Virus record (IMG/VR): IMGVR_UViG_2693429554_000013
Origin: a virus
Lineage: Duplodnaviria > Heunggongvirae > Uroviricota > Caudoviricetes
Reading direction: 5' to 3' (one strand)
DNA length: 34,429 bases
Shown here: in pieces, positions 1 through 34,429 of the stretch
Numbering within the stretch: position 1 is the first letter of the stretch
Layout: each line of letters begins with the position of its first letter
Notes under the pieces: generated by a model
What the model saw: the letters and a program-made list of their open reading frames with translations, nothing else
The model's database searches: none
Told to the model about the DNA's origin: nothing
Translations under genes and position numbers: made by a program

Positions 1-1002
1 TTACCCTCTATTGTCAAAAGGGTTCAATTCAACAGCAGCCTCTAAATGACCTGGAGCAAAATGCGCATAACGCATAGTCATTTTTATATCGCTATGCCCC
101 AGTATTTTTTGCAACACAAGAATATTTCCGCCCCGCATCATAAAATGACTGGCAAACGTGTGACGTAGCACATGAGTTAATTGCCCATCAGGAAGCTCGA
201 TCTTCGCTCTCTTAATTGCAGCGTCAAAAGCCTCATAACATGGTGAAAATAGCGCTCCTCGTTTTTTGGGAAGCATAGCCTGCAATTGAGGTGAAATCGG
301 TACAGTGCGGTTCTTCTTTCCTTTAGTTTTAACAAATGTGATTCGACCGGGCAGTACTTGAGATTGCTTTAATCCTTCTGCTTCACTCCACCGAGCACCA
401 GTCGCAAGCCCAATACGGACAACAACCCCCAAATCTTTATTCCGTGACTCATCACACGCAATCAGAAGGCGTTCAATCTCATCTACATACAGAAACGCCA
501 GTTCCTTTTCTTCCTCACGAAACTTGCGAATACCAGTCAGGGGGTTTTCACCAGACCACTCCCCAAGGCGCTTCAGTTCGGCAAAAACAGCATGTAGATA
601 TGACTGCTCGCGATTAACGGTTGCTTCACTAAGTTTTTTCTTCCCCTTGGGATTCCATTCTCCTGATAGCCTTCTTTCCCGATAAGTGGCAAACATATTT
701 TTGTCAAACTGAGAAGCAAATGGATCTCCCAGCCTGGAACAAATCGCCTCAAGTTTGACTTTGCGCTCTGCACCAGAGGACAAGGTTTTACCGTACATCT
801 CAAACCAACGAGCAATCAACTCAGAAAGACGAGGACCAGAACCATCTTGAAACTCGTCTCCAACTCTACTATTCATTAAACGGCGCTCATAAGAGAGCGC
901 CTCACTTTTTGTCGCAAACTGTTTACGAATGCGTTTTCCCGATGCCCCGTAGGGATAACATTCGCAAAGCCATTTACCTGATGGAATCTTACGAACCGAC
1001 AT
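1..1002 (-). CDS. int: Phage tyrosine integrase / site-specific recombinase
   Basis: 333 aa; C-terminal catalytic-like region ...HVLRHTFASHFMMRGGNILVLQKILGHSDIKMTMRYAH (R, H-x-x-R and terminal Y motifs typical of tyrosine recombinases); ATG at 1002, stop at 1-3. Confidence 0.9.
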   Translation of the reverse strand: MSVRKIPSGKWLCECYPYGASGKRIRKQFATKSEALSYERRLMNSRVGDEFQDGSGPRLSELIARWFEMYGKTLSSGAERKVKLEAICSRLGDPFASQFDKNMFATYRERRLSGEWNPKGKKKLSEATVNREQSYLHAVFAELKRLGEWSGENPLTGIRKFREEEKELAFLYVDEIERLLIACDESRNKDLGVVVRIGLATGARWSEAEGLKQSQVLPGRITFVKTKGKKNRTVPISPQLQAMLPKKRGALFSPCYEAFDAAIKRAKIELPDGQLTHVLRHTFASHFMMRGGNILVLQKILGHSDIKMTMRYAHFAPGHLEAAVELNPFDNRG

Positions 1003-1007
1003 TTTAG

Positions 1008-1355
1008 TTACTTATCACACAAATCAAATGCAGCCTTAGTGACATCCCCCAGGCTCTTTTTTAACCCTGGGGCGGCATCATTATCTAGCCAAAATGGATT
1101 ATTGTTATCTAACGGTAACGCACCAAATGTTTTACCTTTTATTCGAGCCAAACCTGTAAGTGCATATAACTTATTATCGTCAAAATTCATCACATAAGGA
1201 TTACCATCAAGACACTGTAATTGAACCTCATCAGTATTAAATGGCCATACCCCATTGAAACTCTCACATTCAATAGTTTTAAAAGGCATTGCGACGGCGG
1301 AAAAAGAAAACATAGATAAAAAAGTAACTAATAGTTGAACCTTTTTTACTTTCAT
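1008..1355 (-). CDS. Small secreted/periplasmic protein of unknown function (probable moron)
   Basis: 115 aa; N-terminal signal-peptide-like segment MKVKKVQLLVTFLSMFSFSAVA; several Cys in mature part; AT-rich by eye. Confidence 0.6.
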   Translation of the reverse strand: MKVKKVQLLVTFLSMFSFSAVAMPFKTIECESFNGVWPFNTDEVQLQCLDGNPYVMNFDDNKLYALTGLARIKGKTFGALPLDNNNPFWLDNDAAPGLKKSLGDVTKAAFDLCDK

Positions 1356-1384
1356 ATCATTACCTCAATTTAGCTCAAGTAAGA

Positions 1385-2035
1385 TTACAAATTAAAAAAC
1401 GCCCTAGAAATGACACCGCCTACCAAAACCCCTACGCAGATAAAGAATATTATTTCTTTTGGATAAAGCCGGATTAATTCTGAAGCACGAAGTCGGACTT
1501 CTGGTAAGGTCGAACTCTCTGTGTGGCTTGATGCCGATTGTTGCTCTAACCACGACAATGCAGACTGTAACTGAGAACGAGTAAGATCGTTTAAACGTCC
1601 TGTACCGAAATTGATATGGCAATACCGCAGAAGTTTTTGTCGAAGTCCACAGTCTTCACTGTTACGTAGTAATAAACTTACAAGAGCCTTACAGGCATCA
1701 TGATCTTTACATCGCTCAAGCATTGCATGCAGAAAACTCTCCGCTGTTTTATATTGATTTACTGTCATATCATCAATACCAGCTACACCAATCTCCGCAT
1801 GTACTTTTTGCCAAATAATAAACGCTTCAGTAGTGCTAGCTTCTGCAATAGCAGCAACCAAGCTATTTAGCTCCTTACGCTGAGCCTTAAGCAAAGGGCG
1901 ATCGTCATCATCATTATTCGAAGGGATTGCGATATTGACGGTATGAGAACCATCATATCGCTCTATCTGAATATTCTTTTCGTGAAAATCACGCCCAGCA
2001 ACGCGATTGTTTGAACCGTTTGAGTTGACGGCCAT
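1385..2035 (-). CDS. Tail-anchored membrane protein, unknown function, co-oriented with repressor
   Basis: 216 aa; single C-terminal hydrophobic helix IIFFICVGVLVGGVISRAFF; N-terminus NSNGSNNRVAGRDFHEKN resembles the repressor C-terminus; starts 15 bp after the repressor stop. Confidence 0.65.
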   Translation of the reverse strand: MAVNSNGSNNRVAGRDFHEKNIQIERYDGSHTVNIAIPSNNDDDDRPLLKAQRKELNSLVAAIAEASTTEAFIIWQKVHAEIGVAGIDDMTVNQYKTAESFLHAMLERCKDHDACKALVSLLLRNSEDCGLRQKLLRYCHINFGTGRLNDLTRSQLQSALSWLEQQSASSHTESSTLPEVRLRASELIRLYPKEIIFFICVGVLVGGVISRAFFNL

Positions 2036-2050
2036 GTCACCTCCCTACTA

Positions 2051-2455
2051 TCACCTACCCTTAGTTTCGTTATAGTCACGACCAGCGATACGGTTATTAC
2101 CACCAGAAATATTTAACTCACGTCCTGATGGCTGAGTTTCCTTTTCACTGATCGCACCTTTTAAAGCCCCAATCACCGCGTTTTTCACATCTAACGAAGC
2201 TGCTCGAAAGCGAGTAATCAACTCCTGCTCATCATCGTTATAAGTTTCAGGTGAGTGAATTCCCAACACAACATACTGAACATCAAGGCCAAAACGAGAC
2301 AGCGCTGCCAAATACGCAGCATCAGGAAAGCTATCTCCTTTCTCATATCTAAGCTGAGTTAGCTTTTTGACTCCACCAATGTCGCTCATGGCAACTTGAC
2401 TAAGTCCCAATCTTTCCCTTTCCTCACGCAACCGCTGACCAATATCATTTTTCAT
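2051..2455 (-). CDS. XRE-family HTH transcriptional regulator, probable prophage immunity repressor
   Basis: 134 aa; N-terminal HTH IGQRLREERERLGLSQVAMSDIGGVKKLTQLRYEKG; divergent from early operon, next to int as in P2/186. Confidence 0.75.
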   Translation of the reverse strand: MKNDIGQRLREERERLGLSQVAMSDIGGVKKLTQLRYEKGDSFPDAAYLAALSRFGLDVQYVVLGIHSPETYNDDEQELITRFRAASLDVKNAVIGALKGAISEKETQPSGRELNISGGNNRIAGRDYNETKGR

Positions 2456-2470
2456 ACAAAAACCTTGACA

Positions 2471-2488
2471 GGTATCTTTTTTGATACC
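2471..2488. promoter_or_regulatory. Perfect palindrome GGTATC-N6-GATACC directly after a TTGACA hexamer (2465-2470); candidate operator of the immunity switch
   Basis: Read in the 75-bp divergent intergenic region between the repressor (start 2455) and the first early gene (start 2531). Confidence 0.4.
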
Positions 2489-2530
2489 AAAATGATTTCA
2501 CGAGCTATTAGATGATCACAATATACCACT

Positions 2531-2737
2531 ATGAAACAAGTTCTTCACGATACCAGATCACGCATTCCGCGTAACACCGCCACAGGTCCAAGACTGGCAC
2601 TTCGGCTGTCCCTCGAGGAGCGAGCCGTCATTGATGAAATGGCAGCTAAAGAACAACGCTCATCCTCTAACATGGCGCGCATGATCTTCCTTCGCGGCCT
2701 AGAGCTAACCCAGAAAGAACAAAACAAATCTTCCTGA
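2531..2737 (+). CDS. Small ribbon-helix-helix-like DNA-binding protein; putative Cox/Cro-like early regulator
   Basis: 68 aa; LALRLSLEERAVIDEMAAKEQRSSSNMARMIFLRGLE fits a strand-helix-helix pattern; first gene of the divergent early operon; no clear SD. Confidence 0.55.
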   Translation: MKQVLHDTRSRIPRNTATGPRLALRLSLEERAVIDEMAAKEQRSSSNMARMIFLRGLELTQKEQNKSS

Positions 2738-2753
2738 TCAGGAGGCTAGTGGG

Positions 2754-2957
2754 ATGTCAGGTATAACCATCAATATCAATGTGAATGCCCCCTATGTATC
2801 CCTGCAGAAATATGCAGAGATAACAGGTATCCCTCTTAATACGTGCAAAAAGATGTTGGCTGACGGTCGAATTATTATCCGCCCCAAACGCGCCAAAATG
2901 GAAAAGCCTGAAGTAAACCTTGTGGCGATGTTAAAAGACGCTTTGGCTAACAGCTAA
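2754..2957 (+). CDS. Small HTH DNA-binding protein (excisionase/regulator-like)
   Basis: 67 aa; HTH-like YVSLQKYAEITGIPLNTCKKMLADGRI; AGGAGG-like RBS upstream. Confidence 0.6.
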   Translation: MSGITININVNAPYVSLQKYAEITGIPLNTCKKMLADGRIIIRPKRAKMEKPEVNLVAMLKDALANS

Positions 2958-2978
2958 AACAATGAACAGAGCACCATC

Positions 2979-3329
2979 ATGAAAAAAAACGCTAATAATC
3001 CATACTCCAAATTTCGTAATGGCGTAGAACGCCATGCTAACCGTTTCGCTACCAGCGCATCACGTAGCAGCTCTCGCTACAGCCTGAGCGAAACACACGC
3101 AACGCCGGATGGCTACCCAGTAAAACAAATCGGCGAGCATACCTGGCTGATTGAGAAAGCTGGAATCGTGATCCACAAATGCCCACGCAATCCGTTTACC
3201 GGAAACCGCATTTTTGCACTGAGCAGCGGCGACAATCAGTTCGGGCAGGATTTCACATTATACGAAGCACTTCGCACGGTTGATCGTCTGCTTCGCGGGC
3301 AAAGTTTTATTAAACAGGCTGATTTATAA
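2979..3329 (+). CDS. Hypothetical early protein
   Basis: 116 aa ORF in the early operon; no recognisable motif. Confidence 0.5.
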   Translation: MKKNANNPYSKFRNGVERHANRFATSASRSSSRYSLSETHATPDGYPVKQIGEHTWLIEKAGIVIHKCPRNPFTGNRIFALSSGDNQFGQDFTLYEALRTVDRLLRGQSFIKQADL

Positions 3330-3339
3330 CAGGTGTTTT

Positions 3340-3627
3340 ATGACCAAAGACCATGCACAAGGTGTATTTATCCGTTTTATTGATTTTCGCGGTGAACTGT
3401 TATTACGTGCATCCGCTATTGACGGAGTGACTCCGGCGGGTAAAAACGGAGCCGACGAAGCCACTTACGTTTATCTGAACGGCACGCGACTGCTTGTGGA
3501 ACTTCCGTACCAGACCGTACGAGAAATCATTAGCGAAGCTGAAAAGGCACACCAGGTTAATGGCGATGAACCCTATATCGAAATTATTTGTATGGATTCA
3601 GAAGCTGAAATACAGAAAGCAGATTAA
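3340..3627 (+). CDS. Hypothetical early protein
   Basis: ORF track begins at 3280 overlapping the previous gene; ATG at 3340 chosen as more plausible start. Confidence 0.45.
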   Translation: MTKDHAQGVFIRFIDFRGELLLRASAIDGVTPAGKNGADEATYVYLNGTRLLVELPYQTVREIISEAEKAHQVNGDEPYIEIICMDSEAEIQKAD

Positions 3628-3635
3628 AGGGCGTT

Positions 3636-3881
3636 GTGATGGGCAAAGAATATAAAACTCTCATTAACAAAGCACTTGAGCGTTTTTATTTTCGCTTAAG
3701 TGCATCAGGCGCTCATGCTGAACGTGCAGCCCGTGACTCATTGACCAGGGCAATCCGGAGTCTGTATGACGTGGCTTTTTACGCTGATGATCTGGATGCA
3801 CTTAACGAACTTTCCGAGCTAATCTGTGCCGCAGAATGCGGGGAACATATTGAACCGTATAAGCTGGGGAATATCGCATGA
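3636..3881 (+). CDS. Hypothetical early protein
   Basis: 81 aa; GTG 3636 or ATG 3639 start. Confidence 0.5.
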   Translation: MMGKEYKTLINKALERFYFRLSASGAHAERAARDSLTRAIRSLYDVAFYADDLDALNELSELICAAECGEHIEPYKLGNIA

Positions 3882-3991
3882 GTATATTTATCTCATGGCT
3901 TGTTCTGATTATTTCGGTGGCCTGCGCCATTGGGATTATGCGAATTATTCATTCAGTAAAAAAGATTGAACGCTTTTTCACTGGCGAATAA
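3878..3991 (+). CDS. Possible 37-aa single-pass membrane peptide
   Basis: ATG at 3878 overlaps the upstream stop (ATGA); MSIFISWLVLIISVACAIGIMRIIHSVKKIERFFTGE has one hydrophobic helix; below the ORF-track size cutoff. Confidence 0.3.
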   Translation: MSIFISWLVLIISVACAIGIMRIIHSVKKIERFFTGE

Positions 3992-4077
3992 CAGAGCAAA
4001 TAAAACCACAGGTTAAATAAGAAAATGTAAAAACAATCCGCATTCGCGGAGGTATTCGCACACGCCAAGGAGGCGTA

Positions 4078-4281
4078 ATGGCAATTAAGCATTTTCCTGT
4101 CGTTCGTTTTACCTCCAGAGGACGTGAATACGAAGTCGACGAACGCCTGATTACCACAATCGACAAACACCGTTCAGAAAAGGATGCACATCACATCTAT
4201 CTCACTGACGGCACTTACTTCTGCGCCACGAATGTGGTGCAGGTGAACCTTATCCGACAGGTACAGGAGTCACGCAGATGA
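4078..4281 (+). CDS. Hypothetical early protein
   Basis: 67 aa; strong SD AAGGAGG upstream of ATG. Confidence 0.55.
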   Translation: MAIKHFPVVRFTSRGREYEVDERLITTIDKHRSEKDAHHIYLTDGTYFCATNVVQVNLIRQVQESRR

Positions 4282-4523
4282 CCATTCTGGATTATATCGC
4301 CGCCAATCCGGGGTGTAGCGGTGGAGAAATCGCCGCAGCACTGAATACCCCAACCACAGCCATTAATGCGGAGTTACGCCGACTCTGGCGCAGCGGTTCA
4401 GTCATAAGAAAAGAGCGCAAAACAGGCGGTCGCTTTTCTTACCAGATAAACCCGATGCCGTTCGGGTGCGGCAATCCACTTACCAACATGTTTAACCAGC
4501 TACTGAAGGAAGCCAGAGCATGA
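4278..4523 (+). CDS. Small winged-helix-like DNA-binding protein
   Basis: 81 aa; ATGA overlap with previous gene; GGEIAAALNTPTTAINAELRRLWRSGSV resembles a winged-helix recognition region. Confidence 0.5.
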   Translation: MTILDYIAANPGCSGGEIAAALNTPTTAINAELRRLWRSGSVIRKERKTGGRFSYQINPMPFGCGNPLTNMFNQLLKEARA

Positions 4524-4819
4524 GCGCCATCAACCACCAGGAATTACGCGAACTGGCGACTGACCTTCAACGAATGGCAACGCATCAAAAATTACTGGCA
4601 TTTCGCGCAATGCTCTCGCCGTCTGCTGTGCTGGCATTGCTGGATGAGCTGGAGCACGCCAGAACCACGGCTCCTGCCATTCGCCTGACGCTCCATCATG
4701 AAATCGCTGATTTCTGCGCGACGTTGGAGGCTCCAGGCGAACCGGAAACGCCGGAAGCGATGCAGCAGGAGCTGCTGCAACGCATCGACAACGTTTTCGA
4801 TTTTTTCCTTAACCAGTAA
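4520..4819 (+). CDS. Hypothetical early protein
   Basis: 99 aa; ATGA overlap with previous gene. Confidence 0.5.
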   Translation: MSAINHQELRELATDLQRMATHQKLLAFRAMLSPSAVLALLDELEHARTTAPAIRLTLHHEIADFCATLEAPGEPETPEAMQQELLQRIDNVFDFFLNQ

Positions 4820-4833
4820 GGGAGTAAATCACA

Positions 4834-5385
4834 ATGAAACTCAAACCAATGGGTACACCTGGTGTGGCTCCGGCACATGTAAAACCATGGACACAGCAGG
4901 AGGATGAACTTTTAGCCACGTTATACCACACCCACACAGCGCCGGAGCTGACAAAGCACCTTCAGAGAACCGAGTCAGCAATACGAAGCCGCATTCGTCT
5001 TTTGCTCTCTCAGGGGGTTATTCACGCCAAACAAACTCCACTGAGTACAAAAGAACTCAGCATGCTCATCAGGAATCGCCACACAAAAACCATCCGGGAA
5101 CTCGCGAATGAGCTGGGGCGCTCGCCATCCACGGTAGAACTGAACCTGAGAAAAAGAGGGTATCGGTTCAGGAAATACGGGGAACTCCACCACAGAACCA
5201 GATACAGCGATCACCTAGTGGAGCTGGTAACTGAACTGCGTGATGAGAAGGGGATGACATTCAGCGAAATCAGGAAGCACATCCGGGACACGACCGGGAT
5301 ATCCCTTAAAAGATGGGTCCCCGCCAGGCTTTACGCACGATATACCGCCGCTGATACCGTGCTTTGCGAACTACTACCGGACTGA
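4834..5385 (+). CDS. Multi-HTH DNA-binding protein with Myb/SANT-like N-terminal segment
   Basis: 183 aa; WTQQEDELLATLY...TESAIRSRIRLL plus two further HTH-like segments (TIRELANELGRSPSTV; MTFSEIRKHIRDTTGISLKRW). Confidence 0.55.
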   Translation: MKLKPMGTPGVAPAHVKPWTQQEDELLATLYHTHTAPELTKHLQRTESAIRSRIRLLLSQGVIHAKQTPLSTKELSMLIRNRHTKTIRELANELGRSPSTVELNLRKRGYRFRKYGELHHRTRYSDHLVELVTELRDEKGMTFSEIRKHIRDTTGISLKRWVPARLYARYTAADTVLCELLPD

Positions 5386-5476
5386 GTAACCACTATGTAC
5401 ACACAAAAAAACCGCTTGCCATGCCGCAATCAGTCAGGTTACATTTCCGCTGCACCTCATAAAACGGGTGCCGGGA

Positions 5477-5694
5477 TTGGAACCCCGCTGACTATACACG
5501 CGCACAACCGCGCCAGCGGTTTTTTTGTGCGTACCGTATCGCCACGTCTTTTTCGCGTCAGAATTATGGTGGGGCGTATGGGGCCGACTTCGGTCGGGCC
5601 GGGTTCGTGTATAGCCGGTAGTTCCAACCCTGTACGTCTCACCACCCCGAGCTTGGAACCTCTGGATGGTGAGTTTTCAAAACTTACTATACAC
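5477..5694. repeat. Three copies of a bipartite motif TTGGAAC(C)-N-CTATACAC (two direct, one inverted) flanking a UUCG-loop hairpin
   Basis: Copies at 5477-5499 (direct), 5607-5629 (inverted), 5653-5694 (direct); hairpin CCGAC-TTCG-GTCGG at 5584-5597. Confidence 0.45.
5506..5527 (+). terminator. Candidate Rho-independent terminator
   Basis: Short GC stem ACCGC/GCGGT with GCCA loop followed by TTTTTT; the stem is short. Confidence 0.35.
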
Positions 5695-5705
5695 GAGGCC
5701 ACACC

Positions 5706-5936
5706 ATGGCAAACCGCAAACAGCACCGCGCTATCGCGGAGCGTCGTCACATCCAGACTGAAATCAACCGCAGACTTTCCCGCGCATTCCGCGTCGCTAA
5801 AATCATGCACATCAATATGCTGCATGAGCGTAGCTGCGAACTTTCAAACCTCTACTCATCCGCTGTTTTCAGCTATCTGGCAGATGATCTGCGCGAGCTT
5901 CAGCAGCTCATCCAGCAGCAAAACAAACTCCATTAA
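5706..5936 (+). CDS. Hypothetical small basic protein
   Basis: 76 aa, charged/helical composition; preferred over the overlapping low-complexity ORF 5395-6012. Confidence 0.5.
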   Translation: MANRKQHRAIAERRHIQTEINRRLSRAFRVAKIMHINMLHERSCELSNLYSSAVFSYLADDLRELQQLIQQQNKLH

Positions 5937-6008
5937 TTCTGGTTCCGGGCCTTTCCTGCACCTTGCGGCGGGAGGCCTTCGCACATCTGTAACAAGAGGA
6001 TTGCCGCA

Positions 6009-6374
6009 ATGATTCTCGCCAACGACTTTCTTGAATACCTGCTCAACACAGAGCGCGATCTTGCCGTTCGCGCGCGTGACCGTTATGACATGTACCTGAA
6101 ATCCCTGCCTGTACCACAGCCCGCTGACGGAAAGATTGTTATTGATGGCCGCTACATGATTGACAGCCACGAGGGAAATTACAGGCTTTACCGCATTGAA
6201 GGCGGCACCCCGTCCGTTATTGGCATTTACCAGCGCCCATCCTCTGCAATCGTCGATGTGATTGCAGACAGCATCCGCATCACACATCGCTATGCCGACA
6301 CAGAAGACACCGTGCTGGAAATTCAGCGGCTGGCTACAGTCTGCCGCGACACCCTGAACGGTATGACGAAGTAA
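6009..6374 (+). CDS. Hypothetical protein upstream of the replication gene
   Basis: 121 aa; RBS AGAGGA; no motif recognised. Confidence 0.5.
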   Translation: MILANDFLEYLLNTERDLAVRARDRYDMYLKSLPVPQPADGKIVIDGRYMIDSHEGNYRLYRIEGGTPSVIGIYQRPSSAIVDVIADSIRITHRYADTEDTVLEIQRLATVCRDTLNGMTK

Positions 6375-6380
6375 ATCACT

Positions 6381-9203
6381 ATGACGACAGAGTACATCAG
6401 GGACTGGCAACAACCGCGCCACGCAGTCGGTCGCGAAGGAACAGGGATCCCCGCACCTGAGTCTGCACTTTCCTCCTGGCTGGATGCCTACCGGACTGAG
6501 AACGAGCGCCGCCAGGAAATGGCTGATGCGGCGTTCTCCGCCACGCCGCTGGGCAACCTGATTAATAAAAGCCTGGACGCACAGGAAAAACAGGACAAAA
6601 CCATCACCCTGGCAGGAGATGCCAGAAAGCAGGCACGCGGCGCGGTGGATGAAGCCATGGCCTCGCTGCGCCTGCTGCCGTCCTATCTGCGCGATCCGCT
6701 TATTCGCCACCTCTCCTTCCTGCGCAAAAAACAGGAAGCCGATCGCCGGAAAGGCAAAAAGAGCTGGCAGGCTGAACGCTACGCGCGCGGAACCCTGCGC
6801 AAAATATTCGAACGTCTGGACCGCACCGACCACCGCTGGCTGACACCGGGTTATCGCTCCCTTGCAGGACGCGAACGCCTGGATGATTTGCTTTACCTGC
6901 CGCAGCTCAACAAGCACCAGATACAGACGCTGGCCACCATGACGGCGGCGATGTTCAGCAGCACCTTCGAAAAACTCTGCGATGGCTTTGGCGCGACTGA
7001 TGGCGAGCTGACCATGGATGTAACCCTGAAGGCGTATCAGATGCTGGCCCGCATGGCGTTACACCTGCACGCCATGCCTCCGCATTATGACGCACTGACA
7101 ACAGATAAAGACCGGAGGAACGAACCGGATACGGAGCTGCTGCCGGGCGCAGTCCTTCGCCTGACTTGTGCGGAATGGTGGAAACGCAAACTGTGGCTGT
7201 TACGTTGCGAGTGGAGAGAAGAACAACTCCGCGCCGCCTGTCTGGTTTCCAGAAAAACATCGCCCTATCTGAGCCAGGACGCATTAAGCGAGTTTCGCGC
7301 ACAGCGCGAGAAAACACGCGATTTCCTGAAAAGTTTCATGCTGGAAAACGAAGACGGGTTCACGATTGATCTCGAGACGGTGTATTACGCGGGAGTAAGT
7401 AACCCGGTTCACCGTAAGGCAGAAATGATGGCCACCATGAAGGGGCTGGAACTTCTGGCCGAAGCCCGTGGCGACAAAGCGGTGTTTCTGACCGTCACCT
7501 GCCCGTCAAAATACCACGCCACAACAGAGAACGGTCATCCGAATCCCAAATGGAACGGGGCCACCATGCGCGACTCCAGCGATTACCTGGTTAACACGTT
7601 TTTTGCGGCGGTCCGCAAAAAACTGAACCGCGACGGCCTGCGCTGGTATGGCATCCGCACGGTGGAGCCTCACCATGACGGCACCGTGCACTGGCACATG
7701 ATGGTCTTTGCTCATCCGGAAGAAATCGACAGCATCGTGGCCATCACCCGCGATATTGCCATTCAGGAAGACCGCCACGAGCTGGGCGATGACATAACTC
7801 CGCGTTTTAAGGCGGAGTACGTCGACGGCTCAAAAGGCACGCCAACCAGCTACATCGCCACCTACATCGGAAAGAACCTGGACAGCCGCGCCGTGGATGG
7901 CATCGACCCGAAAACGGGCAAGCCACGCGTTGACCACGAAACCGGAAAATCAATGGCCGAGAGTGTGGAACGCGCCATCGGCTGGGCGCGCCTTCACCGG
8001 GTCCGCCAGTTCCAGTTCTTTGGCATCCCCTCCCGTCAGGTATGGCGTGAACTCCGCCGCCTTGCCAGCCAGATGGCACGCAACCCGGAAGGCCCACAAC
8101 GGCTGAAGGATGATGCAATGGATGCGGTACTCGCTGCCGCTGATGCCGGGTGTTTTGCCACCTACATTGAGAAACAGGGCGGCGTACTTGTTCCACGCAA
8201 AGACTACCTGATTCGCACCGCCTACGACCTCGCAGATGAGCTGAACGATTACGGTGAACAGAGCGTACAGATTTACGGGATCTGGTCGCCGCTCATCGGG
8301 GAGTCTTCCCGCGTATGCACGCATCCGGATAACTGGAAGCTGGTAAGACGCAAACCGGAAGCGGAAGACAGCGCCCGCGAAAATGGTTTTGACCTTCAGG
8401 GCGGCCCTGCCGCCCCTTGGACTCGTGGCAATAACTGTCCCCATGTACAGGAAACGGACAACAACGGGACAGAACAGCCGGAAGAACGGCCAGCACCGTG
8501 GCCGCAGCTCCCTGGCGGCGTTGAAGTGAACGAATGGATGCGCTCACTGAAACGGCACGAACGCCGGGCGCTGATGCGTTCGCTGCGTGACAAGCAGGCA
8601 AAAAACAGCAGTGATGAAATGCAGAACTGGACACAGAGCCGCAAACAGCCACAGCCTTTGCCTGATAACCACGAATTACTCGCTAAAGAATGGCGGGAGT
8701 CTGCCGAATCTCTCGGCCTGCATATCGGTGAACAGCAGATGCAGCACCTGTTACGGGGCGGCAGCCTGTACGTTGACGGCAGCATCATTGCACCACAGGG
8801 ATTTGAAATTGTACGCAAACCGGATACCCGCCCGGACAGCCGAATCACACAGCTCTGGCAGCACCTGAGCCGTAATCACGGCGTAAGCAGCACGGAGATC
8901 CGCCATAACCCGGTCGCCAGCTATCTGGCACAGCTGGGGGCATCAGACCCCGAAGCCGCCGCACGTCTGGCATCCACACTTCAGCAGGACCAGAACACCA
9001 TGAAAACCCCCGTTACCGTGCTTTCTGACATGCTGCGCGTCATCCGTGACGCAGAGCACGCACAGAGAATCAGTGAAACAACTGAACGCGCCCGCCGCAA
9101 AGCAGACCTGCTGCGGGGTGGCCTGACCAGTGGAAACAAAAAACAGACAGAAACGGGATTCACAAATCCCGTAAATGAGCAAAAAACGCACCGCGATATA
9201 TGA
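6381..9203 (+). CDS. Rolling-circle replication initiator endonuclease, P2 gpA family
   Basis: 940 aa; metal-binding motif EPHHDGTVHWHMMVF and paired-tyrosine motif YIATYIGK typical of the P2 A / phiX174 A superfamily; long C-terminal region. Confidence 0.85.
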   Translation: MTTEYIRDWQQPRHAVGREGTGIPAPESALSSWLDAYRTENERRQEMADAAFSATPLGNLINKSLDAQEKQDKTITLAGDARKQARGAVDEAMASLRLLPSYLRDPLIRHLSFLRKKQEADRRKGKKSWQAERYARGTLRKIFERLDRTDHRWLTPGYRSLAGRERLDDLLYLPQLNKHQIQTLATMTAAMFSSTFEKLCDGFGATDGELTMDVTLKAYQMLARMALHLHAMPPHYDALTTDKDRRNEPDTELLPGAVLRLTCAEWWKRKLWLLRCEWREEQLRAACLVSRKTSPYLSQDALSEFRAQREKTRDFLKSFMLENEDGFTIDLETVYYAGVSNPVHRKAEMMATMKGLELLAEARGDKAVFLTVTCPSKYHATTENGHPNPKWNGATMRDSSDYLVNTFFAAVRKKLNRDGLRWYGIRTVEPHHDGTVHWHMMVFAHPEEIDSIVAITRDIAIQEDRHELGDDITPRFKAEYVDGSKGTPTSYIATYIGKNLDSRAVDGIDPKTGKPRVDHETGKSMAESVERAIGWARLHRVRQFQFFGIPSRQVWRELRRLASQMARNPEGPQRLKDDAMDAVLAAADAGCFATYIEKQGGVLVPRKDYLIRTAYDLADELNDYGEQSVQIYGIWSPLIGESSRVCTHPDNWKLVRRKPEAEDSARENGFDLQGGPAAPWTRGNNCPHVQETDNNGTEQPEERPAPWPQLPGGVEVNEWMRSLKRHERRALMRSLRDKQAKNSSDEMQNWTQSRKQPQPLPDNHELLAKEWRESAESLGLHIGEQQMQHLLRGGSLYVDGSIIAPQGFEIVRKPDTRPDSRITQLWQHLSRNHGVSSTEIRHNPVASYLAQLGASDPEAAARLASTLQQDQNTMKTPVTVLSDMLRVIRDAEHAQRISETTERARRKADLLRGGLTSGNKKQTETGFTNPVNEQKTHRDI

Positions 9204-9244
9204 AGCGCGCACAAAACAGGCAAAAACGGGATTTAAAAATCCCG
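9152..9244. promoter_or_regulatory. Two 20-bp palindromes ACGGGATT-N4-AATCCCGT 73 bp apart, upstream of parM; candidate parC centromere/operator
   Basis: Palindromes at 9152-9171 (inside the 3' end of the gpA-like gene) and 9225-9244; part of a ~40-bp direct duplication. Confidence 0.45.
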
Positions 9245-9279
9245 TAAACGATTAATTAACCAACATAAGGAAAAGCGAC

Positions 9280-10239
9280 ATGAAAATTTGTATCGACGAC
9301 GGCTCCACCAACATCAAGCTGGCATGGACTGAGAATGGCGAACGCCGCAACGCCATCAGCCCGAACAGCTTCAAGTCGGAATGGTCTGCGCCGTTCGGTG
9401 GCATGCAGCCCGCGAACTACATGCTTGATGGCGTGCGCTATGGTTTTGATCCGGTCAGCGATCGCTTTGTCCAGACGACCGACACGCAATACCAGTACAG
9501 CGATGTGAATGTCATTGCCATTCATCACGCGCTGGTCAAATCAGGCATCACACCACAGGAAGTGGATGTGGTTGTCACCCTGCCACTGAGCGAGTATTTC
9601 GATACAAACGCACAGCCGGACATGGCCAACATCAACCGCAAAAAAGCGAACGTCATGCGCCCGGTGGAGTACCAGAACGGCGAAGCATTCACTATCCGTA
9701 ACGTACGGGTTATGCCTGAATCCATTCCGGCTGGCTTTAAGGCACTGGCTGACATGAGTCCGTTTGAATCCCTGCTGATTGTGGATTTGGGCGGAACCAC
9801 GCTGGATGTGGCAAAGGTTCAGGGGCAACTGGCAGGTATCAGCCAGGTGTTTTGCGATCCACACGTAGGCGTTTCTCTGATGGCCGATGCCGTGCTGTCG
9901 GTGATGGCCACCAACGGTATGCGCACCAGTCACCACATCGCCAATACCATTATCGAACATCGCCACGATGAAGCCTGGCTGCGCCAGCACATCCACAATG
10001 ACGCGCATTACGCCAGCCTGATGGCAGTTATTCGTGAAAAGGAGGAAACACTGAAACAACGCGTGATCCGCGCGCTGGCGGGTTTTTCGGGTTACGGGCG
10101 GGTGATGGTTGTAGGTGGAGGAGCGGAGATTGTGGCACCCGCTATCCGCGAAGCCTGCGGAGTTAATGCGACTTTCATCGCGGACGGGGTGCCACAGTTT
10201 GCTCTGGTTAATGGGCTGTACGCAATGGACAAGGAGTAA
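9280..10239 (+). CDS. parM: ParM/StbA-family actin-like segregation ATPase
   Basis: 319 aa; N-terminus MKICIDDGSTNIKLAW and motifs ISPNSFK, YQYSDVNV, LIVDLGGTTLDV match my recollection of plasmid R1 ParM. Confidence 0.85.
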   Translation: MKICIDDGSTNIKLAWTENGERRNAISPNSFKSEWSAPFGGMQPANYMLDGVRYGFDPVSDRFVQTTDTQYQYSDVNVIAIHHALVKSGITPQEVDVVVTLPLSEYFDTNAQPDMANINRKKANVMRPVEYQNGEAFTIRNVRVMPESIPAGFKALADMSPFESLLIVDLGGTTLDVAKVQGQLAGISQVFCDPHVGVSLMADAVLSVMATNGMRTSHHIANTIIEHRHDEAWLRQHIHNDAHYASLMAVIREKEETLKQRVIRALAGFSGYGRVMVVGGGAEIVAPAIREACGVNATFIADGVPQFALVNGLYAMDKE

Positions 10240-10243
10240 ATCA

Positions 10244-10558
10244 ATGACGACACCAACCAGACGGATAAGTTTCTATCTGAAGCCCGCCGTCGTCAAGAGC
10301 GAACGGGAGGCGTGTAATTACCTCGACAGCCTGCCAGCCTCCGAACGCAGCCGCGCACAACGCGCGGCTTTTCTGGCTGGACTGGCTCTTATAAAACGCA
10401 CCCCCGCGTTGGCGTATTCGCTGGCAGAATGGTCAGAAGACGAAATACGGATGCCACCGCTACCAGTACAGCCTGAAAAACCGGCGCAACCAGCAGCAGA
10501 CAGCGCCCCCCATATGCAGCAGGTGAAAAAGAATATTCAGGCGTTTTTCCCGAAGTGA
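10244..10558 (+). CDS. parR: ParR/StbB-like centromere-binding adaptor
   Basis: 104 aa; RRISFYLKPAVVKSEREACNYLDSLPASERSRAQRAAFLAGLALIKR aligns with my recollection of R1 ParR; AGGAG RBS; ORF-track start 10115 is in frame but overlaps parM. Confidence 0.7.
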   Translation: MTTPTRRISFYLKPAVVKSEREACNYLDSLPASERSRAQRAAFLAGLALIKRTPALAYSLAEWSEDEIRMPPLPVQPEKPAQPAADSAPHMQQVKKNIQAFFPK

Positions 10559-10572
10559 AAACAGGAGTAACT

Positions 10573-10860
10573 ATGTCCACCATTACCAAAAAATGGTTAC
10601 AACGTAAAATCACAGAGTTTAAATCGTGGCGCGAAGACATCCCGTTCGGTCTTGATGAAGACGATCACAATATGTTAATCGCACTGGAAATCGCACTTGC
10701 ATCACTGGAAGCAGAGCCAGTGGCATGGATGCACGCAAATAATCCTATTGGAATACCGGCGATAACAAGAAGTAAAGATGTTGCAGACAGCTGGCGCTCT
10801 AAGGGATGGAATGTATTGCCTCTTTATTCACTGACCCGCCCCATCAATTTATGCCATTAA
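10573..10860 (+). CDS. Hypothetical protein in AT-rich insert
   Basis: 95 aa from ATG 10573 (RBS AGGAG); AT-rich by eye. Confidence 0.5.
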   Translation: MSTITKKWLQRKITEFKSWREDIPFGLDEDDHNMLIALEIALASLEAEPVAWMHANNPIGIPAITRSKDVADSWRSKGWNVLPLYSLTRPINLCH

Positions 10861-10871
10861 TGGAAGTAATC

Positions 10872-11231
10872 ATGATGAAAGATAATTCCGGAAGCCAGCG
10901 TGCATCAGTTGCAGTTATGGTAATGATTAAATTTGTGAAACAGTACACCGGAAAGCCAATTTCGCTCCGGCAATTAAGCAAAGAAACCGTTTCACTGTCA
11001 TATCTGGAGCAAATATTCAGATATTTACGGGAAAGTAGCCTGGTAAAAGCCACACGCGGCCCGGGTGGTGGATATATCCCGACAAAAGAAAATTACAGTG
11101 TTGGTGATATTGTCCGGGCAATGAAATGTTCCGGATTATATACACAGCACGTTATTCTGGCTGCACTGGATAATATTTCTTTAACCAGCCTGCAGGAAGA
11201 CACAAATTATCAGTTGTCTGCCATTGAATAA
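10872..11231 (+). CDS. Rrf2-family-like transcriptional regulator, short form
   Basis: 119 aa; ISLSYLEQIFRYLRESSLVKATRGPGGGY matches the Rrf2/IscR winged-helix signature as I recall it; lacks the three-Cys cluster. Confidence 0.6.
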   Translation: MMKDNSGSQRASVAVMVMIKFVKQYTGKPISLRQLSKETVSLSYLEQIFRYLRESSLVKATRGPGGGYIPTKENYSVGDIVRAMKCSGLYTQHVILAALDNISLTSLQEDTNYQLSAIE

Positions 11232-11235
11232 GAAA

Positions 11236-11278
11236 ACCCGGAACGGGTGCGCAAATTCTTTGTGCGCCCGTTCCGGGT
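11236..11278. terminator. Strong hairpin between convergent genes, with T-run on the minus-strand side
   Basis: CCCGGAACGGGTGCGC ... GCGCCCGTTCCGGG stem, loop AAATTCTTTGT; T-rich tract on minus strand. Confidence 0.55.
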
Positions 11279-11299
11279 TGGACAAGCGAAGCGCGTCAG

Positions 11300-11557
11300 C
11301 TATCCGGCCTGCAACAACTCCAGAGCCATTTGTTTTTCTTCCGGACGCATCCGCTCAATCAACAGCTTTAACACACCATTCTCCAGCCCGCTGGGCACCA
11401 GTGTGTGCGAGTAGGTCAGATTCATCACCCAGGTATGTCCGCACTCGAGACGGGTGCAACGGTAATACACATCAGCAAACTGATCGGTTTTCCAGGCTGT
11501 TTTCTCAATCACTGCATGTGCACCGCAGCAATGACATCGCGCTTTCTGTCTGCGCAT
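11300..11557 (-). CDS. ogr: Ogr/Delta-family zinc-finger late-gene transcription activator
   Basis: Cys-x2-Cys ... Cys-x4-Cys pattern (CHCCG...CTRLECGH); start moved to internal ATG 11557, preceded by GGAGG. Confidence 0.7.
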   Translation of the reverse strand: MRRQKARCHCCGAHAVIEKTAWKTDQFADVYYRCTRLECGHTWVMNLTYSHTLVPSGLENGVLKLLIERMRPEEKQMALELLQAG

Positions 11558-11622
11558 TTTCCACCTCCCGGAACAGCGTTTTACTGCCACCGATTTTACC
11601 CGCTCTTTCCCCATACCGCACA

Positions 11623-12657
11623 TCACTCCATGGGTTCATCAAAATCAAGAATAAATTTCACCTCCCCCAGTCGTCTGATATCCGGGTCGCTGTTGATCCC
11701 CTCCATAATCAGGCGGCGCATCGGGATAACCTCATCCCTGTAATATGCCTCGCGGGATTTCAGTGGGTCACCAAGCCCGGCCGTATTTGCGGGAATGATG
11801 CCGGCAAGTCCGGGTGGGAAACGGTGCGCGACGAGCTGATCCTGGGCACTGATGGTTTTTATATTCAGGAACTCATCTTTTGTACCTGAATCCCCGATAG
11901 GGATCACCTTAACGCCTTCTTTGTCTCCGCCCGGTATATTGATAAACATGGATTTAAAATTACCCGCCCCTTTTGACGCCTCTATTTTTTTACGGAATTC
12001 CGCCTCGAGCTCGGGATCCATGTCCGGGTCAGTGGAATACAGGATATAACCAAGATGTGCGCCGTTCTTGTAATACTTGCGGCGAAAGCGGGTGGCATCC
12101 ACATTCAGCATGGCGGATTCCATCCCGTGAATATAATCCGGGACACCGTAAACCTGCTGTTGCGGGTCATAAATGGCCACGAACACCACTTCGCCTGGCG
12201 GGTAAACGAGATCTTCCAGTGCCGCCTGCACAATCACCGTGCCACCCTCGTTGTTACGCCGCAGGTACAGCGACGGCAGTGTGTGCAGGCGCACTACCAG
12301 ACCAAAGCCATTGCGCACTTTAAGCAGACCCATATCCCCGAATATCAGCAGATTGGTCACTGCTGCCGCCATGGCGGCGTGTGTCATACCACCGCCCCCC
12401 CGAAAACCCTGCATGATCATATTGACGCGCGCACGCAATACCGCGCCGTGATACGGTGCGATATTGGCCAACATAGCGAGATCCATGCGCTCAATGGGCG
12501 GCGTGTACCAGCCGTTATAGCCATCCCAGAGCGAGCCGTAATAACAGCCCCATGCAGCGACCGGTTCCGGGTCACCAAATTCAATAAACGTCATTTTGCT
12601 GGCTGTTTTTTTTGCCACGCCATCGTGTAGCACGGGGGATTTTTTCTTTTTACTCAT
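11623..12657 (-). CDS. Portal protein, P2 gpQ family
   Basis: 344 aa; immediately upstream of large terminase on same strand, divergent from scaffold/capsid genes. Confidence 0.85.
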   Translation of the reverse strand: MSKKKKSPVLHDGVAKKTASKMTFIEFGDPEPVAAWGCYYGSLWDGYNGWYTPPIERMDLAMLANIAPYHGAVLRARVNMIMQGFRGGGGMTHAAMAAAVTNLLIFGDMGLLKVRNGFGLVVRLHTLPSLYLRRNNEGGTVIVQAALEDLVYPPGEVVFVAIYDPQQQVYGVPDYIHGMESAMLNVDATRFRRKYYKNGAHLGYILYSTDPDMDPELEAEFRKKIEASKGAGNFKSMFINIPGGDKEGVKVIPIGDSGTKDEFLNIKTISAQDQLVAHRFPPGLAGIIPANTAGLGDPLKSREAYYRDEVIPMRRLIMEGINSDPDIRRLGEVKFILDFDEPME

Positions 12658-14437
12658 CTGACAGGATCCATGTTGATTTGCGCTTGTGCTTATAGTTCAG
12701 GGGTTCATTACTTGCGGCATGAGCTATGGCAAAGAAGATGTCTGCGTGCCCGGTTTCTTCGCTACGTTCGGCGGTGAAAGTGACTTTATTGCCACTGTTA
12801 GTGGACTCCTGACGAATGGCCAGGAACGATGCCGGAATATCTGTGGCTTCTTCATCCCACTCAATACGGTTGGCGTAAATCAGATCCAGCATCTTCATCA
12901 CCAGGCGGTTTTTGGATTCAACGCTGTAATGAATGGCCACTGTTTCACGGCGGGCAAATCCCTGAACCAGCTCAAAGACACCGTAGCCAAGACCGGTGAC
13001 GTCAATGCCGATAAATGTCATGTTATAGCGCGCCTTAATGCTGCGGATACGCTCTGCCATAAACTGGAATGACATACTGCGCCAGTGGTGTTTTTCCAGC
13101 ACGCGGAATCGTTCTGCCGAAACCAGCGGCGGTGCCAGCACCACAAACGTGGCGTTATCGCCGGAGCGCGCAGGATCAAAGCCACCCCACACCTCACGGT
13201 TACCAAATGGCATGGGTTCTTCCGGGTGAAAATCCTCCCACGTACTGACATCAACGCCACAGCGCACGAGGTCATCGAATTTAAAGACGCTCTCTTTGTC
13301 ATCCACAAACACACACATAAACAGCATATTGAACGCTGTTTCGTTGTATCGCTCGCGCAGCTCGTTGATGTCAGCAAGGTTAAAGCCGCCGGCAATGGCA
13401 TCTTCCAGCGTAACCACATAGCGCCACTGACCGTCCGGGCATTCGCGCCCGCCATCACGCAGTTCATCAAAGGACGGAAACTCAACCCCTTTTCGTTTCG
13501 GATCACCTTTGCGCCATTCATCGCCAGACCAGAACGGATAACCCTGGTGTGTTTTGGATGACGGCGTGGAGAAATAGGTAATGCGCCAGTGTTTATGGGT
13601 GGCCATCCCTGACGCCACTTCATTGAGACGGCGAAAACCGGGGATCCACAGGTATTCGTCAATGTACAGGTGGCCGCTGTTTGACTGTGCCGTGTTGCTG
13701 TTGGTCGCCAGAAAATACAGTTCAGCCAGATTACTTAACTTAACCGGATTGCCTTTAATGGGAATGCCAAACTCTGTTTGTGCAATTTTTACAATATAAG
13801 TACGGAACACTTCGGCCTGACGTTTTGATGCCGATAAAAATATCTGTGTGTCGCCGGTTAATACCGCATCTTCAAACGCCTCAAACGCGAAGTAATACGT
13901 CGCCCCAATCTGACGGGATTTAAGCAGGTTGCGTACACGGCGGAATTTGTTTTCACGCAGGCGCAACTGATAAGCAAACAGTTTCTTCGTAAACGGCTCA
14001 AAACTTTCAGCAGTCAGTCCGGAAACGTCATTAGCTTTGCGGGGGCGCTCTTTCTTACCTGCACCTTTTTCTCCGCGTTCTTCTTTTCCATAACGACCAG
14101 ACTGGGGAATATCCGCTCCCATTCGTTCAATCTCGGCCATTCGTTCCGTGTGCTTGTTCCTGACCGACATCAGTTTGACATGATGACCAATCAGGCGATC
14201 GAGTTCATCGTGCTCTTCCGGCGTTTTATGATCACGCTCCGCCAGTACAGCGAGACGACGGGCGATAACATCTTCCACACCTTCAGTATTAAGCTGTGTG
14301 TACCACTCAAACTTTGTCGCCCAGTAATAAACAATTCGCGGGCTGTTCAGTCCGAGTTTCTTTTGTATTTCTTTTGGTGTGTGCCTTTTCAGATAGAGCG
14401 ATTTTGCAGCAGCAATCACCTCATCAGAATATGCCAT
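12650..14437 (-). CDS. Terminase large subunit, P2 gpP family
   Basis: 595 aa; position and size; overlaps portal start by 8 nt. Confidence 0.85.
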   Translation of the reverse strand: MAYSDEVIAAAKSLYLKRHTPKEIQKKLGLNSPRIVYYWATKFEWYTQLNTEGVEDVIARRLAVLAERDHKTPEEHDELDRLIGHHVKLMSVRNKHTERMAEIERMGADIPQSGRYGKEERGEKGAGKKERPRKANDVSGLTAESFEPFTKKLFAYQLRLRENKFRRVRNLLKSRQIGATYYFAFEAFEDAVLTGDTQIFLSASKRQAEVFRTYIVKIAQTEFGIPIKGNPVKLSNLAELYFLATNSNTAQSNSGHLYIDEYLWIPGFRRLNEVASGMATHKHWRITYFSTPSSKTHQGYPFWSGDEWRKGDPKRKGVEFPSFDELRDGGRECPDGQWRYVVTLEDAIAGGFNLADINELRERYNETAFNMLFMCVFVDDKESVFKFDDLVRCGVDVSTWEDFHPEEPMPFGNREVWGGFDPARSGDNATFVVLAPPLVSAERFRVLEKHHWRSMSFQFMAERIRSIKARYNMTFIGIDVTGLGYGVFELVQGFARRETVAIHYSVESKNRLVMKMLDLIYANRIEWDEEATDIPASFLAIRQESTNSGNKVTFTAERSEETGHADIFFAIAHAASNEPLNYKHKRKSTWILSDE

Positions 14438-14511
14438 AAATAAACCTCACCTGCTGATGCAGTTTTAATTTATGCATTTTCAGCAAAGGTTTTTTTTAAA
14501 ACGAATATCAC

Positions 14512-14558
14512 TTTTCGGTATTTTTCGGATATATGCGCATATCCGAAAGTACCGGAAA
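14512..14558. promoter_or_regulatory. Four TTTCGG(A)TAT-like half-sites (two direct, two inverted) in the divergent late-promoter region
   Basis: TTTTCGGTA, TTTCGGATAT, ATATCCGAAA, GTACCGGAAA within the 194-bp region between large terminase and scaffold starts. Confidence 0.35.
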
Positions 14559-14631
14559 TTAATCAGATGACGACGTTTTTATTTCTCCTTTAAATAACGC
14601 CCAGTTAATTTTTATCAGCGGGTTAATTCAG

Positions 14632-15528
14632 ATGACGAAGCAGAAAACAGACTGGGTTGTGGTTGCCACATCAGGCCCCACCATCGACGGTCGGGAAATT
14701 GATCCGAAGTGGCTGACAGATGCCGCCGAGGTTTATAACCCGGACGAGCGAGCCGCCATGCTCTGGCCATATCACGCTGATTCCGGATGGCGTGCCTTCA
14801 CCAATAACTACGGCCTTGTTGATGCCCTGAAAGTCGAAAAATTTGGTGACAAGGTGCAGCTAAAAGCACGCCTGATCCCAAATCGCTTCCTGATTGAAGC
14901 CAATAAGGCCGGGCAGAAACTTTTTACCTCCATTGAGGTGCGGGAAAACTATCTGGGCACGGGCAAATTCTTTGTGTCCGGTGTCGCCGTGACGGATACC
15001 CCGGCCAGCGTTAACACCACACGTCTGCAGTTTTCCATGAGGGAAACCATCCATATGGGCAACGCAGAGGCGCTGAATTTTACGCTGCAGTCTGATGATG
15101 AGCAGGCAAAGCGCAACTTCTTCTCCCGCTTCTTCTCATCTGACAACCACCAACAGGGAATCTACCAAGCCATGAACGAAGAACAGTTCAGCCAGTTAAT
15201 GGGCGCTATTAATAAAACCAGCGAACGCCTGGACAAGCTGGAAGAAAACGTCGCGCAGTTCAGCGCGAAGGATGCCCCGAAAGATACCTGTGATAACAAG
15301 CCGGAAGGCAGCACCGGCGATCAGGGGCAGGACAACGCAGAACAGAACAACAAGGACGACAAAACCTTCACGCTGACCACCGAGCAGGGCGAAAAGCTGT
15401 TCTCCACAGTGAACGCCATCGCGGAGAAGGTTACCAGTATGGAAACCGCATTTGCTGAACTCAGCAAGGACGCCACGAAGCTGCCGGGCAACAATCCGGC
15501 CGGTGGCGAAACTTTTAACCTGGTGTAA
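14632..15528 (+). CDS. Capsid scaffolding protein, P2 gpO family
   Basis: 298 aa; LFTSIEVRENYLGTGKFFVSGVAVTDTPAS matches my recollection of the P2 gpO conserved region. Confidence 0.8.
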   Translation: MTKQKTDWVVVATSGPTIDGREIDPKWLTDAAEVYNPDERAAMLWPYHADSGWRAFTNNYGLVDALKVEKFGDKVQLKARLIPNRFLIEANKAGQKLFTSIEVRENYLGTGKFFVSGVAVTDTPASVNTTRLQFSMRETIHMGNAEALNFTLQSDDEQAKRNFFSRFFSSDNHQQGIYQAMNEEQFSQLMGAINKTSERLDKLEENVAQFSAKDAPKDTCDNKPEGSTGDQGQDNAEQNNKDDKTFTLTTEQGEKLFSTVNAIAEKVTSMETAFAELSKDATKLPGNNPAGGETFNLV

Positions 15529-15542
15529 CCGGAGAGAACGCA

Positions 15543-16556
15543 ATGAACATGACACCAGAAGCACAAAAGCTGGTTAATCAGTACATCAGCGAACTGCAAA
15601 AAACATTCAGTGACTGCGGGAAATCAAGCGATCGTTTCTTTTCGCTGACCGAGCCACGCAGTATTGCTCTGCGTAAAGCCCTGCTGGAAAGCACGGAGTT
15701 TCTGAGTTTCATCACCTGCATGGACGTTCCGCACCCGCAGGGGCAGGTCGTCACCGTGGGCGAATCCACACTGCGCACCGGTCGCGTGAAAAGCGGTCGT
15801 TTCGCTAAAGGTTCGGGCATCAAAGGCAACGAATTTAAACTCGTTGAAACTGATTCCTGCTGCGTGATCACCTGGGAACAACTCGCCATCTGGGCGAATG
15901 CCGGCAGCCCGCAGGAATTTTTCAACCTGATGAACTCCGCCGCCGTTACCAACTTTGCGCTGGATATGCTGCGCATTGGCTTTAACGGTAAAACAGCAGC
16001 GGAAAACTCTGACCCGGAAAGTCACCCGAACGGCGAAGACGTCAACATCGGCTGGCATGAAATCGCCAAAAAGTGGGGAGAACAGCCCGGCAATACCTCC
16101 CGTATTCTGACAGACGCCGTTACCCTGGGCGAAGGCGGCGATTATGTCGGTCTTGATGCCATGGCCTCAGACCTGATCCGCACTTACATCCCGGCACAGT
16201 ATCACAACGACCCACGACTTACCGTACTGGTCGGCGCAGACCTTGTGGCTGCTGAAGAACTACGCCTCTACAACAAAGAGGATAAGCCTACCGAAAAAGT
16301 GGCCGCACAGTTGCTGACGAAGAACATTGCAGGCCGCAAGGCCATCATTCCGCCGTTTATGCCGGGCAAACGTATGGTGGTGACCATGCTGCCAAACCTG
16401 CAGATCCTGACGCTGAAAGGCTCCCGCCGCCGCAAGGCAGAAGATGTGGGCGATCGCAAACAGTTCGAAAACTCATACTGGCGTTACGAGGGGTACGCCC
16501 TGGGCGATCCGGATTTATATGCTGCCGTAGATGAGTCTGCGGTCACCATCGCCTGA
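15543..16556 (+). CDS. Major capsid protein, P2 gpN family
   Basis: 337 aa; position after scaffold gene; C-terminal FENSYWRYEGYA. Confidence 0.8.
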   Translation: MNMTPEAQKLVNQYISELQKTFSDCGKSSDRFFSLTEPRSIALRKALLESTEFLSFITCMDVPHPQGQVVTVGESTLRTGRVKSGRFAKGSGIKGNEFKLVETDSCCVITWEQLAIWANAGSPQEFFNLMNSAAVTNFALDMLRIGFNGKTAAENSDPESHPNGEDVNIGWHEIAKKWGEQPGNTSRILTDAVTLGEGGDYVGLDAMASDLIRTYIPAQYHNDPRLTVLVGADLVAAEELRLYNKEDKPTEKVAAQLLTKNIAGRKAIIPPFMPGKRMVVTMLPNLQILTLKGSRRRKAEDVGDRKQFENSYWRYEGYALGDPDLYAAVDESAVTIA

Positions 16557-16573
16557 TAAACGGAGCGCACGGT

Positions 16574-17284
16574 ATGCCAACGCCAATGCAGCGACAACGT
16601 GCCCGACAGATGGATGAGCGCCGTGCGGCGCTCATGACCAGAACGGACGGGAGCGCCATCAGCACAGAGAGTCAGCACATTAAGCTGCTGGCACTGGATA
16701 ACGACATCAGACAACTGCACAACATGGAGCTGCTGTCTGACAAGCTGGAATTCAAACGGAACACGCTGCTGCCCCGCTGGCTGCCACACGCACAGGCTTA
16801 TCTGGAGGGGGAACGCGTCTATCAGAATCCCATTCTGGTGTACTGCATCATCTGGCTGTTCGATACCGGACAGTTTGAGATGGCGCTGCGGTGGGCTGAC
16901 ATTGCCATTGAACAGGGGCAAAAGACGCCGGAGAACTTCAAAAGCGAGCTGCCAACGTTTGTGGCCCATTTCATTCTTGAATGGGCAGAAACCGAAGCTG
17001 AACGCGGGAACAGTATCGCGCCATATTTTCAGCAGGTGTTTGAAAAAATCCGTGACAAATGGCGCGTGAATGAACGCCTTGCTGCCCGCTACTGGCGCTT
17101 TGCAGGCGTCCTGCTGCTGCGCGGCGATGACGGTAAACCGCTGGCCAGTGCAATTAACGATCCGGAGAGACTGCAACAGGCCGACCAGTGTCTGGAACGG
17201 GCTGCCTGGCTGCATCCAAAAATTCAGGTGAAAACCCTGCGCCAGCGCATTGCCGCAAGACTGCGCGCGTTGCAGGGCACGTAA
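16574..17284 (+). CDS. Terminase small subunit, P2 gpM-like
   Basis: 236 aa; position after capsid gene as in P2. Confidence 0.65.
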   Translation: MPTPMQRQRARQMDERRAALMTRTDGSAISTESQHIKLLALDNDIRQLHNMELLSDKLEFKRNTLLPRWLPHAQAYLEGERVYQNPILVYCIIWLFDTGQFEMALRWADIAIEQGQKTPENFKSELPTFVAHFILEWAETEAERGNSIAPYFQQVFEKIRDKWRVNERLAARYWRFAGVLLLRGDDGKPLASAINDPERLQQADQCLERAAWLHPKIQVKTLRQRIAARLRALQGT

Positions 17285-17383
17285 ACGACTCCCAACAACC
17301 GGGCGGGCGCGGTGGAGGTGTGCCGGCAAAAAACCATCAGCACACTGCGGAAACCGGTCAGCCCGCCTTTCCCCGGAGTGAGT

Positions 17384-17878
17384 ATGTTTGACGGGAAAAG
17401 CATTCACTATCAGCAGGCCATTATTCAGAACGATGGATTCTGGCCGGATATTGATGCCGGCGATTTTGAAAAGAGCCGCAGCATCCCCGCCGTCACGTCA
17501 CACGAAACGGTGCTGACGGCGCTGCTTTGCGCTGTAACAGAGATTAACACTGAACTGGCTGCACGCCGTGAATACTGGCAGGAACAGGGCTACATCCGGG
17601 CCGCTGATATTCCGGGTTACACCGTGTTGCAACCAGAGCCGCGCAATACGGATGCACAACCTGAACAGATGCAGAACCACATTACAGCACTGTACACCAA
17701 GGCTGTGTATGCACGCGCAAAGGCTGATCTTTTGCCGGAATCTGCCAGCGTGGGGCGACGCGAGGCGCAGCCCTCATCAGAAGCCAGCGAGAGCCGCCGG
17801 ACGTTGCTGGCTGAAGCGGCAATGGCGGTGCGGGCGCTGCTGGGCCGACCGCGTGCATCCATCGCGCTGATTGATTAA
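17384..17878 (+). CDS. Head completion/stabilisation protein, P2 gpL-like
   Basis: Start moved to internal ATG 17384 (RBS GGAG); about 164 aa; position. Confidence 0.6.
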   Translation: MFDGKSIHYQQAIIQNDGFWPDIDAGDFEKSRSIPAVTSHETVLTALLCAVTEINTELAARREYWQEQGYIRAADIPGYTVLQPEPRNTDAQPEQMQNHITALYTKAVYARAKADLLPESASVGRREAQPSSEASESRRTLLAEAAMAVRALLGRPRASIALID

Positions 17879-17887
17879 GGAAATGGT

Positions 17888-18361
17888 ATGACGCAACTCG
17901 CCAGCCTGACGGCATTCATTGAAAACAATCTGCCGGCACGCGCACGCATTCCGTTCACCAGTGACATGGATGACATAACGCTCGTTCCGTTCACGAAGTC
18001 GCTGGGGCACGGGCAGTTATGTACGCAGGTCCGAAAATATACGGCTTTTCTGCGATGGAACGCATGGCCCTATCGTCAGCTCAATCCGGATTTGGTGTTT
18101 TCTCTGGTTGAAGCCTGGCTGGCAGACAACGGCGGCGACCTGCGCCAGCGCCTGGCACCGGATGCGCCAGTCGTTGACGTCGAAGTGGATGATGAAAATG
18201 AAGTGGCATGGCTGGAAATCAGTCTGCCGCTGGTTGATCCCATCACCCTGGTTGAGGTCGAAAACGGCCCCATCCCCAGAGGCGGGAAACGTTACCAGCT
18301 GGAAAAGCCTGAAATCTGGGTGGCTCAGGCGCATCAGCTTCACTGCCAGGTGATGCCATGA
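17888..18361 (+). CDS. Tail completion / head-tail joining protein (position-based)
   Basis: 157 aa; between head completion gene and virion morphogenesis gene. Confidence 0.4.
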   Translation: MTQLASLTAFIENNLPARARIPFTSDMDDITLVPFTKSLGHGQLCTQVRKYTAFLRWNAWPYRQLNPDLVFSLVEAWLADNGGDLRQRLAPDAPVVDVEVDDENEVAWLEISLPLVDPITLVEVENGPIPRGGKRYQLEKPEIWVAQAHQLHCQVMP

Positions 18362-19071
18362 CGCGCCCCGTGATTAACGAGTCACAACTCCGGCAGGTTC
18401 GTCGCGCCATCAGAGAGGCAGAACTTCCGCCGGCAAAGGCCAGAAAGCTGCTGGTTCGCATTGCGAAATACGGCCTGATACCGGCTGCACGACGCAATGT
18501 GAAAGCACAGCGAACACCGGAGGGGGCAGCCTGGGCACCACGAAAAAGACCGGATAAAGCCAGCGGCAGGTATAAAAACAAAATGCTGCTGGGACTGCCG
18601 AAACTGCTGGCCATCAGGGTTGACGGCAGCGGGAAAAGTGTCCGCCTTTTCTTCAAAAAAGGGGATTACAACACCGGCTCTCATGGTGGGGCGGTCGCGT
18701 GGGTGCAACAGCACGGCGCAACCATCAAAGGCCGCGCCACAAAACGCCGGGACAGCGAAGCCATGCGCACCCGTCCCGCCACACGACGGCAGGCAGAACG
18801 CCTTCTTTCTCTGGGCTTTCGCGCCCCCGTCGGCGCAGTCAGCAAAAAAACCGGACGCAGGGGACGCAGAAAGCCTTCTCTGAAATGGATTATGGAAAAC
18901 ATGAGTATGGCGCAGGCCGGACTGGTGATCAGCATTCTGAAAGGCGAGCAGAAAAAACGTGTATGGGAAATCAAAATCTCCTCCCGCGCATTTCTGGGAG
19001 CCAGCGATACTGAATTTGCCCGCATTCTGGAAGCGCAGCTGCGCAGCCTGCATTACGGCGGCACGAGATAA
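18358..19071 (+). CDS. Virion morphogenesis / tail completion protein (gpS / Mu G-like)
   Basis: 237 aa; basic, overlaps the previous gene by 4 nt; position. Confidence 0.45.
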   Translation: MTRPVINESQLRQVRRAIREAELPPAKARKLLVRIAKYGLIPAARRNVKAQRTPEGAAWAPRKRPDKASGRYKNKMLLGLPKLLAIRVDGSGKSVRLFFKKGDYNTGSHGGAVAWVQQHGATIKGRATKRRDSEAMRTRPATRRQAERLLSLGFRAPVGAVSKKTGRRGRRKPSLKWIMENMSMAQAGLVISILKGEQKKRVWEIKISSRAFLGASDTEFARILEAQLRSLHYGGTR

Positions 19072-19090
19072 CAAAATCAGGAGACAAACC

Positions 19091-20239
19091 ATGACATGGC
19101 CATCTGTCACGATTGAACAGTACAACACATTCAGCAGTTCACCGGACGGCGTGGAAAATACGCTGCTGTTTGTGGGCAATGCACAAAACAACAAAGGTAA
19201 GGTTCTGCCGGTTAATGCCAACAGTGATCTGGACGAGCTACTGGGAACGAAAGCCACCCCGCTGAAGAACTTCCTTCAGTCCGCACTGACCAATGCCGGA
19301 CAGAATGCCTTTTTCTATGTTGCCGTTCTGCCGGAAGCCGGCAAGGGCAAAGAAGCGACGCCAGCCTGCCAGGCATGGCAGAACGCCATACTGGCGGCTC
19401 AGGAAACTGTTTCAGTTGAAGGCGTGGTGATCACCGAACCGGTCAGCACGAAGGATGACATCAACGCCATACAGGCGTTACGTCAGACCATCATCAATAA
19501 ATATCAGCGCCGCATCTGGTTCATCCTGACTATCGCCGCCAACGACAACAGTAAAACCTGGGCGGAATACGTTGCCGAGCTGACCACGCTACAGAAAGGC
19601 ATTGCAGCCCCGCAGGTCATGCTGGTTCCGGAGATTTTTGGATTTGAACCGGGCGTTCTTGCCGGTCGTCTGTGTAACAGCGCCGTCACCATTGCTGACA
19701 GCCCGGCACGTGTGGCAACCGGGGCGCTGTCCGCACTGAAAACCACAGAGCGCCCGAAAGACAGCGCAGGGCAGGCAATTGATCTCGACACCCTGCAGGC
19801 ACTGGCAACCGCCCGCTACAGCGTGCCCATGTGGTATGCCGACTATGACGGTCTTTACTGGGCTGACGGTGTAACACTTGAGGTGGAAGGCGGGGACTTC
19901 AACGTCATTGAGCATGTCCGCATTGCTGATAAGGTGGCGCGCCGCGTGCGGCTGATGGCCATCCCCAAGATTGCAGATCGCTCGCTGAACAGCACACCGG
20001 GCAGCATTGCCGCACATGAAACGCTGTTTGCCCGCCCACTGCGTGCCATGGCGAAATCCACGCAGATTAACGGCATCACGTTTCCGGGCGAAGTGAAATC
20101 GCCCAAGAAAGGCGACGTGGTTATCACCTGGCAGGACGAAAAGACGGTCAGCATCAGCATTGTTGTCCGCCCTTACGCCTGCCCTAAAACCATCAAAGTG
20201 GGCATTCAGCTGGATAAATCTCTGGAGGAAAACGCATGA
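19091..20239 (+). CDS. Putative tail sheath protein
   Basis: 382 aa from ATG 19091 (RBS AGGAG); immediately precedes a ~150-aa tube-like gene. Confidence 0.5.
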   Translation: MTWPSVTIEQYNTFSSSPDGVENTLLFVGNAQNNKGKVLPVNANSDLDELLGTKATPLKNFLQSALTNAGQNAFFYVAVLPEAGKGKEATPACQAWQNAILAAQETVSVEGVVITEPVSTKDDINAIQALRQTIINKYQRRIWFILTIAANDNSKTWAEYVAELTTLQKGIAAPQVMLVPEIFGFEPGVLAGRLCNSAVTIADSPARVATGALSALKTTERPKDSAGQAIDLDTLQALATARYSVPMWYADYDGLYWADGVTLEVEGGDFNVIEHVRIADKVARRVRLMAIPKIADRSLNSTPGSIAAHETLFARPLRAMAKSTQINGITFPGEVKSPKKGDVVITWQDEKTVSISIVVRPYACPKTIKVGIQLDKSLEENA

Positions 20240-20691
20240 CGACCCGCATTAACGGCATGGCGTTTGACACCTTTATCGGTGGAACGGATATCCATGTGAA
20301 AAGCATCTCACTGGACATCAGCGATGAAAGCGCCGTTGCCAAAACCCGTGGCATCCCTGACGGTAAACTGCGTGGACCTGTCAGTGCCGAAGGTGAAATC
20401 GAAATGAGTACCCGCAGCTTTAACCAGCTCGGGGAAGTAGCTGCTCAGGCGGGATCGTGGCGCGATCTGCCGCCAATGGATTTTGTGTTTTACGCCAACA
20501 CGGGCACTGAAGAAATCCGCGTCGAAGCCTTCGGTTGCGAGCTGATGCTTTCCGGCCTGTTAAGCATTGACACCGAGAGCGCAGATCTGACCACGCACAA
20601 AATCAAGTACGTGGTGGCAAGCCCTGACTTTGTGCGTATCAACGGCGTGCCCGTTCTCTCAGAGAACGACGTGCGCGGACTGATGGGGTGA
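20236..20691 (+). CDS. Putative tail tube protein
   Basis: 151 aa; ATGA overlap with sheath-like gene; size and position. Confidence 0.5.
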   Translation: MTTRINGMAFDTFIGGTDIHVKSISLDISDESAVAKTRGIPDGKLRGPVSAEGEIEMSTRSFNQLGEVAAQAGSWRDLPPMDFVFYANTGTEEIRVEAFGCELMLSGLLSIDTESADLTTHKIKYVVASPDFVRINGVPVLSENDVRGLMG

Positions 20692-20694
20692 ACC

Positions 20695-20991
20695 ATGCAG
20701 GAGCATGAGCGCACCATTATCACCCTGGGCATTCTGGGCGGAATCGCTGCCGCAAGTCGGGTGCTGGCTGGCGCAGAGCCGATTACGTTGCGGTTGTTTG
20801 TGGGTCGAACCCTGCTGGGGAGCGCGCTGGGTGTTTCTGCCGCTGCCCTGCTGGTTCGTTACCCGAACCTTGACCCACTGGCCATTGCCGGCGCAGGCAC
20901 TGCAATGGGCGTTGCCGGTTACCAGATTGTGGAAATCTTCCTGCGTCATATGCGCCGGAAGCTGGGCGAGAAAGAGAACAAAGAGGAGTAA
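20695..20991 (+). CDS. Holin-like membrane protein
   Basis: 98 aa; three hydrophobic segments and charged C-terminus RHMRRKLGEKENKEE; adjacent to endolysin. Confidence 0.55.
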   Translation: MQEHERTIITLGILGGIAAASRVLAGAEPITLRLFVGRTLLGSALGVSAAALLVRYPNLDPLAIAGAGTAMGVAGYQIVEIFLRHMRRKLGEKENKEE

Positions 20992-20996
20992 CAGCA

Positions 20997-21104
20997 ATGC
21001 TGTCCCGCAGGGAACAAAAAGCTGCCGCCATTGCATGGAAAATTATCCGGGCGTTGTGGCGCTGGCTGCGCAAACCTCAGCAACCTCATAAGGAGCAAAA
21101 ATGA
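20997..21104 (+). CDS. 35-aa basic amphipathic peptide between holin and endolysin
   Basis: ATG 20997 preceded by AAGAGGAG; stop overlaps endolysin ATG (ATGA); MLSRREQKAAAIAWKIIRALWRWLRKPQQPHKEQK. Confidence 0.3.
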   Translation: MLSRREQKAAAIAWKIIRALWRWLRKPQQPHKEQK

Positions 21105-21442
21105 AACTCTCCGATAAGCAACAACAATTTACCGTCATGATCGGAAAACTCATCGAGTTTGCCCATCAGCGCGGTTATGGCCTGACGTTCGGTGAGGCGT
21201 ACCGCACGCCAGAACAGGCAAAACTCAACGCACAAAAGGGATCCGGCATTGCCAACAGCCTGCACTGCCAGCGGCTGGCCGTGGATTTTAACCTGTTTAT
21301 TAACGGTGAATATCAGACCCGCACAGAGGCCTACCGCGAGCTGGGCGAGTACTGGGAGTCTCTTGGTGGCGCATGGGGCGGTCGTTTTAAAAAACGCCCG
21401 GATGGCAATCATTTCAGCCTTGAGCACGACGGCGTGCGCTGA
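21101..21442 (+). CDS. Endolysin, M15-family-like peptidoglycan peptidase
   Basis: 113 aa; His/Asp-containing segments (FAHQRGYG, LHCQRLAVDF, GNHFSLEHD) consistent with small zinc peptidase endolysins. Confidence 0.65.
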   Translation: MKLSDKQQQFTVMIGKLIEFAHQRGYGLTFGEAYRTPEQAKLNAQKGSGIANSLHCQRLAVDFNLFINGEYQTRTEAYRELGEYWESLGGAWGGRFKKRPDGNHFSLEHDGVR

Positions 21443-21513
21443 TTTTACGCTTAATAAGCCTTCCTGCAGGCTTATTAAGCCCTCTTATTCTTGACATTTA
21501 ACAGGACATTATT

Positions 21514-21807
21514 ATGGGCACCATTATTCGCGAGCAAAACATCGAAACAGACAACACCATCACTTTACAGGTCGGTGAACATGAACTGACATTTATCCCG
21601 ACCGTTAAAGCCTACAACGACCTGCAGAACGATTTCATGCCGGATAACAAAATCGCGCCGCTGAAAAACTACCTGCGCCGCATCGTGATTAAAGAGCACC
21701 GCGATCTGCTTAACCAGTTGCTGGAAAAACCAGGAATGCCGGCCAGCCTGGCAACAGCCGTGAATAACGAGTTTGTGCCGGAAGTGGAAATCACCGTAAA
21801 AAAATAA
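21514..21807 (+). CDS. Tail assembly chaperone (P2 gpE / lambda gpG analogue)
   Basis: 97 aa directly upstream of tape measure; ends at a slippery A_AAA_AAA run. Confidence 0.6.
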   Translation: MGTIIREQNIETDNTITLQVGEHELTFIPTVKAYNDLQNDFMPDNKIAPLKNYLRRIVIKEHRDLLNQLLEKPGMPASLATAVNNEFVPEVEITVKK

Positions 21808-21995
21808 AAAGCCATCTGGGGGCCATTGATCGCAATGACCTTACCCGGATGCTGATCCTGCGCCGCCACTGGCTGCCCGGCGAGGATGACTCGCCGCAGT
21901 CACTGGCTGCCGCCGTCTGGCTGGATAACCACTACTGGGAAAATATGAGCATCGCCGTCAATAACGGCATTATCCGTGCTTTTAAGGGATCGTAA
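21798..21995 (+). CDS. Minus-1 frameshift extension of the tail assembly chaperone (E+E'-like product)
   Basis: The -1 frame is open for 65 codons from the heptamer to a TAA whose last base is the first base of the tape-measure ATG. Confidence 0.5.
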   Translation, partial: KKIKSHLGAIDRNDLTRMLILRRHWLPGEDDSPQSLAAAVWLDNHYWENMSIAVNNGIIRAFKGS

Positions 21996-24091
21996 TGTCA
22001 CAACAGCGCCTTGAATTACTTCTTGAACTGACAGACCGCCTGACAAGGCCGTTGCGTGCAGCCGGACGACAGGTTCAGGGATTTGCTGCAACAAGTCGGG
22101 GAGCCTTTCGGGACATTGCTACCGGAGGCGCTGCGCTCTGGGGAGTGGGTGCAGCCATTCAGGGGGCACTGATGCCAGCCATTGAAATGGACAGGGCGCT
22201 CGGTGAGGTGAAATCACTGGGCGTCGCAGAGTCCGGATTGCGTAAACTCAGCCGCGCCGCCGTTGATTTCACTATGGAATACGGCGGGGCTGCGCAGGAT
22301 TTTGTGCGTGCTTCTTACGACATCCAGTCAGCCATTGCCGGGTTAACTGACGATGAGCTGTCCCGCTTCACCACCGCATCAGCAACGGTGGCAGCAGCAA
22401 CCAAATCCAGCAGCCAGACCATTACCGCCTACATGGGCACCATGTACGGCATCTTTAAAGACCAGGCTGATGCCATGGGAAAAAGCAAATGGGTGGAGCA
22501 GGTCGCCGGGCAAACCGCCACCGCCGTGCAAATGTTTAAAACAACCGGCGATAACATGTCAGCAGCGTTCACCACGCTGGGTGCCAGTGCAAAAGCGGCC
22601 GGTATTGATGCGGCTGAACAGTTCGCCGTGCTGGGACAACTACAGGCCACCATGAGTGGCAGCGAGGCCGGGACAAAATACAAGGCATTTCTTGCCGCAG
22701 TAGGCAGCGCCCAGAAAAAGCTGGGGCTTAATTTCGTGAATAAAGACGGCACGATGAAAAGTGTTGTCGAGATCATGAAACTTATCAGGGGTAAATTTGG
22801 TGATCTGTCAAAAGTGGCTGATTCCGATTTGCTGAAAAGCGCCTTTGGCTCCGATGAAGCTGTGGCCATGATTAAATTACTCAATGCGGACATTGGCGGA
22901 CTTGAAAAGAATATCGCCACGCTGGGCAATATCAAAGGTATGGATAAGGCTGTCGAAATGGCGCAGGCCATGGCTGATCCATGGGAACAGGCCGCCGCAA
23001 TTATTAACGGCATTCGCATCGAAATCGGCACGCAGTTGCTGCCTGTTCTGTACCCGTTTATCCAGAAAAGCAACGAAGGCGGTAAATCCTTTGTTGCCTG
23101 GTTACGTCTGTATCCCAATATCACACGGGCTATTGGTTTACTGTCTGCCGCCCTGCTGGGCATTGCCGCAGTGGGTGCCGTTGTCAACATTATGGTGGGT
23201 GTGGCGAAGTTTGTCTGGACAGGACTGCGGCTGGTCTGGCTGGCAGCAGTTGCACCCCTGAAGATTCTCATTCTGCTGAAACGCACACTGACGGCTACCA
23301 TGTGGGCATTCACTGTAGTTGCCCGAACGGTCAGGGCGTTGTATCTGGCCATGTCCATTGCTATGGGAACATACAACGTCAAAGCAAAAATTCAGCTGGC
23401 GCTGCTGAAATTACAGCGCGCCGGACTCTGGCTTTATTCTGTTGCGCTGGGTGCCGCCGGCATAGCAATGAAAATCTACACCGCAGTCACCAGCGGAGCT
23501 GCAATTGCAACACAGTTACTTTTCAGCCCCATCACATTAATCATCCTGGCACTGGCTGCGCTGGGCGTGGGCATTTATTTCCTGATCACCCGCTGGGATG
23601 AGATTAAAGTCGCGCTGATGGATACTGCCGCCTTTCAGTGGGTGGCTGAAATGGTCGGCAGTATGGGGGCATGGTTCGGCAATGCATGGAACACAATCCA
23701 GGACGGCTGGAATGCACTGGTTAACTATTTTTCCACGCATTCACCACTGGATGCCCTGAAGGATCTCGCGGGCGGCATCCTGAATATTTTCAGTAACCTC
23801 TGGGAACTGGTGAAACAGTCCTTCAGTGATTCATGGGGCTGGATTGTAGGCAAGCTCAACATGATCCCCGGCGTCAATATCGACACACCGGAAAGCACAG
23901 GAAGTGGCGAAGGCTCCGTATTAACCGGCGGCAAAGCCATCAGTGCGGGACCGGGCGGCATTGCGGCAGAGATGCAGAACAACAGCGAAAACCAGACCAC
24001 CATCGACAACTCCCGTCGTGTGGTTAACGTCAATGTGCAGGATCCATCCCCTGCCCGTCTTAACGAGTGGATGGAGCTGCATGCATACTGA
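21995..24091 (+). CDS. Tail tape measure protein
   Basis: 698 aa; Ala/Gly-rich helical N-terminal half and hydrophobic central segments; position after chaperone. Confidence 0.85.
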   Translation: MSQQRLELLLELTDRLTRPLRAAGRQVQGFAATSRGAFRDIATGGAALWGVGAAIQGALMPAIEMDRALGEVKSLGVAESGLRKLSRAAVDFTMEYGGAAQDFVRASYDIQSAIAGLTDDELSRFTTASATVAAATKSSSQTITAYMGTMYGIFKDQADAMGKSKWVEQVAGQTATAVQMFKTTGDNMSAAFTTLGASAKAAGIDAAEQFAVLGQLQATMSGSEAGTKYKAFLAAVGSAQKKLGLNFVNKDGTMKSVVEIMKLIRGKFGDLSKVADSDLLKSAFGSDEAVAMIKLLNADIGGLEKNIATLGNIKGMDKAVEMAQAMADPWEQAAAIINGIRIEIGTQLLPVLYPFIQKSNEGGKSFVAWLRLYPNITRAIGLLSAALLGIAAVGAVVNIMVGVAKFVWTGLRLVWLAAVAPLKILILLKRTLTATMWAFTVVARTVRALYLAMSIAMGTYNVKAKIQLALLKLQRAGLWLYSVALGAAGIAMKIYTAVTSGAAIATQLLFSPITLIILALAALGVGIYFLITRWDEIKVALMDTAAFQWVAEMVGSMGAWFGNAWNTIQDGWNALVNYFSTHSPLDALKDLAGGILNIFSNLWELVKQSFSDSWGWIVGKLNMIPGVNIDTPESTGSGEGSVLTGGKAISAGPGGIAAEMQNNSENQTTIDNSRRVVNVNVQDPSPARLNEWMELHAY

Positions 24092-24432
24092 TAAACCGCT
24101 TTACATTGATTTGCTCATCACCGGCCGCAATCTCACGCTGAACAGCGCCAGTGAGCCGGTGTTATGCAACAACAGGGAAAGTATTGCCCAGGACTGCCAG
24201 CACGCCATCATTGAGAGCGGACTGGCAACGCGCCTGCTGGCTGAAAAAAGCCCGACACTTCGTGCCGACATCATGATGCAGATGACACTGCTGATTGAAG
24301 ATGATGAGCGCATCACACCCGGCACGGTCAGTGTGACAGAAGAAACCCCGCTTTCTGGTCGCCTGCTGATTAGCGCCCACACCGAAGATTTTTTTGAACC
24401 CCTGACTTTTACGGTATCTCTTGATGATTAAC
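24088..24432 (+). CDS. Small tail/baseplate protein (gpW/gp25-like position)
   Basis: 114 aa from ATG 24088 overlapping the tape-measure stop; precedes baseplate J-like gene. Confidence 0.4.
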
Positions 24433-25608
24433 GGCAAACCCACCGCAGATTACGAGCGCATTCTGGCTGATAACGGCATGCCGGTAACCGAAGAACAGGC
24501 ACGCGCTGAATTTGAAGCCATTGTCAAAGACGAAGGGCTTATCACCAACACATCCCGCATGTCGCCGTTCTGGCGACTGATTACAGCCATCACCACAAAA
24601 CCCGTGATGTGGCTGAAAGATGCGCTGGTTAATGTGGTGATGAAAAACCTGTTTCTGGCCGATGCCAGCGGTGTATTCGTTGATGTTTTTGCCTGGGCGG
24701 TAAACCTGCAACGCAAGGCCGCCACGCACGCAGCCGGCGTGATTCGTTTCACCAAGAACGACATTGATCGCGCAGTTACAGTGCCGGCCGGTACGCAGAT
24801 TCAGACAGAACGCATTAACGGCGTGATTTATACGCTGACCGTTGTCAGGGATACCGTTATTCCGGTAGGAACACTCAGCATGAACATCGATGTTTCTGCG
24901 GAACAGGCCGGAGCCGGCTTTAACCTTGCGCCGGGATATTACCGCATCCTTCCGGTGGCGATTGATGGTATTGCCGGCGTTGAGAACGATGAAAACTGGC
25001 TGACCACACCGGGTGCCAACGAAGAAAGCGATGACGAGCTGCGTGATCGTGTTCGCAATCAGTTTAATCTTGCCGGCGCTTATCACACAGATGCTGTTTA
25101 CCGGGGATTAATTGCCGGCGTTGCCGGCATCAGTGCCGACCGCATCTATTTTCTGCATGACGCACCACGCGGCCCCGGCACAGCAAATGCTTACATTCTG
25201 CTGGATACCGGCATCGCATCCGAACCGTTCGTTGATGCCGTAAACGCATTCATTAACGATGAAGGTCATCACGGACACGGTGATGATCTGCGCTGTTTTT
25301 CCATGCCTGAAACACGCCACACCCTGACCGTGACACTCTGGTTATATGCAACACTGAACCTCAGCGATGAGGAAATTCAGACGTTATTGCGCAATGTGGA
25401 AAATCTGGTTCGCTGTGCATTTCGAGAAAACAGCGATTATGACGTTCAGAAAACATGGCCGTACAGCCGTTTCAGCATGTCCAGAATGGGCGAAGAGATC
25501 CACCAGGTATTTCCGCAGGTGGAGTCGGTTACATTTTCTCTTCCGGATATTCTCAGTGATCTGGCTGTTCCTCGTCTGGAATCCCTTACTGTGGAGGTGA
25601 GCGCGTGA
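24424..25608 (+). CDS. Baseplate J-like protein
   Basis: 394 aa; size and position between small baseplate gene and fiber cluster. Confidence 0.7.
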   Translation: MINGKPTADYERILADNGMPVTEEQARAEFEAIVKDEGLITNTSRMSPFWRLITAITTKPVMWLKDALVNVVMKNLFLADASGVFVDVFAWAVNLQRKAATHAAGVIRFTKNDIDRAVTVPAGTQIQTERINGVIYTLTVVRDTVIPVGTLSMNIDVSAEQAGAGFNLAPGYYRILPVAIDGIAGVENDENWLTTPGANEESDDELRDRVRNQFNLAGAYHTDAVYRGLIAGVAGISADRIYFLHDAPRGPGTANAYILLDTGIASEPFVDAVNAFINDEGHHGHGDDLRCFSMPETRHTLTVTLWLYATLNLSDEEIQTLLRNVENLVRCAFRENSDYDVQKTWPYSRFSMSRMGEEIHQVFPQVESVTFSLPDILSDLAVPRLESLTVEVSA

Positions 25609-26240
25609 AACTTCCGGAGATCCCTGAATTCCCGCTCCCCACCTGGATGAATAAAGGCGAGCCGTTAACGCTGGCACATTCATCGCATCGCTACTGGGAA
25701 AAGGTATACAGCTGGCTGACGTGGCCACTACAGCAGATTGATGTCGACACCTGCGCAGAGCCTTTACTTAACCTGCTGGCTTATCAGCGCAATATCACCC
25801 GATTTAAAGGTGAGCCGGTTTCGTTATTTCGCTTAAGAGTGAAACACGCGTTTATTAACGCTCAGGACTCTGGCGAACGCGCCGGCTTCGAACGCATCTT
25901 TAAGCGTCTTGGCGTGGGAGACGTTAAAACACTGGAACGGCAACTGCAGCATGACTGGGACGTTATTTTACTGCGCATTAATGACACCCAGTTAAGTGAA
26001 AACAACGCGCTGATGATGCAGCTCGTGCGCCAGTATGGTCGTACCTGCAGGCGCTATTTCTTTCAGGTAATCAATACAACCACTGCCCGGCTGACAGCCG
26101 GCACATTTGATGGTCATTACAGGTATCACACAGCAGAAGCAACGGTGAGAAAGGACACCATCTGGTTAACCGCTTCGCTACAGGCAGGACATTACGGCCT
26201 GTCCGTGGAGCATTACACATTACAGGCAGACGAAGCATGA
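25605..26240 (+). CDS. Tail protein I-like baseplate component
   Basis: 211 aa; GTG start overlapping previous stop with GGAGGTG RBS; precedes tail fiber. Confidence 0.5.
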   Translation: MKLPEIPEFPLPTWMNKGEPLTLAHSSHRYWEKVYSWLTWPLQQIDVDTCAEPLLNLLAYQRNITRFKGEPVSLFRLRVKHAFINAQDSGERAGFERIFKRLGVGDVKTLERQLQHDWDVILLRINDTQLSENNALMMQLVRQYGRTCRRYFFQVINTTTARLTAGTFDGHYRYHTAEATVRKDTIWLTASLQAGHYGLSVEHYTLQADEA

Positions 26241-27937
26241 GCACAATTATTACTGAACAGTACGAACACTGGTGTGCGAATCAGCTCATCAGTGGAAAAC
26301 CTGCGCGCCCGGATACATTTGTTTTTGCATATATTCCGGGACAGGATGAATCCGCAGAGATCCCCCGCGATGAGATACTCCCTGATGAATCCATGATTCA
26401 GTATCGTGCGCCGGTCACCCAGTACGGCCTCCTGTCGCCGAACGCGACCGCGTTTTCCATCATTCTGGACACGACAGTCGGCGACTTCGAATACAACTGG
26501 ATCGGTCTGCTGAACGAAGAAAGCGGCGTGCTCTGCATGATTGCACACACACCTCGTCAGCAAAAAATTAAAACAGCGAACGGCGTGCAGGGAAACAACC
26601 TGATCCGCACATTTTCCATGGAGTTTGACGGCGCGGCCGCAGCAATGCATATCGATGTCAGCGCCGATGTCTGGCAGATTGATTTCACTGCGCGCCTTGC
26701 AGGAATGGATGAGGCCCGCCGGCTGCTGGCGTTTGATCACTACGGTGAAGCCGCTTTTCTGGGGGATGGTTTTCAGGTCAGCTATCAGGATGGTACCGCT
26801 ACTGTTGCCGCCGGAGTGGGTTATGTGGGAGGTCTGCGCGTCAGTCTGCGCAAACCTTACAGCCTGCCGGCTGCGGTCGGGGATACCCTCTGGATTGATG
26901 CAAGCTGGCAGGGATTTGTTACCGGCGAATGGAATACCGTTTTTACGTTCTGCGCCCGCCAGGAACATGCGTCTTATACAGACGGTAACGGCTTCCGACA
27001 CTTTGTCGCGCCACTTGCAAAAATGACAGGAGACGGCCCACAGGACCTGCGCCCGGAGACACCCGACGAGGAACAGAGCAATGCACTGGCAGAGCACGAA
27101 AAATCCCGCCATCATCCGGATGCAACACTGAAGGAGAAAGGCTTTGCGCAGTACAGCAACTCCACCGACAGCGACGCAGAAGACCGCGCCGCCACATCAA
27201 AGGCAGTAAAAGCTGCAATGGATAAAGCAAAAGACGCTGTTGAGCGCGACGGCGACACCATGACCGGGGAGCTGAAAATCTGTGGTGTTAATGCACTGAG
27301 GATTTTCAACGAAGCTTTTGGCCTGATTTTTCGTCGCTCTGAAGAGTGCCTGCATCTTATTCCCACCCGGGAAAATCAGGGCGAAAATGGCGATATTGGT
27401 CCCCTGCGTCCGTTCACTATTAATCTGCGGACGGGTGAAATATCCATGTCGCATAAAGTGTCTGTTGGTGGCGGCTCTCAGGTGAATGGTGCGCTGGGTA
27501 TCGGCGTTCAGAACGCGCTGGGCGGAAACTCAATTGCTTTCGGGGATAACGATACCGGCCTGAAACAGAATGGTGATGGCCTGCTGGATGTTTATGCCAA
27601 TAGCGTGCATGTGTTGCGTTTTCAGAGTGGCAGCATTCAGAGCAATAAACCTGTAAACGTTACCGGGCGGGTAACACCGTCAGACTACGGAAACTTTGAT
27701 GCCCGTTACCAGACCAAAACAGGCGGCGTGCAGGATGTGCGTTATGGTTCCGAAATGTATTACAACCCGGGAGGTAACCAGATATCCTGGACATTTCGCT
27801 CACCTTCAGGCCATGGATTATCTGGTATTAATGTGCAGGAAACCGGAAGTAATTCGGCAGATAACATCGGCGGCGTGTATTACCGACCGCTTCAGAAACT
27901 GATTAACGGCACCTGGTATAACGTGACGAGTGTTTAA
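26237..27937 (+). CDS. Tail fiber protein
   Basis: 566 aa; Gly/Asn/Ser-rich C-terminal half; followed by a tail fiber assembly gene. Confidence 0.75.
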   Translation: MSTIITEQYEHWCANQLISGKPARPDTFVFAYIPGQDESAEIPRDEILPDESMIQYRAPVTQYGLLSPNATAFSIILDTTVGDFEYNWIGLLNEESGVLCMIAHTPRQQKIKTANGVQGNNLIRTFSMEFDGAAAAMHIDVSADVWQIDFTARLAGMDEARRLLAFDHYGEAAFLGDGFQVSYQDGTATVAAGVGYVGGLRVSLRKPYSLPAAVGDTLWIDASWQGFVTGEWNTVFTFCARQEHASYTDGNGFRHFVAPLAKMTGDGPQDLRPETPDEEQSNALAEHEKSRHHPDATLKEKGFAQYSNSTDSDAEDRAATSKAVKAAMDKAKDAVERDGDTMTGELKICGVNALRIFNEAFGLIFRRSEECLHLIPTRENQGENGDIGPLRPFTINLRTGEISMSHKVSVGGGSQVNGALGIGVQNALGGNSIAFGDNDTGLKQNGDGLLDVYANSVHVLRFQSGSIQSNKPVNVTGRVTPSDYGNFDARYQTKTGGVQDVRYGSEMYYNPGGNQISWTFRSPSGHGLSGINVQETGSNSADNIGGVYYRPLQKLINGTWYNVTSV

Positions 27938-27939
27938 CA

Positions 27940-28491
27940 ATGTTGCATTTAAAAAATATTACTGCGGGCAATCCGAAAACCGCAGAACAATATCAGATGA
28001 CAAAACAATATGGTGTCACCTGGCTTTTTTCGGAAGACGACAAAAACTGGCATGAAGAACAGAAGAACTTTGCCAGCGACACAATAAAAATGGTTTACAC
28101 CGGGGACGGGCGCGTGGTGTGGGTCGGTAAGGATGTGACAGGCATTGAACCCCGTAATGCCAGTGTTATTGAAGTTCCGGATATTACCGCTAATCGCCGT
28201 ATTACCGTGCCTGGTTACTGGTTTTACCGCGATGGCAATTTTATCTTCGACTACAAACTTAAAGCGGAAGATGAGCGTGATGCACTGTTAAAACAGGTCA
28301 GCATCATGACCAGCGAATGGGAAAAAGACCTGCTGCTGGGATTAATCAGCGACGAAGACAGGGAAAAACTGAAAGCCTGCCGTATTTATACAAAAACGTT
28401 ACGGGAGATGACATTCAGCCAGGTTACAGATAAAGCATCGTATGCCGCGATTGTATGGCCAGAATTACCGCAGAACATTAGCGAGAATTAA
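27940..28491 (+). CDS. Tail fiber assembly chaperone (Tfa / gpG-like)
   Basis: 183 aa; C-terminal GLISDEDREKLKACRIYTKTLREMTFSQVTDKASYAAIVWPELP resembles the conserved Tfa C-terminus. Confidence 0.7.
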   Translation: MLHLKNITAGNPKTAEQYQMTKQYGVTWLFSEDDKNWHEEQKNFASDTIKMVYTGDGRVVWVGKDVTGIEPRNASVIEVPDITANRRITVPGYWFYRDGNFIFDYKLKAEDERDALLKQVSIMTSEWEKDLLLGLISDEDREKLKACRIYTKTLREMTFSQVTDKASYAAIVWPELPQNISEN

Positions 28492-28497
28492 GAAGTA

Positions 28498-29355
28498 ATG
28501 AGCGCACTGTTGACGAAAGCATTTGAGAAATGGGTTGCTGAATGCACCGCCAGTAATTTACCGGCACGCCCTGACGCTATTGTTTTTGCACTGATGGAGA
28601 GAGAGCCTTCCAGAGATGATACGATTATTCCTCCTGAAAAAATCACGCACAGGGTAAATAACCTACATTATGGAAAACTGGATCAAAACAGCATTGTGTG
28701 TAGTGCCATTGTTGCTGATAACGAAAATTTCAACTACGACTGGATTTGCCTGGTTCATCAAGCCAGTAACACATTGTGCGGAGTTATAAGTGGTCCTGTT
28801 CGACATAAACACACAGGAGAAACTATCATCCGGAATTTCGCCATCATTTTTAGCGGACTGCCACAAATCGCTCATATTACTACTCCGCCACAAAGCTGGC
28901 AGGTAGATTTTTTTTCTGAATTAAATAACAAGGCTCCTCTGGAAAGCCCGTCGTTTTCCGGAGCGCCAACCACTCCAACACCACCAAATGATGCAGCGGG
29001 TCTTGAGATTGTTAATGCCAAATTTGTACGAATGTTGATAGCTGAGGCAATGGCTCCTCAGGAAAAACCTGCCCTCCCACCGGAAACACCAAAGCCCGCT
29101 TTGCAAATCAGCAGAGTACTGCTTCAGTCCGGGGAACAGACAAGGGGGCCTTTAACAATTAATAGAAAATTTGTTCAGTCAGGGCGCACCATCCACGAAC
29201 CGATAACCATTAACAACATACAATTACAAACCGGACGTCTGATGAGCGAGCCGGTAACAGTTAACAGGGGCTTATTTGTACCAGCATATCAAACCAATGA
29301 GCCACTGACAGTAGCTCGGGCAGTACTGCAGTTTGCGGTTTTATCTGCTGCTTAA
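28498..29355 (+). CDS. Second tail-fiber-like protein: fiber N-terminal domain with a different, repeat-containing C-terminus
   Basis: First ~150 aa align with the fiber N-terminus (PARPDAIVFA, NYDWICLV, WQVDF); Pro-rich linker then four ~14-aa repeats (GPLTIN / EPITIN / EPVTVN / EPLTVA). Confidence 0.6.
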   Translation: MSALLTKAFEKWVAECTASNLPARPDAIVFALMEREPSRDDTIIPPEKITHRVNNLHYGKLDQNSIVCSAIVADNENFNYDWICLVHQASNTLCGVISGPVRHKHTGETIIRNFAIIFSGLPQIAHITTPPQSWQVDFFSELNNKAPLESPSFSGAPTTPTPPNDAAGLEIVNAKFVRMLIAEAMAPQEKPALPPETPKPALQISRVLLQSGEQTRGPLTINRKFVQSGRTIHEPITINNIQLQTGRLMSEPVTVNRGLFVPAYQTNEPLTVARAVLQFAVLSAA

Positions 29356-29379
29356 TAGAAACTAAATAAGGGGAATATT

Positions 29380-30438
29380 TTGAATATTATTAATCTGGAA
29401 GGGTTCCGACAAATTCCGGCGAATGAGGGATTGTGCGAGAACTATTATTCAACAAATATTATTTCAGCACTGAACGAAAACGGTGTCACGCTTATCAATG
29501 ATATGTCCGGTTCTGTAACATCCGTCTGTCGTGGCACTCAGGCCGTAAATACTGTAGAAAGAACGGGGCTGATTTTTACGACACCCTCATATGTCACACT
29601 GTACAGCACACTCCCGGACTTAAAGACCTCAGCTGTACAGCTGGGATTTCGTCTGACATTAAGTGCGGGAAAGAAATATTCATCTTCGCCATCCCACATC
29701 AGGATTAATGGCTATTCATTTACAACCCCGTATCCTGATGAAGCAGCCAGTTATTACTATGAAATTTTCGCAACGCGAAACGAAAACGGCTATGTCTCAG
29801 CCAGTCTGTACTGCAACCGCTCATTAGCTGGAAATACATCGTTTTATGTATCAGATGACCGGACTGACAAAATTCAGGTGAGTATTGGTAGTGGTGACAA
29901 TATTTTTTCATCGGGTGCATCCGGCACGTTAATGCTGGGTGATATGTACTGTGGAACAGTGGCATACGGAAAAAATAACAGCGCGGAACCCGCCCTGCTT
30001 GGGGCTATTGAGGTCAGATACAGCCCGGTAACCGCATTTACCGGGGGGAGTGCGAAAAACTCGCTGGATAAAGATATCGTCACGGGACTGAACACCTCTG
30101 ACAGTGATGCCGGATACCTGATGCTCTCACCGTCCCCGGAGGCGGCACAGGTTACGTTTGGTGCGGTAGATAACAGCAATGGCGATCTAGTCGCAGTTAT
30201 GGCGGCTGTCACTTATCGCAGTGCGGACGCCCCCAATAACTGCCTGGCCTGGAGTGTAAAAAGCGGAAGCCATGAAGGAGAAACAGTTACAGAGAATGAC
30301 GTGCAGGCTGACACAAACAGCTGGACGACTGTCTCACAGAGTTTTACGACACAGCCTGACGGAGATATCCCATTTACTGAAGGAGAGATAATTTTTGCAA
30401 CGGAGTTATATAACCAACCCACAACCTCCCGACAGTAA
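29380..30438 (+). CDS. Hypothetical protein, possible distal receptor-binding partner of the second fiber
   Basis: 352 aa; TTG start with AAGGGG RBS; Ser/Thr/Gly/Asn-rich; AT-rich by eye. Confidence 0.45.
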   Translation: MNIINLEGFRQIPANEGLCENYYSTNIISALNENGVTLINDMSGSVTSVCRGTQAVNTVERTGLIFTTPSYVTLYSTLPDLKTSAVQLGFRLTLSAGKKYSSSPSHIRINGYSFTTPYPDEAASYYYEIFATRNENGYVSASLYCNRSLAGNTSFYVSDDRTDKIQVSIGSGDNIFSSGASGTLMLGDMYCGTVAYGKNNSAEPALLGAIEVRYSPVTAFTGGSAKNSLDKDIVTGLNTSDSDAGYLMLSPSPEAAQVTFGAVDNSNGDLVAVMAAVTYRSADAPNNCLAWSVKSGSHEGETVTENDVQADTNSWTTVSQSFTTQPDGDIPFTEGEIIFATELYNQPTTSRQ

Positions 30439-30470
30439 CCGCGCAAGTACCAGCAATATCTCACACACCT

Positions 30471-31220
30471 ATGAATATTCATTTGAAAGACAATAAAAAT
30501 AACCGCCCTGACTGGGCGGTCTCAATTCTGCACCCGCACCCCATAAACATCACCAGTTCAATGATTTGTTTCCACCCATGGTCAGTAAATACAGGGAATA
30601 CCACACCATCGGGACGCTACCTCAGTCCGGATAATGCAGTGTCTGCACTTTTACCGTATCTGACAGAAAATACACAAAAAGACGTCGTGGCGATGTTATT
30701 CTGCGCCCCGTCTGTTGCTGAGTTTTTATCGCTTGCCAGACAATTTTCAGGTGCATTTCCGTTGCCAGAAATAGGGAGAATGTCCCGTATGATCTCCAGC
30801 CAACTTTCGCTGACCATCAGCAGAATGCAAATCCCCGCCAGACCGGTAACATCACTTCCGGAACCGATAATGCTGTCGACACAGACCACTCGCAGCATGT
30901 CGCTGGCTGCAACCATTGCACAGGCAGCTACTCCTGCTGCCACATCACCGGAAACATTGTCATCAGAGCTGCGTCAGTTCGCGAATGCGAGAGATAAAGC
31001 TCTACAGGAAATCGCTGATCAGCAGGCCGCACTCCGGCAAAAATTTTGCCCGGTGTGGCGCTTTTGCTACAAGGGAGTCCTTAGCCAGGCCGCAGCGCTG
31101 ATACAAAAAAACATCCCACACCCCGAGTGGGTTTTTACAGCTGTGATGCTGTTCGTCGGCGATGATCTCTCATCACTAAGGGAAGCACTACATGACCCAG
31201 ATGATTGTCCTTGCGCTTGA
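30471..31220 (+). CDS. Hypothetical protein, start uncertain
   Basis: ORF-track ORF; 5' part AT-rich without SD, so true start may be the internal ATG near 30781. Confidence 0.3.
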   Translation: MNIHLKDNKNNRPDWAVSILHPHPINITSSMICFHPWSVNTGNTTPSGRYLSPDNAVSALLPYLTENTQKDVVAMLFCAPSVAEFLSLARQFSGAFPLPEIGRMSRMISSQLSLTISRMQIPARPVTSLPEPIMLSTQTTRSMSLAATIAQAATPAATSPETLSSELRQFANARDKALQEIADQQAALRQKFCPVWRFCYKGVLSQAAALIQKNIPHPEWVFTAVMLFVGDDLSSLREALHDPDDCPCA

Positions 31221-31767
31221 CGGGGAAGCCATTCTGCTGCGCAACATCACCGTCAGCGCCACCATGCAACTACCGGATAAAGATATGTCCGGACAGTCAA
31301 CCAGCACCACGAGCGCTCAGCAGGGAAACAAGGCTAAAGAGCTGCGCGTGTCGGGGGTTATTGACTTTAACGATGAAGCTATTCTGACCCGTATTTTTCA
31401 GCTTGCGGAGGCAACAGAAAGTAACGGAGCTAAAAAAACGTATCGCATTGCCAACGCTACCGCGAAGGCAATCAATATGCGACAGGGGGTATTTTCTGGT
31501 GGCATTGATGCCACGGAACAACAGGGGAAAATGCACTGGCAGGTCACCTTTACTCTCAGGGAAAAATTAAGCGTGCCGGAAAAAGCATCGGCACGCAGTG
31601 GCTCACAGAAAACAATCGCAAAGCAGCAGACACAGAACGGCAGTGAGCTGACGCCGGATAAAGGAATGAATACCCAGGAAACTTTCTGGAAAAATATCAA
31701 TGATGGTATTGGCTCCGGGCTGGACTGGATTGGCATCGGGAGCGTGAAAAAGGAAGGGAAAACATGA
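31192..31767 (+). CDS. Putative tail/baseplate protein
   Basis: 191 aa; upstream of and overlapping the large hub-like gene. Confidence 0.4.
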   Translation: MTQMIVLALDGEAILLRNITVSATMQLPDKDMSGQSTSTTSAQQGNKAKELRVSGVIDFNDEAILTRIFQLAEATESNGAKKTYRIANATAKAINMRQGVFSGGIDATEQQGKMHWQVTFTLREKLSVPEKASARSGSQKTIAKQQTQNGSELTPDKGMNTQETFWKNINDGIGSGLDWIGIGSVKKEGKT

Positions 31768-33461
31768 AATTAATACAACGCTGTATTATTAATGGCGAAC
31801 GGGTGGAAATTGCCGATATAAACCTTGTTCTTACCCTGAATGCTGCCGGTCGTGGCTTCATTTCTGTTAACAATCTGTCACCCGAACACAGCCTTGCCGG
31901 CGCAATGGTACAAATTGATCTCGGCCGTGACGGTGAAGCATGGCGCTATTTCTCCGGCTACATTGAGCGCGATCAACCTGCTGAAAATGGCTCACGTCGC
32001 CTTTTTATTCGTGAAGCGGCTGCTGTGCTGGATTTTGATTTCCCTTGCTCCATGCAACACCCGACGTTGCGGGGGGTACTCGATAATCTGGGGCGACAAA
32101 GCGGTATCGTTTTTATCACTCCGGATGCGGATTATGCCAGTATACCAACTCCCTACATCACCCACAGCGGCAGCGGAGCACAACTGCTCAGCCAACTGGG
32201 GCGAGCATTCAGTATCAGCGATTACGTCTGGCACCCTATGCCGGACGGTTCTGTATTTGTGGGAAGCGCAGCTGATTCACGATTTGCCAGTATTACAATG
32301 CCGGATATTCCGCAACAGTACACACTCGGGCAAAGCGGCGGAAACAGCATCGACATCATGTTTATGGAAACTGTGCGACCGGGCGTGAACCTACCGTCTG
32401 GGCGCATTACCCGTGTAGCCCTCAACAACGAGAAAATGACCCTGACATGGGAGCGCCTTACCGCCACGGGTAACCCTGTTTCCAAATCACCATTACGCAG
32501 ACAAATGGAAACACAGTTCCCGGAACTGGCCAGCGGTACGCTACATACCCGGCTGGCGCGCGTCATTGCGCCAACGGAGCCCACCACCCTGGGCGATGTG
32601 GCCGACAGTTTCCGCCCACGCTACGCCGTCGATGTGCAGTTGCTTGATGAGAACGGCAACGATAAAAGCGACACGCCCGTTTACCCGGCAGTACCGCTCC
32701 CCGTCCCCATGGCTGGCAGTGAGGCGGGATGTTTTGCCTACCCACCGGCAGGCACCATCGTGGAAATATCCAACATTGAAGGACGTCCGGACAAACCCGT
32801 TATCAGGCAAATCTTACCCGCTGGCCATAACCTGCCTGATGTAAAGCCCGGCGAACAGCTGCAGCAACAGCGCGCAGAAGTGTTTCAGCGCGTCACGGCT
32901 GACGGAAGCTGGCACAGAGAAACCGACCAGCAAATCAGAGAACATTCAGCCCGGCGAACCATTAACAGCGATCAGGAGGAACGCACAACAACAACCAGAA
33001 CAACCACAGTACAGGCAAACGATATAACCAGCGTTCTGGGAACCAGCAAGCTAATGGCAGGACAAATAGAGCACCTTACTACCGGCCATTACGCGATCGC
33101 AGCCAGTGAGCATATCCAGATGGTAGCGCAGGATTTGCTGACTAAACTCAAAGGGGCGACATCCACGATTGAACACGACCTTACTGAAAACGTGGGAGGC
33201 CGCAGAACATGCCGAGCGGACGGTGGCCTGGAGTTTACAGCCCCGACAGTATTTATTGGTCGCGGTGACTCACGGGAAAAATCCGGACTTAATCTGCTGA
33301 CGTTGTTGATTGATATTCTGGATCTGGTTCAGTTGCTGGCCACACACACTGCAAACCACACCCACAGCAACACCGGCGCACCAACAAACAGCAGCGAACT
33401 TGCCGCAGACGCCCAACAGGCTACGAGCCTGCGCGAAAAATACGGTGACCTTATCGCCTGA
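31764..33461 (+). CDS. Putative baseplate hub/spike protein (gpD-like)
   Basis: 565 aa; last gene of the tail operon, where P2-like phages carry D; assignment by position and size only. Confidence 0.45.
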   Translation: MKLIQRCIINGERVEIADINLVLTLNAAGRGFISVNNLSPEHSLAGAMVQIDLGRDGEAWRYFSGYIERDQPAENGSRRLFIREAAAVLDFDFPCSMQHPTLRGVLDNLGRQSGIVFITPDADYASIPTPYITHSGSGAQLLSQLGRAFSISDYVWHPMPDGSVFVGSAADSRFASITMPDIPQQYTLGQSGGNSIDIMFMETVRPGVNLPSGRITRVALNNEKMTLTWERLTATGNPVSKSPLRRQMETQFPELASGTLHTRLARVIAPTEPTTLGDVADSFRPRYAVDVQLLDENGNDKSDTPVYPAVPLPVPMAGSEAGCFAYPPAGTIVEISNIEGRPDKPVIRQILPAGHNLPDVKPGEQLQQQRAEVFQRVTADGSWHRETDQQIREHSARRTINSDQEERTTTTRTTTVQANDITSVLGTSKLMAGQIEHLTTGHYAIAASEHIQMVAQDLLTKLKGATSTIEHDLTENVGGRRTCRADGGLEFTAPTVFIGRGDSREKSGLNLLTLLIDILDLVQLLATHTANHTHSNTGAPTNSSELAADAQQATSLREKYGDLIA

Positions 33462-33497
33462 TCACCGGGCATAAAACCCCCATAAACGCCCCATCAC

Positions 33498-33526
33498 GCA
33501 ACGCACGGCTCCGGTCGTGCGTTTTC
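33498..33526 (+). terminator. Candidate terminator after the last tail gene
   Basis: AACGCACG-GCTCCGGT-CGTGCGTT hairpin followed by TTTT. Confidence 0.35.
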
Positions 33527-34005
33527 ATATCCGCCACCTGATTAATGCGTTCTGCGTGCCATTTCGGCGCTGTATGCGCACACCACGTAAACGGTGTGAC
33601 GTAAAGCGTGAGGTGACGTAAACCGCGCTACCCCCTCCAACCCGCGGGTTTTGTGTCGAAACAGTTTTTCAGTTTTCTGCCGTGCAAAAATGACCGTCAG
33701 CCCGCGCAGTAACTGAGGGAAAAGCGAAGATCTGAAATTTCACGCTTTGAAATTTTTTGCAGTTTTCAGAGGGATTTTTACGATCTCATGAATGGCAGGA
33801 GAAAGAAAACAGGCTGATATTAAAAGAGTTTTCATACTTTACGTGGGACAAGACACGATCGCGAAAGGATCGCGTTAAACAACCCTCAAACAAAGAAGCC
33901 AGACGCAGCGCGGCCTGCGCAAAATCAAGAGTCAGAATTAAACTGAAAAAAGGATCAATACCGCGCCTCGATTGCACATGACGATCTACGCAGCAACAGG
34001 ACGAA

Positions 34006-34030
34006 AAAAACCGGCGCGAACGCCGGCGGA
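34006..34030 (-). terminator. Candidate minus-strand Rho-independent terminator
   Basis: A7 followed by CCGGCG-CGAA-CGCCGG on plus strand, i.e. hairpin plus T7 on minus strand. Confidence 0.4.
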
Positions 34031-34288
34031 AGCATGTATCAAATGCGTGACTGAATAATGTCTGCGGTCGGGAATTTTATATCAGAAGGCTGAGAGGCCT
34101 CAACGGATTGAAACAAGGGAAAAAACCAGGCTAGAATTCGCGCGGGTGCCTTTCGGCTGATGGTCGGAGGGAACACCCGAAGGCCGGATGTGGAAAGGCC
34201 CCGGAAAACATTTCTGTTTAACCGAGGCCCTAACCCGTCAACCTAGCAAGTGATAGGTTAGCGCCTCTCCAACAAAGGAGCAAGCGCT

Positions 34289-34429
34289 ATGTCGCAAAAA
34301 TCGCTTACGGCCATCACGTTCTGCGTGACGGTAATCCTCATCATCTGGATGCTGCACGGTTCGCTGTGTGAAATACGGATGAGCTTCTGGGGAGCGGAGT
34401 TTGCGGCGTTCTTACAGTGTAAGCAGTAA
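34289..34429 (+). CDS. hok: Hok/Gef-family type I toxin peptide (HokA-like)
   Basis: 46 aa MSQKSLTAITFCVTVILIIWMLHGSLCEIRMSFWGAEFAAFLQCKQ; TM helix plus SLCEIR...AAF signature; SD AAAGGAG 7 bp upstream. Confidence 0.75.
   Translation: MSQKSLTAITFCVTVILIIWMLHGSLCEIRMSFWGAEFAAFLQCKQ

Follow-up and report, generated by a model that had tools for sequence, protein, structure and literature searches.

The only characterized Gram-negative relative of the protein considered here is YebY of Escherichia coli (PF10709; PDB 7N0J), the product of the third gene of the yobA-yebZ-yebY copper-uptake operon. YebY was found to be monomeric and periplasmic and to bind copper weakly, and only if reduced (PMC8689200). 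In the periplasm, its two strictly conserved cysteines (Cys48 and the C-terminal Cys113) form a stabilizing disulfide, and Trp37 is its first structurally conserved residue (Hadley et al., PMC8689200). More recently, YebY has been connected with copper uptake and with multidrug resistance that depends on copper, and its co-expression with YebZ resulted in less YebZ-dependent copper accumulation (PMC11923076). Some settings of the DUF2511 family have no relation to copper, and it has already been remarked that, in Enterobacteriaceae, yebY homologues occur with a XerD-type recombinase on one side and a phage CI-type repressor on the other (PMC8689200). A second relative, the lipoprotein MlbQ of Microbispora (PDB 2MVO/6QFP), has a long linker without structure; its gene belongs to a Gram-positive lantibiotic cluster, where it neighbors the ABC-transporter immunity genes. 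It is the proposed self-resistance protein for the lantibiotic NAI-107 and was proposed to bind the lantibiotic (PMC8689200).

The DNA analyzed in this study (the window, the whole stretch of 34,429 nt) encodes an uncharacterized subfamily member of this known YebY/DUF2511 family within a P2-like prophage. Two things were already known about it: the name given by PGAP to the protein of the 100% identical RefSeq locus (WP_032300840.1, "DUF2511 domain-containing protein") and the one-sentence mention of the genomic context cited above (PMC8689200). Its present standing is that of an ordinary, already catalogued accessory gene. An earlier note, made from the letters of the window, had described a secreted, Cys-containing small protein, maybe a lysozyme inhibitor; the present analysis replaces that description with a precise family assignment and a genomic logic.

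Position and composition of the gene in the lysogeny string

The window showed 100% identity to a prophage in E. coli strain 48956, which has a complete P2-type gene set and lies between yecA and the leuZ-cysT-glyW tRNA genes. The nearest named phages were P88-like members of Xuanwuvirus (Peduoviridae). At one end of the window, four genes on the minus strand formed a single string in the order HTH repressor, Flk_N-like protein, DUF2511 protein, and integrase, with gaps of 15, 29, and 5 nt. The first gene (2051 to 2455) encodes a 134-aa XRE-type HTH immunity repressor, with matches to Pfam HTH_31/HTH_3 and to PHROG repressor families. It is followed by the gene for a 216-aa Flk_N-like protein with a C-terminal membrane anchor (1385 to 2035; NCBIfam Flk, E = 6e-16; phrog_5825; PF27202 on homologues), the DUF2511 gene (1008 to 1355), and finally the gene for the tyrosine integrase (1 to 1002; Pfam Int_N and Phage_integrase), which starts 5 nt past the DUF2511 stop codon. 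The DUF2511 gene thus adjoins the integrase gene as the earlier note had stated, but it was located inside one continuous repressor-to-integrase string rather than between the integrase and a separate repressor operon.

A sigma-70-like promoter (TTGACA-17-CAAAAT) was identified by a consensus scan at 2465 to 2493 on the plus strand, facing the early operon (Arc-like ORF and cox), and it indicates where the switch region lies upstream of the repressor string. The promoter of the repressor was not found by the consensus scan. The consensus-based scan also predicted neither a terminator nor a promoter flanking 1008 to 1384 on the minus strand, and a weak internal -35/-10 match at 1108 to 1080 (minus strand) was the sole promoter-like signal near the DUF2511 gene. 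No flanking repeats marking an insertion or a cassette were found around the gene. In phage P2, C and int are co-transcribed from the repressor promoter, and by analogy the DUF2511 gene would be co-transcribed with the repressor of this prophage. Its position in the lysogeny string therefore suggests that the protein is made by the lysogen together with the repressor and not during virion production. The gene is very probably optional cargo in the lysogeny string of a P88/CP-933T-type P2-like prophage at yecA, and with the same confidence can be placed among the products made with the repressor rather than for virion production.

The proposal that the gene is a moron was supported in part. Under the strict definition of a moron, the deviant base composition and the presence or absence among relatives were both observed, but a flanking promoter and terminator were not predicted by the consensus-based scans. 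Given also the short gaps of 29 and 5 nt to the neighboring genes and the lack of flanking repeats, the DUF2511 gene looks like cargo carried within an operon, not an autonomous moron standing by itself.

The coding sequence (115 aa) runs from an ATG start to a TAA stop codon and was supported by the ORF list, Pfam, PHROG, and the RefSeq annotation of the 100% identical locus. A Shine-Dalgarno sequence, GAGGT, was read directly at 1362 to 1366 (minus strand), 6 nt before the ATG and within the 29-nt gap past the Flk_N-like stop codon. The ORF list contained no competing long ORF over 1008 to 1355, and no Rfam family was found in positions 1 to 3500. The segment had been judged AT rich by eye, and the windowed GC calculation bore this out. 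The GC content was 35.6% in the gene (GC3, 28%), compared with 45% in int, 41.6% in the next gene, and 51.8% in the whole window. A GC content as low as that of the gene was seen in just 0.5% of the 348-nt segments of the 34-kb window, and the minimum for the whole window (33%) was inside the gene. Homologues in other genera were also among the GC-poorest genes of their own modules. The only other patch of ≤37% GC, at 14265 to 14635, lies where the terminase large-subunit gene and the capsid scaffold gene diverge, in an intergenic region, and presumably represents the late promoters.

Among 18 distinct DNA alleles from E. coli, 17 polymorphic codons showed synonymous changes only, and 9 included replacements. 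Apart from those in the signal peptide, the replacements affected only positions 27, 30, 41, 95, and 101, and residues 43 to 94 had none. Between genera, pN was 0.12 to 0.30 and pS was 0.71 to 0.94, with synonymous sites saturated, which points to strong purifying selection on the DUF2511 gene across genera. The phrog_2950 and Pfam matches, the mostly synonymous variation within E. coli, and the excess of pS over pN between genera together indicate that 1008 to 1355 is a real gene and more than a chance ORF.

The predicted periplasmic protein

The N terminus, which had been noted as resembling a signal peptide, contained all of the expected elements: an n-region (MKVKK, +3), a hydrophobic core at residues 7 to 19, and a cleavage site between AVA and MP after residue 22. 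The predicted Sec-type signal peptide, MKVKKVQLLVTFLSMFSFSAVA, corresponds to codons 1 to 22 (1290 to 1355, minus strand), leaving a mature protein of 93 aa (∼10.3 kDa; pI 4.5) encoded, with the stop codon, by 1008 to 1289. Ala22, Pro24, and Phe25 were near-invariant among 16 homologues. No lipobox was found in the protein, and its reading as a lipoprotein was therefore rejected. A predicted signal peptide accords with the family, whose representatives were all extracytoplasmic (65 clusters at 50% identity).

The protein contains three cysteines, at positions 30, 48, and 113. Trp37 (codon 1245 to 1247, minus strand), Cys48 (1212 to 1214), and Cys113 (1017 to 1019) were invariant among the 16 homologues and aligned with the equivalent residues of YebY. 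Cys48 and Cys113 correspond to the disulfide pair of the family and would be expected, from the sequence comparison, to form this bond in the prophage protein as well. Cys30 (1266 to 1268, TGT) is different. It was found on 87 contigs, compared with at least 1,000 for Arg30 (CGT), and was absent from all 41 IMG/VR E. coli copies that were compared. It is a minority allele and should not be read as a family feature; the description "Cys-containing" therefore holds for the conserved pair, and the third cysteine is specific to the allele. With this allele, a periplasmic protein gains a third cysteine that has no partner, and most E. coli alleles encode Arg30.

The assignment to the family was supported by several searches. 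The Pfam profile PF10709 was matched with 27.1 bits (gathering cutoff, 21), with residues 35 to 113 aligned to profile positions 9 to 87 of 87, and phrog_2950 was matched end to end (E = 3.8e-39). Precomputed PF10709 annotations were present on 15 of the 18 homologue clusters. When PDB sequences were searched with phmmer, the only match was E. coli YebY (7N0J), with Trp37, Cys48, and Cys113 at the same residue numbers and an overall identity of 28 to 29%. In the AlphaFold2 model of the protein (pLDDT, 79), the fold was that of 7N0J and 2MVO, a four-stranded antiparallel sheet packed with helices, and the top Foldseek matches were 7N0J (TM score, 0.79) and MlbQ (6QFP). The lysozyme-inhibitor fold that had been offered as an example was not borne out by these homology and structure searches.

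An exhaustive HMMER search showed the family to be small, with 65 clusters at 50% identity. The prophage-type proteins formed two tight clusters, whose nearest outside (nonphage) relatives were 42% identical and were not YebY proper. A 24-residue core, QLQCLDG..YVMNFDDN.LYALTG, was almost invariant from Escherichia to Erwinia, and this block of the phage clade differs from the equivalent stretch of YebY. The prophage gene also differs in context, being located in a lysogeny operon and not beside yobA (CopC) or yebZ (CopD) in any of at least 55 loci. It is therefore considered a paralogue of the chromosomal gene. The resemblance to MlbQ was more distant, with 22 to 23% identity, no lipobox, and no transporter genes in the annotation of the window. 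Overall, the product is almost certainly a Sec-exported ∼10-kDa periplasmic YebY/DUF2511 protein with the fold of that family and the cysteine pair of the family disulfide, and not an orthologue of chromosomal yebY. With the weak copper binding of YebY, the ligand proposed for MlbQ, and the copper-unrelated contexts of the family in mind, the YebY fold is best seen as a small extracytoplasmic binding module.

No family in the PADLOC-DB 2.0 defense models matched the protein at E ≤ 0.1, and assignment to a known defense system was rejected on this basis. No viral structures with the DUF2511 fold were found in BFVD.

Distribution and candidate roles

The DUF2511 gene was found in 507 of 5,426 complete E. 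coli genomes, many of them O157:H7. In the same set, the Flk_N-like gene was found in 525 genomes, and ∼1,470 matched the neighboring early region, which P88-like phages also have (DUF4761 gene; window 3012 to 3400). About 9% of complete E. coli genomes (about 1 in 11), including O157:H7 and other STEC, therefore carry the gene, and in those strains a second DUF2511 protein would be present in the periplasm beside chromosomal YebY.

The same four-gene module, with cox opposite, was identified in Escherichia, Klebsiella, Citrobacter, Serratia, Erwinia, and Rosenbergiella, and all prophage-type DUF2511 loci that were read (at least 55) had integrase, Flk_N-like, and HTH repressor genes as neighbors. 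Identity across genera was 63 to 69% for the DUF2511 protein, 56 to 65% for the Flk_N-like protein, 74 to 78% for the integrase, and 34 to 55% for the repressor. These values indicate that the gene and its neighbors have co-diverged in six or more genera, contrary to the idea of a sporadic, recent acquisition. A scan of species-representative genomes returned one locus only (Rosenbergiella), the back-translated patterns used being narrow.

Comparison with related phages, which had been suggested as a check, showed that the gene is not present in all relatives. In phage P88, the integrase gene lies directly beside the repressor gene, and the DUF2511 gene is missing from sister prophages that have the same integrase and repressor. 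As had been anticipated, the cargo varies at the position between int and the Flk_N-like gene, and sister prophages have unrelated genes in this slot. In E. coli, at the same yecA site, the gene in the slot encoded an acidic 85-aa DUF8087 protein with no signal peptide (locus L003, 3037 to 3294, minus strand). In Klebsiella, it encoded a 288-aa BRCT/WYL-like protein with weak PADLOC matches (PDC-S48 and WYL; L069, 4147 to 5013, plus strand), and in Erwinia, a secreted 198-aa protein of no known family (L013, 6014 to 6610, plus strand). Also in Erwinia, the DUF2511 gene was found on the other side of the Flk_N-like gene, with the order swapped.

The Flk_N-like protein has an Flk_N-type cytoplasmic domain and, across P2-like prophages of many Enterobacterales, constantly accompanies this type of repressor. 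One of its clusters was found on >750 Klebsiella contigs, and no solved structure of the protein was found. A dedicated two-gene module of the DUF2511 and Flk_N-like proteins was considered and rejected, although the genes are adjacent in six genera and remain so even when swapped in Erwinia. The Flk_N-like protein is far more widespread (at least 194 clusters at 90% identity versus 18 DUF2511 clusters) and is paired with unrelated genes in the same slot. Furthermore, it ends a few residues past its anchor, leaving no periplasmic domain to meet the DUF2511 protein.

Among GenBank phages, the DUF2511 gene was found only in Escherichia phage 520873 (NC_049344.1/CP025923.1, 1039 to 3065), where the integrase, DUF2511, and Flk_N-like genes are each split into two or three frames and the last two are unannotated. 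These frame breaks are probably sequencing errors.

Several phage-encoded small proteins act in or at the envelope of the cell in which the phage resides, including Cor, Llp, HK97 gp15, and T4 Spackle, the last being small, exported, and periplasmic. P2-type phages, for their part, have the conversion genes old, tin, and fun. Taken as a whole, the locus is, by a slight preference, best explained as exported YebY-family cargo of the lysogeny string that acts as a periplasmic shield. The exported protein would be nonenzymatic and would shield the lysogen at the envelope by binding a ligand from outside the cell, which could be part of a superinfecting phage or else a peptide or toxin directed at the envelope. 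The shield itself, as exclusion of superinfecting phages or neutralization of an envelope-targeting agent, is proposed tentatively and at less than even probability. It was suggested by the presumed expression with the repressor, by the defense-like alternative in the same slot, and by the habits of P2-type conversion genes, and MlbQ provides a precedent for ligand binding by the same fold. The likeness to Spackle, Cor, Llp, and HK97 gp15 would be one of function only, as no relation in sequence or fold was found in the PDB or BFVD. Against a shield, neither PADLOC nor BFVD offered a model or a viral structure, and the only copy in a GenBank phage is frameshifted and unannotated. In addition, the only characterized Gram-negative homologue, YebY, acts on copper import and not in defense (PMC11923076). 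The near-invariance of the 24-residue core also points to a conserved target, which would somewhat favor a host molecule over a fast-evolving phage target.

The main rival is mimicry of host YebY, in which the prophage copy would act on YobA/YebZ and damp YebZ-mediated copper import, thereby changing the copper load and the copper-dependent activation of mar. The Pfam family, fold, size, signal peptide, Trp37, and Cys48/Cys113 are all common to the prophage protein and E. coli YebY; the lower copper accumulation upon co-expression of YebY with YebZ (PMC11923076) is of the kind that such mimicry would produce, and the host genera seen were all Enterobacterales, in which AZY-type operons are common. 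Mimicry is nevertheless unlikely, given the identity of only 28 to 29% to YebY, the nearest nonphage relatives outside YebY proper, the unlike invariant block of the phage clade, and the absence of yobA, yebZ, or any other copper gene nearby. Moreover, the family is not confined to copper contexts, and the copper binding of YebY is weak and requires reduction (PMC8689200). A broader formulation, that P2-like prophages have recruited the YebY fold for lysogenic conversion, in a function separate from that of YebY, covers both a new periplasmic superinfection-exclusion or toxin-shield protein and a paralogue that, as a decoy, rewires host copper import and mar signaling that depends on copper; it is offered as a possibility, and a rather doubtful one. 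If the protein does touch the copper pathway, or does block phages or envelope toxins, it would represent a simple single-gene conversion factor.

Three further explanations are less likely. In published proteomics of an O157 lysogen that had not been induced, the DUF2511 protein was detected in culture supernatants. On one reading, it would cross the outer membrane of EHEC via the type II secretion system and act outside the bacterium, on host cells or competitors. The link to the T2SS is weak, however: only three peptides were detected, in the supplementary table of the same paper the log2 fold change in the T2SS mutant was -0.5, which was not significant, and the T3SS mutant was marked "Up," and the periplasmic proteins DsbA and Skp were in the same lists, so that leakage or vesicles could explain the detection. 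As the gene is also conserved in Klebsiella, Serratia, Erwinia, and Rosenbergiella prophages without an EHEC setting, a secreted factor is improbable. Still less probable is a part of the phage life cycle (virion, lysis, or integration helper) or a nonfunctional leftover ORF. The 5-nt gap to the integrase gene and the description of CP-933T as cryptic in the literature are compatible with such an origin, but the gene is lacking in P88 and in sister prophages with the same integrase and repressor, export to the periplasm is predicted, selection across genera appears strongly purifying, and the protein has been detected. A periplasmic inhibitor of the type of Ivy or MliC/PliC, which would defend peptidoglycan against lysozymes of the host or of phages, is hardly credible; membership in those families was largely refuted, with neither the CKPHDC loop of Ivy nor the lipoprotein beta-barrel of MliC found.

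A motif pair and other features of the window

The repressor was found to end in ..ISGGNNRIAGRDYNETKGR, and the Flk_N-like protein begins with MAVNSNGSNNRVAGRDFHEKNIQI. The two share a motif, NR[VI]AGRD[YF] or, more generally, [NQ]R[IVL][AS]GRD[FY], encoded on the minus strand at 2072 to 2095 and 1985 to 2008. It lies 5 to 6 residues from the stop codon in the HTH repressor and spans residues 10 to 17 of the Flk_N-like protein, and the general pattern occurred at these two places only in all six frames of the window. The motif was also located at L003, L005, L009, L013, L015, and L069. It was kept in both proteins at loci from other genera, and the DNA copies differed at third codon positions. 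A pattern scan of IMG/VR returned 108 stretches (L073 to L180), in which the motif was placed at the protein N terminus 93 times, in the C-terminal tail 82 times, and internally 9 times. Same-strand pairs, with a tail copy followed by an N-terminal copy, numbered 72 and were mostly 15 or 22 nt apart. In these pairs, the first gene always belonged to the same HTH family, and the second belonged to at least four unrelated membrane-protein families.

Amyloid-signaling motif pairs have recently been demonstrated for the Bab/Agp abortive-infection system of E. coli prophages, and the geometry of the present pair appears similar to that of pairs such as Bab/Agp BASS11 (bioRxiv 10.1101/2024.11.07.622273). 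A shared degron or decoy would be an alternative to amyloid-type signaling. The motif pair has no bearing on the DUF2511 gene.

Beyond the repressor, annotations conflicted. A 68-aa ORF on the plus strand (2531 to 2737) matched a PHROG "Arc-like repressor" family (E = 1e-28) and is annotated in phage 520873, whereas RefSeq calls a 45-aa hypothetical protein on the minus strand (2545 to 2682) in strain 48956 instead. Plasmid-type maintenance genes, encoding ParM and a partition/stability protein, were present in this P2-like prophage past the replication gene (∼9280 to 10558), and a Hok/Gef toxin gene was located at the far end of the window (34282 to 34422), both according to the RefSeq annotation of the identical locus.

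What the first reader, a model, noticed from the sequence alone, without database searches (positions are those of the whole stretch)
1385..2455. Repressor operon carries a tail-anchored membrane protein that shares an 18-residue motif with the repressor C-terminus
The XRE-HTH repressor ends ...ELNISGGNNRIAGRDYNETKGR and the next gene, 15 bp downstream on the same strand, begins MAVNSNGSNNRVAGRDFHEKN. Ten of 18 aligned residues are identical (S, G, NNR, AGRD, E) with I/V and Y/F conservative, while the DNA has diverged, so this is not a recent duplication. The downstream 216-aa protein is hydrophilic with one C-terminal transmembrane helix. Genes co-transcribed with a prophage repressor are classically exclusion or abortive-infection functions expressed in the lysogen (for example lambda rexAB). 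I infer a candidate lysogen-expressed exclusion or defense effector whose N-terminus mimics or competes with the repressor tail; the motif contains an Ala-Gly dipeptide. I recognise no known family for this pair.
Basis: partly seen in the sequence, partly recalled or inferred. Interest (0 to 1): 0.75.

Follow-up and report, generated by a model that had tools for sequence, protein, structure and literature searches.

The report
Repressor and membrane partner share motif
A prophage repressor and the membrane protein encoded right after it carry the same short sequence tag at their facing ends. This tag changes in step in both proteins across many phages, so the two proteins most likely dock on each other, in a way that recalls amyloid signalling pairs.

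Summary
The window is a P2-like (Xuanwuvirus) E. coli prophage. Its XRE-type repressor (2051-2455, minus strand) ends with NISGGNNRIAGRDYNETK. The tail-anchored protein that starts 15 bp downstream (1385-2035) begins with NSNGSNNRVAGRDFHEKN. Ten of 18 residues are identical; 0 of 5000 shuffles reached the score; the DNA is only 59% identical.

The membrane protein does belong to a described family. It is Pfam PF27202 Flk_N and PHROG 5825, a short phage relative of the flagellar regulator Flk.

The key result is that the motif differs between phage lineages but matches within each locus:
- P2-like phages use NRxAGRD.
- Mu-like phages use variants of QxFxGxVxQVAGxDIxN.
- Matched pairs occur in the cultured phages B3, Ps59, BcepMu, KS10 and vB_SR4.
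- Cognate pairing beat all 20,000 permutations.

The match also holds when the partner lacks the Flk_N domain; all but one of the matched partners examined are predicted membrane proteins. AlphaFold2 predicts both motifs as disordered. They are rich in N, G, Q, V and I and poor in L, P and K, like bacterial amyloid signalling motifs.

Best reading: a direct motif-to-motif link couples the repressor to a membrane partner. The direction of signalling and any exclusion role are untested.

The parts
2051..2455 (-). Prophage immunity repressor, 134 aa: XRE-type HTH (residues 5-64), two helices (74-105), disordered tail (105-134)
   Evidence: ORF. HTH_31 E 8e-5 and HTH_3 E 1e-3, both below Pfam cut-offs. 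PHROG 8 'transcriptional regulator' E 2.5e-14. AlphaFold2 model mf5e14145533c has pLDDT >90 for the HTH and <50 for residues 105-134. It occupies the position of P2 C, divergent from Arc-like and Cox-like genes. Homologues in B3, KS10 and Ps59 are annotated as repressors.
2060..2113 (-). Repressor C-terminal motif NISGGNNRIAGRDYNETK (residues 115-132)
   Evidence: It is conserved as N[VI]SGxGNR[VI]AGRD[YF]xExK in about 60 homologues.
2036..2050 (-). 15-bp intergenic spacer with Shine-Dalgarno GGGAGGTG; no terminator, so co-transcription is likely
   Evidence: Sequence. No terminator-like site was found in 900-3000.
1385..2035 (-). 216-aa tail-anchored membrane protein of the Flk_N family (phage subfamily)
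   Evidence: ORF. PHROG 5825 E 1e-102. Precomputed Pfam PF27202 Flk_N on homologues. BLASTP against E. coli K-12 Flk gives E 2e-10.
1973..2026 (-). Partner N-terminal motif NSNGSNNRVAGRDFHEKN (residues 4-21), within a disordered N-terminus (residues 1-41)
   Evidence: S5, G7, N10, R11, G14, D16 and E19 are invariant in 21 homologues of 58-84% identity. pLDDT is <50 for residues 1-41.
1526..1900 (-). Helical Flk_N domain (residues 46-170)
1388..1462 (-). C-terminal transmembrane anchor (residues 192-216)
   Evidence: Hydrophobic stretch EIIFFICVGVLVGGVISRAFFNL, predicted as helix 192-215. The same tail-anchor layout is seen in Flk.
2456..2530 (.). Divergent control region: rightward promoter-like site (TTGACA at 2465) and palindrome GGTATC-N6-GATACC (2471-2488), a candidate operator
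   Evidence: Function is inferred only.
1008..1355 (-). Variable cargo gene (secreted DUF2511 protein) between the partner gene and int; context, not part of the pair
   Evidence: Pfam DUF2511 E 6e-6. Other genes occupy this slot in other loci.
1..1002 (-). Tyrosine integrase, last gene on the same strand
   Evidence: Int_N E 5e-32 and Phage_integrase E 2.5e-22.

Best explanation
The repressor and the next gene form a two-protein immunity module. They are joined by a matching short motif that is disordered in each protein alone. One copy sits at the repressor's C-terminus and the other at the partner's cytoplasmic N-terminus.

The two copies most likely bind each other directly, through beta-strand or stacked-beta (cross-beta) pairing. 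This ties the DNA-binding repressor to an inner-membrane protein that is made together with it in the lysogen. The partner then holds, sequesters or switches the repressor in response to a membrane or envelope cue. On this view it is a regulator or sensor of lysogeny that is co-transcribed with the repressor, as ImmA is with ImmR.

Shown here:
- the motif exists in both proteins;
- it is conserved;
- it co-varies locus by locus;
- it is independent of the partner's other domains;
- the partners are predicted membrane proteins;
- both termini are predicted to be disordered.

Inferred only: physical binding, the type of beta assembly, and the direction and biological outcome of the signal.
For: 1. 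The motif is conserved on both sides. The partner family shows it and the repressor tails.

2. The motif class changes between lineages but matches within each locus:
- E. coli and Klebsiella P2-like phages use NRxAGRD.
- Pectobacterium: QIFNGDISGQFAGNQIIN against QEFNGTAQGQFSSRDIIN.
- Gilliamella and Pseudomonas have their own matched variants.
- B3, BcepMu and KS10, and Ps59 and vB_SR4, also carry matched pairs.
- Over 20 tail classes the cognate score sum is 729, against 478 +/- 36 for permuted partners, and 0 of 20,000 permutations reached it.

3. The match persists with partners that lack Flk_N. These include small 2-TM proteins (L128, L160, L165, B3 ORF20) and proteins with a coiled coil, one TM helix and a periplasmic Cys domain (L137, L158). 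The motif is therefore a portable adaptor, not a ligand of the Flk_N domain.

4. Both motif classes occur in the same host genera. Pectobacterium has P0159/P0174 and P0171; Pseudomonas has B3 and L015. This argues against recognition by a fixed host factor.

5. The two DNA copies are only 58% identical overall, and identical residues share a codon in only 53 of 118 cases. Selection therefore acts on the protein.

6. Both motifs lie in termini that AlphaFold2 predicts as disordered.

7. Composition is N 3.0x, G 2.1x, Q 2.1x, V 1.4x and I 1.3x background, with L 0.2x, P 0.2x and K 0.4x. This is the bias reported for bacterial amyloid signalling motifs and beta-helices.

8. Repressor homologues without such a tail have no such partner (Dobby gp35, L173).

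9. Gaps between the genes are short or the genes overlap (-4 to +33 bp in most pairs), as reported for amyloid-motif gene pairs.
Against:
- Three tail classes have no matched partner within 2.5 kb (L176, L174, L159), so the tail may also work alone, for example in repressor self-association.
- The NRxAGRD class has conserved charged residues (R, D, E) and is short (17-18 aa), which is less typical of amyloid cores.
- Within a class there is no residue-by-residue covariation.
- One matched partner (KS10 gp12) has no predicted TM helix, so membrane anchoring is not universal.
- No phenotype is known for any member.
Confidence: 0.5

Rival explanations
1. The membrane partner is a lysogen-expressed exclusion or abortive-infection effector. 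The repressor, or its disturbance by an incoming phage, triggers the effector by templating the shared motif, as Agp activates Bab or NWD2 activates HET-S. The partner then damages the membrane.
For: - The shared-motif layout in adjacent genes and the composition bias are the same as in amyloid signalling pairs, including an E. coli prophage defence pair.
- Partners are membrane proteins, and some are small 2-TM proteins like known abortive-infection effectors.
- The gene sits where rexAB-like genes sit.
Against: - No PADLOC model hits the protein.
- The Flk_N domain is related to a non-toxic regulator, Flk.
- The pair is fixed to the immunity repressor in both P2-like and Mu-like phages, rather than moving as a free cassette. 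The variable cargo slot lies after it.
- By analogy with amyloid signalling pairs, the N-terminal motif marks the sensor and the C-terminal motif marks the output. That would make the repressor the target, not the trigger.
- Periplasmic domains on many partners suggest sensing.
Confidence: 0.2
2. The two motifs do not touch each other. Both are recognised by a third factor, such as a protease (FtsH, Lon or ClpXP), a chaperone or an adaptor. The partner's N-terminus would then compete with, or mimic, the repressor tail and so set repressor stability.
For: - Both motifs are at disordered termini, as degrons are.
- C-terminal tails control stability of other phage repressors (Mu Rep with ClpXP; established knowledge).
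- No third motif-bearing ORF exists in the prophage, so the third factor would have to come from the host.
Against: - Different motif classes coexist in the same host genus, each matched to its own partner. A conserved host factor would hold the motif constant within a host.
- The N/G/Q/V/I-rich, L/P/K-poor composition is that of beta-stacking motifs, not of known degrons.
Confidence: 0.12
3. The phage Flk_N protein acts like host Flk on the flagellar type III export gate, as a lysogenic-conversion function. The motif shared with the repressor would be incidental to that role.
For: Homology to Flk and the same tail-anchored layout. Flk binds the cytoplasmic domain of FlhA in a two-hybrid assay.
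Against: - The phage proteins have one Flk_N domain, not two, and only 28% identity to Flk.
- Flk lacks the motif.
- The motif match persists with partners that have no Flk_N domain at all.
- This model does not explain the covariation.
Confidence: 0.05
4. The similarity is a relic of an old duplication or chance and has no present function.
For: The motif is short and its composition is biased.
Against: - 0 of 5000 shuffles reached the score, and 0 of 20,000 permutations reached the cognate sum.
- Key residues are invariant across 58-84% identical homologues.
- The protein match is kept while the DNA has diverged.
Confidence: 0.02

Closest known systems
Amyloid signalling motif pairs (fungal HET-S/NWD2; bacterial BASS with Bell-domain/NLR pairs; E. 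coli Bab/Agp with BASS11)
   Same: - A short motif is shared by the C-terminus of one protein and the N-terminus of the protein encoded by the adjacent collinear gene.
- Gene gaps are tiny or the genes overlap.
- Several motif classes exist, each matched within its pair.
- The motif combines with different partner domains.
- Composition is rich in N, Q, G, V and I and poor in L, P and K.
- One partner acts at the membrane.
- Some partners carry extra pseudo-repeats (BcepMu gp18).
(searches compared)
   Different: - There is no NLR/STAND or TPR sensor and no Bell or HeLo effector.
- The protein with the C-terminal motif is a DNA-binding prophage repressor.
- The motif is shorter (17-20 aa against about 25).
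- One class has conserved R, D and E.
- Fibril formation and templating are untested.
- The module is part of the lysogeny switch, not a defence island.
Flk (RflH, 'Fluke'), tail-anchored inhibitor of the flagellar late-secretion switch
   Same: Flk_N domain homology (E 2e-10 over residues 45-165), a cytoplasmic domain held at the inner membrane by a C-terminal anchor, and probably action by holding a cytoplasmic protein domain.
   Different: Flk is about 330 aa with two Flk_N repeats and a Pro/Gly-rich N-terminus without the motif, and it is chromosomal, next to pdxB. The phage proteins have one repeat and the N-terminal motif, and they sit beside a repressor.
ImmR-ImmA-Int operon of ICEBs1 and phage phi105 (from established knowledge, not tested here)
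   Same: An XRE-type repressor is followed on the same transcript by its own dedicated regulator and then by the integrase. The regulator is present in the repressed state and is activated after translation.
   Different: ImmA is a soluble metalloprotease that cleaves ImmR. Here the partner is a membrane protein with no protease domain, and the link is a shared terminal motif.
Lambda cI-rexA-rexB and other lysogen-expressed genes in repressor operons
   Same: The position downstream of the repressor, the expression expected in the lysogen, and a membrane component.
   Different: There is no sequence relation. RexAB shares no motif with CI and is not known to bind it.
Membrane sequestration of transcription regulators (Mlc by PtsG, PutA) and sequestration of a phage repressor by Qtip in VP882 (from established knowledge)
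   Same: Control of a DNA-binding protein by capture away from DNA.
   Different: Those systems use folded-domain contacts, not a matched terminal motif, and the genes are not arranged as a tail-to-head pair.

Membership tests
Pfam PF27202 Flk_N / PHROG 5825 (216-aa protein) | Significant match to the family profile | tested here: met
   PHROG 5825 E 1e-102 over residues 1-210. PF27202 is precomputed on 98-100% identical and more distant homologues, and is named Flk_N. The local Pfam copy lacks this newer model, so it gave no hit.
Pfam PF27202 Flk_N / PHROG 5825 (216-aa protein) | Homology to bona fide Flk | tested here: met
   BLASTP against E. coli K-12 Flk (b2321): E 2e-10, 28% identity, residues 45-165 against 26-146.
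Flk orthologue (flagellar secretion-switch inhibitor) | About 330 aa, two Flk_N repeats, MQPxSGP-type N-terminus, chromosomal flk locus | tested here: not met
   The protein is 216 aa with one repeat and a different N-terminus, and it is encoded in a prophage.
Flk orthologue (flagellar secretion-switch inhibitor) | C-terminal tail anchor with a cytoplasmic body | tested here: met
   A single hydrophobic helix at residues 192-215 at the very C-terminus.
Flk orthologue (flagellar secretion-switch inhibitor) | Blocks premature FlgM secretion / binds FlhA-C | not testable with these tools
   Needs genetics or a two-hybrid assay.
XRE-family phage immunity repressor (134-aa protein) | Helix-turn-helix DNA-binding domain | tested here: met
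   HTH_31 E 8e-5 and HTH_3 E 1e-3, below the Pfam gathering scores. PHROG 8 E 2.5e-14. AlphaFold2 gives a five-helix HTH with pLDDT >90.
XRE-family phage immunity repressor (134-aa protein) | Sits at the immunity locus, divergent from the early lytic operon | tested here: met
   It is divergent from Arc-like and Cox-like genes. The same place is occupied in Mu-like phages, opposite the Ner-like gene and the transposase.
XRE-family phage immunity repressor (134-aa protein) | Represses lytic promoters and confers immunity | not testable with these tools
   Annotated as 'repressor' in KS10, Ps59 and B3 by their depositors. No experiment was seen.
LexA/CI-type self-cleaving repressor | S24 peptidase domain with an Ala-Gly cleavage site | tested here: not met
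   There is no S24 match. The model has only an HTH, two helices and a disordered tail. The A of the AG is S in many partners.
Amyloid signalling motif pair (BASS/FASS-like) | Same motif at the C-terminus of one protein and the N-terminus of the adjacent gene's protein, in many non-redundant pairs | tested here: met
   About 16 of 20 tail classes are matched. Cognate pairing beat 20,000 permutations.
Amyloid signalling motif pair (BASS/FASS-like) | Composition rich in N, Q, G, V and I and poor in K, P and L; about 25 aa | tested here: met
   The composition ratios match the description. Length is 17-24 aa, slightly short.
Amyloid signalling motif pair (BASS/FASS-like) | Association with an NLR-type sensor and a Bell/HeLo-type effector | tested here: not met
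   The partners are an HTH repressor and Flk_N or other membrane proteins.
Amyloid signalling motif pair (BASS/FASS-like) | Forms fibrils or prion-like foci, with one side templating the other | not testable with these tools
   Needs peptides, ThT and EM, and GFP-foci assays. AlphaFold2 monomers only show disorder.
Known anti-phage defence systems (PADLOC-DB v2) | Match to a defence-protein model | tested here: not met
   No hit for the membrane protein. Only generic HTH-level hits (RmrA, control protein) for the repressor.

The most novel reading that the evidence does not exclude
A templated, amyloid-like (stacked-beta) switch controls the lysis-lysogeny decision. On a membrane or envelope cue the partner clusters. 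Its N-terminal motif then nucleates a cross-beta assembly that recruits the matching tails of repressor dimers. This removes the repressor from DNA, or locks it there, in an all-or-none, self-propagating way. It would be the first case of amyloid-type signalling feeding directly into a transcription factor, and the first inside a phage genetic switch. Motif classes would act as private channels for heteroimmune phages.
Probability: 0.2. Interest if true: 0.95.

Novelty: new variant of a known kind. Interest (0 to 1): 0.8.

Why it matters
- **Open question.** How non-SOS temperate phages (P2-like, B3-like, BcepMu-like) sense when to leave the host is largely unknown. A conserved membrane partner wired to the repressor by a private docking motif is a concrete candidate for that input.
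- **Wider reach of the design.** It would extend the design of a shared motif in adjacent genes, so far tied to NLR-type immune and cell-death pairs, to gene regulation.
- **Prevalence.** About 10% of complete E. coli genomes carry this exact locus. The Klebsiella version is indexed in 1158 assembly blocks.
- **Testability.** Matched pairs exist in cultured phages (B3, Ps59, BcepMu, KS10), so the idea can be tested at once.
- **Flk.** It also gives the poorly understood Flk_N domain a second biological context.

Tried and rejected
- **Locus scan with a mixed alignment.** A scan of viral contigs with the mixed P2-like and Mu-like alignment A2 failed because it had no conserved stretch. It was replaced by scans with A1 and with the repressor alignment A3.
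- **Third homologue search.** The search with A2 returned mostly the same P2-like proteins and added little.
- **Defence models.** PADLOC gave nothing for the membrane protein.
- **SOS control.** One LexA-box match lies inside a long ORF, at chance level (29 of 100 shuffles). No evidence was found for an SOS-controlled antirepressor.
- **Third motif carrier.** None was found in the window.
- **Gene conversion.** Rejected as the cause of the similarity.
- **Flk_N domain as receptor for the motif.** Rejected as the general explanation, because the match persists with partners that lack Flk_N.
- **Literature.** Searches for a repressor, Flk and amyloid link, for prion-like prophage switches, and for BcepMu gp17/gp18 found nothing relevant.
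Full report
**What is in the window.** The window is a P2-like prophage of E. coli. Bases 1-3400 are 97% identical to Escherichia phage 520873 (Peduoviridae, Xuanwuvirus), and the region to the right matches P88-like phages. On the minus strand at the left end lie four genes:
- an integrase (1-1002);
- a secreted DUF2511 protein (1008-1355);
- a 216-aa protein (1385-2035);
- a 134-aa HTH protein (2051-2455).

Opposite them are Arc-like, Cox-like and DUF4761 genes. The HTH protein therefore sits where P2 keeps its C repressor. The block from 1000 to 2500 is present in 521 of 5426 complete E. coli genomes.

**Check of the observation.**
- The repressor ends ...ELNISGGNNRIAGRDYNETKGR.
- The next gene starts 15 bp later, behind a strong ribosome-binding site, and begins MAVNSNGSNNRVAGRDFHEKN.
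- Ten of 18 aligned residues are identical.
- The local alignment score of 62 was never reached in 5000 shuffles (mean 29.1, sd 4.8).
- The DNA of the two copies is only 59% identical, and 6 of the 10 identical residues use different codons.
- The 216-aa protein has a single hydrophobic helix at its extreme C-terminus.
- Apart from one spurious match in a short non-coding frame, no other frame in the window carries the motif.

**What the two proteins are.** The repressor has a confidently modelled five-helix HTH (residues 5-64), two further helices (74-105) and a disordered tail (105-134) that holds the motif. It has no S24 peptidase domain, so the Ala-Gly in the motif is not a LexA-type cleavage site.

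The membrane protein is not an orphan. It matches PHROG 5825 (E 1e-102). Its homologues carry the recent Pfam model PF27202, Flk_N. It aligns to E. coli K-12 Flk with E 2e-10 over residues 45-165.

[quoted passage not shown] It keeps the flagellar export gate in early mode and binds the cytoplasmic domain of FlhA in a two-hybrid assay (PMC13344023).

A profile search of 1.84 billion cluster representatives found only 135 clusters. They fall into two groups:
- true Flk proteins of 330-490 aa, with an MQPxSGP start, two repeats and no motif;
- phage-type proteins of 180-330 aa, nearly all of which begin with a Gly/Asn/Gln-rich motif.

**The decisive result: the motif co-varies within pairs.** In 21 homologues of the membrane protein (58-84% identity), S5, G7, N10, R11, G14, D16 and E19 of the motif are invariant. 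About 60 repressor homologues end in N[VI]SGxGNR[VI]AGRD[YF]xExK. In Klebsiella and in other E. coli prophages the repressor has a clearly different HTH domain, yet it keeps the tail and the partner gene.

More tellingly, relatives of the repressor in Mu-like prophages have different tails. These prophages carry an rve transposase and an AAA_22 gene on one side and holin and SLT genes on the other. In each case the next gene begins with the same variant:

| Source | Repressor tail | Partner N-terminus |
|---|---|---|
| Pectobacterium | QIFNGDISGQFAGNQIIN | QEFNGTAQGQFSSRDIIN |
| Gilliamella | NNTIRGEGQIAGGNIY | DNTAEQIAGRDIY |
| Pseudomonas | QQFNGPVGTVTSGDVVN | QQFHDRVHQVAAGDIKN |

Two scans of viral contigs gave 83 distinct pairs. 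After reduction to 20 tail classes, the summed cognate score was 729, against 478 +/- 36 for permuted partners, and 0 of 20,000 permutations reached it.

Matched pairs also exist in cultured phages:
- B3 ORF18/ORF20: ISVTGDGNRTAGRDFHE against IEVTGSNNIVAGRDFIE;
- Ps59 gp17/gp18;
- BcepMu gp17/gp18: QEQVFHGSVGQAVKVEGN against KQEFNKPVGQAIQAGEAN;
- KS10 gp13/gp12;
- Burkholderia phage vB_SR4 gp24/gp25.

Across classes the two DNA copies are 58% identical, and identical residues share a codon in only 53 of 118 cases. Gene conversion therefore does not explain the match.

**The motif is a portable adaptor, and most partners are membrane proteins.** The match does not depend on the Flk_N domain. 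The partners fall into four kinds:
- tail-anchored Flk_N proteins (this window and many others);
- small proteins with two TM helices and no Flk_N (L128, L160, L165, B3 ORF20, Ps59 gp18);
- proteins with an Flk_N-like segment or coiled coil, one TM helix and a small periplasmic two-cysteine domain with a faint DUF1496 likeness (L137, L158, L156/157, L162, L152, BcepMu gp18, vB_SR4 gp25);
- rarely, a soluble Flk_N-like protein (KS10 gp12).

Repressor homologues that lack such a tail lack such a partner (Dobby gp35, L173). Three tail classes have a motif-like tail but no matched partner within 2.5 kb (L176, L174, L159).

Both main motif classes occur within one host genus. Pectobacterium has NRxAGRD-type and QxFNG-type pairs, and Pseudomonas has B3 and L015. 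This speaks against recognition by one fixed host factor and for specificity that lies within the pair.

**What the motif looks like.** The general pattern is Q-x-F-x-G-x-V-x-(G/Q)-h-A-G-x-D-h-x-N, 17-24 residues long. The P2-like version is N-x-S-G-x-x-N-R-h-A-G-R-D-h-x-E. Composition relative to background is N 3.0x, G 2.1x, Q 2.1x, V 1.4x and I 1.3x, with L 0.2x, P 0.2x and K 0.4x.

Dyrka et al. report the same bias for bacterial amyloid signalling sequences and for beta-helical proteins. They also report the same genomic signature: a C-terminal motif in one gene, an N-terminal motif in the adjacent collinear gene, and tiny gaps or overlaps (bioRxiv 10.1101/2020.01.06.895854).

An E. coli prophage defence pair, Bab/Agp, uses such a motif (BASS11), and it has been shown to form amyloid (bioRxiv 10.1101/2024.11.07.622273). 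Some partners here carry several motif-like rungs where the repressor has one (BcepMu gp18, L158). This recalls the pseudo-repeats of HET-s-type effectors. Both termini are predicted as disordered in the monomers, as expected for a motif that folds only on association.

**How it most likely works.**
- *Shown:* the motif pair, its conservation, its locus-by-locus covariation, its independence from the partner's other domains, the membrane nature of partners, and the disorder of both termini.
- *Inferred:* the two motifs bind each other by beta pairing or stacking, and so link the repressor to the inner membrane through a co-expressed partner.

The gene order is repressor, partner, (cargo), integrase. 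This is the order of immR-immA-int, where the second gene is the repressor's own signal-activated regulator (established knowledge, not tested here).

In amyloid signalling pairs the N-terminal motif belongs to the sensor and the C-terminal motif to the output protein. On that analogy the membrane partner is the sensor and the repressor is the output. The periplasmic domains on many partners fit a sensing role.

I therefore favour a partner that holds, sequesters or switches the repressor in response to a membrane or envelope cue (confidence 0.5 for direct coupling with a regulatory role). A shared third-party factor such as a protease is less likely because of the within-host class diversity (0.12). 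A flagellar role like that of Flk does not explain the covariation (0.05).

**Comparison with what is known, and novelty.** The membrane protein is a member of the Flk_N family but is not an Flk orthologue. The repressor is an XRE-type immunity repressor. The pair meets the genomic and compositional criteria of amyloid signalling motif pairs. It fails the criterion of NLR and Bell partners, and amyloid formation could not be tested.

I found no paper that links phage repressors, Flk_N proteins and shared terminal motifs. In the deposited phage records the partners are 'hypothetical', 'membrane protein', mis-called 'alpha/beta hydrolase', or not annotated at all.

I rate it a new variant of a known kind: the shared-motif adjacent-gene design applied to a phage repressor and membrane proteins. 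Interest is high because it is widespread, statistically solid, unreported as far as I could search, and directly testable in cultured phages.

Noticed in passing
window 1008-1355; L005:4840-5097; L001:4647-5513: The slot between the partner gene and int holds different cargo in different prophages. It is a secreted DUF2511 protein here, a DUF8087 protein in other E. coli, and a 288-aa protein with a BRCT-like N-terminus in Klebsiella. It looks like a moron or hotspot position.
   Followed up: partly
window 2465-2555: A perfect palindrome, GGTATC-N6-GATACC (2471-2488), overlaps the spacer of a rightward promoter-like site (TTGACA at 2465). Further GATACCA half-sites lie at 2483 and 2549. These are candidate repressor operators.
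   Followed up: partly
L177 (NC_049344.1, phage 520873) 2040-3080: In the closest deposited phage record the membrane-protein gene is not annotated, and tblastn finds it in three pieces. The integrase is split into two CDS. That record looks like a decaying prophage copy.
   Followed up: partly
L183:2260-2982 (Burkholderia phage vB_SR4 gp25): This gene is annotated 'alpha/beta hydrolase'. Its sequence is in fact motif, Flk_N-like segment, TM helix and periplasmic two-cysteine domain, so it is a partner of the neighbouring repressor. This is probably a mis-annotation.
   Followed up: partly
L182:2208-2701 (Ralstonia phage RS-AB1): After a repressor with a motif-type tail, only a 68-aa ORF is annotated. 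It equals the TM helix plus periplasmic Cys domain of a partner. The N-terminal part seems lost or frameshifted.
   Followed up: no
L137, L158, L156, L157, L162, L152, L179 (BcepMu gp18): C-terminal ~45 aa of the partners: A recurrent small periplasmic domain follows the TM helix: C-x-[FY]-x-G-x-x-[YF]-[SA]-x-G-x(10-14)-C-x(8-12)-W. It has a faint DUF1496 hit (E 0.0035 on P0350). Its function is unknown; it may be the sensing part.
   Followed up: partly
P0368 (270 aa): A Rha-family phage regulator (Phage_pRha, E 6e-26) carries a segment that matches the first half of the Flk_N profile. The window protein also gives weak PHROG hits to Ant-type anti-repressors over residues 49-107. This hints that part of Flk_N is shared with anti-repressor proteins.
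   Followed up: partly
window 5395-6917: Long overlapping ORFs lie on both strands (205 aa on plus, 353 aa on minus) just upstream of the 940-aa ORF at 6381-9203. It was not examined which of them, if any, is real.
   Followed up: no

Follow-up and report, generated by a model that had tools for sequence, protein, structure and literature searches.

A probable C4-type antisense-RNA "second immunity" module in the early operon of a P2-family prophage of E. coli

The window analysed here (34,429 nucleotides; IMG/VR record IMGVR_UViG_2693429554_000013) contains a 320-bp gap between the end of a gene for a 183-aa HTH protein, at 5385, and the next ORF, which starts at 5706. We propose that this gap very probably holds a "second immunity" module of the C4 antisense-RNA type, with homologues in c4 of P1/P7, the CI RNA of P4 with seqA/seqC, cA of N15 and isrK-STnc1160 of Gifsy-1. 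The gap belongs to an established type of regulatory RNA switch in phages, one covered by curated RNA families, and is neither a protein-binding array nor an element of a new class. The module most likely keeps a small antirepressor-like gene of this E. coli prophage silent, possibly together with the replication gene that follows, and it is highly polymorphic in its specificity segment.

Two Rfam models, isrK and C4, match the gap above their gathering scores and at full length (model positions 1–77 of 77 and 1–87 of 87, respectively). They explain the repeats that first drew attention to the region, which are the antisense and target segments of an RNA system. This agrees with the structured small RNA that the initial annotation offered as one of two readings. 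The same pair of families reaches gathering level at 19 of 19 other loci (17 phage loci, P4 and Gifsy-1), and the P1 locus carries c4-a1b1 plus C4. The early regions of P2 and 186 gave no C4 or isrK match, in line with the earlier remark that the gap lies outside the canonical P2 early region. No tRNA or tmRNA was found in the whole window. The elements of the leader and of the C4 RNA are as follows.

5416..5445, + strand: predicted sigma-70 promoter (−35 TTGCCA at 5416-5421, 17-nt spacer, −10 TTACAT at 5439-5444; read by eye)
5452..5526, + strand: isrK-type leader RNA (Rfam RF01394, 68.7 bits against a gathering score of 50)
5452-5471, + strand: stem-loop 1 of the isrK-type leader
5472-5487, + strand: stem-loop 2 of the isrK-type leader
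5506..5527, + strand: predicted Rho-independent terminator (AACCGC-GCCA-GCGGTT, then T7; from a scan)
5562..5649, + strand: C4 antisense RNA gene (Rfam RF01695, 81.3 bits against a gathering score of 45)
5584..5597, + strand: C4 hairpin 1, with a UUCG tetraloop (pairs change on both sides in 5-9 of 21 sequences)
5598-5602 / 5615-5619, + strand: stem of C4 hairpin 2, whose 12-nt loop holds b'
5605..5614, + strand: antisense segment b' (UCGUGUAUAG), in the loop of C4 hairpin 2
5621..5630, + strand: antisense segment a' (GUUCCAACCC), in the unpaired C4 junction

Transcription from the internal promoter is expected to start near 5452. A promoter scan found 9 of 12 consensus matches and read the −10 element as TACATT behind an 18-nt spacer, with 0.8 such sites expected by chance in the scanned stretch. 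By eye, a −35/−10-like pair ends 6-7 nt 5' of isrK position 1 in all 20 of the 20 printed loci, and the P1 record annotates promoters at the equivalent place. No LexA-box-like CTG-N10-CAG was seen by eye in 5386-5452. As to the terminator, the initial annotation had placed a hairpin followed by T6 at 5506-5527; the scan recovered the hairpin (5506-5521), but the run is of seven T (5520-5526). In the Rfam isrK model, this terminator is the 3'-terminal element. The c4-a1b1 motif (Rfam RF03163) stays below gathering level, with 19.0 bits against 46.7 over 5439-5491. The a1/b1 function is probably present, but in an isrK-type variant of the leader. Hfq binding by this leader, and its release as a short RNA from its own promoter, are putative.

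The C4 RNA consists of a long outer stem around two hairpins. The covariance comparison across relatives that had been proposed bears this fold out, since 15 of its 27 consensus pairs show compensatory, both-sides changes among 21 sequences. The CCGAC-UUCG-GUCGG tetraloop hairpin pointed out at 5584-5597 is present there and is C4 hairpin 1. By homology with the annotated 77-nt C4 of P1, the mature RNA is predicted to span about 5568-5646, or ~79 nt; folded as a single sequence, 5568-5646 reaches −44 kcal/mol (z = −5.05).

The bipartite repeat, TTGGAAC-N(5-35)-CTATACAC, has exactly three matches in the 34.4-kb window, all inside the 320-bp gap. A pattern search places them at 5477-5499 (+), 5607-5627 (−) and 5653-5694 (+). 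There were no matches in 100 dinucleotide-preserving shuffles, and none is expected. CTATACAC alone occurs three times against 0.47 expected, always in the gap; TTGGAAC alone is unremarkable (three matches against 5.4 expected in the same window). The direct, inverted and direct copies described previously are thus real, although the inverted one, correctly placed, ends at 5627 and not at 5629. The repeats also extend beyond the cores given then, with b sites of 9-10 nt (CTATACACG with an optional A) and a sites of 7 nt exact, or up to 10 nt at 90%. The three copies correspond to the sites annotated in P1 as a1/b1, a'/b' and a2/b2, and the inverted one occupies precisely the loop and the junction of the C4 fold that covariation supports. 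The target sites are the following.

5474..5483, + strand: target a1 (core TTGGAAC at 5477-5483), in the loop of leader stem-loop 2; co-varies with a' and a2
5492..5500, + strand: target b1 (CTATACACG), in the single-stranded linker 5' of the terminator; co-varies with b' and b2
5650..5660, + strand: target a2 (core TTGGAAC at 5653-5659), a few nt past the predicted C4 3' end
5687..5696, + strand: target b2 (CUAUACACGA), overlapping the SD ACGAGG at 5693-5698, with the ATG at 5706

Segment a' matches both of its targets over 7 exact nt, and b' matches its own over 9 and 10. Target a2 lies in the loop of an alternative hairpin (5638-5654 / 5657-5673), in which 5 of 7 pairs show compensatory changes among 17 loci. 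An SD-like GAGG or GGAG lies 3' of b2 in most printed loci.

All three copies change together across 23 related loci, P1, P4 and Gifsy-1 included. In 18 of 18 loci, a' matches its own a1 and a2 over at least 7 exact nt, and b' over 5-10 nt; the mean match is 7.0-8.6 nt within a locus versus 4.3-4.6 nt with other loci. The a alleles and the b alleles assort independently among these 18 loci. Among five ~90%-identical P88-like phages, 34 of 60 site columns are variable versus 20 of 259 elsewhere (odds ratio 15.6, p = 4e-16). Three further loci contributed three more compensated allele sets, and the P88-like loci hold at least seven different a/b allele sets, all compensated three ways. In an energy calculation, the cognate duplex was the most stable, or within ~1.5 kcal/mol of the most stable, in 22 of 28 rows. 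By analogy with P1, P4 and Gifsy-1, the a/b sequences would serve as specificity alleles, such that phages with different alleles would not cross-repress each other.

Three genes downstream of the module may come under its control.

5706..5936, + strand: 76-aa ORF, a distant homologue of P4 epsilon (Pfam PF25738, "Derepression") and the presumed regulated gene
6009-6374, + strand: 121-aa ORF, maybe under polar control
6381-9203, + strand: 940-aa GpA-type replication endonuclease (PF05840, 436.8 bits), maybe under polar control

The 76-aa ORF passes the PF25738 cut-off narrowly (29.5 bits against 27), while P4 epsilon, the archetype of the family, scores 170 bits. In a single BLASTP comparison, the two proteins share 29% identity over 66 aa (E = 1e-8), and RefSeq names the ORF "derepression protein". 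Among P88-like phages its identity is 70-100%, whereas their repressors share only 23-32% identity with that of the window; the ORF does not co-vary with repressor type. This conservation across divergent repressors makes it doubtful that the epsilon-like protein acts on the phage's own repressor. By analogy with P1 and P4, the module may exert polar control over the genes in 6009..9203.

From these elements a working model can be assembled, in which expression, processing and binding in this prophage are modelled on the homologues. The internal promoter-like site at about 5416-5445 would drive transcription from near 5452, and the leader so made would carry a1/b1 and end in a weak intrinsic terminator. 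Transcripts that read through would be cut by RNase P at the 5' end, giving a stable, trans-repressing C4 of ~79 nt as predicted from P1, P4 and Gifsy-1. On the same grounds, C4 would pair with a2/b2 and block translation of the epsilon-like gene; Rho would then terminate on the untranslated RNA, so that the 121-aa ORF and replication gene A would be off as well. The short leader RNA, with its a1/b1, would compete for C4 and relieve the block. The mechanism in P1 and P4 is taken from the P1 GenBank annotation, from PMC4825925 and from the work of Citron and Schuster in 1990 and 1992 and of Hartmann et al., Forti et al. and Sabbattini et al. in 1995. One result from Gifsy-1 bears on the last step of the model. 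There, breaking a1:a' in cis raised, rather than lowered, expression (PMC4825925 Table 1D), which a pure decoy model fails to predict and which makes the role proposed for a1/b1 tentative.

The window's module resembles several known systems, and departs from each of them in some respect. With immI of P1/P7 it shares the Rfam family RF01695, the order a1, b1, C4 (with a' and b'), a2, b2 and ORF at similar spacing, the position of b2 beside or over the RBS, and segments that co-vary between heteroimmune relatives. Unlike in the window, the P1 leader matches c4-a1b1 (RF03163) rather than isrK, the controlled genes are icd-ant rather than an epsilon-like 76-aa ORF followed by replication genes, and immI is a separate operon under a C1 operator rather than part of a P2-type early operon. 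In P4, the CI RNA (seqB) matches C4 at 74.9 bits and the seqA region matches isrK at 60.8 bits; here too, an epsilon-family gene lies downstream, followed by a replication gene, and the module has its own promoter directly upstream. The P4 left operon carries the CI RNA (seqB) along with seqA and seqC, and epsilon, orf151, cnr and alpha lie downstream. However, ~245 nt lie between CI and epsilon in P4, as opposed to the window, in which the epsilon-like ORF begins ~57 nt 3' of the C4 match, or ~60 nt from the predicted mature 3' end. P4 has the alpha primase-helicase where the window has the GpA rolling-circle nickase, and the 121-aa ORF is unrelated to orf151, with no homology in the comparison of the two. 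Moreover, P4 is a satellite, whereas the host element here is a full P2-family phage.

Experimental support exists for a homologue, isrK-orf45/STnc1160-anrP of Gifsy-1, in which isrK (RF01394) and a C4 homologue precede an antirepressor gene (PMC4825925). There, the compensatory mutants G28A/C162U and G31A/C159U prove the a1:a' pairing (PMC4825925 Table 1D), and in our alignment the mutated positions map exactly onto a1 and onto a' of the C4 homologue. In Gifsy-1, the terminator of the leader is leaky and the short RNA that it yields is a trans-activator of expression; supplying short IsrK in trans raised translation of the downstream antirepressor by more than 100-fold (PMC4825925 Table 1B). 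Gifsy-1 differs in being lambdoid, with the module near the Q-like antiterminator gene antQ, and in its other type of antirepressor; furthermore, the window has no orf45-like frame ending close to the following start codon. In the lambdoid phages ST64B, mEp460, cdtI and Stx2a_1447, isrK plus C4 is part of the early-right operon, between cII-like genes and an antirepressor, with replication genes following, and in N15 the equivalent locus (cA) is annotated as "secondary immunity repressor". The lambdoid loci differ from the window in their Rha/Ant-type antirepressors and in that their RNA region is inside over-extended CDS annotations; their DNA similarity to the window starts only at the isrK start.

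Several other readings of the gap were weighed against the one proposed. First, the same RNA system could have premature transcription termination, rather than a translational block, as its main output, as in P4 and N15, with shut-off of replication gene A in the lysogen, and not antirepressor control, as its purpose. We consider this possible, if somewhat unlikely. The P4 CI RNA and seqA region do match the same Rfam models, and the gene order parallels that of P4 (leader, C4, epsilon homologue, small ORF(s), replication gene). The epsilon-like protein does not follow the type of repressor. In base composition, the regulated ORF is rich in C and poor in G, and C outnumbers G (1.4-1.75) across 5640-5960, as would suit a Rho-loading region. 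The placement of b2 over the SD, however, argues that translation is acted on first, and termination in P1 and P4 is a consequence of the block in translation. Whether the block or termination comes first is therefore a difference of emphasis, and sequence separates neither version from the other.

Second, the module could be a cis-acting conformational switch on the Gifsy-1 model, in which the a1/b1:a'/b' fold is inactive, the short leader refolds it in trans, and translation of a short ORF from the C4 AUG at 5566 is coupled to the downstream gene, no free C4 being needed. AUGs at 5566 and 5578 are conserved, and the alternative hairpin, which uses the 3' strand of C4, co-varies. In P1, though, processed C4 reportedly acts in trans (Citron and Schuster, 1990), and the P1 record annotates a 77-nt C4 RNA together with its target sites. 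The frame from the C4 AUG is broken after 8-14 codons in three loci, and in the window the frame from 5566 runs for 148 codons, out of frame with the 5706 ORF, so that coupling by a nearby stop in the Gifsy-1 style is unavailable here. For Gifsy-1 itself, native gels, 30S binding data and start- and stop-codon mutants of orf45 favour the switch, yet a stable processed species, STnc1160, was detected from the segment (PMC4825925). On this evidence the cis-acting switch is distinctly improbable as the full account for the window, with the caveat that it and the antisense model are not mutually exclusive.

Third, it is very improbable that the region codes for protein, as the 205-aa "Ash family" ORF at 5395-6012 (Pfam PF10554) would have it. 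This frame is open in all P88-like and many lambdoid loci, scores 28.2 bits against a cut-off of 26, and is annotated as a CDS in 569R5 and P88_4B11; RefSeq, by contrast, treats it as an incomplete pseudogene. The PF10554 match is confined to the RNA region (aa 16-105, nt 5440-5710). The frame stops inside C4 in P1, a Yersinia phage and PhiR12_2_star, its length from the C4 AUG ranges from 8 to 261 codons among loci, and the differences in leader-plus-spacer length between loci are not multiples of three. Such an ORF would also cover the promoter, the terminator and the RBS of the next gene and overlap the epsilon-like ORF in another frame, and nucleotide changes cluster in the compensating RNA sites. 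The coding reading was rejected on two counts: its only match, "Ash", lies over the RNA segment, and the frame is not conserved. In P4, the immunity factor is reportedly an RNA (Forti et al., 1995), which superseded the equivalent "cI ORF". A minus-strand ORF at 5457-5825 was likewise rejected as coding, having no family match.

Fourth, the repeats are almost certainly not double-stranded DNA operator or iteron sites for the 183-aa multi-HTH protein or a replication protein, the other reading in the initial annotation. Three mixed-orientation copies near an HTH gene and 5' of replication gene A invite it, and co-variation of all copies, which protein-binding sites would also show, is alone not decisive against it. 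However, P88 and vB_EcoM-569R5 keep the module with other genes in place of the HTH gene, and Citrobacter phage Shae_phiSM combines a 97%-identical HTH protein with b sites that are wholly different (CTATACACG versus CAACCAAAG). With the module present without the HTH gene, and the b sites changing under a near-constant HTH protein, the repeats are not tied to a cognate DNA-binding protein nearby, and the array was rejected. Moreover, 15 covarying pairs and an Rfam score of 81 bits support an RNA whose loop and junction coincide exactly with the inverted copy, and the same architecture stands beside non-P2-type replication genes (lambdoid phages, P4) and in unrelated contexts (N15, P1). Finally, the P2 replication origin is annotated inside gene A, with the nick site at ori, and likewise by similarity in the 186 record.

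Beyond the C4-type module itself, a 23-nt inverted repeat links its terminator to sequence farther upstream.

5397..5419, + strand: left arm (GTACACACAAAAAAACCGCTTGC), a candidate antiterminator, 91% complementary to 5512-5534
5512..5534, + strand: right arm, comprising the 3' half of the terminator stem, the U-tract and GUGCGUAC

The left arm lies upstream of the predicted isrK start and would therefore be carried only by transcripts coming from the early operon. In predicted folds it displaces the terminator stem, whose probability is 0.88 for a start at 5452 and falls to ~0 once 5396 onward is included. Homology to relatives begins at the arm core, CAC-A7-CCGCTTGCC. Across 8 P88-like loci, among them three extra ones from a scan of the genome collection, this core and both arms show no change, and hence no covariation. 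According to our hypothesis, transcripts that come from the repressor-controlled early promoter and carry 5397-5419 would sequester the 3' half of the leader terminator and read through, whereas internal-promoter transcripts without the arm would stop there and yield the short a1/b1 RNA. The A7 tract, at about −46 to −40, could instead be an UP element of the promoter. In addition, the early-operon terminators of phage 186 are antiterminated according to its record, so the family may have another route to read-through.

We put forward, as a rather unlikely extension, that P88-like (Xuanwuvirus) phages carry a P4-type cassette of promoter, seqA/isrK, CI/C4 and epsilon homologue within the early operon, in which the arm would make the terminator promoter-selective and let early-promoter transcripts reach replication gene A, and that helpers and satellites would cross-silence or derepress each other's replication via matching alleles. 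If true, a single RNA immunity system, its a/b alleles exchangeable, would be common to helper-type phages and P4-like satellites. Among the papers searched, none joined "c4 antisense RNA" with "P2-like", and "Xuanwuvirus" had only incidental mentions.

In the RefSeq and GenBank records examined, the module is without RNA annotation and appears as an "ash family protein" pseudogene, a hypothetical protein or the N-terminus of over-long antirepressor genes. Recognising it as RNA corrects these annotations, and places a second, RNA-based layer of immunity in a widespread group of P2-family prophages, whose polymorphic alleles matter for cross-regulation among co-resident prophages and satellites. 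The module is common, since a 555-bp query spanning 5386-5940, the gap plus the epsilon-like ORF, is matched by 1,251 of the 5,426 complete E. coli genomes. The window's exact allele pair, by contrast, was present in only 2 of the 5,426.

The gap at 5386–5705, between the 183-aa HTH gene and the 76-aa ORF in the early operon of this P2-family prophage, is clearly a member of the C4/CI-RNA antisense immunity family with an isrK-type leader, carried by a P88-like P2-family prophage. A structured small RNA was one of two readings offered in the initial annotation, and it is borne out by two Rfam families in the gap, both over their gathering scores; no tRNA or tmRNA is present. The elements, including the target site pairs (a1/b1 and a2/b2) and the antisense segments of the C4 RNA (a′ and b′), are listed below.

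Elements of the RNA module
5452–5526, isrK leader (RF01394), full model, 68.7 bits against a cut-off of 50
a1, in the loop of leader stem-loop 2
b1, just 3′ of a1
5562–5649, C4 antisense RNA (RF01695), full model, 81.3 bits against a cut-off of 45
b′, CGUGUAUAG, in the 12-nt loop of C4 hairpin 2
a′, GUUCCAA, in the C4 junction
a2, a few nt 3′ of the C4 end
5687–5696, b2, overlapping the Shine-Dalgarno sequence ACGAGG (5693–5698) of the ORF starting at 5706

The repeats and hairpins that first drew attention to the gap are parts of these RNAs. The bipartite motif TTGGAAC-N(5-35)-CTATACAC, described as three copies, indeed has three matches in the 34.4-kb window, every one in the gap (5477–5499 (+), 5607–5627 (−) and 5653–5694 (+)), and none in 100 shuffles; by a repeat finder, the b sites reach 9–10 nt and the a sites 10 nt at 90%. 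The direct copies are the two target pairs, and the inverted copy, which ends at 5627 and not at 5629 as originally given, is two unpaired parts of C4. The CCGAC-UUCG-GUCGG hairpin, correctly placed at 5584–5597, is C4 hairpin 1. The terminator-like hairpin (5506–5521) is the leader terminator; its location was right, but its T-run is T7 rather than T6. Alignment with P1’s annotated C4 predicts a mature C4 of ~5568–5646, which on its own folds with −44 kcal/mol (z = −5.05) and leaves a′ and b′ unpaired.

In P88-like phages (genus Xuanwuvirus) the gap has homologues of ~90% identity, and in many lambdoid and Stx phages of ~70–75%; the isrK and C4 pair was found in 19/19 other loci scanned by Rfam (17 fetched phage loci, P4 and Gifsy-1). 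The C4 consensus fold contains 27 pairs, 15 with compensatory changes. In each of 18 loci, a′ matches its own a1 and a2 over at least 7 exact nt and b′ its own b sites over 5–10; the site matches average 7.0–8.6 nt within a locus versus 4.3–4.6 nt between loci, and the a and b alleles assort independently. Among five P88-like phages, variable columns are concentrated in the six sites (34/60, versus 20/259 elsewhere; p = 4e-16). Three extra, fully compensated allele sets come from E. albertii, Salmonella and a contig labelled Vagococcus, and in 22 of 28 rows the cognate duplex either ranks first in stability or falls short of the best by no more than ~1.5 kcal/mol. The last contig (Vagococcus sp. 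WN89Y, nominally of a Gram-positive genus) carries a P88-like enterobacterial prophage segment whose epsilon-like protein is 84% identical to that of the window; its label probably reflects contamination or mislabelling.

The module is common in E. coli, a 555-bp query (5386–5940, the gap plus the epsilon-like ORF) matching in 1,251 of 5,426 complete genomes, and it carries no RNA annotation in the records examined. The exact a′/b′ allele pair of the window (5596–5640, at least 99% identity) occurs in only two of the 5,426; the specificity segment is thus highly polymorphic, with very diverse alleles. The query is 100% identical in strains 48956 and 47258, and some E. coli genomes have 2–4 places matching it. 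The window prophage adjoins yecA in E. coli.

A second conformation is possible at 5638–5673, where the outer stem of C4 could exchange partners: its 3′ strand, CUCACCACC, can pair instead with GGAUGGUGAG, which repeats the 5′ strand further downstream. This helix, which puts a2 in a hairpin loop, has 7 pairs, 5 of them with compensatory changes over 17 loci, suggesting a precursor conformation in competition with C4 folding.

Known systems share this architecture. The P1 GenBank record has the same layout with similar spacing (a1, b1, a 77-nt C4 RNA, a2, b2, icd), although P1 combines C4 with c4-a1b1 (RF03163), unlike the other 19 loci. In P4, the CI RNA matches C4 and the seqA region matches isrK; therefore, the gene order of the window (promoter, leader, C4, epsilon-like ORF, 121-aa ORF, replication gene A) runs parallel to that of the P4 left operon (promoter, seqA, CI, seqC, epsilon, orf151, cnr, alpha), although the 121-aa ORF has no relation to orf151 and the two replication proteins differ in type. 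The region had been judged foreign to the canonical P2 early region, and rightly so, as isrK/C4-type RNA was not found in the early regions of P2 and 186.

In Gifsy-1, a C4 match comes after the isrK match. With numbering that begins at isrK position 1, the mutations of Hershko-Shalev et al. 2016 place G28 and G31 in a1, C159 and C162 in a′ of the C4 homologue, and A107 in the AUG at the C4 5′ end. Thus, the compensatory double mutants G28A/C162U and G31A/C159U (PMC4825925, Table 1) demonstrate a1:a′ pairing in a homologous module. In trans, surplus short leader RNA raised translation of the downstream antirepressor >100-fold (PMC4825925, Table 1), and a stable processed RNA, STnc1160, was detected from this segment (PMC4825925). 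That report named P4 SeqA a structural homologue of IsrK and likened STnc1160 to P4’s CI RNA, its only link to C4-type systems (PMC4825925). Given these mutants, and that ‘orf45’ starts inside the Rfam C4 match, the Gifsy-1 locus (34131–34316 (−)) is readable as a C4-type system.

The sequence itself supplies a promoter-like site, a leader that bears a1/b1 and ends in a terminator, the C4 fold, complementary antisense and target segments, the b2/Shine-Dalgarno overlap and the allele co-variation; the steps joining them are inferred from P1, P4 and Gifsy-1. C4 would be cut from read-through transcripts and, on a2/b2, would block translation of the epsilon-like ORF, and the untranslated RNA would then be ended by Rho. 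Compatible with Rho loading, C is in excess of G (1.4–1.75) over 5640–5960. The ORFs up to gene A would thereby be kept silent in the lysogen, with the same effect against superinfecting phages of matching alleles, and the short leader RNA would vie for C4 and relieve repression. Gifsy-1 single mutants misfit a pure decoy model for a1/b1 in cis (PMC4825925), and the exact cis role of these sites is uncertain.

Two candidate features would go further than the known family, namely helper-satellite cross-talk and an antiterminator. A 23-nt arm at 5397–5419, 5′ of the predicted start, has 91% complementarity to 5512–5534, a stretch made up of the leader terminator’s 3′ half, its U-tract and eight more bases. 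The predicted terminator-stem probability is 0.88 for RNAs from 5452 and ~0 with the arm. The arm core is invariant in eight P88-like loci, whose homology starts at the arm despite different upstream genes. We propose that the arm would let early-operon transcripts read through, while internal-promoter transcripts would terminate. Three points call for caution: the two arms show no variation and thus offer no covariation, the A7 tract (about −46 to −40) lies where a promoter UP element would, and a different antitermination process is noted for the early operon in the 186 record.

The other original reading, an iteron or operator array bound by the adjacent multi-HTH protein, would equally fit the site co-variation by itself, but fails on three grounds. 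First, the HTH gene is missing from P88 and vB_EcoM-569R5. Second, Shae_phiSM has an HTH protein 97% identical to that of the window and entirely different b sites. Third, the inverted copy coincides exactly with segments left unpaired in an RNA whose fold covariation supports.

ORF 5395–6012 (+) is most likely a conceptual translation of the RNA genes and not a real protein, since its match to Pfam PF10554 (Phage_ASH) covers only aa 16–105 (nt 5440–5710) and therefore falls on them, its frame is interrupted by stop codons within C4 in P1 and two further loci, and from the AUG of C4 it stays open for between 8 and 261 codons. PF10554 also matches P4’s obsolete ‘cI ORF’ (8168–8584 (−) in the P4 locus, L019) and N-terminal extensions of lambdoid antirepressor CDSs (e.g. 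1641–2792 (+) in L007); the true P4 epsilon has no PF10554 match and matches PF25738 instead. A P4-like satellite census (PMC8628076) states PF10554 as its ‘epsilon’ marker, which probably picks up the CI/C4 RNA locus. In RefSeq, the region appears as an ‘ash family protein’ pseudogene. In ST64B-, mEp460- and cdtI-like lambdoid phages (L007, L008, L009, L010 and L018; ~1641–2790), the CDS annotated ‘antirepressor / transcriptional regulator / peptidase’ is over-extended ~600 nt upstream, in frame with the real start (MATIP...), across promoter, isrK, terminator and C4.

The ORF at 5706 narrowly matches Pfam ‘Derepression’ (29.5 bits versus 27), whose archetype is P4 epsilon (170 bits), and shares 29% identity with the latter over 66 aa. 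The epsilon-like protein (5706–5936) is 70–100% identical among P88-like phages, varying mostly at residues 25–55 of the Shae_phiSM copy, while their immunity repressors share only 23–32% identity with the window’s 134-aa HTH repressor (2051–2455, −); that it targets the phage’s own repressor is uncertain. The GpA-type protein (6381–10239 region) is unusually long, 940 aa versus the 2286 nt (~761 aa) of P2 gene A, with a long extra C-terminal part beyond the Phage_GPA Pfam match, which ends at residue 503. A ParM-like segregation gene and a partition gene follow 3′ of gene A, which hints that such prophages might also persist as plasmids. Between integrase and repressor, 1008–2035 (−) encodes a DUF2511 protein and a 216-aa membrane protein with weak resemblance to Flk, a flagellar regulator (58.6 bits, well short of the cut-off of 353), probably cargo acquired by the prophage.

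Follow-up and report, generated by a model that had tools for sequence, protein, structure and literature searches.

An intact and strongly conserved plasmid-type cassette encoding an actin-like ParM and its partner ParR, accompanied by two palindromic candidate centromere sites, is carried by an integrated P2-family Escherichia coli prophage, as read from the 34,429-nucleotide stretch of DNA analysed here (the window). In our assessment this is probably a genuine and functional type II (ParMRC, actin-type) segregation cassette, acting most likely on the transiently extrachromosomal circular phage genome. That the window has an actin-type ParM/ParR module and a candidate centromere had been proposed in its first-pass annotation and is now backed by profile, structure-database and comparative evidence. 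The novelty implied there does not hold, as Rousset et al. (2022) had made the same observation, reporting that about one in four P2-like phages has a putative plasmid partitioning system, and had put forward the same speculation on plasmid maintenance (PMC9122126). The genes are also already labelled in GenBank and RefSeq records.

Prophage setting

The element is a P88-like (Peduoviridae) prophage at the tRNA-Leu gene leuZ, and in the matching RefSeq record it is integrated in the yecA-leuZ interval, where an att repeat of 124 bp is present. An integrase with Int_N and Phage_integrase domains occupies positions 1-1002 on the minus strand, in agreement with the earlier annotation. The chromosome-like flank that was also described is not present, since the window opens at the int stop codon and closes at a hok gene which itself belongs to the prophage. 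Two relatives, P88 (PMC5285337) and phiSM (PMC6456863), are active, integrating and inducible phages.

Directly upstream of the cassette lies gene A (gpA; 6381-9203, plus strand), encoding a P2-type rolling-circle replication endonuclease of 940 amino acids (Pfam Phage_GPA, 5.4e-131). The gene order gpA, parM, parR, variable cargo, ogr and portal places the cassette in the gpA-portal hotspot of an integrase-bearing P2-family prophage, confirming the position after the replication gene that had been suggested. The gpA-parMRC unit occurs in combination with either of two unrelated virion modules (portals 30% identical), the window differing from P88 in this respect, so that parMRC belongs with the replication module and not with the virion.

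ParM and ParR

parM (9280-10239, plus strand) is preceded by an AAGGA ribosome-binding site and encodes a 319-amino acid protein, beginning MKICIDDGSTNIKLAW, which is predicted to be an actin-fold ATPase and filament-forming motor. Its kinship with R1 ParM, as previously proposed, is borne out at several levels: over its full length it matches Pfam StbA_N (E 2.7e-82) and the ParM C-terminal domain (E 1.3e-68), it retrieves R1 ParM structures (1mwk and others) from the PDB with an E-value of 8.5e-93, and at 47% identity to R1-type StbA/ParM it keeps the DDGSTNIK, PESIPAG, DLGGTTLD and GGGAE motifs. The gene is intact in all 90 loci examined, with a dN/dS of 0.05 compared with 0.23 for the last 500 codons of gpA. 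The cassette is under selection.

The following gene, parR (10244-10558, plus strand; the ATG start codon is at 10244, not 10245), encodes a candidate centromere-binding adaptor of 104 amino acids. Its suspected ParR-like character is substantiated by a match to PF10784 (Plasmid_stab_B, E 1.4e-24), the family which R1/R100-type StbB (ParR) also matches (E 2.7e-30), and by a profile of its relatives that matches the crystal structure of pB171 ParR (2jd3) with an E-value of 6.6e-13. The protein consists of an N-terminal strand (RRISFYLK) followed by helices, a hypervariable linker at about residues 66-92 and a conserved C-terminal tip, KKNIQAFFPK. Across 39 diverse homologues R6-K13, N97, I98, F102 and P103 are invariant. 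An AF2 model (mean pLDDT 66) likewise predicts helices at 20-61, disorder at 62-89 and a helix at 90-101. dN/dS is 0.12-0.13 in the N-domain, 0.60-0.66 in the linker and 0.04-0.11 in the tip, the pattern to be expected if these parts respectively bind DNA, act as a flexible linker and bind a partner, and 86 of 88 complete ParR copies are intact.

Candidate centromere

The left end of the cassette, containing the candidate centromere (parC), extends over 9100-9279 on the plus strand and takes in roughly the final 30 codons of gene A together with the 76 nt that separate gene A from parM. Within it the two previously noted palindromes of the form ACGGGATT-N4-AATCCCGT are found as exact copies. 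Palindrome 1, ACGGGATT-CACA-AATCCCGT (9153-9172), lies inside the gpA coding sequence, where it codes for TGFTNPV, while palindrome 2, ACGGGATT-TAAA-AATCCCGT (9226-9245), is located 34 nt upstream of the parM start. Both are candidate ParR sites and each is embedded in one copy of a 51-nt direct repeat (9137-9187 and 9210-9260, plus strand; 80% identical, 73 nt apart), composed of an A-rich tract, the palindrome and AAA. At up to three mismatches these two sites are the only palindrome matches in the 34.4 kb, against 0.16 expected, and only 1 of 100 shuffles reached two.

Both palindromes are conserved in 88 of 88 related loci, with the 73-nt spacing kept in 85, and changes to palindrome 1, itself present in all 88, are single-sided only. 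Among the IMG/VR hits examined, paired palindromes adjoin parM in every case (28 of 28 doubles). Two loci with the same gpA type and no parMR (L213 and L214) lose homology at about window position 9095-9110, their gpA terminating earlier, and contain no palindrome half-site anywhere in 6.6 kb. The palindromes are thus gained and lost together with parMR, which favours a parC role. They are not the replication origin, since the homologue of the P2 ori nick site is situated at about 8405-8438, about 715 bp upstream, where the nick site annotated in the P2 record aligns to GCCCCTTGGACTCGTGGCAATAACTGT.

Counting against a centromere is the architecture itself, four half-sites in inverted pairs, given that R1 parC is built of ten 11-bp direct iterons. 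Alternatively, the palindromes might act as intrinsic terminators of leftward (minus-strand) transcription, or form some other structure in RNA or DNA, with ParR binding elsewhere or less specifically, a reading we hold to be rather unlikely. On the minus strand both do resemble terminators (8-bp stem, four GC pairs, T-rich tail), folding into hairpins of -10.2 kcal/mol with z-scores of -3.0 to -3.5 followed by U-rich tails, and the conserved 51-nt repeat also contains the A-rich tract from which the U-tail would be transcribed. However, no minus-strand gene terminates there, any leftward transcript from the cargo or late operon would first have to traverse parR and parM antisense, and ogr is already followed by a terminator-like site at 11248-11236. 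The stems also lack compensatory covariation, about half of the 88 sequences carrying a single-sided change that breaks perfect pairing; covariation specific to ParR alleles was likewise not obtained among these sequences and the ParR homologues, nor was it obtainable, because the DNA-binding strand of ParR is invariant. Moreover, the palindromes are lost exactly with parMR, and their position immediately 5' of parM is that of parC in R1-type systems.

As regards transcription, no terminator-like site was found on the plus strand between gpA and parM, and a lenient scan of 9050-9280 returned no sigma-70-like promoter scoring at least 8/12, so that the cassette may be co-transcribed with gene A. 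The same lenient scan does detect a promoter between the R1 iteron blocks, but the argument from promoters is weak because the known R1 par promoter region likewise escapes the standard scan.

Distribution and lifestyle

Of 5426 complete E. coli genomes, 1304 (24%) carry the cassette, in up to three copies each, and it also occurs in phage or prophage records from E. albertii, Salmonella and Citrobacter. In the complete E. coli genomes it occupies 1442 places on chromosomes and 2 on plasmids.

These figures bear on the leading idea of the first-pass annotation, in line with the speculation of Rousset et al. (2022), that the cassette lets such prophages persist as, or alternate with, stable low-copy plasmids. 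ParMRC is indeed a stability system of plasmid type, the plasmid prophage D6 encodes a ParM that is 48% identical and annotated as similar to P88 StbA, a hok/gef killer gene is also present in the prophage, and a whole P2-like genome with parMR has been deposited as a plasmid (NZ_CP148288.1, a complete circle of 34,461 bp). Nevertheless, with 1442 of 1444 places chromosomal, an integrase and leuZ att repeats in the element, and the cis-acting rolling-circle gpA as its sole replication function, there being no plasmid-type replicon, a stable plasmid lifestyle is not supported and we judge it unlikely. NZ_CP148288.1 is given no replicon type in PLSDB, its cargo region has a 99.9% identical chromosomal copy in another strain, and it is not specific evidence, since PLSDB also holds circular P2-like "plasmids" of 30-37 kb that lack parMR; such records are probably excised, replicating phage. 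The hok segment, for its part, is common to integrating Stx phages.

Slightly less plausible still is a role as lysogenic-conversion cargo, whereby ParM and ParR expressed from the prophage would act in trans, for example by disturbing the partition of plasmids or related phages that enter the cell (incompatibility or exclusion), or in defence. The gpA-portal hotspot is rich in defence systems (PMC9122126; PMC9519451), an AAA ATPase and S8 peptidase pair can replace the cassette, and as many as three copies coexist in one genome. PADLOC, on the other hand, matched neither ParM nor ParR nor either of the next two genes downstream, leaving the exclusion idea raised earlier, like defence, without support. 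While P2 tin/old have their own leftward transcript, the cassette follows gene A after 76 nt in the same orientation with no recognisable promoter, and its cis sites are inherited along with parMR, as expected of a self-directed system. In addition, the plasmid search reported no DNA similarity to an R1-type par locus upstream of parM, and the R1-type repeat architecture differs.

Although a plasmid-type module sits oddly in an element that does not need one for chromosomal inheritance, a decaying, currently functionless relic of past plasmid-phage recombination is effectively refuted by the selection data, with ParM intact in 90 of 90 loci at a dN/dS below that of the essential gene A tail and the functional ends of ParR conserved, as well as being at odds with how widespread the cassette is (24% of complete E. 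coli genomes, besides the records from E. albertii, Salmonella and Citrobacter).

Proposed mechanism

Since the phage resides in the chromosome in virtually every genome and its sole replicon is of the rolling-circle type, ParMRC most likely acts during the transient extrachromosomal circle. The favoured reading is therefore one that the first-pass annotation had offered as an alternative, namely that the system positions or segregates phage DNA which is replicating or has been excised. ParR, as a ribbon-helix-helix-type adaptor, would bind both 8-N4-8 palindromes, hence four half-sites, lying 73 bp (about 7 helical turns) apart on either side of the gpA stop codon. Its conserved C-terminal tip would then capture the ends of ParM filaments, whose ATP-driven polymerisation would push apart circular phage genomes with bound ParR. 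The stage in question may be the interval between infection and integration, or the period following induction, in which P2-type replication yields monomeric circles; copies would there be distributed or positioned. Against this explanation, it is not obvious what a phage would gain from a partition system if it integrates efficiently or kills its cell.

Comparison with known systems

The same cassette is found in P88, phiSM and other Xuanwuvirus/Peduoviridae records, and is the P2-like hotspot system of Rousset et al. (2022). These share with the window a ParM of 99.4-99.7% identity, the upstream region and the post-gpA position, while the ParR allele is of class A in the window and class B in P88.

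Among plasmid systems, ParMRC of R1/R100 (parA / stbAB) has the same order of cis site, parM and parR, a ParM with all nucleotide-binding motifs aligned, a ParR of the same Pfam family and a similar C-terminal tip (KKNAMKLIN in R1). It differs in residing on low-copy plasmids rather than in an integrating prophage, and in a centromere of 2 x 5 direct 11-bp iterons flanking a promoter, whereas here two 20-bp palindromes, one of them in coding sequence, have no clear promoter between them. The P1-like phage-plasmid D6 resembles the window in its ParM, in the PF10784 ParR encoded next (E 3.2e-11) and in its upstream repeats, but is a 91-kb plasmid prophage with TCTCA-type repeats of other sequence and an extra ParA-like gene.

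For actin-type partition in integrating elements, two systems are experimental precedents. srpMRC of the SXT/R391 ICEs, elements that are normally integrated, cuts loss of the transient circular form and has a centromere of four 13-bp repeats (Carraro et al., 2015; PMC4489591); its carrier is an ICE rather than a phage, and SrpR is not recognisably ParR-related according to that study, unlike the clear PF10784 member described here. AlpAC/alpS of the CGP3 prophage in Corynebacterium glutamicum comprises an actin-like protein, whose membership of the StbA/ParM family is not stated, and a co-transcribed adaptor whose binding site precedes the operon (Donovan et al., 2015; PMC4446434). Its Gram-positive host is unrelated and its gene order is adaptor-first (alpA-alpC), yet the genes are induced early on CGP3 excision and are required for efficient phage DNA replication (PMC4446434), making AlpAC the best functional analogy for an induction-stage role of ParMRC.

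The ParM and ParR proteins

The products of parM and parR are shown, on sequence grounds, to be bona fide members of the ParM and ParR families that are under selection, with a co-inherited pair of palindromes lying upstream. The parM open reading frame (9280–10239, + strand) encodes 319 amino acids, the protein quoted in the first-pass annotation, and parR (10244–10558, + strand) encodes 104. That annotation had read the two as a partition pair from the sequence alone, and profile searches bear this out. Residues 1–157 of ParM match Pfam StbA_N (E = 2.7e-82) and residues 159–316 the Pfam ParM C-terminal domain (E = 1.3e-68), both with scores far over the gathering score, while ParR matches PF10784, Plasmid_stab_B (E = 1.4e-24). 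ParM is also matched to PHROG 691 (“partition protein”) and to the crystal-structure sequences of plasmid R1 ParM (E = 8.5e-93), and shares 47% identity with R1/R100-type StbA over 318 residues. The motifs DDGSTNIK, MPESIPAG, DLGGTTLD and GGGAE, which we take from the R1 ParM structure to be the phosphate 1, catalytic Glu, phosphate 2 and adenosine motifs, are identical or near-identical in the alignment with R1-type ParM. By these profile and motif matches, parM is predicted to encode a full-length actin-fold ATPase of the ParM/StbA family.

PF10784 also contains the StbB (ParR) of R1/R100 (E = 2.7e-30), as well as ParRs from phage D6 and a Phytobacter plasmid, and a profile of these ParRs matches the pB171 ParR structure 2jd3 (E = 6.6e-13). 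In ParR as known from R1 and pB171, a ribbon-helix-helix DNA-binding domain is joined through a flexible linker to a C-terminal peptide that binds ParM. The ParR of the window has this known architecture, with a DNA-binding domain, a flexible linker and a predicted ParM-binding C-terminal peptide, the tip of which (KKNIQAFFPK) resembles that of R1 (KKNAMKLIN). Across 39 homologues, with identities as low as 48%, residues R6–K13 (RRISFYLK), N97, I98, F102 and P103 do not vary. An AlphaFold (AF2) model of the monomer, of modest confidence (mean pLDDT 66), places helices at residues 20–61, disorder at 62–89 and a terminal helix at 90–101; the helices are seen and the N-terminal strand is not. A Foldseek search of this monomer against the PDB returned no match under E = 7, an outcome which, like the low pLDDT, is as expected because the fold forms only as a dimer.

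The candidate centromere and the edge of the cassette

The two 8-N4-8 palindromes reported upstream of parM at first pass are present exactly, at 9153–9172 and 9226–9245, and remain the sole matches in the window when up to three mismatches are allowed, against 0.16 expected. They form the cores of a 51-nt direct repeat with copies 73 nt apart, palindrome 1 falling inside the last codons of gene A (6381–9203, + strand), which encodes the P2-type replication endonuclease gpA. Both palindromes are kept in all 88 loci with enough upstream sequence, always with the 4-nt spacer, and the 73-nt spacing between them is retained in 85 of the 88. Among the IMG/VR matches listed, the paired palindromes adjoin parM in 28 of 28 cases, while at least 23 matches outside parM or gpA contexts are all single and have unrelated flanks. 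The 23 singles among the matches listed were considered as palindrome copies elsewhere, for example in satellites, but by a rough estimate lie about in the range of chance.

The extent of the cassette is indicated by a natural deletion: in prophages on two E. coli chromosomes, M1/5 and Z0117EC0013 (loci L213 and L214), the same gpA type is followed not by parMRC but by an AAA ATPase and an S8 peptidase. Homology to the window stops there at about 9095–9110, their gpA ends earlier, and the 6.6 kb searched in each contains not one palindrome half-site; the palindromes are therefore part of the par cassette, the left edge of which, as judged from this comparison, is inside the 3′ end of gene A. 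Upstream of the ATPase and peptidase, which are possibly defence-type cargo, lies an AT-rich gap of 180 nt that contains a promoter-like site.

Four half-sites directly upstream of parM, co-inherited with parMR, constitute a candidate parC. The remaining rival to this assignment is that the palindromes are leftward (minus-strand) intrinsic terminators, as they fold at −10.2 kcal/mol with U-rich tails behind them on the minus strand. Against this, no gene read leftward terminates at either of them, and a terminator-like site is already present after ogr. Across the 88 loci no compensatory changes of the kind expected of covarying RNA structure were found in the palindromes, the roughly 16 events being single-sided with no significant strand bias. 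Testing ParR alleles against the palindromes for covariation was likewise of no use: both ParR allele classes share the same site variants, and the test is powerless because the DNA-contact strand of ParR is invariant. A distant search for ParRs with other DNA-binding strands yielded 87 clusters, nearly all from Escherichia, Shigella or Salmonella, with the same strand in every one.

A role for the palindromes as the P2-type origin was rejected, since the annotated P2 nick site aligns to 8405–8438, some 715 bp upstream and inside gene A (P2 GCGCCTC|GGAGTCCTGTCAATAACTGT; window GCCCCTTGGACTCGTGGCAATAACTGT). This homologue lies within about 8120–8470, the only gpA DNA conserved (69–77%) with distant P2-like phages of Klebsiella, Salmonella and Yersinia.

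The host prophage and its cargo

A segment of the E. coli 48956 chromosome matches the window with 100% identity. The window starts at the stop codon of the gene for a tyrosine integrase, which has Int_N and Phage_integrase domains, and runs to a Hok/Gef gene, and the prophage is located between yecA and the leuZ-cysT-glyW tRNA cluster. A direct repeat of 124 bp, with 26 and 97 identical bases on either side of one mismatch, marks attL and attR, the latter overlapping the 3′ end of the tRNA-Leu gene leuZ. Its copies, at 10672–10795 and 6098–6221 of the matching loci L001 and L093, respectively, fall just beyond both ends of the window, which is therefore a prophage call trimmed inside its att sites; the chromosome-like flanks described earlier are not contained in it.

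The early region, comprising the repressor, early genes, gpA and parMR, is 95–97% identical to Escherichia phage P88, Citrobacter phage phiSM and other Xuanwuvirus/Peduoviridae, in all of whose records ParM and a partition protein are annotated past the replication endonuclease. P88 is a mitomycin-inducible phage integrated in the chromosome (PMC5285337), and phiSM has been described as spontaneously active (PMC6456863). For the late region (11.6–31 kb) no close relative was found among 50,697 phage records. This virion module (11600–31000) carries P2-type head genes and a tail with DUF2586, tape measure, DUF2590 and baseplate J genes, and its portal shares 30% identity with that of P88. Portals of the two types are distributed over 64 related loci as 52 of the P88 type and 12 of the window type, and gpA-parMRC is therefore combined with two unrelated virion modules. 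By sequence comparison, the window is a mosaic of a P88-type early region and the late region of an unsequenced phage.

Several further features were observed along the prophage. Matches above the Rfam gathering score to isrK (5452–5526, 68.7 bits) and to C4 antisense RNA (5562–5649, 81.3 bits), both on the + strand, overlap an Ash-family ORF (5395–6012), and a “derepression protein” gene adjoins. C4 is the immunity antisense RNA of P1 and P7, and its match here is in the early region of a P2-family prophage. Genes on the minus strand at 1008–2035, between the integrase and a repressor-like HTH gene, are annotated in RefSeq as encoding a DUF2511 protein and a membrane protein; this may be a second variable locus, with lysogenic-conversion cargo. 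The Hok/Gef-family toxin ORF (34289–34429, + strand; 46 aa; Pfam HOK_GEF, 3.7e-07) is internal to the prophage, some 1 kb away from attR; no Sok RNA was found at the Rfam threshold. The hok/mok segment is 93–96% identical in P88-like phages and 82% in many Stx phages, and is therefore not specific to plasmid-like lifestyles.

The hotspot cargo on the right of parR (10573–11231, + strand) consists of a 95-aa ORF (PHROG 660/60) and a 123-aa winged-helix regulator of the Rrf2 family (Pfam, 2.5e-13; PHROG 24072), after which ogr follows on the opposite strand (11300–11557).

The location of parMRC in the gpA-gpQ hotspot of P2 keeps alive, at a low level, the reading that it is defence or exclusion cargo. 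Against this, ParM, ParR, the 95-aa ORF and the Rrf2-family protein had no match in PADLOC-DB at E ≤ 0.1, the orientation and spacing of parMR are unlike those of P2 tin/old, and the cis sites are self-directed.

Distribution and the plasmid question

Of 5426 complete E. coli genomes, 1304 carry the 1.5-kb cassette, with a maximum of three copies in one genome. It occupies 1444 places in all, 1442 on chromosomes and 2 on plasmids. The lineage-specific 3′ part of gpA occurs in 1371 genomes; parMR is therefore present in about 94% of the loci with this gpA type. True plasmid relatives are far removed, reaching about 67% DNA identity over parM only, with 42–47% identity in the N-domain of ParR. 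A ParM scan of genome contigs gave only three loci (E. albertii, Salmonella and “Vagococcus”), the patterns from the single protein being very specific. The last of these (L008, NZ_JBQPOM010000071.1, labelled Vagococcus sp.) is a 98%-identical ParM locus on a 226-kb contig. Vagococcus is a Gram-positive genus, and this locus is probably a contamination or mislabelling by enterobacterial DNA.

An alternation between integrated and plasmid states had been proposed for the element, and a stable plasmid lifestyle is contradicted by the ratio of chromosomal to plasmid places, by the presence of an integrase and att sites and by the want of a plasmid replicon. No plasmid-type replicon was found, the sole replication protein being the P2-type gpA (Phage_GPA, 5.4e-131). 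Both extrachromosomal upkeep and a theta or protelomerase replicon under copy-number control, the criteria for phage-plasmids (P1, N15, D6, SSU5), are missing from the element. Close copies in PLSDB at ≥80% query coverage comprise six records, five of them replicons of 228 kb to 1.4 Mb and the sixth, NZ_CP148288.1, a 34,461-bp circle which is a complete P2-like phage genome and for which PLSDB lists no replicon type. This circle was considered as evidence of an episomal state and set aside, as PLSDB also holds circular P2-like genomes of 30–37 kb without parMR, likewise deposited as plasmids.

Selection on the cassette

Selection was assessed over 90 loci, made up of the window, phage records, three genomes and 80 IMG/VR contigs. 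An intact 319-aa ParM is present in all 90, with a mean dN of 0.004 and dS of 0.085 (ratio 0.05), compared with a dN/dS of 0.23 in the last 500 codons of gpA. Of 88 complete ParR copies, 86 are intact. Two allele classes of ParR can be told apart, A in the window and B in P88, and A/B recombinants also exist. Its dN/dS varies by domain, at 0.12–0.13 in the N-terminal part, 0.60–0.66 in residues 66–92, the hypervariable linker, and 0.04–0.11 in the C-terminal tip. The reading of parMRC as a decaying relic is excluded by these codon-level selection data on ParM and ParR.

Expression and proposed function

The parM start lies 76 nt past the gene A stop in the same orientation, no terminator-like site was found between gpA and parM, and no sigma-70-like promoter scoring at least 8/12 was found in 9050–9280. 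The short gap, the shared orientation and the lack of an intervening terminator or promoter suggest, weakly, that parMR is expressed with the early replication operon. This suggestion is weak because the established promoter region of R1 par likewise escapes the standard promoter scan; a lenient scan gave a candidate between the R1 iteron blocks.

In the mechanism we propose, ParR dimers would bind the four half-sites, the centres of which are 12 bp apart within each palindrome, with the palindromes themselves about seven helical turns apart. The ParR tips would then capture ParM filaments, and these would push ParR-bound DNA molecules apart. The substrate would be an extrachromosomal circle, which in this phage would exist only transiently, between infection and integration and again after induction, when gpA replication would yield such circles. 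Replication by P2-type gpA produces monomeric circles. Two roles would be possible, namely delivery of copies to both daughters before integration or positioning of replicating DNA during lytic growth.

As a tentative reading, to which we would give somewhat less than an even chance, ParMRC in P88-like phages would be not a plasmid-maintenance device but a cytoskeleton of the phage, with its genes expressed as part of the early replication operon. Through a minimal two-palindrome centromere, it would push apart the monomeric circular genomes from P2-type rolling-circle replication, such that either both daughters of the infected cell become lysogens or, in lytic growth, replicating and packaging DNA is correctly spaced.

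Prior knowledge and significance

ParM and a plasmid partitioning/stability protein are already annotated by GenBank/RefSeq in P88, phiSM and more than 1000 chromosomes. Rousset et al. (2022; PMC9122126) noted a putative plasmid partitioning system in about a quarter of P2-like phages and list arrangements of StbA with Plasmid_stab_B in their supplementary tables, and the phiSM protein was listed as a “fitness” gene by Magaziner et al. (2019; PMC6456863). Beyond passing remarks in these two papers, no functional study of a P2-like ParMRC was found in the literature. parMRC in a P2-like prophage is thus real, and ordinary in that it is already catalogued; the question attached to it is a modest one. 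What is new here is the candidate parC that is inherited together with parMR, the placing of the cassette edge within gene A, the two ParR allele classes, the selection pattern that differs between ParR domains, and the finding that gpA-parMRC is linked with two different virion modules; the analysis adds details rather than a new kind of system.

The cassette nevertheless resides in about a quarter of complete E. coli genomes, under purifying selection stronger than that on the gpA tail. If the phage-cytoskeleton reading is true, actin-based segregation of the R1 type would be routine in the life cycle of a quarter of E. coli P2-family prophages. The system is readily testable, with P88 and phiSM both culturable and inducible and the plasmid-stabilisation, EMSA and filament-imaging assays developed for R1 ParMRC directly transferable to it.

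Comparison with known systems

Two experimental precedents for an actin-like motor in integrating elements fit the reading of parMRC as acting on a transient circle. The srpMRC system stabilises the transient circular form of SXT/R391 ICEs (PMC4489591). In the integrated CGP3 prophage, AlpAC is switched on early, and efficient replication of the phage DNA requires it (PMC4446434). A positive functional result would extend both to the best-studied bacterium, and would provide a minimal centromere of four half-sites to compare with R1 parC. The window element, SXT/R391 srpMRC and CGP3 AlpAC have in common an integrating element, an actin-like motor, an adaptor and upstream repeats, the likeness being a functional analogy only. 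With regards to the centromere, R1 parC, as seen in an R1-type plasmid, consists of two sets of five direct 11-bp iterons, from which the two palindromes of the window are clearly different; the candidate is closer to the four-repeat srpC of SXT/R391 ICEs (PMC4489591).

Follow-up and report, generated by a model that had tools for sequence, protein, structure and literature searches.

The paired palindromic repeats that overlap the 3' end of the gpA-like replication gene in a P88-like (Xuanwuvirus, P2-like) E. coli prophage are probably the centromere-like parC of a type II ParMRC cassette inserted in the gpA-gpQ hotspot of this prophage. Judged from sequence comparison, both repeats are part of a discrete parC-parM-parR cassette of ~1.4 kb and are not derived from gpA, and the coding overlap is a by-product of the point at which the cassette joins gpA. 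The two units at 9138-9260 offer a concrete candidate for the centromere of a ParMRC cassette that roughly one in four complete E. coli genomes carries.

Two palindrome-centred repeat units precede parM and parR

The genes parM and parR lie directly 3' of the repeat pair in the 34,429-nucleotide stretch of DNA analysed here (the window), where gpA is followed in turn by parM, parR, a hypothetical gene, Rrf2, ogr and portal (Table 1). A repeat search found a single family of direct repeats, at 9137-9187 and 9210-9260 (51 nt, 80% identity, ungapped), with a start-to-start distance of 73 bp, and the repeat sequences quoted in a preliminary description of this DNA were found where it had placed them. 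Alignment of the two copies upheld its view that they form a diverged direct repeat: 41 of 51 positions match, whereas in 300 shuffles of 8900-9400 under a first-order Markov model no 51-nt window exceeded 31. The palindrome ACGGGATT-N4-AATCCCGT occurs exactly twice in the window when up to three mismatches are permitted (chance expectation 0.16). Since 73 bp corresponds to about seven helical turns, both units would be positioned on the same face of the DNA. Direct sub-repeats of 10 bp (AAAACAGGC and AAAACGGGA) could be read by eye, with at most two, degenerate, in each unit; instead of an array of 10-11-bp direct iterons flanking a promoter, as in R1 and pB171, the site consists of two units centred on palindromes. 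A scan of the window and of P88 returned no sigma-70 consensus promoter in or around the repeats at the threshold used.

Table 1. Features of the gpA-parM-parR region (positions in the window)
Feature	Position	Strand	Description
gpA-like replication initiator, 940 aa	6381..9203	+	Pfam PF05840, E = 5e-131; body to ~9137
Mobile parC-parM-parR cassette (putative parC), ~1.42 kb	9138..10558	+	blastn boundaries
Putative parC repeat unit 1	9138..9187		A-rich 5' flank AAAAAACAGACAGAA, palindrome 1 and 3' flank; overlapped by the last 22 gpA codons
Palindrome 1	9153..9172		ACGGGATT-CACA-AATCCCGT
26-codon ORF MSKKRTAIYEARTKQAKTGFKNPVND-stop	9175..9255	+	covers unit 2; probably no gene
Inter-unit spacer	9188..9209		gpA stop codon at 9201-9203; more variable than any other part of the junction
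Putative parC repeat unit 2	9210..9260		flank CACAAAACAGGCAAAA, palindrome 2 and flank AAACGATTAATTAAC; intergenic; ends 20 nt 5' of the parM start codon
Palindrome 2	9226..9245		ACGGGATT-TAAA-AATCCCGT
parM, actin-like segregation ATPase	9280..10239	+	Pfam PF06406, PF21523; PHROG 691
parR, predicted ribbon-helix-helix centromere-binding adaptor, 104 aa	10244..10558	+	Pfam PF10784

Three features of a type II ParMRC system are found at this locus: an actin-like ParM, a ParR encoded directly downstream and a repeated cis site upstream of parM. ParM matches PF06406 (2.7e-82, 275 bits) and PF21523 (1.3e-68, 230 bits), so that StbA_N and ParM C-terminal domains together cover residues 1-316, and its PHROG family is annotated as a partition protein. 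The parR gene starts 5 nt past the parM stop codon, and its product matches PF10784 (1.4e-24, 86 bits versus a cut-off of 25) and aligns to pB171 ParR (PDB 2JD3) across residues 6-62, the ribbon-helix-helix region (E = 0.008). A search for ParR homologues yielded nothing but alleles of this one cassette, found in Escherichia, Salmonella, Shigella and Hafnia. Identity among the alleles spans 49-99%, yet MTTPTRRISFYLKP, the counterpart of the beta-strand region of pB171 ParR in the alignment, is present in every one, and a C-terminal motif, NIxAxFPE/K, is likewise invariant. The constancy of the repeat cores runs parallel to that of the invariant ParR N-terminus. PADLOC gave no match for ParM, ParR or the two genes downstream, leaving a defence role unsupported.

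Based on its position and its co-occurrence with the repeats, ParR would be the protein that recognises parC. In both units its ribbon-helix-helix dimers may contact the CGGGA/TCCCG core along with the phased A-rich flanks. The complex so formed would capture ParM filament ends by way of the conserved C-terminal motif of ParR, and the filaments could then push or position phage genomes that are extrachromosomal, whether because of infection, because of excision or as a rare plasmid state. We infer both the formation of such a segrosome and the biological role of the cassette. Given the lack of a sigma-70 consensus promoter match in parC, parMR probably share the early-operon transcript of gpA.

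The repeats are conserved and linked to parM

The same repeat arrangement is present in P88, Shae_phiSM, phage 503458 and more than 100 IMG/VR contigs, and in 122 of 133 junctions the units are likewise 73 bp apart. Among 120 palindrome-bearing IMG/VR contigs, 115 contain a gpA-parM junction and five have unrelated single matches; parM accompanies the palindrome in every contig with a visible neighbourhood, in agreement with the earlier proposal that the cis element is tied to the partition module. Across 104 unique junction sequences the GGG/CCC core of the palindrome is invariant, whereas the arms are not strictly conserved, with the pair 9159/9166 broken in 29 of these sequences. Palindrome copy 2 frequently carries A>G or C>T changes. 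Between 9181 and 9209, the minor count reaches 4 or more at 38% of sites, compared to 9-19% in the repeat units.

The junction was found in 1372 of 5426 complete E. coli genomes, at 1532 chromosomal places versus 2 on plasmids. With nearly all copies on chromosomes, a classical role in plasmid maintenance is not obviously needed. When genome contigs were searched with ParM for related loci, only three near-identical loci were recovered.

The same cassette follows three unrelated genes

According to the preliminary description, the 3' end of the replication gene had been duplicated to generate the palindromes. This origin is contradicted by the genes that precede the cassette, which are of three unrelated types: the P88-type gpA, that of L050 and E. 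coli SWHEFF_58 (L130), where a different gpA (32% identity) plus an additional ORF lies upstream, and that of L070, with a third, unrelated ORF. In L050, L130 and L070 alike, homology to the window begins at 9136-9138, the first bases of unit 1, and ends at the parR stop codon. When L130 and L070 were compared with P88 by blastn, the homologous segment opened with the first base of unit 1 and did not extend past that stop codon. Moreover, repeat 1 is non-coding in L050 and L130, where it lies 41-42 nt past the stop codon of a different ORF, and it is translated in another frame in L070, arguing against a derivation of the palindromes from gpA coding sequence.

The par-less P88-type gpA of E. 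coli E06 provides the complementary case. It is 95.5% identical up to 9117, ends in ...GNSEKKK-stop just where repeat 1 would start, and is followed by IetA/IetS (the IetAS defence system) in place of parMR. A par-less relative with the same duplicated 3' end had been named beforehand as the observation that would speak against a link to partition; the repeats are absent from this par-less gpA. Since the repeats travel with parMR behind unrelated genes, and a par-less gpA does without the tail, we conclude that gpA reads through into the putative centromere and that the latter was not copied from the gene. The alternative offered in the same description, a footprint left when recombination joined the partition module and the phage, is in essence correct, with the boundary at 9136-9138.

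Lying between gpA and the portal gene, the cassette occupies the variable gpA-gpQ hotspot, where E06 carries IetA/IetS as other cargo. The left recombination boundary of this P2-type cargo hotspot can be placed inside the gpA 3' end, so that the final codons of gpA and its stop codon are contributed by the cargo itself (parCMR here, IetAS in E06). This is fairly ordinary modular phage evolution and no new kind of biology.

Relation to known partition systems

The order cis site, parM, parR is common to this cassette, R1 and pB171 par1, and parC lies upstream of parM as it does in R1, pB171 and pCW3. The available text of a previous account describes the R1 parC as ten 11-bp direct repeats, in two sets of five flanking the promoter, and pB171 ParR as binding 10-bp direct repeats (PMC9426499); characterised ParR proteins have been reported to recognise direct repeats of 10-20 bp that are arranged in arrays (PMC9426499). 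By contrast, the cassette described here has two ~50-bp units 73 bp apart, each centred on an 8+8-bp palindrome, no consensus promoter was detected within its parC (unlike R1), its replicon is an integrating P2-like prophage rather than a plasmid, and its unit 1 is overlapped by the upstream gene. Among plasmid parM genes, the nearest are those of IncL/M plasmids such as pEL60, with only ~67% DNA identity. The iteron clusters upstream of pEL60 parM are also 73 bp apart, but the pEL60-type parC is made of clear 10-bp direct iterons and shares no motif with the phage parC.

A precedent for palindromic parC units comes from the chromosomal cParCMR of Clostridium botulinum, whose palindromic parC repeats were bound by ParR in EMSA according to the accessible portion of that report (PMC12270681). 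That system differs in having three palindromic repeats, in its Gram-positive host and in its proteins, which are unrelated in sequence; its repeats are located after cParR in a figure legend and immediately upstream of cParMR in the main text (PMC12270681).

Integrated elements with an actin-like filament protein, a DNA-binding adaptor and a repeated upstream site are also known: AlpAC of the Corynebacterium glutamicum prophage CGP3 acts on the excised circle and serves its efficient replication and positioning (PMC4446434), and SrpMRC of SXT/R391 ICEs partitions the excised circular form (PMC4489591). As far as compared here, the AlpAC and SrpMRC proteins have no sequence relation to those of the P88-type cassette, and in CGP3 the adaptor gene lies 5' of the actin gene, unlike in the P88-type cassette.

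The accessible text of Rousset et al. (2022; PMC9122126) reports that roughly one in four E. coli P2-like phages has a putative partition system at the gpA-gpQ locus. It concerns the same locus and evidently the same cassette, and this proportion agrees with our count of E. coli genomes carrying the junction. That text deals with genes only, the parC repeats, exact boundaries and gpA read-through coming from the present analysis. No study of the present parC emerged from a literature search that combined ParM with Xuanwuvirus or P88. Thus, within the literature searched, only the parC anatomy appears to be new, the partition cargo itself having been reported already.

Other roles for the repeats

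Rather than being a by-product of cassette joining, the overlap between parC and gpA might itself be functional, with a segrosome that gates read-through of the early operon into parMR or that couples gpA expression or action to genome positioning; we regard this as unlikely. A ParR complex on unit 1 would then cover the last 66 nt of the gene for a cis-acting initiator, whose origin, by homology to P2, presumably lies inside gene A, within about 0.6-1.3 kb of unit 1. If so, the cassette would organise replicating phage DNA, like AlpAC in CGP3, and would not serve plasmid maintenance.

A role as hairpins is rather improbable. The palindromes could be tandem Rho-independent terminators on the minus strand (late/ogr side) or stem-loops that stabilise or process gpA/parM mRNA on the plus strand. 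Indeed, both resemble terminators on the minus strand, with an 8-bp stem containing four G-C pairs followed by TTTTGCCTGT or TTCTGTCTGT; the plus-strand RNA of 9125-9285 folds with a z-score of -3.3, for which the two hairpins are responsible; and the two common variants of palindrome 2 form G-T pairs on the plus strand. However, the plus strand lacks a U-tract, no minus-strand gene ends here, and ogr, the closest unit on the minus strand, carries a terminator-like site of its own ~2 kb off (11248-11236). Compensatory double changes were seen in none of 16 pairs, the common change in palindrome 1 produces a C-A mismatch on the plus strand, and the only Rfam match in 8800-9500 was a chance one below threshold. 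Each hairpin is also preceded by ~15 nt of conserved repeat, a stretch superfluous to a terminator, and the hairpins move with parMR rather than gpA and are missing where IetAS replaces parMR.

It also seems rather doubtful that the units are only an operator, or a site for another phage or host protein such as an early-operon regulator, which would control parMR or gpA expression without any centromere function. In R1 the parC iterons are also the operator of the par promoter (Dam & Gerdes 1994, cited in PMC9426499), and unit 2 ends 20 nt from the parM start codon, as an operator might. Yet the promoter scan found no sigma-70-like promoter in or around the units of the window or P88, and in known ParMRC loci the operator and centromere roles can go together. 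The units are strictly tied to parMR, whatever the upstream gene, a linkage that points to ParR as their partner.

The gpA tail is read-through into the cassette

The gpA ORF ends in ...GNKKQTETGFTNPVNEQKTHRDI-stop, of which codons 920-940 (QTETGFTNPVNEQKTHRDI, from 9138) and the stop codon come from the par cassette. Thus, the last 22 gpA codons are read-through into the cassette and contain no conserved protein feature. Counts of variable sites by codon position (1/2/3) are 5/3/4 in the tail versus 6/4/14 in the gpA body, such that the third-position bias is absent from the tail. The tail is frameshifted in about 17 of 132 sampled junctions, natural frameshifted ends being ...NRQKRDSQIP-stop or ...TDRNGIHKSRK-stop. 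This lack of constraint also goes against the claim that the palindromes derive from gpA coding sequence.

As for the second copy, the preliminary description was correct that it reads KTGFKNPVND-stop, but this frame is +1 relative to gpA and lies 3' of the gpA stop codon, so copy 2 is not part of gpA in this window. In five junctions, a 1-nt deletion in the A6 run at 9181-9186 joins gpA to the second copy, giving the end ...KTGFQNPVND-stop. An apparent extension of gpA through copy 2 in L043, L106 and L118, suggested by tblastn, was discarded, as the alignment had crossed a stop codon after a 1-nt deletion. The 26-codon ORF is intact in most variants; we rejected it as a small gene because no Shine-Dalgarno sequence precedes its ATG (9175) and its variable sites are distributed 5/8/6 over codon positions 1/2/3.

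A duplication at the protein level, in which the gpA 3' end was copied, the peptide (K/E)TGF(T/K)NPVN(E/D) serves the initiator or a small protein as a functional C-terminal motif and the palindromes are secondary, would fit the similar peptides of the two copies, the five fused junctions and the maintenance of the 26-codon ORF, but is very improbable given that the tail is wholly missing from the par-less P88-type gpA, that copy 1 is non-coding or in another frame behind other genes, that several natural variants have frameshifted tails, that third-position enrichment is seen in the gpA body and not in the tail or the mini-ORF, and that the mini-ORF lacks a Shine-Dalgarno sequence.

For annotation, the C-terminal tail of gpA is best treated as putative centromere DNA and not as a functional gene remnant, and the same applies to the 'DNA replication protein' pseudogene called by PGAP in SWHEFF_58-type phages.

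Tandem palindromic repeats at the gpA-parM junction of a P88-like prophage

The window is a P88-like prophage of the genus Xuanwuvirus (Peduoviridae, P2-like). Over positions 8000-10700 it shares 94-97% identity with Escherichia phages P88, P884B11, 520873 and 503458, Citrobacter phage Shae_phiSM and others. E. coli strain 48956 carries the element on its chromosome beside yecA, with 100% identity across the 1.1-kb junction stretch 8600-9700. The integrase comes first, then an early operon ending with the replication initiator gene gpA, followed by parM, parR, a hypothetical gene and an Rrf2 regulator and, on the opposite strand, by ogr, portal and terminase. The two genes 3' of parR lie in the gpA-gpQ cargo hotspot of P2-like phages; they vary among relatives, with different small ORFs at this place in P88, and neither found a match in PADLOC. 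Placed by homology to P2 gene A, the presumed origin would precede parC, the putative centromere, by only some 0.6-1.3 kb.

Features of the gpA-parR region and its surroundings (window coordinates)
Feature	Coordinates	Match or description
gpA	6381-9203	Pfam PF05840, E = 5e-131
gpA segment homologous to P2 gene A part annotated 'nick site at ori'	7881-8612	
Unit 1	9137-9187	direct repeat
Palindrome 1	9153-9172	ACGGGATT-N4-AATCCCGT
26-codon ORF	9175-9255	MSKKRTAIYEARTKQAKTGFKNPVND*
Spacer	9181-9209	
Unit 2	9210-9260	direct repeat
Palindrome 2	9226-9245	ACGGGATT-N4-AATCCCGT
parC-parM-parR cassette	9138-10558	about 1.42 kb
parM	9280-10239	Pfam PF06406 and PF21523
parR	10244-10558	Pfam PF10784
95-aa hypothetical protein and Rrf2-family regulator	10573-11231	regulator: Pfam PF02082, E = 4e-13
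Terminator-like site of ogr	11248-11236	

The repeats noted in the preliminary description align without gaps at 41 of 51 positions, 73 bp apart, compared with at most 31 matches in 300 Markov shuffles, and their palindromes are the sole such sites in the whole window. As described there, copy 1 belongs to the gpA reading frame (...KKQTETGFTNPVNEQKTHRDI*). The peptide proposed for copy 2, KTGFKNPVND, is also present, but in the +1 frame beyond the gpA stop, within the 26-codon ORF, and not in the gpA frame. The gpA stop and unit 2 both overlap with this ORF, which remains open in most of the roughly 130 variants; since it has neither a Shine-Dalgarno sequence nor a codon-position signal, it is probably untranslated.

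Across junctions, the palindrome cores are invariant or nearly so (GGG/CCC in palindrome 1; in palindrome 2, GG/CC and ATT/AAT), variation is lowest in the A-rich 5' flanks and highest in the spacer, and the units stay 73 bp apart, or about seven helical turns, in 122 of 133 junctions. By eye, each unit can be read as containing a pair of 10-bp direct sub-repeats (AAAACAGGC / AAAACGGGA) and a further inverted one, with AAAAC motifs recurring in helical phase through the region.

Assignment of the repeats to the partition cassette

The preliminary description had derived the repeats from duplication of the gpA coding sequence. Four lines of evidence, namely linkage, different upstream neighbours, a par-less control and the lack of protein-level constraint, instead assign them to the partition module, with gpA merely reading into them. 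A palindrome scan of IMG/VR recovered 120 contigs, 115 of them gpA-parM junctions of the P88-like group; the other five carry single, unrelated palindromes. In an IMG/VR contig (L050) and the E. coli SWHEFF_58 chromosome (L130), gpA is different (768-773 aa, 32% identity) and an additional ORF of 151-159 aa precedes unit 1, which lies 41-42 nt past that ORF's stop and is labelled by PGAP as a pseudogene fragment; homology to the window sets in with the first base of unit 1 (9138). A third, unrelated upstream ORF (145 aa, locus L070) ends within palindrome 1 in another frame (...KRDSQIP*). By blastn, the segment that L130 and L070 share with P88 begins exactly where unit 1 does and ends with the parR stop codon, and therefore delimits a discrete cassette.

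The comparison with a gpA lacking parMR, proposed in the preliminary description, is provided by a P88-type prophage of E. coli E06 (L129, NZ_CM143910.1), which also lacks the repeats. With 95.5% identity as far as window position 9117, its gpA ends ...GLLQDKGNSEKKK*, where the window reads ...GGLTSGNKK followed by a 21-residue tail. In place of the cassette, at L129 4228-6539, stands the IetA/IetS defence pair, an AAA ATPase and an S8 peptidase (PADLOC E = 1e-77 and 5e-15), which suggests direct exchange of cargo at one hotspot boundary.

Variation by codon position was examined in 132 junctions, gathered by a parM-start anchor to avoid selection on the palindrome (105 unique sequences, 101 used for the count). 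Variable sites at codon positions 1/2/3 number 6/4/14 in the gpA body (8934-9137), 5/3/4 in the tail (9138-9200) and 5/8/6 in the 26-codon ORF. Protein-level constraint is absent from the tail. Indels of 1 or 2 nt in about 17 of the 132 junctions yield very different gpA ends (...NRQKRDSQIP*, ...TDRNGIHKSRK*, or a copy-2-frame fusion ending ...KTGFQNPVND*). We thus reject duplication from gpA in favour of gpA read-through into a mobile parC-parM-parR cassette.

In one contig (L024 ~500-560, IMGVR_UViG_2874920711_000009), unit 2 alone is retained before parM; the sequence upstream of ~9221 is swapped for unrelated DNA and the parM match spans only 91 aa. The contig resembles a copy that has been rearranged or is decaying.

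The repeats as a candidate centromere

Since the repeats lie directly upstream of parM, move with parMR and accompany a ParR family member, they most likely form the centromere parC, to which ParR would bind, in support of one of the roles first proposed for them. ParR aligns with the ribbon-helix-helix part of pB171 ParR (PDB 2JD3). Its alleles (L001-L125) are 49-99% identical to the window's ParR, next to ParM proteins of 95-100% identity, and divergence is confined to some 30 residues of central linker, a pattern that may stem from diversifying selection or from relaxed constraint on a linker that is disordered. Essentially no variation affects the N-terminal MTTPTRRISFYLKP, which matches the β-strand region of pB171 ParR in the alignment, or the C-terminal NIxAxFPE/K motif; the N-terminal β-strand and helices are fixed, and the palindrome cores show a parallel constancy. 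A ParM 98% identical to the window's also occurs on a 226-kb contig of a genome labelled as the Gram-positive Vagococcus sp. WN89Y (NZ_JBQPOM010000071.1), most likely through contamination or mislabelling of the assembly.

The repeats may have an operator role, but a simple scan of the units and their vicinity detected no promoter of sigma-70 type, and for this reason parMR is probably transcribed by read-through from the early operon. That the palindromes are hairpins or terminators, as a terminator pattern fitting both on the minus strand and better plus-strand RNA folding than shuffles (z = -3.3) might indicate, is countered by the missing U-tract on the plus strand, the lack of a minus-strand gene end here (ogr has its own terminator-like site), the lack of hairpins behind par-less gpA, compensatory changes in 0 of 16 stem pairs and the lack of an Rfam match.

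Relation to known partition systems

Characterised ParR proteins recognise arrays of 10-20-bp direct repeats (PMC9426499), and for a chromosomal system of C. botulinum a parC of palindromic repeats has been demonstrated (PMC12270681). Among plasmid parM genes, the nearest match found is that of Erwinia amylovora pEL60 (IncL/M; ~67% DNA identity). Upstream of it, 10-bp direct iterons (CTGTATTTTTC; L004 1340-1480) form two clusters whose starts are separated by 73 bp, as are those of the two phage units. Actin-like partition or positioning systems are already known on integrated elements (CGP3 AlpAC, PMC4446434; SXT SrpMRC, PMC4489591). Literature searches returned no description of this parC anatomy, the exact cassette limits or the left hotspot boundary within the gpA 3' end, so these three points appear to be new.

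Among 5426 complete E. coli genomes, 1372 hold the junction, which agrees with the putative partition system that Rousset et al. (PMC9122126) describe at this locus for about a quarter of E. coli P2-like phages. Plasmid copies are rare (2 of 1534 places, the other 1532 being chromosomal). One PLSDB entry from a cat E. coli (NZ_CP148288.1, 34,461 bp, circular), deposited as a non-mobilisable plasmid, comprises an entire P88-like phage genome, including gpA, parM, parR and the terminase and capsid genes; it may represent a true plasmid state or a replicative form that had excised and was caught by assembly.

Follow-up and report, generated by a model that had tools for sequence, protein, structure and literature searches.

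The second gene of a two-gene cargo cassette in a P2-like Escherichia coli prophage encodes, almost certainly to judge from its sequence and predicted structure, an IscR-derived winged-helix protein that lacks the sensor loop and that can neither bind an Fe-S cluster nor report Fe-S status. The protein, which we call ORF2, belongs to the same family as PHROG 24072, which is annotated 'unknown function'. What is new here is modest: PHROG 24072 is an IscR-like family in which a clean deletion has taken out the sensor loop along with half of the dimerisation helix, and it is distributed across P2-like and lambdoid temperate phages. Phages often encode regulators similar to those of their hosts, and Rrf2 regulators that work without a cluster, such as CymR, are already known. 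A literature search returned no paper in which an Rrf2 or IscR-like protein of a phage is characterised, and the 'IscR' matches in PMC6908951 are ISCR elements, not the regulator. For the cassette as a whole we tentatively favor, at somewhat below an even chance, a signal-blind, IscR-derived DNA-binding cargo protein that would act as a dimer on apo-IscR-like operators, probably at host promoters.

The window, by which we mean the whole 34.4-kb stretch of DNA analyzed, is an E. coli prophage that is P2-like and belongs to the P88 group (Xuanwuvirus, Peduoviridae). Over the 1.5 kb around the cassette (10200–11700), it has 100% identity with the chromosome of E. coli strain 48956, in which the prophage adjoins yecA. 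The gene order around the cassette is gpA-like, parM, stbB, the cassette with ORF1 and ORF2, ogr and portal, and the features of this region are as follows:

6381–9203: replication endonuclease gene, gpA-like
9280–10239, plus strand: parM (Pfam StbA_N and ParM_N; RefSeq annotation)
10244–10558, plus strand: stbB/parR-like gene, stop codon at 10556–10558 (Pfam Plasmid_stab_B; RefSeq annotation)
10552–11232, plus strand: cargo cassette, 681 bp, 42.6% GC, with edges taken from a sister prophage (L018)
10573–10860, plus strand: ORF1, 95 aa
10872–11231, plus strand: ORF2, 119 aa, mini-Rrf2 (IscR-like) winged-helix protein by prediction
11235–11279, minus strand: hairpin (fold energy, terminator-like match, conservation in the sister prophage)
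11300–11557, minus strand, convergent: Ogr/Delta-like zinc-finger gene (Pfam Ogr_Delta)
11623–12657, minus strand: portal gene
minus strand, with the portal gene: terminase gene

A first-pass annotation of this DNA had described an AT-rich two-gene insert at 10573–11231 in an accessory slot, and this description held in each of its parts. Both ORFs are present, and the GC content of the cassette is 42.6%, compared with 55.4% for parM-stbB and 51.8% for the whole window, with a GC3 of 0.39 to 0.43 versus 0.65 for parM-stbB. The edges of the cassette come from a comparison with the sister prophage of E. coli Z1324SEC0014, which shares the ParM, StbB and portal backbone of the window and encodes an identical Ogr protein. 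Homology of this prophage to the window stops at 10551 and restarts at 11233, and we therefore placed the cassette at 10552–11232; at exactly these edges the sister prophage carries 1074 bp of unrelated cargo and no Rrf2 cassette. Slot content is also different in P88, vB_EcoM-569R5 and P88_4B11, which diverge from the window slightly earlier, within stbB at 10396–10441, and in four further prophage loci (L099–L102). A second insertion point lies at 11299/11300, where the sister prophage has 218 extra bp and Salmonella loci (L006 among them) have approximately 870 extra bp with a gene for a 209-aa protein. Some cassette variants carry three Eaa-like genes, not one, before the Rrf2 gene. Altogether, these results show that the cassette is cargo, acquired horizontally, of the variable gpA-gpQ slot near cos. 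A P2-type cos sequence was not found in the window, and cos could thus not be placed; Rfam gave no match inside the cassette.

The insert had further been proposed to be bounded by a strong hairpin. The hairpin at 11235–11279 is indeed strong (ΔG −34 kcal/mol, z −5.0, with 0 of 200 shuffles folding as well) and lies at the edge of the slot, but it is not part of the insert, since it is 98.5% conserved in the sister prophage despite the different cargo. Its U-tract is on the minus strand, from 11234 down to 11222, as is the terminator-like match. Because of this conservation and of the minus-strand U-tract, we conclude that the hairpin is a phage backbone element marking the right edge of the slot and was not brought by the insert. 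Most likely, it is the intrinsic terminator of the convergent terminase-portal-ogr transcript of the minus strand.

To identify ORF2, we compared it with profile collections. It matched the Pfam Rrf2 family (PF02082) with 50.9 bits (cut-off 30; E 2e-13), over profile positions 2–85 of 132 only, which bears out the Rrf2 assignment of the first-pass annotation; RefSeq names the protein 'RrF2 family transcriptional regulator'. Its score with the NCBIfam model rrf2_super (TIGR00738), 53.5 bits, was below the cut-off of 73.3 because the C-terminal half is missing. The best NCBIfam model was IscR (TIGR02010) with 59.3 bits, well under its cut-off of 207.55, and the scores with the IscR equivalog PRK10857 (46.3 bits versus a cut-off of 275), the CymR model (49.2 versus 195) and the NsrR model (13.7 versus 182) were lower still. 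Since it falls short of the equivalog cut-offs and lacks the ligand residues, ORF2 is, as judged from its sequence, not an orthologue of IscR, NsrR or CymR. The match with PHROG 24072 was much stronger (162.6 bits, E 1.1e-47). Among proteins of known structure, sequence comparison returned the IscR chains 4HF0, 4CHU and 4HF1 first (E 8e-11) and then CymR. The AF2 model of ORF2 (pLDDT 83.4) consists of helices at residues 5–24, 32–35, 42–54 and 77–83 and of wing strands at 58–61 and 67–70. Foldseek aligned this model best with apo-IscR and IscR-DNA structures (TM 0.72), and each of the top 36 PDB matches was either an Rrf2 protein or a putative regulator sharing this fold. Two other starts have been annotated for the gene, 10806 (RefSeq, 141 aa) and 10860 (123 aa). 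With a Shine-Dalgarno sequence (GGAAG) at 10862–10866, the 119-aa start is a better fit than 10806 to both the Shine-Dalgarno spacing and the homologues.

The recognition helix of ORF2 (SLSYLEQ) is exactly that of E. coli IscR, and so is its wing (RGPGGGY), with S43, E46, Q47 and the wing R62–Y68 corresponding to IscR Ser40, Glu43, Gln44 and Arg59–Tyr65. IscR reads type 2 DNA with Ser40, Glu43 and Gln44, whereas NsrR has Thr/Ala/Lys where IscR has Ser/Glu/Gln (PMC5411485). A link of ORF2 with NsrR and nitrosative stress, which had also been suggested, is therefore unlikely, the more so given its low score with the NsrR model. What ORF2 lacks relative to IscR is a stretch of approximately 25 residues. 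The gap spans Cys92, Cys98, Cys104 and His107 together with the N-terminal half of the dimerisation helix, and the same deletion is present in all four phage proteins included in the IscR-type alignment. The only cysteine of ORF2, Cys86, is not conserved among its relatives. The absence of Fe-S ligand cysteines noted at first pass is explained by the deletion of the ligands. The C-terminal dimerisation helix is predicted as a remnant of about 8 to 12 residues (93–100), which is conserved in the family. ORF2 differs from IscR also in its length (119 versus 162 aa), in the absence of the C-terminal tail, in an N-terminal arm unlike that of IscR, and in its location in a prophage cargo slot instead of upstream of iscSUA. 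The second-best group among the structural matches was CymR of Bacillus subtilis and Staphylococcus aureus (2Y75, 3T8R), Rrf2 proteins whose function likewise needs no Fe-S cluster; unlike ORF2, CymR has a full-length dimerisation helix and is a host chromosomal regulator. CymR is under the control of its partner CysK. The YLEQ helix and an RGxGGY wing are found in CymR-type Rrf2 proteins as well, and conservation of the reading residues is thus no proof of specificity for IscR boxes.

When 1.84 billion representative proteins were searched with a profile, ORF2 fell into a family of about 20 clusters at 50% identity, each of 95 to 135 aa, whose members can be aligned over its full length; in ordinary full-length Rrf2 proteins, only the winged helix can be aligned. 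In an alignment of 21 of these mini-Rrf2 proteins, S43, Y44, E46, G63, G65–Y68 and L99 are invariant, Q47, R62, P64, A98 and V102 are conserved in at least 90%, and no cysteine column is conserved. All 21 are matched by both PHROG 24072 and Pfam Rrf2, and the short architecture is held down to approximately 31% identity. IMG/VR contains 284 loci encoding a relative, and most of the 80 that we kept are Klebsiella-type prophages. The gene lies between a cI-like repressor gene and recE-xis-int, on the early-left side, in Rac-like Klebsiella prophages and in Citrobacter phage Chris1. On a short contig, probably a lambdoid early region, a 104-aa relative adjoins a DUF977 gene and a helicase-loader-like (IstB_IS21) one.

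ORF1, preceded by a Shine-Dalgarno sequence (AGGAG) at 10563–10567, is a short member of a mosaic family of phage proteins, Eaa/DUF551-N, with the invariant core motif IALASLEAEPVAW. Longer relatives carry DUF551 or other C-terminal modules, and the names given to members of the family are variously Eaa, DUF551 or, wrongly, valyl-tRNA synthetase. ORF1 had no match in Pfam, NCBIfam or PADLOC and matched PHROG 660 and PHROG 60, both annotated 'unknown function'. Its AF2 model (pLDDT 85.8) is that of a small helical protein, without a PDB fold match at E ≤ 0.001; the only similarities of this model are with uncharacterised proteins of phages and with the N-terminal modules of larger ones. ORF1 relatives fill the same P88 slot without any Rrf2 gene, and others are found in the ea region of P22/lambda-like prophages, adjoining Ead/Ea22. 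The neighbours of mini-Rrf2 genes, in turn, differ from ORF1 in other loci (L005, L016, L017 and L049). The 2 genes also evolve differently, to judge from codon comparisons between the E. coli and Salmonella copies: ORF1, with 3 synonymous and 8 non-synonymous differences, is fast-evolving, and ORF2, with 8 synonymous and 2 non-synonymous ones, is under purifying selection. ORF1 is an accessory protein unrelated to ORF2 and is not an obligate partner of it.

The place of the cassette, between replication and portal genes, is a known one. The gpA-gpQ region next to cos is a variable hotspot of P2-like phages that holds old/tin in P2 and many validated defence systems; it also houses non-defence genes, for instance partition systems, which about a quarter of these phages have (Rousset et al. 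2022, PMC9122126). The arrangement of the present cassette is already included in the hotspot table of that study, where it is catalogued only. A later study reported that many unannotated genes of the hotspot turned out to be defensive (PMC13586616). The cassette resembles the known cargo of the hotspot in occupying the same cos-proximal slot and in the variation of slot content among related, including sister, prophages. Together with its AT-rich, horizontally acquired character, this would fit a function in competition or defence, with the mini-Rrf2 protein, alone or with ORF1, silencing the promoters of incoming phages or regulating a defence function. We consider this unlikely. PADLOC returned 0 families for ORF1 and ORF2, and neither protein has an effector-like domain or a known defence domain, ORF1 being small and helical with no counterpart in the PDB. 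Moreover, the cassette lacks its own promoter, whereas the cargo of the sister prophage has a long non-coding leader; mini-Rrf2 genes of other phages have different neighbours and lie outside defence hotspots; and the gpA-gpQ hotspot, as mentioned, houses non-defence genes too.

The sensor-less protein that we favor as host-directed cargo could instead serve its own phage. A regulator of the early-left, excision or partition genes of the prophage would suit the position of the gene in Rac-like prophages, a site of early regulators, and that of ORF2 at the end of an operon in the window. The ATG of ORF1 follows the stop codon of stbB by 14 nt, and 11 nt separate ORF1 from ORF2. The gap between the end of stbB and ORF1 is too short for a promoter, and a promoter scan returned one site, within ORF1, versus 3.1 expected by chance. 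Because there is no room for a promoter of their own, ORF1 and ORF2 appear to be read from the upstream operon, that is, they are probably co-transcribed with parM-stbB as the tail of the rightward early/partition operon. However, the gene is dispensable for the phage. Approximately 1267 E. coli genomes match some part of the flanking backbone, of which just 37 have the gene, and the sister prophage does with the same backbone but without it. The family furthermore occurs in unrelated backbones, P2-like and lambdoid, which makes a common phage operator unlikely, and the upstream regions of the mini-Rrf2 genes from 12 representative loci carry no IscR-type box, as described below. An internal role of this kind is therefore improbable in our view.

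The distribution of the gene is consistent with accessory cargo of one lineage. It was found in 37 of 5426 complete E. coli genomes (approximately 0.7%), with an identity of always at least 98.9%, which disposes of the concern that it might be a conserved structural component of these phages. The ogr-portal type of the window prophage occurs in 42 genomes, so that the cassette travels with one prophage lineage. The cassette gene is also present in Salmonella enterica and Escherichia albertii, and a scan of species-representative genomes added only E. albertii NBRC 107761.

To search for operators in the phage, we used the published core of the IscR type 2 motif, AxxxCCxxAxxxxxxxTAxGGxxxT (PMC4169559). 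Allowing up to 1 mismatch, it had 2 matches in the window versus 4.3 expected, and it had none in the regions preceding the mini-Rrf2 genes of 12 representative phage loci. One of the loci (L030) has a core match with 1 mismatch just beyond the 3′ end of its mini-Rrf2 gene. The IscR type 1 box gave no matches. A scan with a 26-bp type 2 consensus produced one candidate inside ogr (11466–11491, minus strand) with 3 mismatches, where 0 such sites were expected. We rejected this candidate, a site within coding sequence that lacks 5 of the 9 bases of the published core, mostly those of the second half-site; in addition, the sister prophage, devoid of the Rrf2 cassette, encodes the very same Ogr. 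The absence of an IscR box from the prophage and from the upstream regions of the family genes in these 12 loci makes host promoters the likelier targets of ORF2, an argument from negative evidence only, and considered by itself we hold action at host promoters to be possible but rather doubtful. Against the favored reading also speak the loss of about half of the dimerisation helix, the divergent N-terminal arm, the reputation of the slot as a site of anti-phage systems (PMC9122126), and the position of the mini-Rrf2 genes in lambdoid phages, which could suit phage developmental regulators as well.

The reading that we favor, that of signal-blind cargo acting on operators of the apo-IscR kind, would work as follows. 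ORF2 would be expressed from the rightward early/partition operon, of which it would be the last gene. What the protein keeps of the dimerisation helix is short and hydrophobic. The protein may form dimers and may bind in this form to apo-IscR (type 2-like) operators; both dimerisation and binding are inferred. At host promoters, it would then mimic or compete with apo-IscR whatever the Fe-S state of the cell. A role of ORF2 in reprogramming Fe-S regulation or as a decoy is a plausible hypothesis. Extended to all of PHROG 24072, the proposal would be that these proteins of temperate enterobacterial phages are viral mimics of IscR, permanently 'apo', which occupy host type 2 operators or pair with IscR, and in this general form it has only a small likelihood.

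Pairing with IscR could also be the entire function, with ORF2 titrating the host regulator into inactive heterodimers through its C-terminal helix remnant. The retained segment ILAALDNISLTSL resembles LTGFLNNITLGEL of IscR, and in conservation across the family it ranks second among the parts of the protein, with an invariant L99 and with A98 and V102 conserved in at least 90%. The most strictly conserved part, however, is formed by the DNA-reading residues, which a pure decoy would not need, and overall ORF2 is only approximately 33% identical to E. coli IscR, so that we judge such a dominant-negative decoy very unlikely. Finally, 2 small genes separated by so few nucleotides, one with a DNA-binding domain, may recall a type II toxin-antitoxin-like module, and a protein shorter than any characterised Rrf2 member may recall a functionless, truncated pseudogene, but we rejected both readings as extremely improbable, since the pairing is not conserved (mini-Rrf2 genes have other neighbours, and ORF1 relatives are common without an Rrf2 gene) and ORF2 is under purifying selection in a family whose architecture is constant down to the identity given above.

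At present, ORF2 is best described as a correctly annotated accessory regulator present in approximately 0.7% of complete E. coli genomes. If it protects against phages, it would be a regulator-only entry in the repertoire of the P2 hotspot. If the PHROG 24072 proteins are IscR mimics, genes of Fe-S biogenesis and anaerobic respiration (suf, hya and nap) would be uncoupled from the real Fe-S status of the cell upon infection or induction, and this would be an undescribed phage takeover of a metal-cofactor homeostasis circuit. If the mini-Rrf2 protein acts on the IscR regulon, it would provide structural work with a natural minimal Rrf2 DNA-binding module, and it would mean that phages tamper with Fe-S homeostasis by means of a sensor-less copy of the host's own sensor.

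A pair of structured RNAs lies in tandem on the + strand of the window:

5452-5526, + strand: isrK Hfq-binding RNA (Rfam, 68.7 bits)
5562-5649, + strand: C4 antisense RNA (Rfam, 81.3 bits)

The two RNAs (5452-5649) overlap a pseudogene annotated as "ash family" and are followed immediately downstream by a gene for a "derepression protein". The isrK/C4 pair is a P1/P4-style RNA immunity element within a P2-like prophage.

The gpA-like replication endonuclease (window 6381-9203) has 940 amino acids, and the gpA protein of P2 approximately 760. The window protein therefore seems to be much longer, with the extra part at its C-terminal end. Two direct repeats of 51 nt each, with a spacing of 73 nt, occupy window positions 9137-9260, covering the 3'-terminal part of the replication gene together with the intergenic space ahead of parM, and each contains a 20-bp palindrome (ACGGGATT-N4-AATCCCGT). 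These repeats look like a parC-type centromere or operator of the ParM/StbB partition system.

In the partition adaptor gene (stbB/parR-like), homology to P88, P88_4B11, and vB_EcoM-569R5, related phages that bear other cargo in the slot between gpA and gpQ, is lost before the final 40 to 55 codons (10396-10558). Because of this, the C-terminus of the adaptor seems to have been swapped along with the cargo.

On the other side of the cassette, a second insertion point for cargo was found at 11299/11300, precisely at the ogr stop codon. This site contains no cargo in the window, 218 bp in the sister prophage of E. coli Z1324SEC0014, and approximately 870 bp, with a gene of 209 amino acids on the minus strand, in the Salmonella loci L006-L010. 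The start of the ogr/delta-like gene itself (window 11300-11626) is ambiguous among gene calls: the RefSeq protein has 85 amino acids (start at 11557), alternative calls give 104, and the longest ORF (108 amino acids) begins with a GTG codon at 11626 and overlaps the portal stop codon.

The cassette also exists in a variant form. In the E. coli loci L011-L015, 3 Eaa-like genes (137, 95, and 88 amino acids) replace the single ORF1 5' of the Rrf2 gene. The join with the window cassette falls inside ORF1 (window 10687-10724), which suggests that this variant arose by recombination between paralogous Eaa-like modules.

Follow-up and report, generated by a model that had tools for sequence, protein, structure and literature searches.

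A 35-codon open reading frame (ORF) between the holin and endolysin genes of a complete P2-family (Peduoviridae) prophage is best read as encoding a counterpart of the phiKT disruptin gp28 by function but not by homology, one that would have replaced the spanins found in related phages. We judge the chances to be about even that this ORF is a late lysis gene whose predicted product, a soluble, cationic, Trp/Arg-rich helix, performs the outer-membrane step of lysis in a clade that lost its spanins. Two-component spanins of the lambda Rz/Rz1 type pair an inner-membrane-anchored protein with an outer-membrane lipoprotein, together spanning the periplasm and fusing the membranes, while approximately 13–15% of the phages of Gram-negative hosts have no recognisable spanin. 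To our knowledge, phiKT gp28 is the only alternative outer-membrane disruptor to have been characterised. A paper of January 2026 presents gp28 as the archetype and regards it as undecided whether disruptins are general among phages without spanins (PMC12819732).

Genomic context of the lysis cassette

The stretch of DNA analysed here (34,429 nucleotides (nt), IMG/VR record IMGVR_UViG_2693429554_000013; hereafter the window) is a complete prophage bounded by an integrase gene and, on the right, by a Hok/Gef gene; its set of head and tail genes is complete, and a late activator of the Ogr/Delta type is present. The left end holds the integrase, two accessory genes and a repressor; an IS66 element that had been inferred there from ORF sizes was rejected, the genes at that end being those just named. 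The features referred to below are:

1–1002, minus strand: integrase
19091–20239: sheath (DUF2586)
20236–20691, plus strand: tail tube gene (PF10772 Phage_HP1_Orf24, E = 1e-50; phrog_1182 tail protein), the upstream boundary of the cassette
20695–20991, plus strand: holin, 98 amino acids (aa), with a charged C-terminal tail (PF04550, E = 5.5e-28; phrog_175 holin, E = 1e-32)
20983–20988, plus strand: Shine-Dalgarno sequence GAGGAG of the 35-codon ORF, within the last holin codons and 8 nt before the ATG (read from the sequence)
20997–21104, plus strand: gene for a 35-aa cationic amphipathic peptide, a candidate disruptin-like outer-membrane disruptor
21090–21095, plus strand: Shine-Dalgarno sequence AAGGAG of the endolysin, inside the last codons of the peptide ORF (read from the sequence)
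21101–21442, plus strand: M15 metallopeptidase endolysin, 113 aa (PF13539 Peptidase_M15_4, E = 4e-11; phrog endolysin families)
21449–21492, plus strand: 13-bp stem-loop (21449–21480) followed by a U-rich tract, the top terminator-like match of a scan
21514–21807, plus strand: tail assembly chaperone (PF10963, E = 1.6e-26), the downstream boundary of the cassette
21849–21995: DUF6890
21995–24091: tape measure

The late operon runs in the order sheath, tube, holin, 35-codon ORF, endolysin, a 71-nt gap, chaperone, DUF6890 and tape measure, which agrees with a preliminary description of this DNA that had placed a holin, a 35-aa ORF and an M15 endolysin between the tube and chaperone genes. The same description drew attention to a lysis cassette lying here rather than after the head genes, but this is the standard layout of HP1/ESSI-2-like Peduoviridae and is not novel, so that the position of the cassette is not notable by itself. 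The annotated order in HP1 (sheath, tube, hol, lys, Rz-like spanin, orf26, tape measure) follows the same layout as the window, while Yersinia phage vB_YenM_324 and Salmonella phage SI7 have sheath, tube, holin, M15 endolysin, i-spanin and chaperone, with an o-spanin annotated in vB_YenM_324 and none in SI7. The tube, chaperone and M15 endolysin of HP1/ESSI-2/SI7/vB_YenM_324-like Peduoviridae are homologous to those of the window, the HP1 endolysin excepted. Both the gene order and the protein families of the HP1-like cassette are thus confirmed in the window, apart from the missing spanins and the extra peptide gene.

The holin scores 97.7 bits against Phage holin family 2 (PF04550; Pfam gathering cut-off 25) and has at least two clear transmembrane segments (residues 8–26 and 36–54) and a weaker third that was judged by eye. 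A dual-start motif was sought in this holin and not found, the gene having a single start; some spanin-bearing relatives do have one (MDKKAGMQEY in locus L006, MDKDNAGMQEH in locus L011). The endolysin matches Peptidase_M15_4 at 43.7 bits (cut-off 25) along with the endolysin families phrog_1768, phrog_465 and phrog_2649. A search of the enzyme for a signal sequence, a SAR segment or any transmembrane or hydrophobic segment found none; it is predicted to be cytoplasmic and, lacking a signal or SAR segment, would need a hole-forming holin.

A predicted cationic amphipathic peptide

The ORF starts 5 nt past the holin stop, translates as MLSRREQKAAAIAWKIIRALWRWLRKPQQPHKEQK and ends in a TGA that shares an ATGA overlap with the endolysin start. 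The predicted peptide has a net charge of +8, three Trp residues and neither a signal sequence nor a lipobox, and no transmembrane segment was found in it (maximum Kyte-Doolittle value of a 19-residue window, 0.24). An amphipathic helix is predicted at residues 7–26, with K8, K15, R18, R22, R25 and K26 on its basic face and I, W, I, I, L, W, W and L on its hydrophobic face. The hydrophobic moment (muH, 18 residues) is 0.64, a value that 66 of 5,000 shuffles of the peptide reach; by the same measure, LL-37 has 0.78, cecropin A 0.62, melittin 0.55, and magainin and gp28 0.52 each. An AlphaFold2 single-sequence model places a helix at residues 4–24 with a mean pLDDT of 75. The earlier characterisation of the peptide as basic and amphipathic, with a stop overlapping the endolysin start, is borne out by the charge, the moment and the ATGA junction.

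The peptide has no family match in Pfam, PHROGs or NCBIfam, a match to PF10206 (WRW) being spurious (18.5 bits, cut-off 26.5). PGAP leaves the ORF unannotated and other pipelines call it a ‘hypothetical protein’ (for example, UniRef A0A2X6GE95). A frameshift fusion of peptide and endolysin at CAA_AAA_TGA was considered and rejected, given that the frame relation is −1 in lineage A and +1 in lineage B and that the Q34* allele described below would abolish the fusion.

Conservation of the ORF across four lineages

The arrangement in the window, in which an extra 109 nt separate the holin from the endolysin and the chaperone follows the endolysin after 71 nt, also occurs in Escherichia albertii NBRC 107761 and in 41 complete E. 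coli genomes, at 97–98.5% identity over 2.2 kb around the cassette. A source for the 109-nt insert and the 71-nt gap was sought, and no similarity to spanin-bearing relatives, the rest of the window or phage records emerged. Homologues of the peptide were searched for with degenerate DNA patterns, an exact cluster look-up, HMMER on 1.84 billion representative proteins and a profile search. The HMMER search, a holin-based scan of viral contigs and a search of E. coli genomes recovered three more lineages that have a peptide ORF at the equivalent site and no spanins: L070 (from a metagenome; 39 aa), L103/P0031 (E. coli; 41 aa) and L105/P0041 (E. coli E7-1N7; 35 aa). Long repetitive HMMER matches (P0027, P0028 and P0030) were discarded as low-complexity artefacts and four DNA-pattern matches (L055, L071, L072 and L078) as chance. 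The exact-sequence look-up returned 61 distinct peptide sequences in two 90% clusters, the commonest allele being present on at least 1,000 contigs.

Tube proteins are 81–92% identical within this four-lineage sub-clade and 45–54% identical to those of spanin-bearing relatives. Between the lineages, holins share 69–80% identity, endolysins 81–94% and the peptides 15–56%, and a shared core remains visible in the peptide alignment. All four lineages encode peptides of 35–41 aa with a net charge of +7 to +9, a muH of 0.51–0.64 and no transmembrane segment, and in all four the ORF abuts or overlaps both of its neighbours, overlapping the holin stop in lineages B and C (ATGA/GTGA). Rapid sequence change with charge and amphipathicity kept would be expected of a membrane-active peptide, and not of a chance ORF or a pure spacer. 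The state of having the peptide and lacking spanins is shared by descent among the four lineages; these form one clade, so the loss of spanins and the gain of the peptide are associated through one evolutionary event and not through repeated ones.

Selection was assessed on 25 copies comprising ten nucleotide alleles. The pN/pS is 0.17 in the peptide frame and 0.79 and 1.09 in the remaining sense frames, while the same copies give 0.09 for the tube, 0.05 for the holin and 0.07 for the endolysin at a pS of 0.08–0.15; purifying selection on the peptide is thus weaker than on its neighbours (0.17 versus 0.05–0.09). In the comparison of the window ORF with L070, at a pS of 0.57, pN/pS is 0.36 in the peptide frame and 0.69 and 2.8 in the other frames. 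Indel alleles stay in frame (32, 34 and 38 aa), premature-stop alleles (Q34* in four copies, giving 33 aa, and Q28* in one, giving 27 aa) remove only the tail past the helix and leave the helix intact, and frameshifted alleles are rare (P0044 and P0045). A spacer-filling ORF arises in 21% of dinucleotide shuffles of the 109-nt spacer, which is not significant, and for that reason the presence of an ORF as such was left out of the evidence. It is from the comparison with other copies, namely the frame-specific pN/pS, the in-frame indels and the retention in four diverged lineages, that we judge the 35-codon ORF to be a real gene. The proviso attached to the preliminary description, that its reading would fail if the ORF were not conserved, is answered by this frame-specific purifying selection and by the homologues in three further lineages.

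A tblastn search with the peptide against 50,697 phage records (INPHARED) gave no match, and no isolated phage in that collection carries it, so that the lytic competence of the clade is a presumption. The peptide-bearing clade appears functional, in view of the strong purifying selection on tube, holin and endolysin and of the full set of P2-type genes that its prophages carry.

Spanins in relatives and their absence from the clade

An endolysin-based scan of one genome per bacterial species yielded 38 loci. Among these are 36 enterobacterial genomes from outside Escherichia. Their holin gene abuts or runs into the endolysin start in every case where both genes were resolved, and in the 35 of them in which a chaperone was located the distance from endolysin to chaperone is 464–524 nt, except for approximately 920 nt in two Yersinia, which have an extra ORF there. 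This stretch holds an ORF of approximately 110–130 aa, with an N-terminal hydrophobic segment in those that were read, and in most relatives an overlapping ORF with a lipobox such as LSAC or LSGC. At one relative locus the spanin pair was confirmed by matches to phrog_1152 and phrog_456 (‘Rz-like spanin’). The same arrangement, with holin and endolysin adjoining and an insert of spanin size after them, is present in two other E. coli prophages. In the four peptide-bearing lineages, the gap between endolysin and chaperone is 71–93 nt and contains no spanin.

Searching the whole window by tblastn with 18 i- and o-spanins of relatives returned nothing at E ≤ 0.05, whereas the positive controls were found, and a six-frame lipobox scan of the window gave only out-of-frame or antisense artefacts, in line with the earlier statement that no Rz/Rz1-like lipoprotein or embedded spanin was found nearby. 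That scan also gave no credible lipobox ORF in the window for a unimolecular spanin of the T1 gp11 kind, with an N-terminal lipoprotein signal and a C-terminal transmembrane segment. The earlier reading would further have been overturned by a canonical spanin elsewhere in the prophage; three complete copies (the window, L004 and L108, representing two of the four lineages) have neither a spanin homologue nor a credible lipoprotein ORF.

Several apparent candidates were examined and set aside. An alternative-frame ORF within the endolysin gene (21192–21494, with ‘LPTAC’) has no hydrophobic signal region to qualify it as an o-spanin, and the equivalent frame is also open in relatives with true spanins. 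A 115-aa secreted protein and a 216-aa C-tail-anchored protein encoded beside the integrase are on the opposite strand, belong to the lysogeny module and are missing from other prophages of the same lineage. The pattern of presence and absence is complementary: every spanin-bearing relative is without the peptide and every peptide-bearing relative is without spanins.

A conserved hairpin at the spanin position

Where relatives carry their spanin genes, the window has the 13-bp stem-loop, followed by CCUCUUAUUCUU. The hairpin has a fold energy of −21.6 kcal/mol (z = −4.2). Each of the four lineages without spanins retains it, and 4 of its 13 stem pairs show compensatory changes; it was not found elsewhere in E. 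coli genomes or in phage records. From its sequence it looks like an intrinsic terminator, and it could be a partial terminator or an element of transcript stability or processing.

Proposed role and alternative explanations

In the proposed mechanism, holin, peptide and endolysin would be translated in series from the late tail-operon transcript, their genes being tightly spaced or overlapping and each having its own putative Shine-Dalgarno sequence. The peptide and the signal-less M15 endolysin would build up in the cytoplasm until triggering of the holin let both pass into the periplasm, where the endolysin would cleave the peptidoglycan and the peptide would bind and destabilise the outer membrane in the manner of a cationic antimicrobial peptide, so completing lysis without a membrane-spanning complex. 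Sequence comparison shows the gene arrangement, the lack of spanins, the conservation of the ORF and the physico-chemical character of its product, and the translation of the peptide, its membrane activity and its part at the outer membrane are inferences from these. Three functions had been offered for the peptide beforehand, those of an antiholin, a lysis regulator and a membrane-disrupting substitute for spanins; the last fits best, because relatives carry either spanins or the peptide and the two are mutually exclusive.

The inner membrane or the holin would be an equally plausible target for a cationic helix in the cytoplasm, and the main competitor to an outer-membrane role is accordingly a regulator of lysis timing, an antiholin or holin modulator without any outer-membrane disruption. 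By attaching to the holin's charged C-terminal tail or to the cytoplasmic side of the inner membrane, such a peptide would postpone triggering or make it more abrupt, and the loss of spanins would be unrelated or tolerated. The ORF does follow the holin directly, and its overlap with the holin stop in lineages B and C would have it made in step with the holin; soluble cytoplasmic lysis regulators exist, T4 RIII among them, and T4 RI and P1 LydB likewise count as characterised soluble regulators; and the window holin has no dual-start motif where some spanin-bearing relatives (L006 and L011) have one. Most spanin-bearing relatives are also without a dual start, yet manage without such a peptide, which moreover has no transmembrane segment, unlike most antiholins, and no homology to any known regulator in the Pfam, PHROGs, NCBIfam and HMMER searches. 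A regulatory role would also leave unexplained how a strongly selected, spanin-less clade passes the outer membrane, and we consider it unlikely, although the sequence by itself is compatible with a soluble regulator of a new type.

The remaining alternatives deny the peptide any role. Were the ORF a translated spacer, it would couple endolysin translation to that of the holin or set their ratio, and its product would do nothing; the closeness or overlap of the ORF with the genes on either side in each of the four lineages, the endolysin Shine-Dalgarno sequence within the 3′ end of the ORF and the fast divergence of the peptide (15–56% identity) are all compatible with this. A pure spacer would not, however, keep a charge of +7 to +9, an amphipathic helix and a frame-specific pN/pS of 0.17, spanin-bearing relatives achieve coupling by direct overlap of holin and endolysin with no spacer, and the truncation alleles Q34* and Q28* exist even though they uncouple the stop from the endolysin ATG; a spacer function therefore seems improbable to us. 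We give still less credence to the ORF as a by-product without function, left by the rearrangement that removed the spanins, in prophages that are lysis-impaired relics or that depend on shear or on the endolysin alone to breach the outer membrane. The absence of a PGAP annotation, the comparable ORFs in 21% of shuffled spacers, the lack of an INPHARED isolate with the ORF and the existence of some frameshifted and truncated alleles would all suit such a by-product. Against it, the ORF is kept in four lineages whose tube, holin and endolysin are 69–94% identical, with a synonymous divergence from L070 of 0.57, its frame-specific selection and in-frame indels are those of a coding sequence, and purifying selection acts strongly on all of the clade's structural and lysis genes.

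Implications

We propose, tentatively and at somewhat below an even chance, that the peptide family is a second, independently evolved disruptin lineage that displaced an ancestral spanin pair in a clade of temperate E. coli myoviruses. If so, sister prophages in one host species would differ mainly in their outer-membrane device, the replacement of spanins by a disruptin would be an accessible evolutionary route, and the covarying hairpin would be part of the new module, possibly as a terminator or RNA-stability element that keeps the expression of the lysis genes apart from that of the distal tail genes. A second disruptin family would also bring a new natural scaffold for membrane-active peptides and a search rule, which is to look among phages without spanins for a short ORF with a cationic product within the lysis cassette. 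The locus offers a natural comparison within E. coli between homologous prophages with spanins and with a cationic peptide of 35–41 aa, and the four diverged peptide sequences reveal which properties are conserved.

Comparison with known lysis systems

Among HP1/ESSI-2/SI7/vB_YenM_324-like phages, the holin abuts the endolysin and an i-/o-spanin pair (a single gene in HP1) precedes the chaperone; the window differs from these cassettes in having the peptide gene between holin and endolysin and a 71-nt, hairpin-containing spacer in place of the spanins.

The closest parallel is gp28, the founding disruptin, described by Holt et al. as a membrane-associated protein of 56 aa with a charge of +7 and a predicted amphipathic helix, which complements a lambda Rz/Rz1 defect and is bactericidal on a par with LL-37 (bioRxiv 10.1101/515445). 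It is encoded at 37102–37272 of JN882298, between endolysin gp27 and holin gp29 of the spanin-less coliphage phiKT. The window peptide is likewise small, soluble and cationic (+8 versus +7), lacks a signal sequence, is predicted to form an amphipathic helix and is likewise encoded between the holin and endolysin genes of a spanin-less phage; PF04550, the Pfam family of the window holin, also includes the phiKT holin gp29. The two peptides give no blastp alignment even at E = 1000, and the window peptide is shorter (35 versus 56 aa) and Trp/Arg-rich where gp28 is Lys/Val-rich. The phages also differ, the one being a temperate P2-family myovirus with an M15 peptidase endolysin and phiKT a virulent podovirus with a lysozyme. 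Homologues of gp28 are confined to one near-identical phage (bioRxiv 10.1101/515445), so the disruptin class is defined by function and not by sequence. Gp28 has been tested experimentally, whereas the window peptide is a prediction from sequence; by sequence it is shorter than 80 aa, exceeds a charge of +4, has no transmembrane segment or signal and has a predicted amphipathic helix, and by context it is a lysis-cassette product of a phage that infects a Gram-negative host and has no spanin, as is characteristic of disruptins. Close relatives of the window phage keep their spanins, in contrast to the situation of phiKT, and replacement can therefore be inferred here. We regard the locus as a good candidate for a second type of disruptin.

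[quoted passage not shown] In length, net charge and hydrophobic moment, and as a Trp/Arg-rich amphipathic helix, it is similar to LL-37, cecropin, melittin and magainin. Those serve in host defence and are secreted, attacking the cell from the outside, whereas the window peptide would be cytoplasmic and would act from inside, after the holin triggers.

Peptide, stem-loop and tail chaperone gene

Within the lineage, the cationic amphipathic helix of the 35-residue peptide encoded between the holin and the M15 endolysin is almost without variation, the sole hypervariable position being residue 22 (codon at 21060-21062), which belongs to the helix's polar face and for which alleles with R, Y, H or C occur. 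Past the endolysin gene, a 13-bp stem-loop followed by a U-rich tract (21449-21492) occupies the same position as the spanin genes of relatives. This stem-loop is kept, with compensatory base changes, in all four lineages that carry the peptide gene and lack a spanin gene, and was not found in other E. coli or phage sequences; its form is that of a terminator, yet it lies partway through the tail operon.

The adjoining tail assembly chaperone gene has a start (21496-21560) that differs by several substitutions and indels from every other copy of the lineage (MGTIIREQNIETDN... versus MMMNDKNTQTTAEN...). Because the flanking DNA is 97-100% identical, the divergent stretch suggests a small local recombination patch. 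At its 3' end the same gene reads GTA AAA AAA TAA, forming an A_AAA_AAA slippery heptamer (region 21796-21995) from which the -1 frame is open into the 'DUF6890' ORF (21849-21995). DUF6890, annotated by PGAP as a separate gene, is therefore most likely a frameshift extension of the chaperone, predicted to give a product of the P2 gpE/E' type, rather than a gene of its own.

Accessory, toxin and early-region elements

Outside the lysis and tail genes, the following features were located:

1008-2035, minus strand: a pair of accessory genes flanked by those for the integrase and the repressor
5452-5526: isrK, early region (Rfam, 68.7 bits)
5562-5649: C4 antisense RNA, early region (Rfam, 81.3 bits)
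9280-10239: 319-aa ORF
34289-34429: Hok/Gef-family toxin ORF at the right end, just past the last tail/baseplate gene (PF01848, E 4e-7)

The product of one accessory gene is a secreted DUF2511 protein of 115 aa that carries a Sec signal. The other gene encodes a protein of 216 aa that matches no known family and whose only transmembrane segment is at the C-terminus. Since both are missing from the otherwise near-identical prophage of E. coli 700481, they probably serve in lysogenic conversion or exclusion. The Hok/Gef ORF is found in the same place in related E. coli prophages.

The 319-aa ORF corresponds in position to genes of the related E. coli 700481 prophage that follow its replication gene and are annotated as ParM and a partitioning/stability protein; such an annotation is unusual for an integrated P2-like element and may hint at a plasmid-like phase. 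By its Rfam matches, the isrK and C4 pair (5452-5649) is an antisense immunity element of the P1/P7 type, residing within a P2-family prophage.

Follow-up and report, generated by a model that had tools for sequence, protein, structure and literature searches.

The viral DNA analyzed here, a stretch of 34,429 nucleotides (IMG/VR record IMGVR_UViG_2693429554_000013, below referred to as the window), harbors two overlapping reading frames directly upstream of the tail tape measure gene. These are in all likelihood (at a probability of roughly 0.9) expressed by means of a programmed -1 ribosomal frameshift, which would make a short and a long form of the tail assembly chaperone. We infer from sequence comparisons that the shift occurs, as well as its efficiency and the roles of both products. 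Most ribosomes would stop at the TAA at 21805-21807 and release a chaperone of 97 aa, while a minority would slip back by 1 nt on the heptamer A_AAA_AAA (21798-21804), resume in the -1 frame at the ATA at 21804, add a 63-residue helical-hairpin domain (“DUF6890”) and end at a TAA overlapping the ATG of the tape measure gene, i.e., the long form would comprise 160 aa. The features of the locus are the following:

21514..21807, + strand: tail assembly chaperone gene, short zero-frame product of 97 aa, analogue of gpG / gpE (from Pfam and fold)
21798..21804, + strand: slippery heptamer A_AAA_AAA, proposed -1 shift site (from the sequence and homologous junctions)
21805..21807, + strand: zero-frame stop TAA of the short chaperone, adjoining the heptamer (from the sequence)
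21804..21995, + strand: -1 extension, 63 codons plus TAA, putative analogue of gpT / E' (from PF21830, phrog_7050, tblastn and codon periodicity)
21810..21853, + strand: predicted RNA hairpin, possible weak stimulator, moderately supported (from an MFE fold; 5 nt 3' of the heptamer)
21995..24091, + strand: tail tape measure protein gene (PF10145, E=7.5e-29; TIGR01760, E=1.4e-20; phrog_28)

Downstream of the tube gene (20236-20691) are found the chaperone gene (21514-21807), which is preceded by the Shine-Dalgarno (SD) sequence AGGA at 21503-21506, the -1 open reading frame (ORF), which extends to 21995, and the tape measure gene. The position of the pair, i.e., two overlapping ORFs between the tube and tape measure genes and directly 5' of the latter, is that of the G/GT-type class of tail chaperone frameshifts, reportedly defined by Xu, Hendrix and Duda in 2004. 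Direct reading of the sequence confirmed the proposal of the initial annotation that the chaperone ORF ends GTA AAA AAA TAA and that an A_AAA_AAA heptamer is located at 21798-21804 in the correct phase: the wobble position of GTA is taken by its first A, and the two zero-frame AAA codons fill the XXY and YYZ of the X_XXY_YYZ pattern. The -1 frame is stop-free from 21768 up to a TAA (21993-21995) that shares its last base with the ATG of the tape measure gene (21995-21997) in the sequence TAATG (21993-21997). The 65 stop-free codons previously reported for this frame correspond to 63 new codons, of which the first after the slip is ATA at 21804, and two re-read Lys codons counted from 21798. 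Conceptual translation of the chaperone/-1 fusion yields 160 aa, in agreement with the earlier estimate of about this length, and the first 97 residues are common to the short form. The junction-spanning Glu-C peptide of the predicted fusion is ITVKKIKSHLGAIDRNDLTRMLILRRHWLPGE, and in the conceptual translation SHLGAIDR is a tryptic -1 frame peptide located N-terminal to Met-16 of the extension.

The upstream ORF had been called a tail chaperone at the outset, and this assignment is now backed by a Pfam match and a predicted fold. The ORF matches PF10963 Phage_TAC_10 (E=1.6e-26; 92.7 bits vs a gathering cutoff of 25.7) and also phrog_1214. A fold comparison of its predicted structure revealed the HK97 chaperone fold, which is that of the class; a sequence search of the PDB yielded a marginal match, 3FGX (E=0.08), which the fold later confirmed. 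The extension matches Pfam PF21830 DUF6890 (E=8e-24; 83.6 bits vs a gathering cutoff of 23.6) and phrog_7050 (E=8e-29), both of which are labelled as having unknown function in Pfam and PHROGs, respectively. Its structure, predicted from an alignment of database proteins, is, at high confidence, a two-helix hairpin (helices at residues 2-23 and 31-61; pLDDT 90.9). A tblastn search with the extension gave matches in 73 phage records, many of them from extension residue 1, which is where the match starts in K139, PV94, F108, SMHB1, PY3, SW3, ESSI-2 and YenM_324.

Other arrangements of these domains were also observed. Tandem duplications of the PF10963 chaperone in one polypeptide of 182-211 aa are found in proteins P0021, P0047 and P0151, where each copy ends ...V(K/S)K. 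A 96-aa protein of Salmonella Montevideo (P0008) combines the chaperone N-terminus (...KNYLRR) in frame with a DUF6890 part (HWLPGEDD...); it appears to result from a deletion between short repeated “LRR” coding stretches of the two halves, and the element that hosts it is probably a defective prophage. In the window itself, the first ~12 chaperone residues are MGTIIREQNIETDN, in contrast to MNDKNTQTTAEN in E. coli homologs that are otherwise ~90% identical, and the segment 21514-21555, together with the upstream gap, is read as a local N-terminal replacement relative to these homologs.

Homologous loci were drawn from E. coli genomes, GTDB genomes, IMG/VR contigs and GenBank phages (a narrow-pattern scan of genome contigs returned only 3 loci), and the resulting junctions span HP1, K139, F108 and phiO18P, Vibrio, Pseudomonas and Pseudoalteromonas phages, prophages and viral contigs. 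A DUF6890 homolog is found in the -1 frame in all of the about 66 distinct junctions, 64 of which carry one canonical in-phase heptamer at homologous codons, i.e., A_AAA_AAA, A_AAA_AAC, A_AAA_AAG or G_GGA_AAG. Absence of a conserved open -1 frame in homologs had been named in the initial annotation as an observation that would speak against the frameshift; the frame is open and coding in all homologs examined. The hosts of 24 representatives, with chaperone identities of 29-100%, include Escherichia, Edwardsiella, Yersinia, Cronobacter, Salmonella, Haemophilus and Pasteurella, as well as Aeromonas, Vibrio, Salinivibrio, Pseudoalteromonas and Pseudomonas. Each overlap in this set contains exactly one in-phase heptamer (A_AAA_AAA in 13, one of them internal, A_AAA_AAC in 9 and A_AAA_AAG in 2), and the downstream frame is -1 in 24/24. 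Among 32 close loci, GTAAAAAAATA[AG] is invariant and the flanks are variable. Comparisons were extended to 15 distant loci from viral contigs and to 53 further viral contigs (30 distinct junctions), and in all of the latter an A_AAA_AAC heptamer lies flush with the stop and is followed by a -1 downstream frame. The codon before the heptamer encodes Val, Leu or Ile, and its third base is A in every A-type junction shown, which is read as a constraint on a synonymous site.

At the protein level, a VK[KN] motif is present in 79 of 109 chaperone-type representatives from a library of 1.8 billion proteins, and 44 of these 79 end exactly there. One subgroup of chaperones ends ...VGK, from which the codons GTG GGA AAG were predicted; loci with G_GGA_AAG were then found, i.e., eight distant loci (L107-L114) with five distinct junctions, where this heptamer is located at the homologous codons and a DUF6890 homolog is found in the -1 frame. 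These members were retrieved with a C-terminal sub-alignment as the query; scans of viral contigs with single VGK/VGE-type proteins found no loci, nor did one metagenome scan. Two distant homologs (L116 and L118) read GTA AAG AAA, a sequence that holds no canonical heptamer and leaves only the shift-prone 4-nt motif A_AAG, and have kept the -1 DUF6890 frame, which suggests that such a site would support either a single-tRNA slip or a much lower efficiency.

The conservation in homologs is the decisive support for the frameshift. The A7 run in the window is not unusual by itself: 17 such runs are found vs 12.2 +/- 5.2 expected. This abundance would fit a coincidence without a biological role, in which an A-run happens to end a gene and the frame behind it happens to be open. 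In-phase X_XXY_YYZ heptamers occupy 5 of the 2693 in-phase positions in the tail genes (0.19%), a rate at which a single one is expected in a 12-codon overlap with a likelihood of ~2%. The heptamer at 21798-21804 opens a -1 frame of 63 codons, while the other four open 1-18 codons; an in-phase G_GGA_AAA at 22477-22483 within the tape measure gene, where the -1 frame is open for 18 codons only, is probably due to chance. Against a coincidence at the chaperone gene stands the fact that about 66 distinct junctions, from proteins as little as about 30% identical, keep the arrangement, that the heptamer type varies among the homologs while its phase and position stay, and that the -1 frame encodes a recognized, conserved protein family under purifying selection. 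With these comparative data, a chance overlap is effectively refuted already, and we assign a negligible probability to it.

The reading frames also leave a signature in the nucleotide sequences. The pairwise diversity at the three codon positions of the zero frame is 0.44/0.32/0.62 in the 90 nt that end at the heptamer, and that of the -1 frame is 0.39/0.33/0.62 in the 90 nt after it, i.e., codon periodicity switches from the zero to the -1 frame at the heptamer. Conceptual fusions are 148-162 aa long in 23 representatives, all of which have a chaperone start of the ordinary kind (254 aa in K139, owing to a long upstream ORF), and their alignment is gapless across the junction. The conserved residues of the extension, A-I-x-R-N followed by LRRH[YW]LP, W-L-D/E and A-V-x-N-G-I, begin six codons after the slip.

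This signature bears on the possibility that the “DUF6890 family protein” is the product of an independent gene, extending from the ATG at 21849 to 21995 (48 aa) and translated by initiation of its own or by re-initiation after 21805-21807, in which case the heptamer would be incidental. A separate CDS is called by PGAP and several phage annotators, both the Pfam DUF6890 and the phrog_7050 models begin near the Met of ATG 21849, and this in-frame ATG could in principle yield a separate 48-aa product in the window. An ATG is located at the same codon 15 in five of the 24 representatives besides the window, but in the remaining 18 this codon is GTG or TTG (three) or a non-start codon (fifteen), and in the E. 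coli E7-1N7 homolog, which is 81% identical, it is replaced by ATA, such that PGAP was forced to call a 29-aa fragment. Nor is an SD-like sequence found before ATG 21849 or before any other -1 frame ATG, GTG or TTG in any of the 24 members. The start positions in this frame are not conserved; in 5 of the 24 members no possible start occurs before codon 35, by which point the most conserved motif has been passed, and annotators confronted with a first start far downstream call shortened ORFs or nothing. Furthermore, both the conserved residues and the -1 periodicity reach the heptamer, 15 codons upstream of ATG 21849, and a product starting from Met-16 would lose two thirds of predicted helix 1 (residues 2-23). 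We consider an independent gene very unlikely. The second ORF lacks initiation signals of its own and shows coding conservation from the shift site onward, which is a characteristic of the G/GT-type class, and the DUF6890/phrog_7050 family can be assigned, from these comparisons, as the putative C-terminal domain that PF10963 chaperones gain by -1 frameshifting throughout the HP1-type Peduoviridae.

A fusion nearly identical to that made by ribosomal frameshifting, with one extra Lys, would be obtained if RNA polymerase slipped on the A7/T7 template and added an extra A to some mRNAs. The site in the window is indeed a homopolymer of seven A; efficient transcriptional slippage in bacteria usually needs runs of ~8-9 or more. 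Products of this kind are known to arise by slippage of the polymerase on A/T runs (PMC5009743). Many of the homologs, however, have only six A (A_AAA_AAC, A_AAA_AAG), and the distant loci L107-L114 carry GGGAAAG, i.e., no homopolymer, at the homologous position. What the family keeps is the in-phase X_XXY_YYZ pattern rather than the length of a run, and the conserved, essential homopolymer that characterizes programmed transcriptional slippage is not found in the homologs. Because of the non-homopolymeric G_GGA_AAG and the conserved phase and pattern, the data point to tandem slippage of the ribosome as the selected mechanism. Some slippage of RNA polymerase at the pure A7 run of the window is formally possible; as an explanation of the locus, we regard it as highly improbable.

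The shift on the ribosome could proceed by two routes, which would yield the same protein: a classical tandem shift of two tRNA-Lys in the P and A sites, or a P-site shift of peptidyl-tRNA-Lys with a slowly decoded stop codon in the A site. In E. coli, A_AAA_AAG is more prone to shifting than A_AAA_AAA and A_AAA_AAC, which are themselves shift-prone heptamers, and slow-to-decode codons in the A site favor slippage (PMC5009743). The stop codon that abuts the heptamer is the most conserved contextual feature around it. Of the 24 representatives, 21 have a stop flush with the heptamer, with TAA, TAG and TGA all in use, and so do all 30 further distinct A_AAA_AAC junctions as well as L113 and L114, which carry G_GGA_AAG. 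The TAA at 21805-21807 possibly stimulates slippage as a slow-to-decode A-site codon, and the stop-abutting heptamer is possibly a conserved feature with a mechanistic meaning. A stronger version is that of a “shifty stop” -1 site, where the flush stop is the stimulator and the shift competes with binding of the release factor; we consider this version tentative and rather doubtful. If it were correct, the ratio of short to long product in this phage lineage would be set by the efficiency of termination, i.e., the release-factor level and stop context, and not by RNA structure, and such a -1 site would represent a conserved design in a structural operon.

The downstream RNA was also considered, as a pseudoknot or stem-loop prediction 3' of the heptamer had been proposed as a check. 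A hairpin at 21810-21853 is predicted in the window, where the segment 21798-21900 has an MFE of -40.2 kcal/mol (z=-3.06). RNAalifold over 21 homologs yielded zero consensus pairs 3' of the heptamer and no covariation. In 21 of the 24 members, the 60 nt starting 3 nt past the heptamer are more stably folded than their dinucleotide shuffles (mean z -1.48), and in a scan of 53 offsets over the 24 loci this offset has the lowest mean z (-1.46 vs -0.32 +/- 0.35). There is, with moderate support, a tendency toward non-homologous local hairpins 3' of the site rather than a defined element. The only Rfam match in 21400-22100 is to a miRNA and is considered a chance hit. On the 5' side, the window has a one-mismatch SD-like sequence, GGAAGTG, at 21781-21787, 10 nt upstream of the heptamer; a dnaX-type SD-like element is not conserved in the family, where the mean anti-SD energy is -2.75 vs a background of -1.23 +/- 1.22 kcal/mol and many members have none.

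A nearly identical prophage (96% identity) is found in E. coli, where it sits between pheA and raiA and has P2-type portal, terminase and GPO scaffold genes, a P2-family capsid gene, ogr and cox. From the P2-type head genes, ogr and cox of this relative, the element in the window is assigned to the P2 family (Peduoviridae), as a prophage whose tail and lysis module is of the HP1 type. The genes upstream of the chaperone encode an HP1-type sheath (DUF2586), a tube protein (HP1 Orf24 family), a holin and an M15 peptidase, of which the latter two (PF04550 and PF13539, respectively) form a lysis cassette at 20695-21442, located between the tube and chaperone genes as in HP1. In relatives, YenM_324 among them, i- and o-spanin genes lie between the peptidase and the chaperone, and no obvious counterpart ORF is seen in the short gap of the window. 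This 72-nt gap contains, at 21449-21480, a perfect 13-bp inverted repeat, GCTTAATAAGCCT-TCCTGC-AGGCTTATTAAGC, followed by a T-rich tail. This element resembles a terminator, and a partial insulation of the lysis cassette from the genes for the chaperone and the tape measure could result from it.

The mechanism proposed here is a textbook one and holds little biological surprise; its practical value is a correction of annotations, because RefSeq/PGAP and most phage records split the locus or leave the -1 part unannotated. All 42 of 42 complete E. coli genomes with the element list two CDSs, a “putative phage tail assembly chaperone” and a “DUF6890 family protein”. A small downstream ORF is called in the records of phiO18P, F108, phi3, SW3, yong1 and A051, and nothing is called downstream in those of HP1, K139, ESSI-2, YenM_324, PV94, L9-1, SMHB1 and PY3. 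In the K139 record, orf30 (L036) is annotated as 192 aa with a start that overlaps orf29; the start is probably mis-called, because homologous chaperones are only 85-102 aa. The frameshift is unannotated in the window, and one annotator has already projected it for a distant homolog: only Pseudoalteromonas phage ACA1 has a joined CDS, for which the frameshift was projected by analogy with P2 (citing PMID 12426340). The literature searched, of which the coverage was incomplete, contained no experimental observation of a fused protein for members of the PF10963 family and no relevant frameshift reports for HP1, K139, PF10963 or DUF6890. Beyond annotation, the locus offers a natural series of interchangeable heptamers (A_AAA_AAA/C/G and G_GGA_AAG), mostly abutting a stop, which is usable for studying product ratios at stop-adjacent -1 sites.

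True homologs of both halves are found in HP1 orf26, K139 orf30, phiO18P gp36-37, F108 Orf31-32 and ACA1 gp36/gp36a. These HP1-type systems share with the window the -1 offset, the position of the heptamer and, in most cases, the abutting stop, but their chaperones are only 29-48% identical to that of the window and most of them use A_AAA_AAC instead of A_AAA_AAA; in ACA1 the heptamer is located 21 nt before the stop. Heptamers of the same lysine-codon class are also used in gamma-proteobacterial hosts by IS1 insA-insB' (A_AAA_AAC) and E. coli dnaX (A_AAA_AAG) (PMC5009743). The dnaX site differs in that it depends on an SD-like element on its 5' side and a hairpin on its 3' side, and the biological purpose of these sites is not that of a chaperone site.

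The initial annotation had placed the locus with the G/GT-type arrangements of lambda (G-T) and P2 (E/E+E'). As far as the architecture is concerned this comparison holds, while membership in the same sequence family does not, i.e., no homology to the P2 pair is detectable. The -1 frameshift that yields P2 gpE and gpE+E' in the FETUD tail operon was reportedly described by Christie et al. in 2002. Both elements belong to the family Peduoviridae, and the E. coli relative of the window prophage has the same head genes as P2. The products are similar in size, with a 91-aa chaperone and a 57-aa -1 extension in P2 vs 97 and 63 here, and in both cases the chaperone gene is located directly upstream of the tape measure gene, an in-phase heptamer is present and the stop of the extension overlaps the start of the tape measure gene (T). 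In P2, however, the heptamer is T_TTT_TTG and is located 18 nt before the E stop, whereas the A_AAA_AAA of the window abuts the stop; P2 E/E' are PF10109 Phage_TAC_7 and PF06528 Phage_P2_GpE, while the window has PF10963 and PF21830 only; and in the window, as in HP1 but unlike P2, the tube and chaperone genes are separated by a lysis cassette (holin, M15 peptidase). Comparison of the two halves with P2 E and E' gave BLASTP E values of 0.67 and 0.11 and hhalign probabilities of 0.2% and 0.7%. Residues 25-32 of P2 E' (IFHWPPSE) resemble residues 20-27 of the window extension (RRHWLPGE) at a similar relative position, a match that is insignificant in hhalign (0.75%); the likeness could be a trace of common ancestry or reflect convergent tube-binding chemistry.

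As in lambda, the locus just 5' of the tape measure gene encodes a short chaperone and a putative rare -1 long form that has the same N-terminal domain, and distant members of the family use lambda's own heptamer, G_GGA_AAG. Work on lambda gpG/gpGT (Levin et al. 1993; Xu, Hendrix and Duda 2004, 2013 and 2014, as reviewed in PMC5009743) established that the domain common to both forms binds the tape measure protein and that the rare long form recruits tube subunits, while neither is found in the virion; a G:GT ratio of roughly 30:1 is required (PMC5009743). By analogy, the chaperone domain common to the two forms encoded in the window would mediate their binding to the tape measure protein, the extra domain of the rarer long form would serve to recruit tail tube subunits, and neither form would be part of the virion. 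The locus is, on these comparisons, analogous to P2 E/E+E' and lambda G/GT: it would work in the same way and has the features of the class, while residing outside both sequence families.
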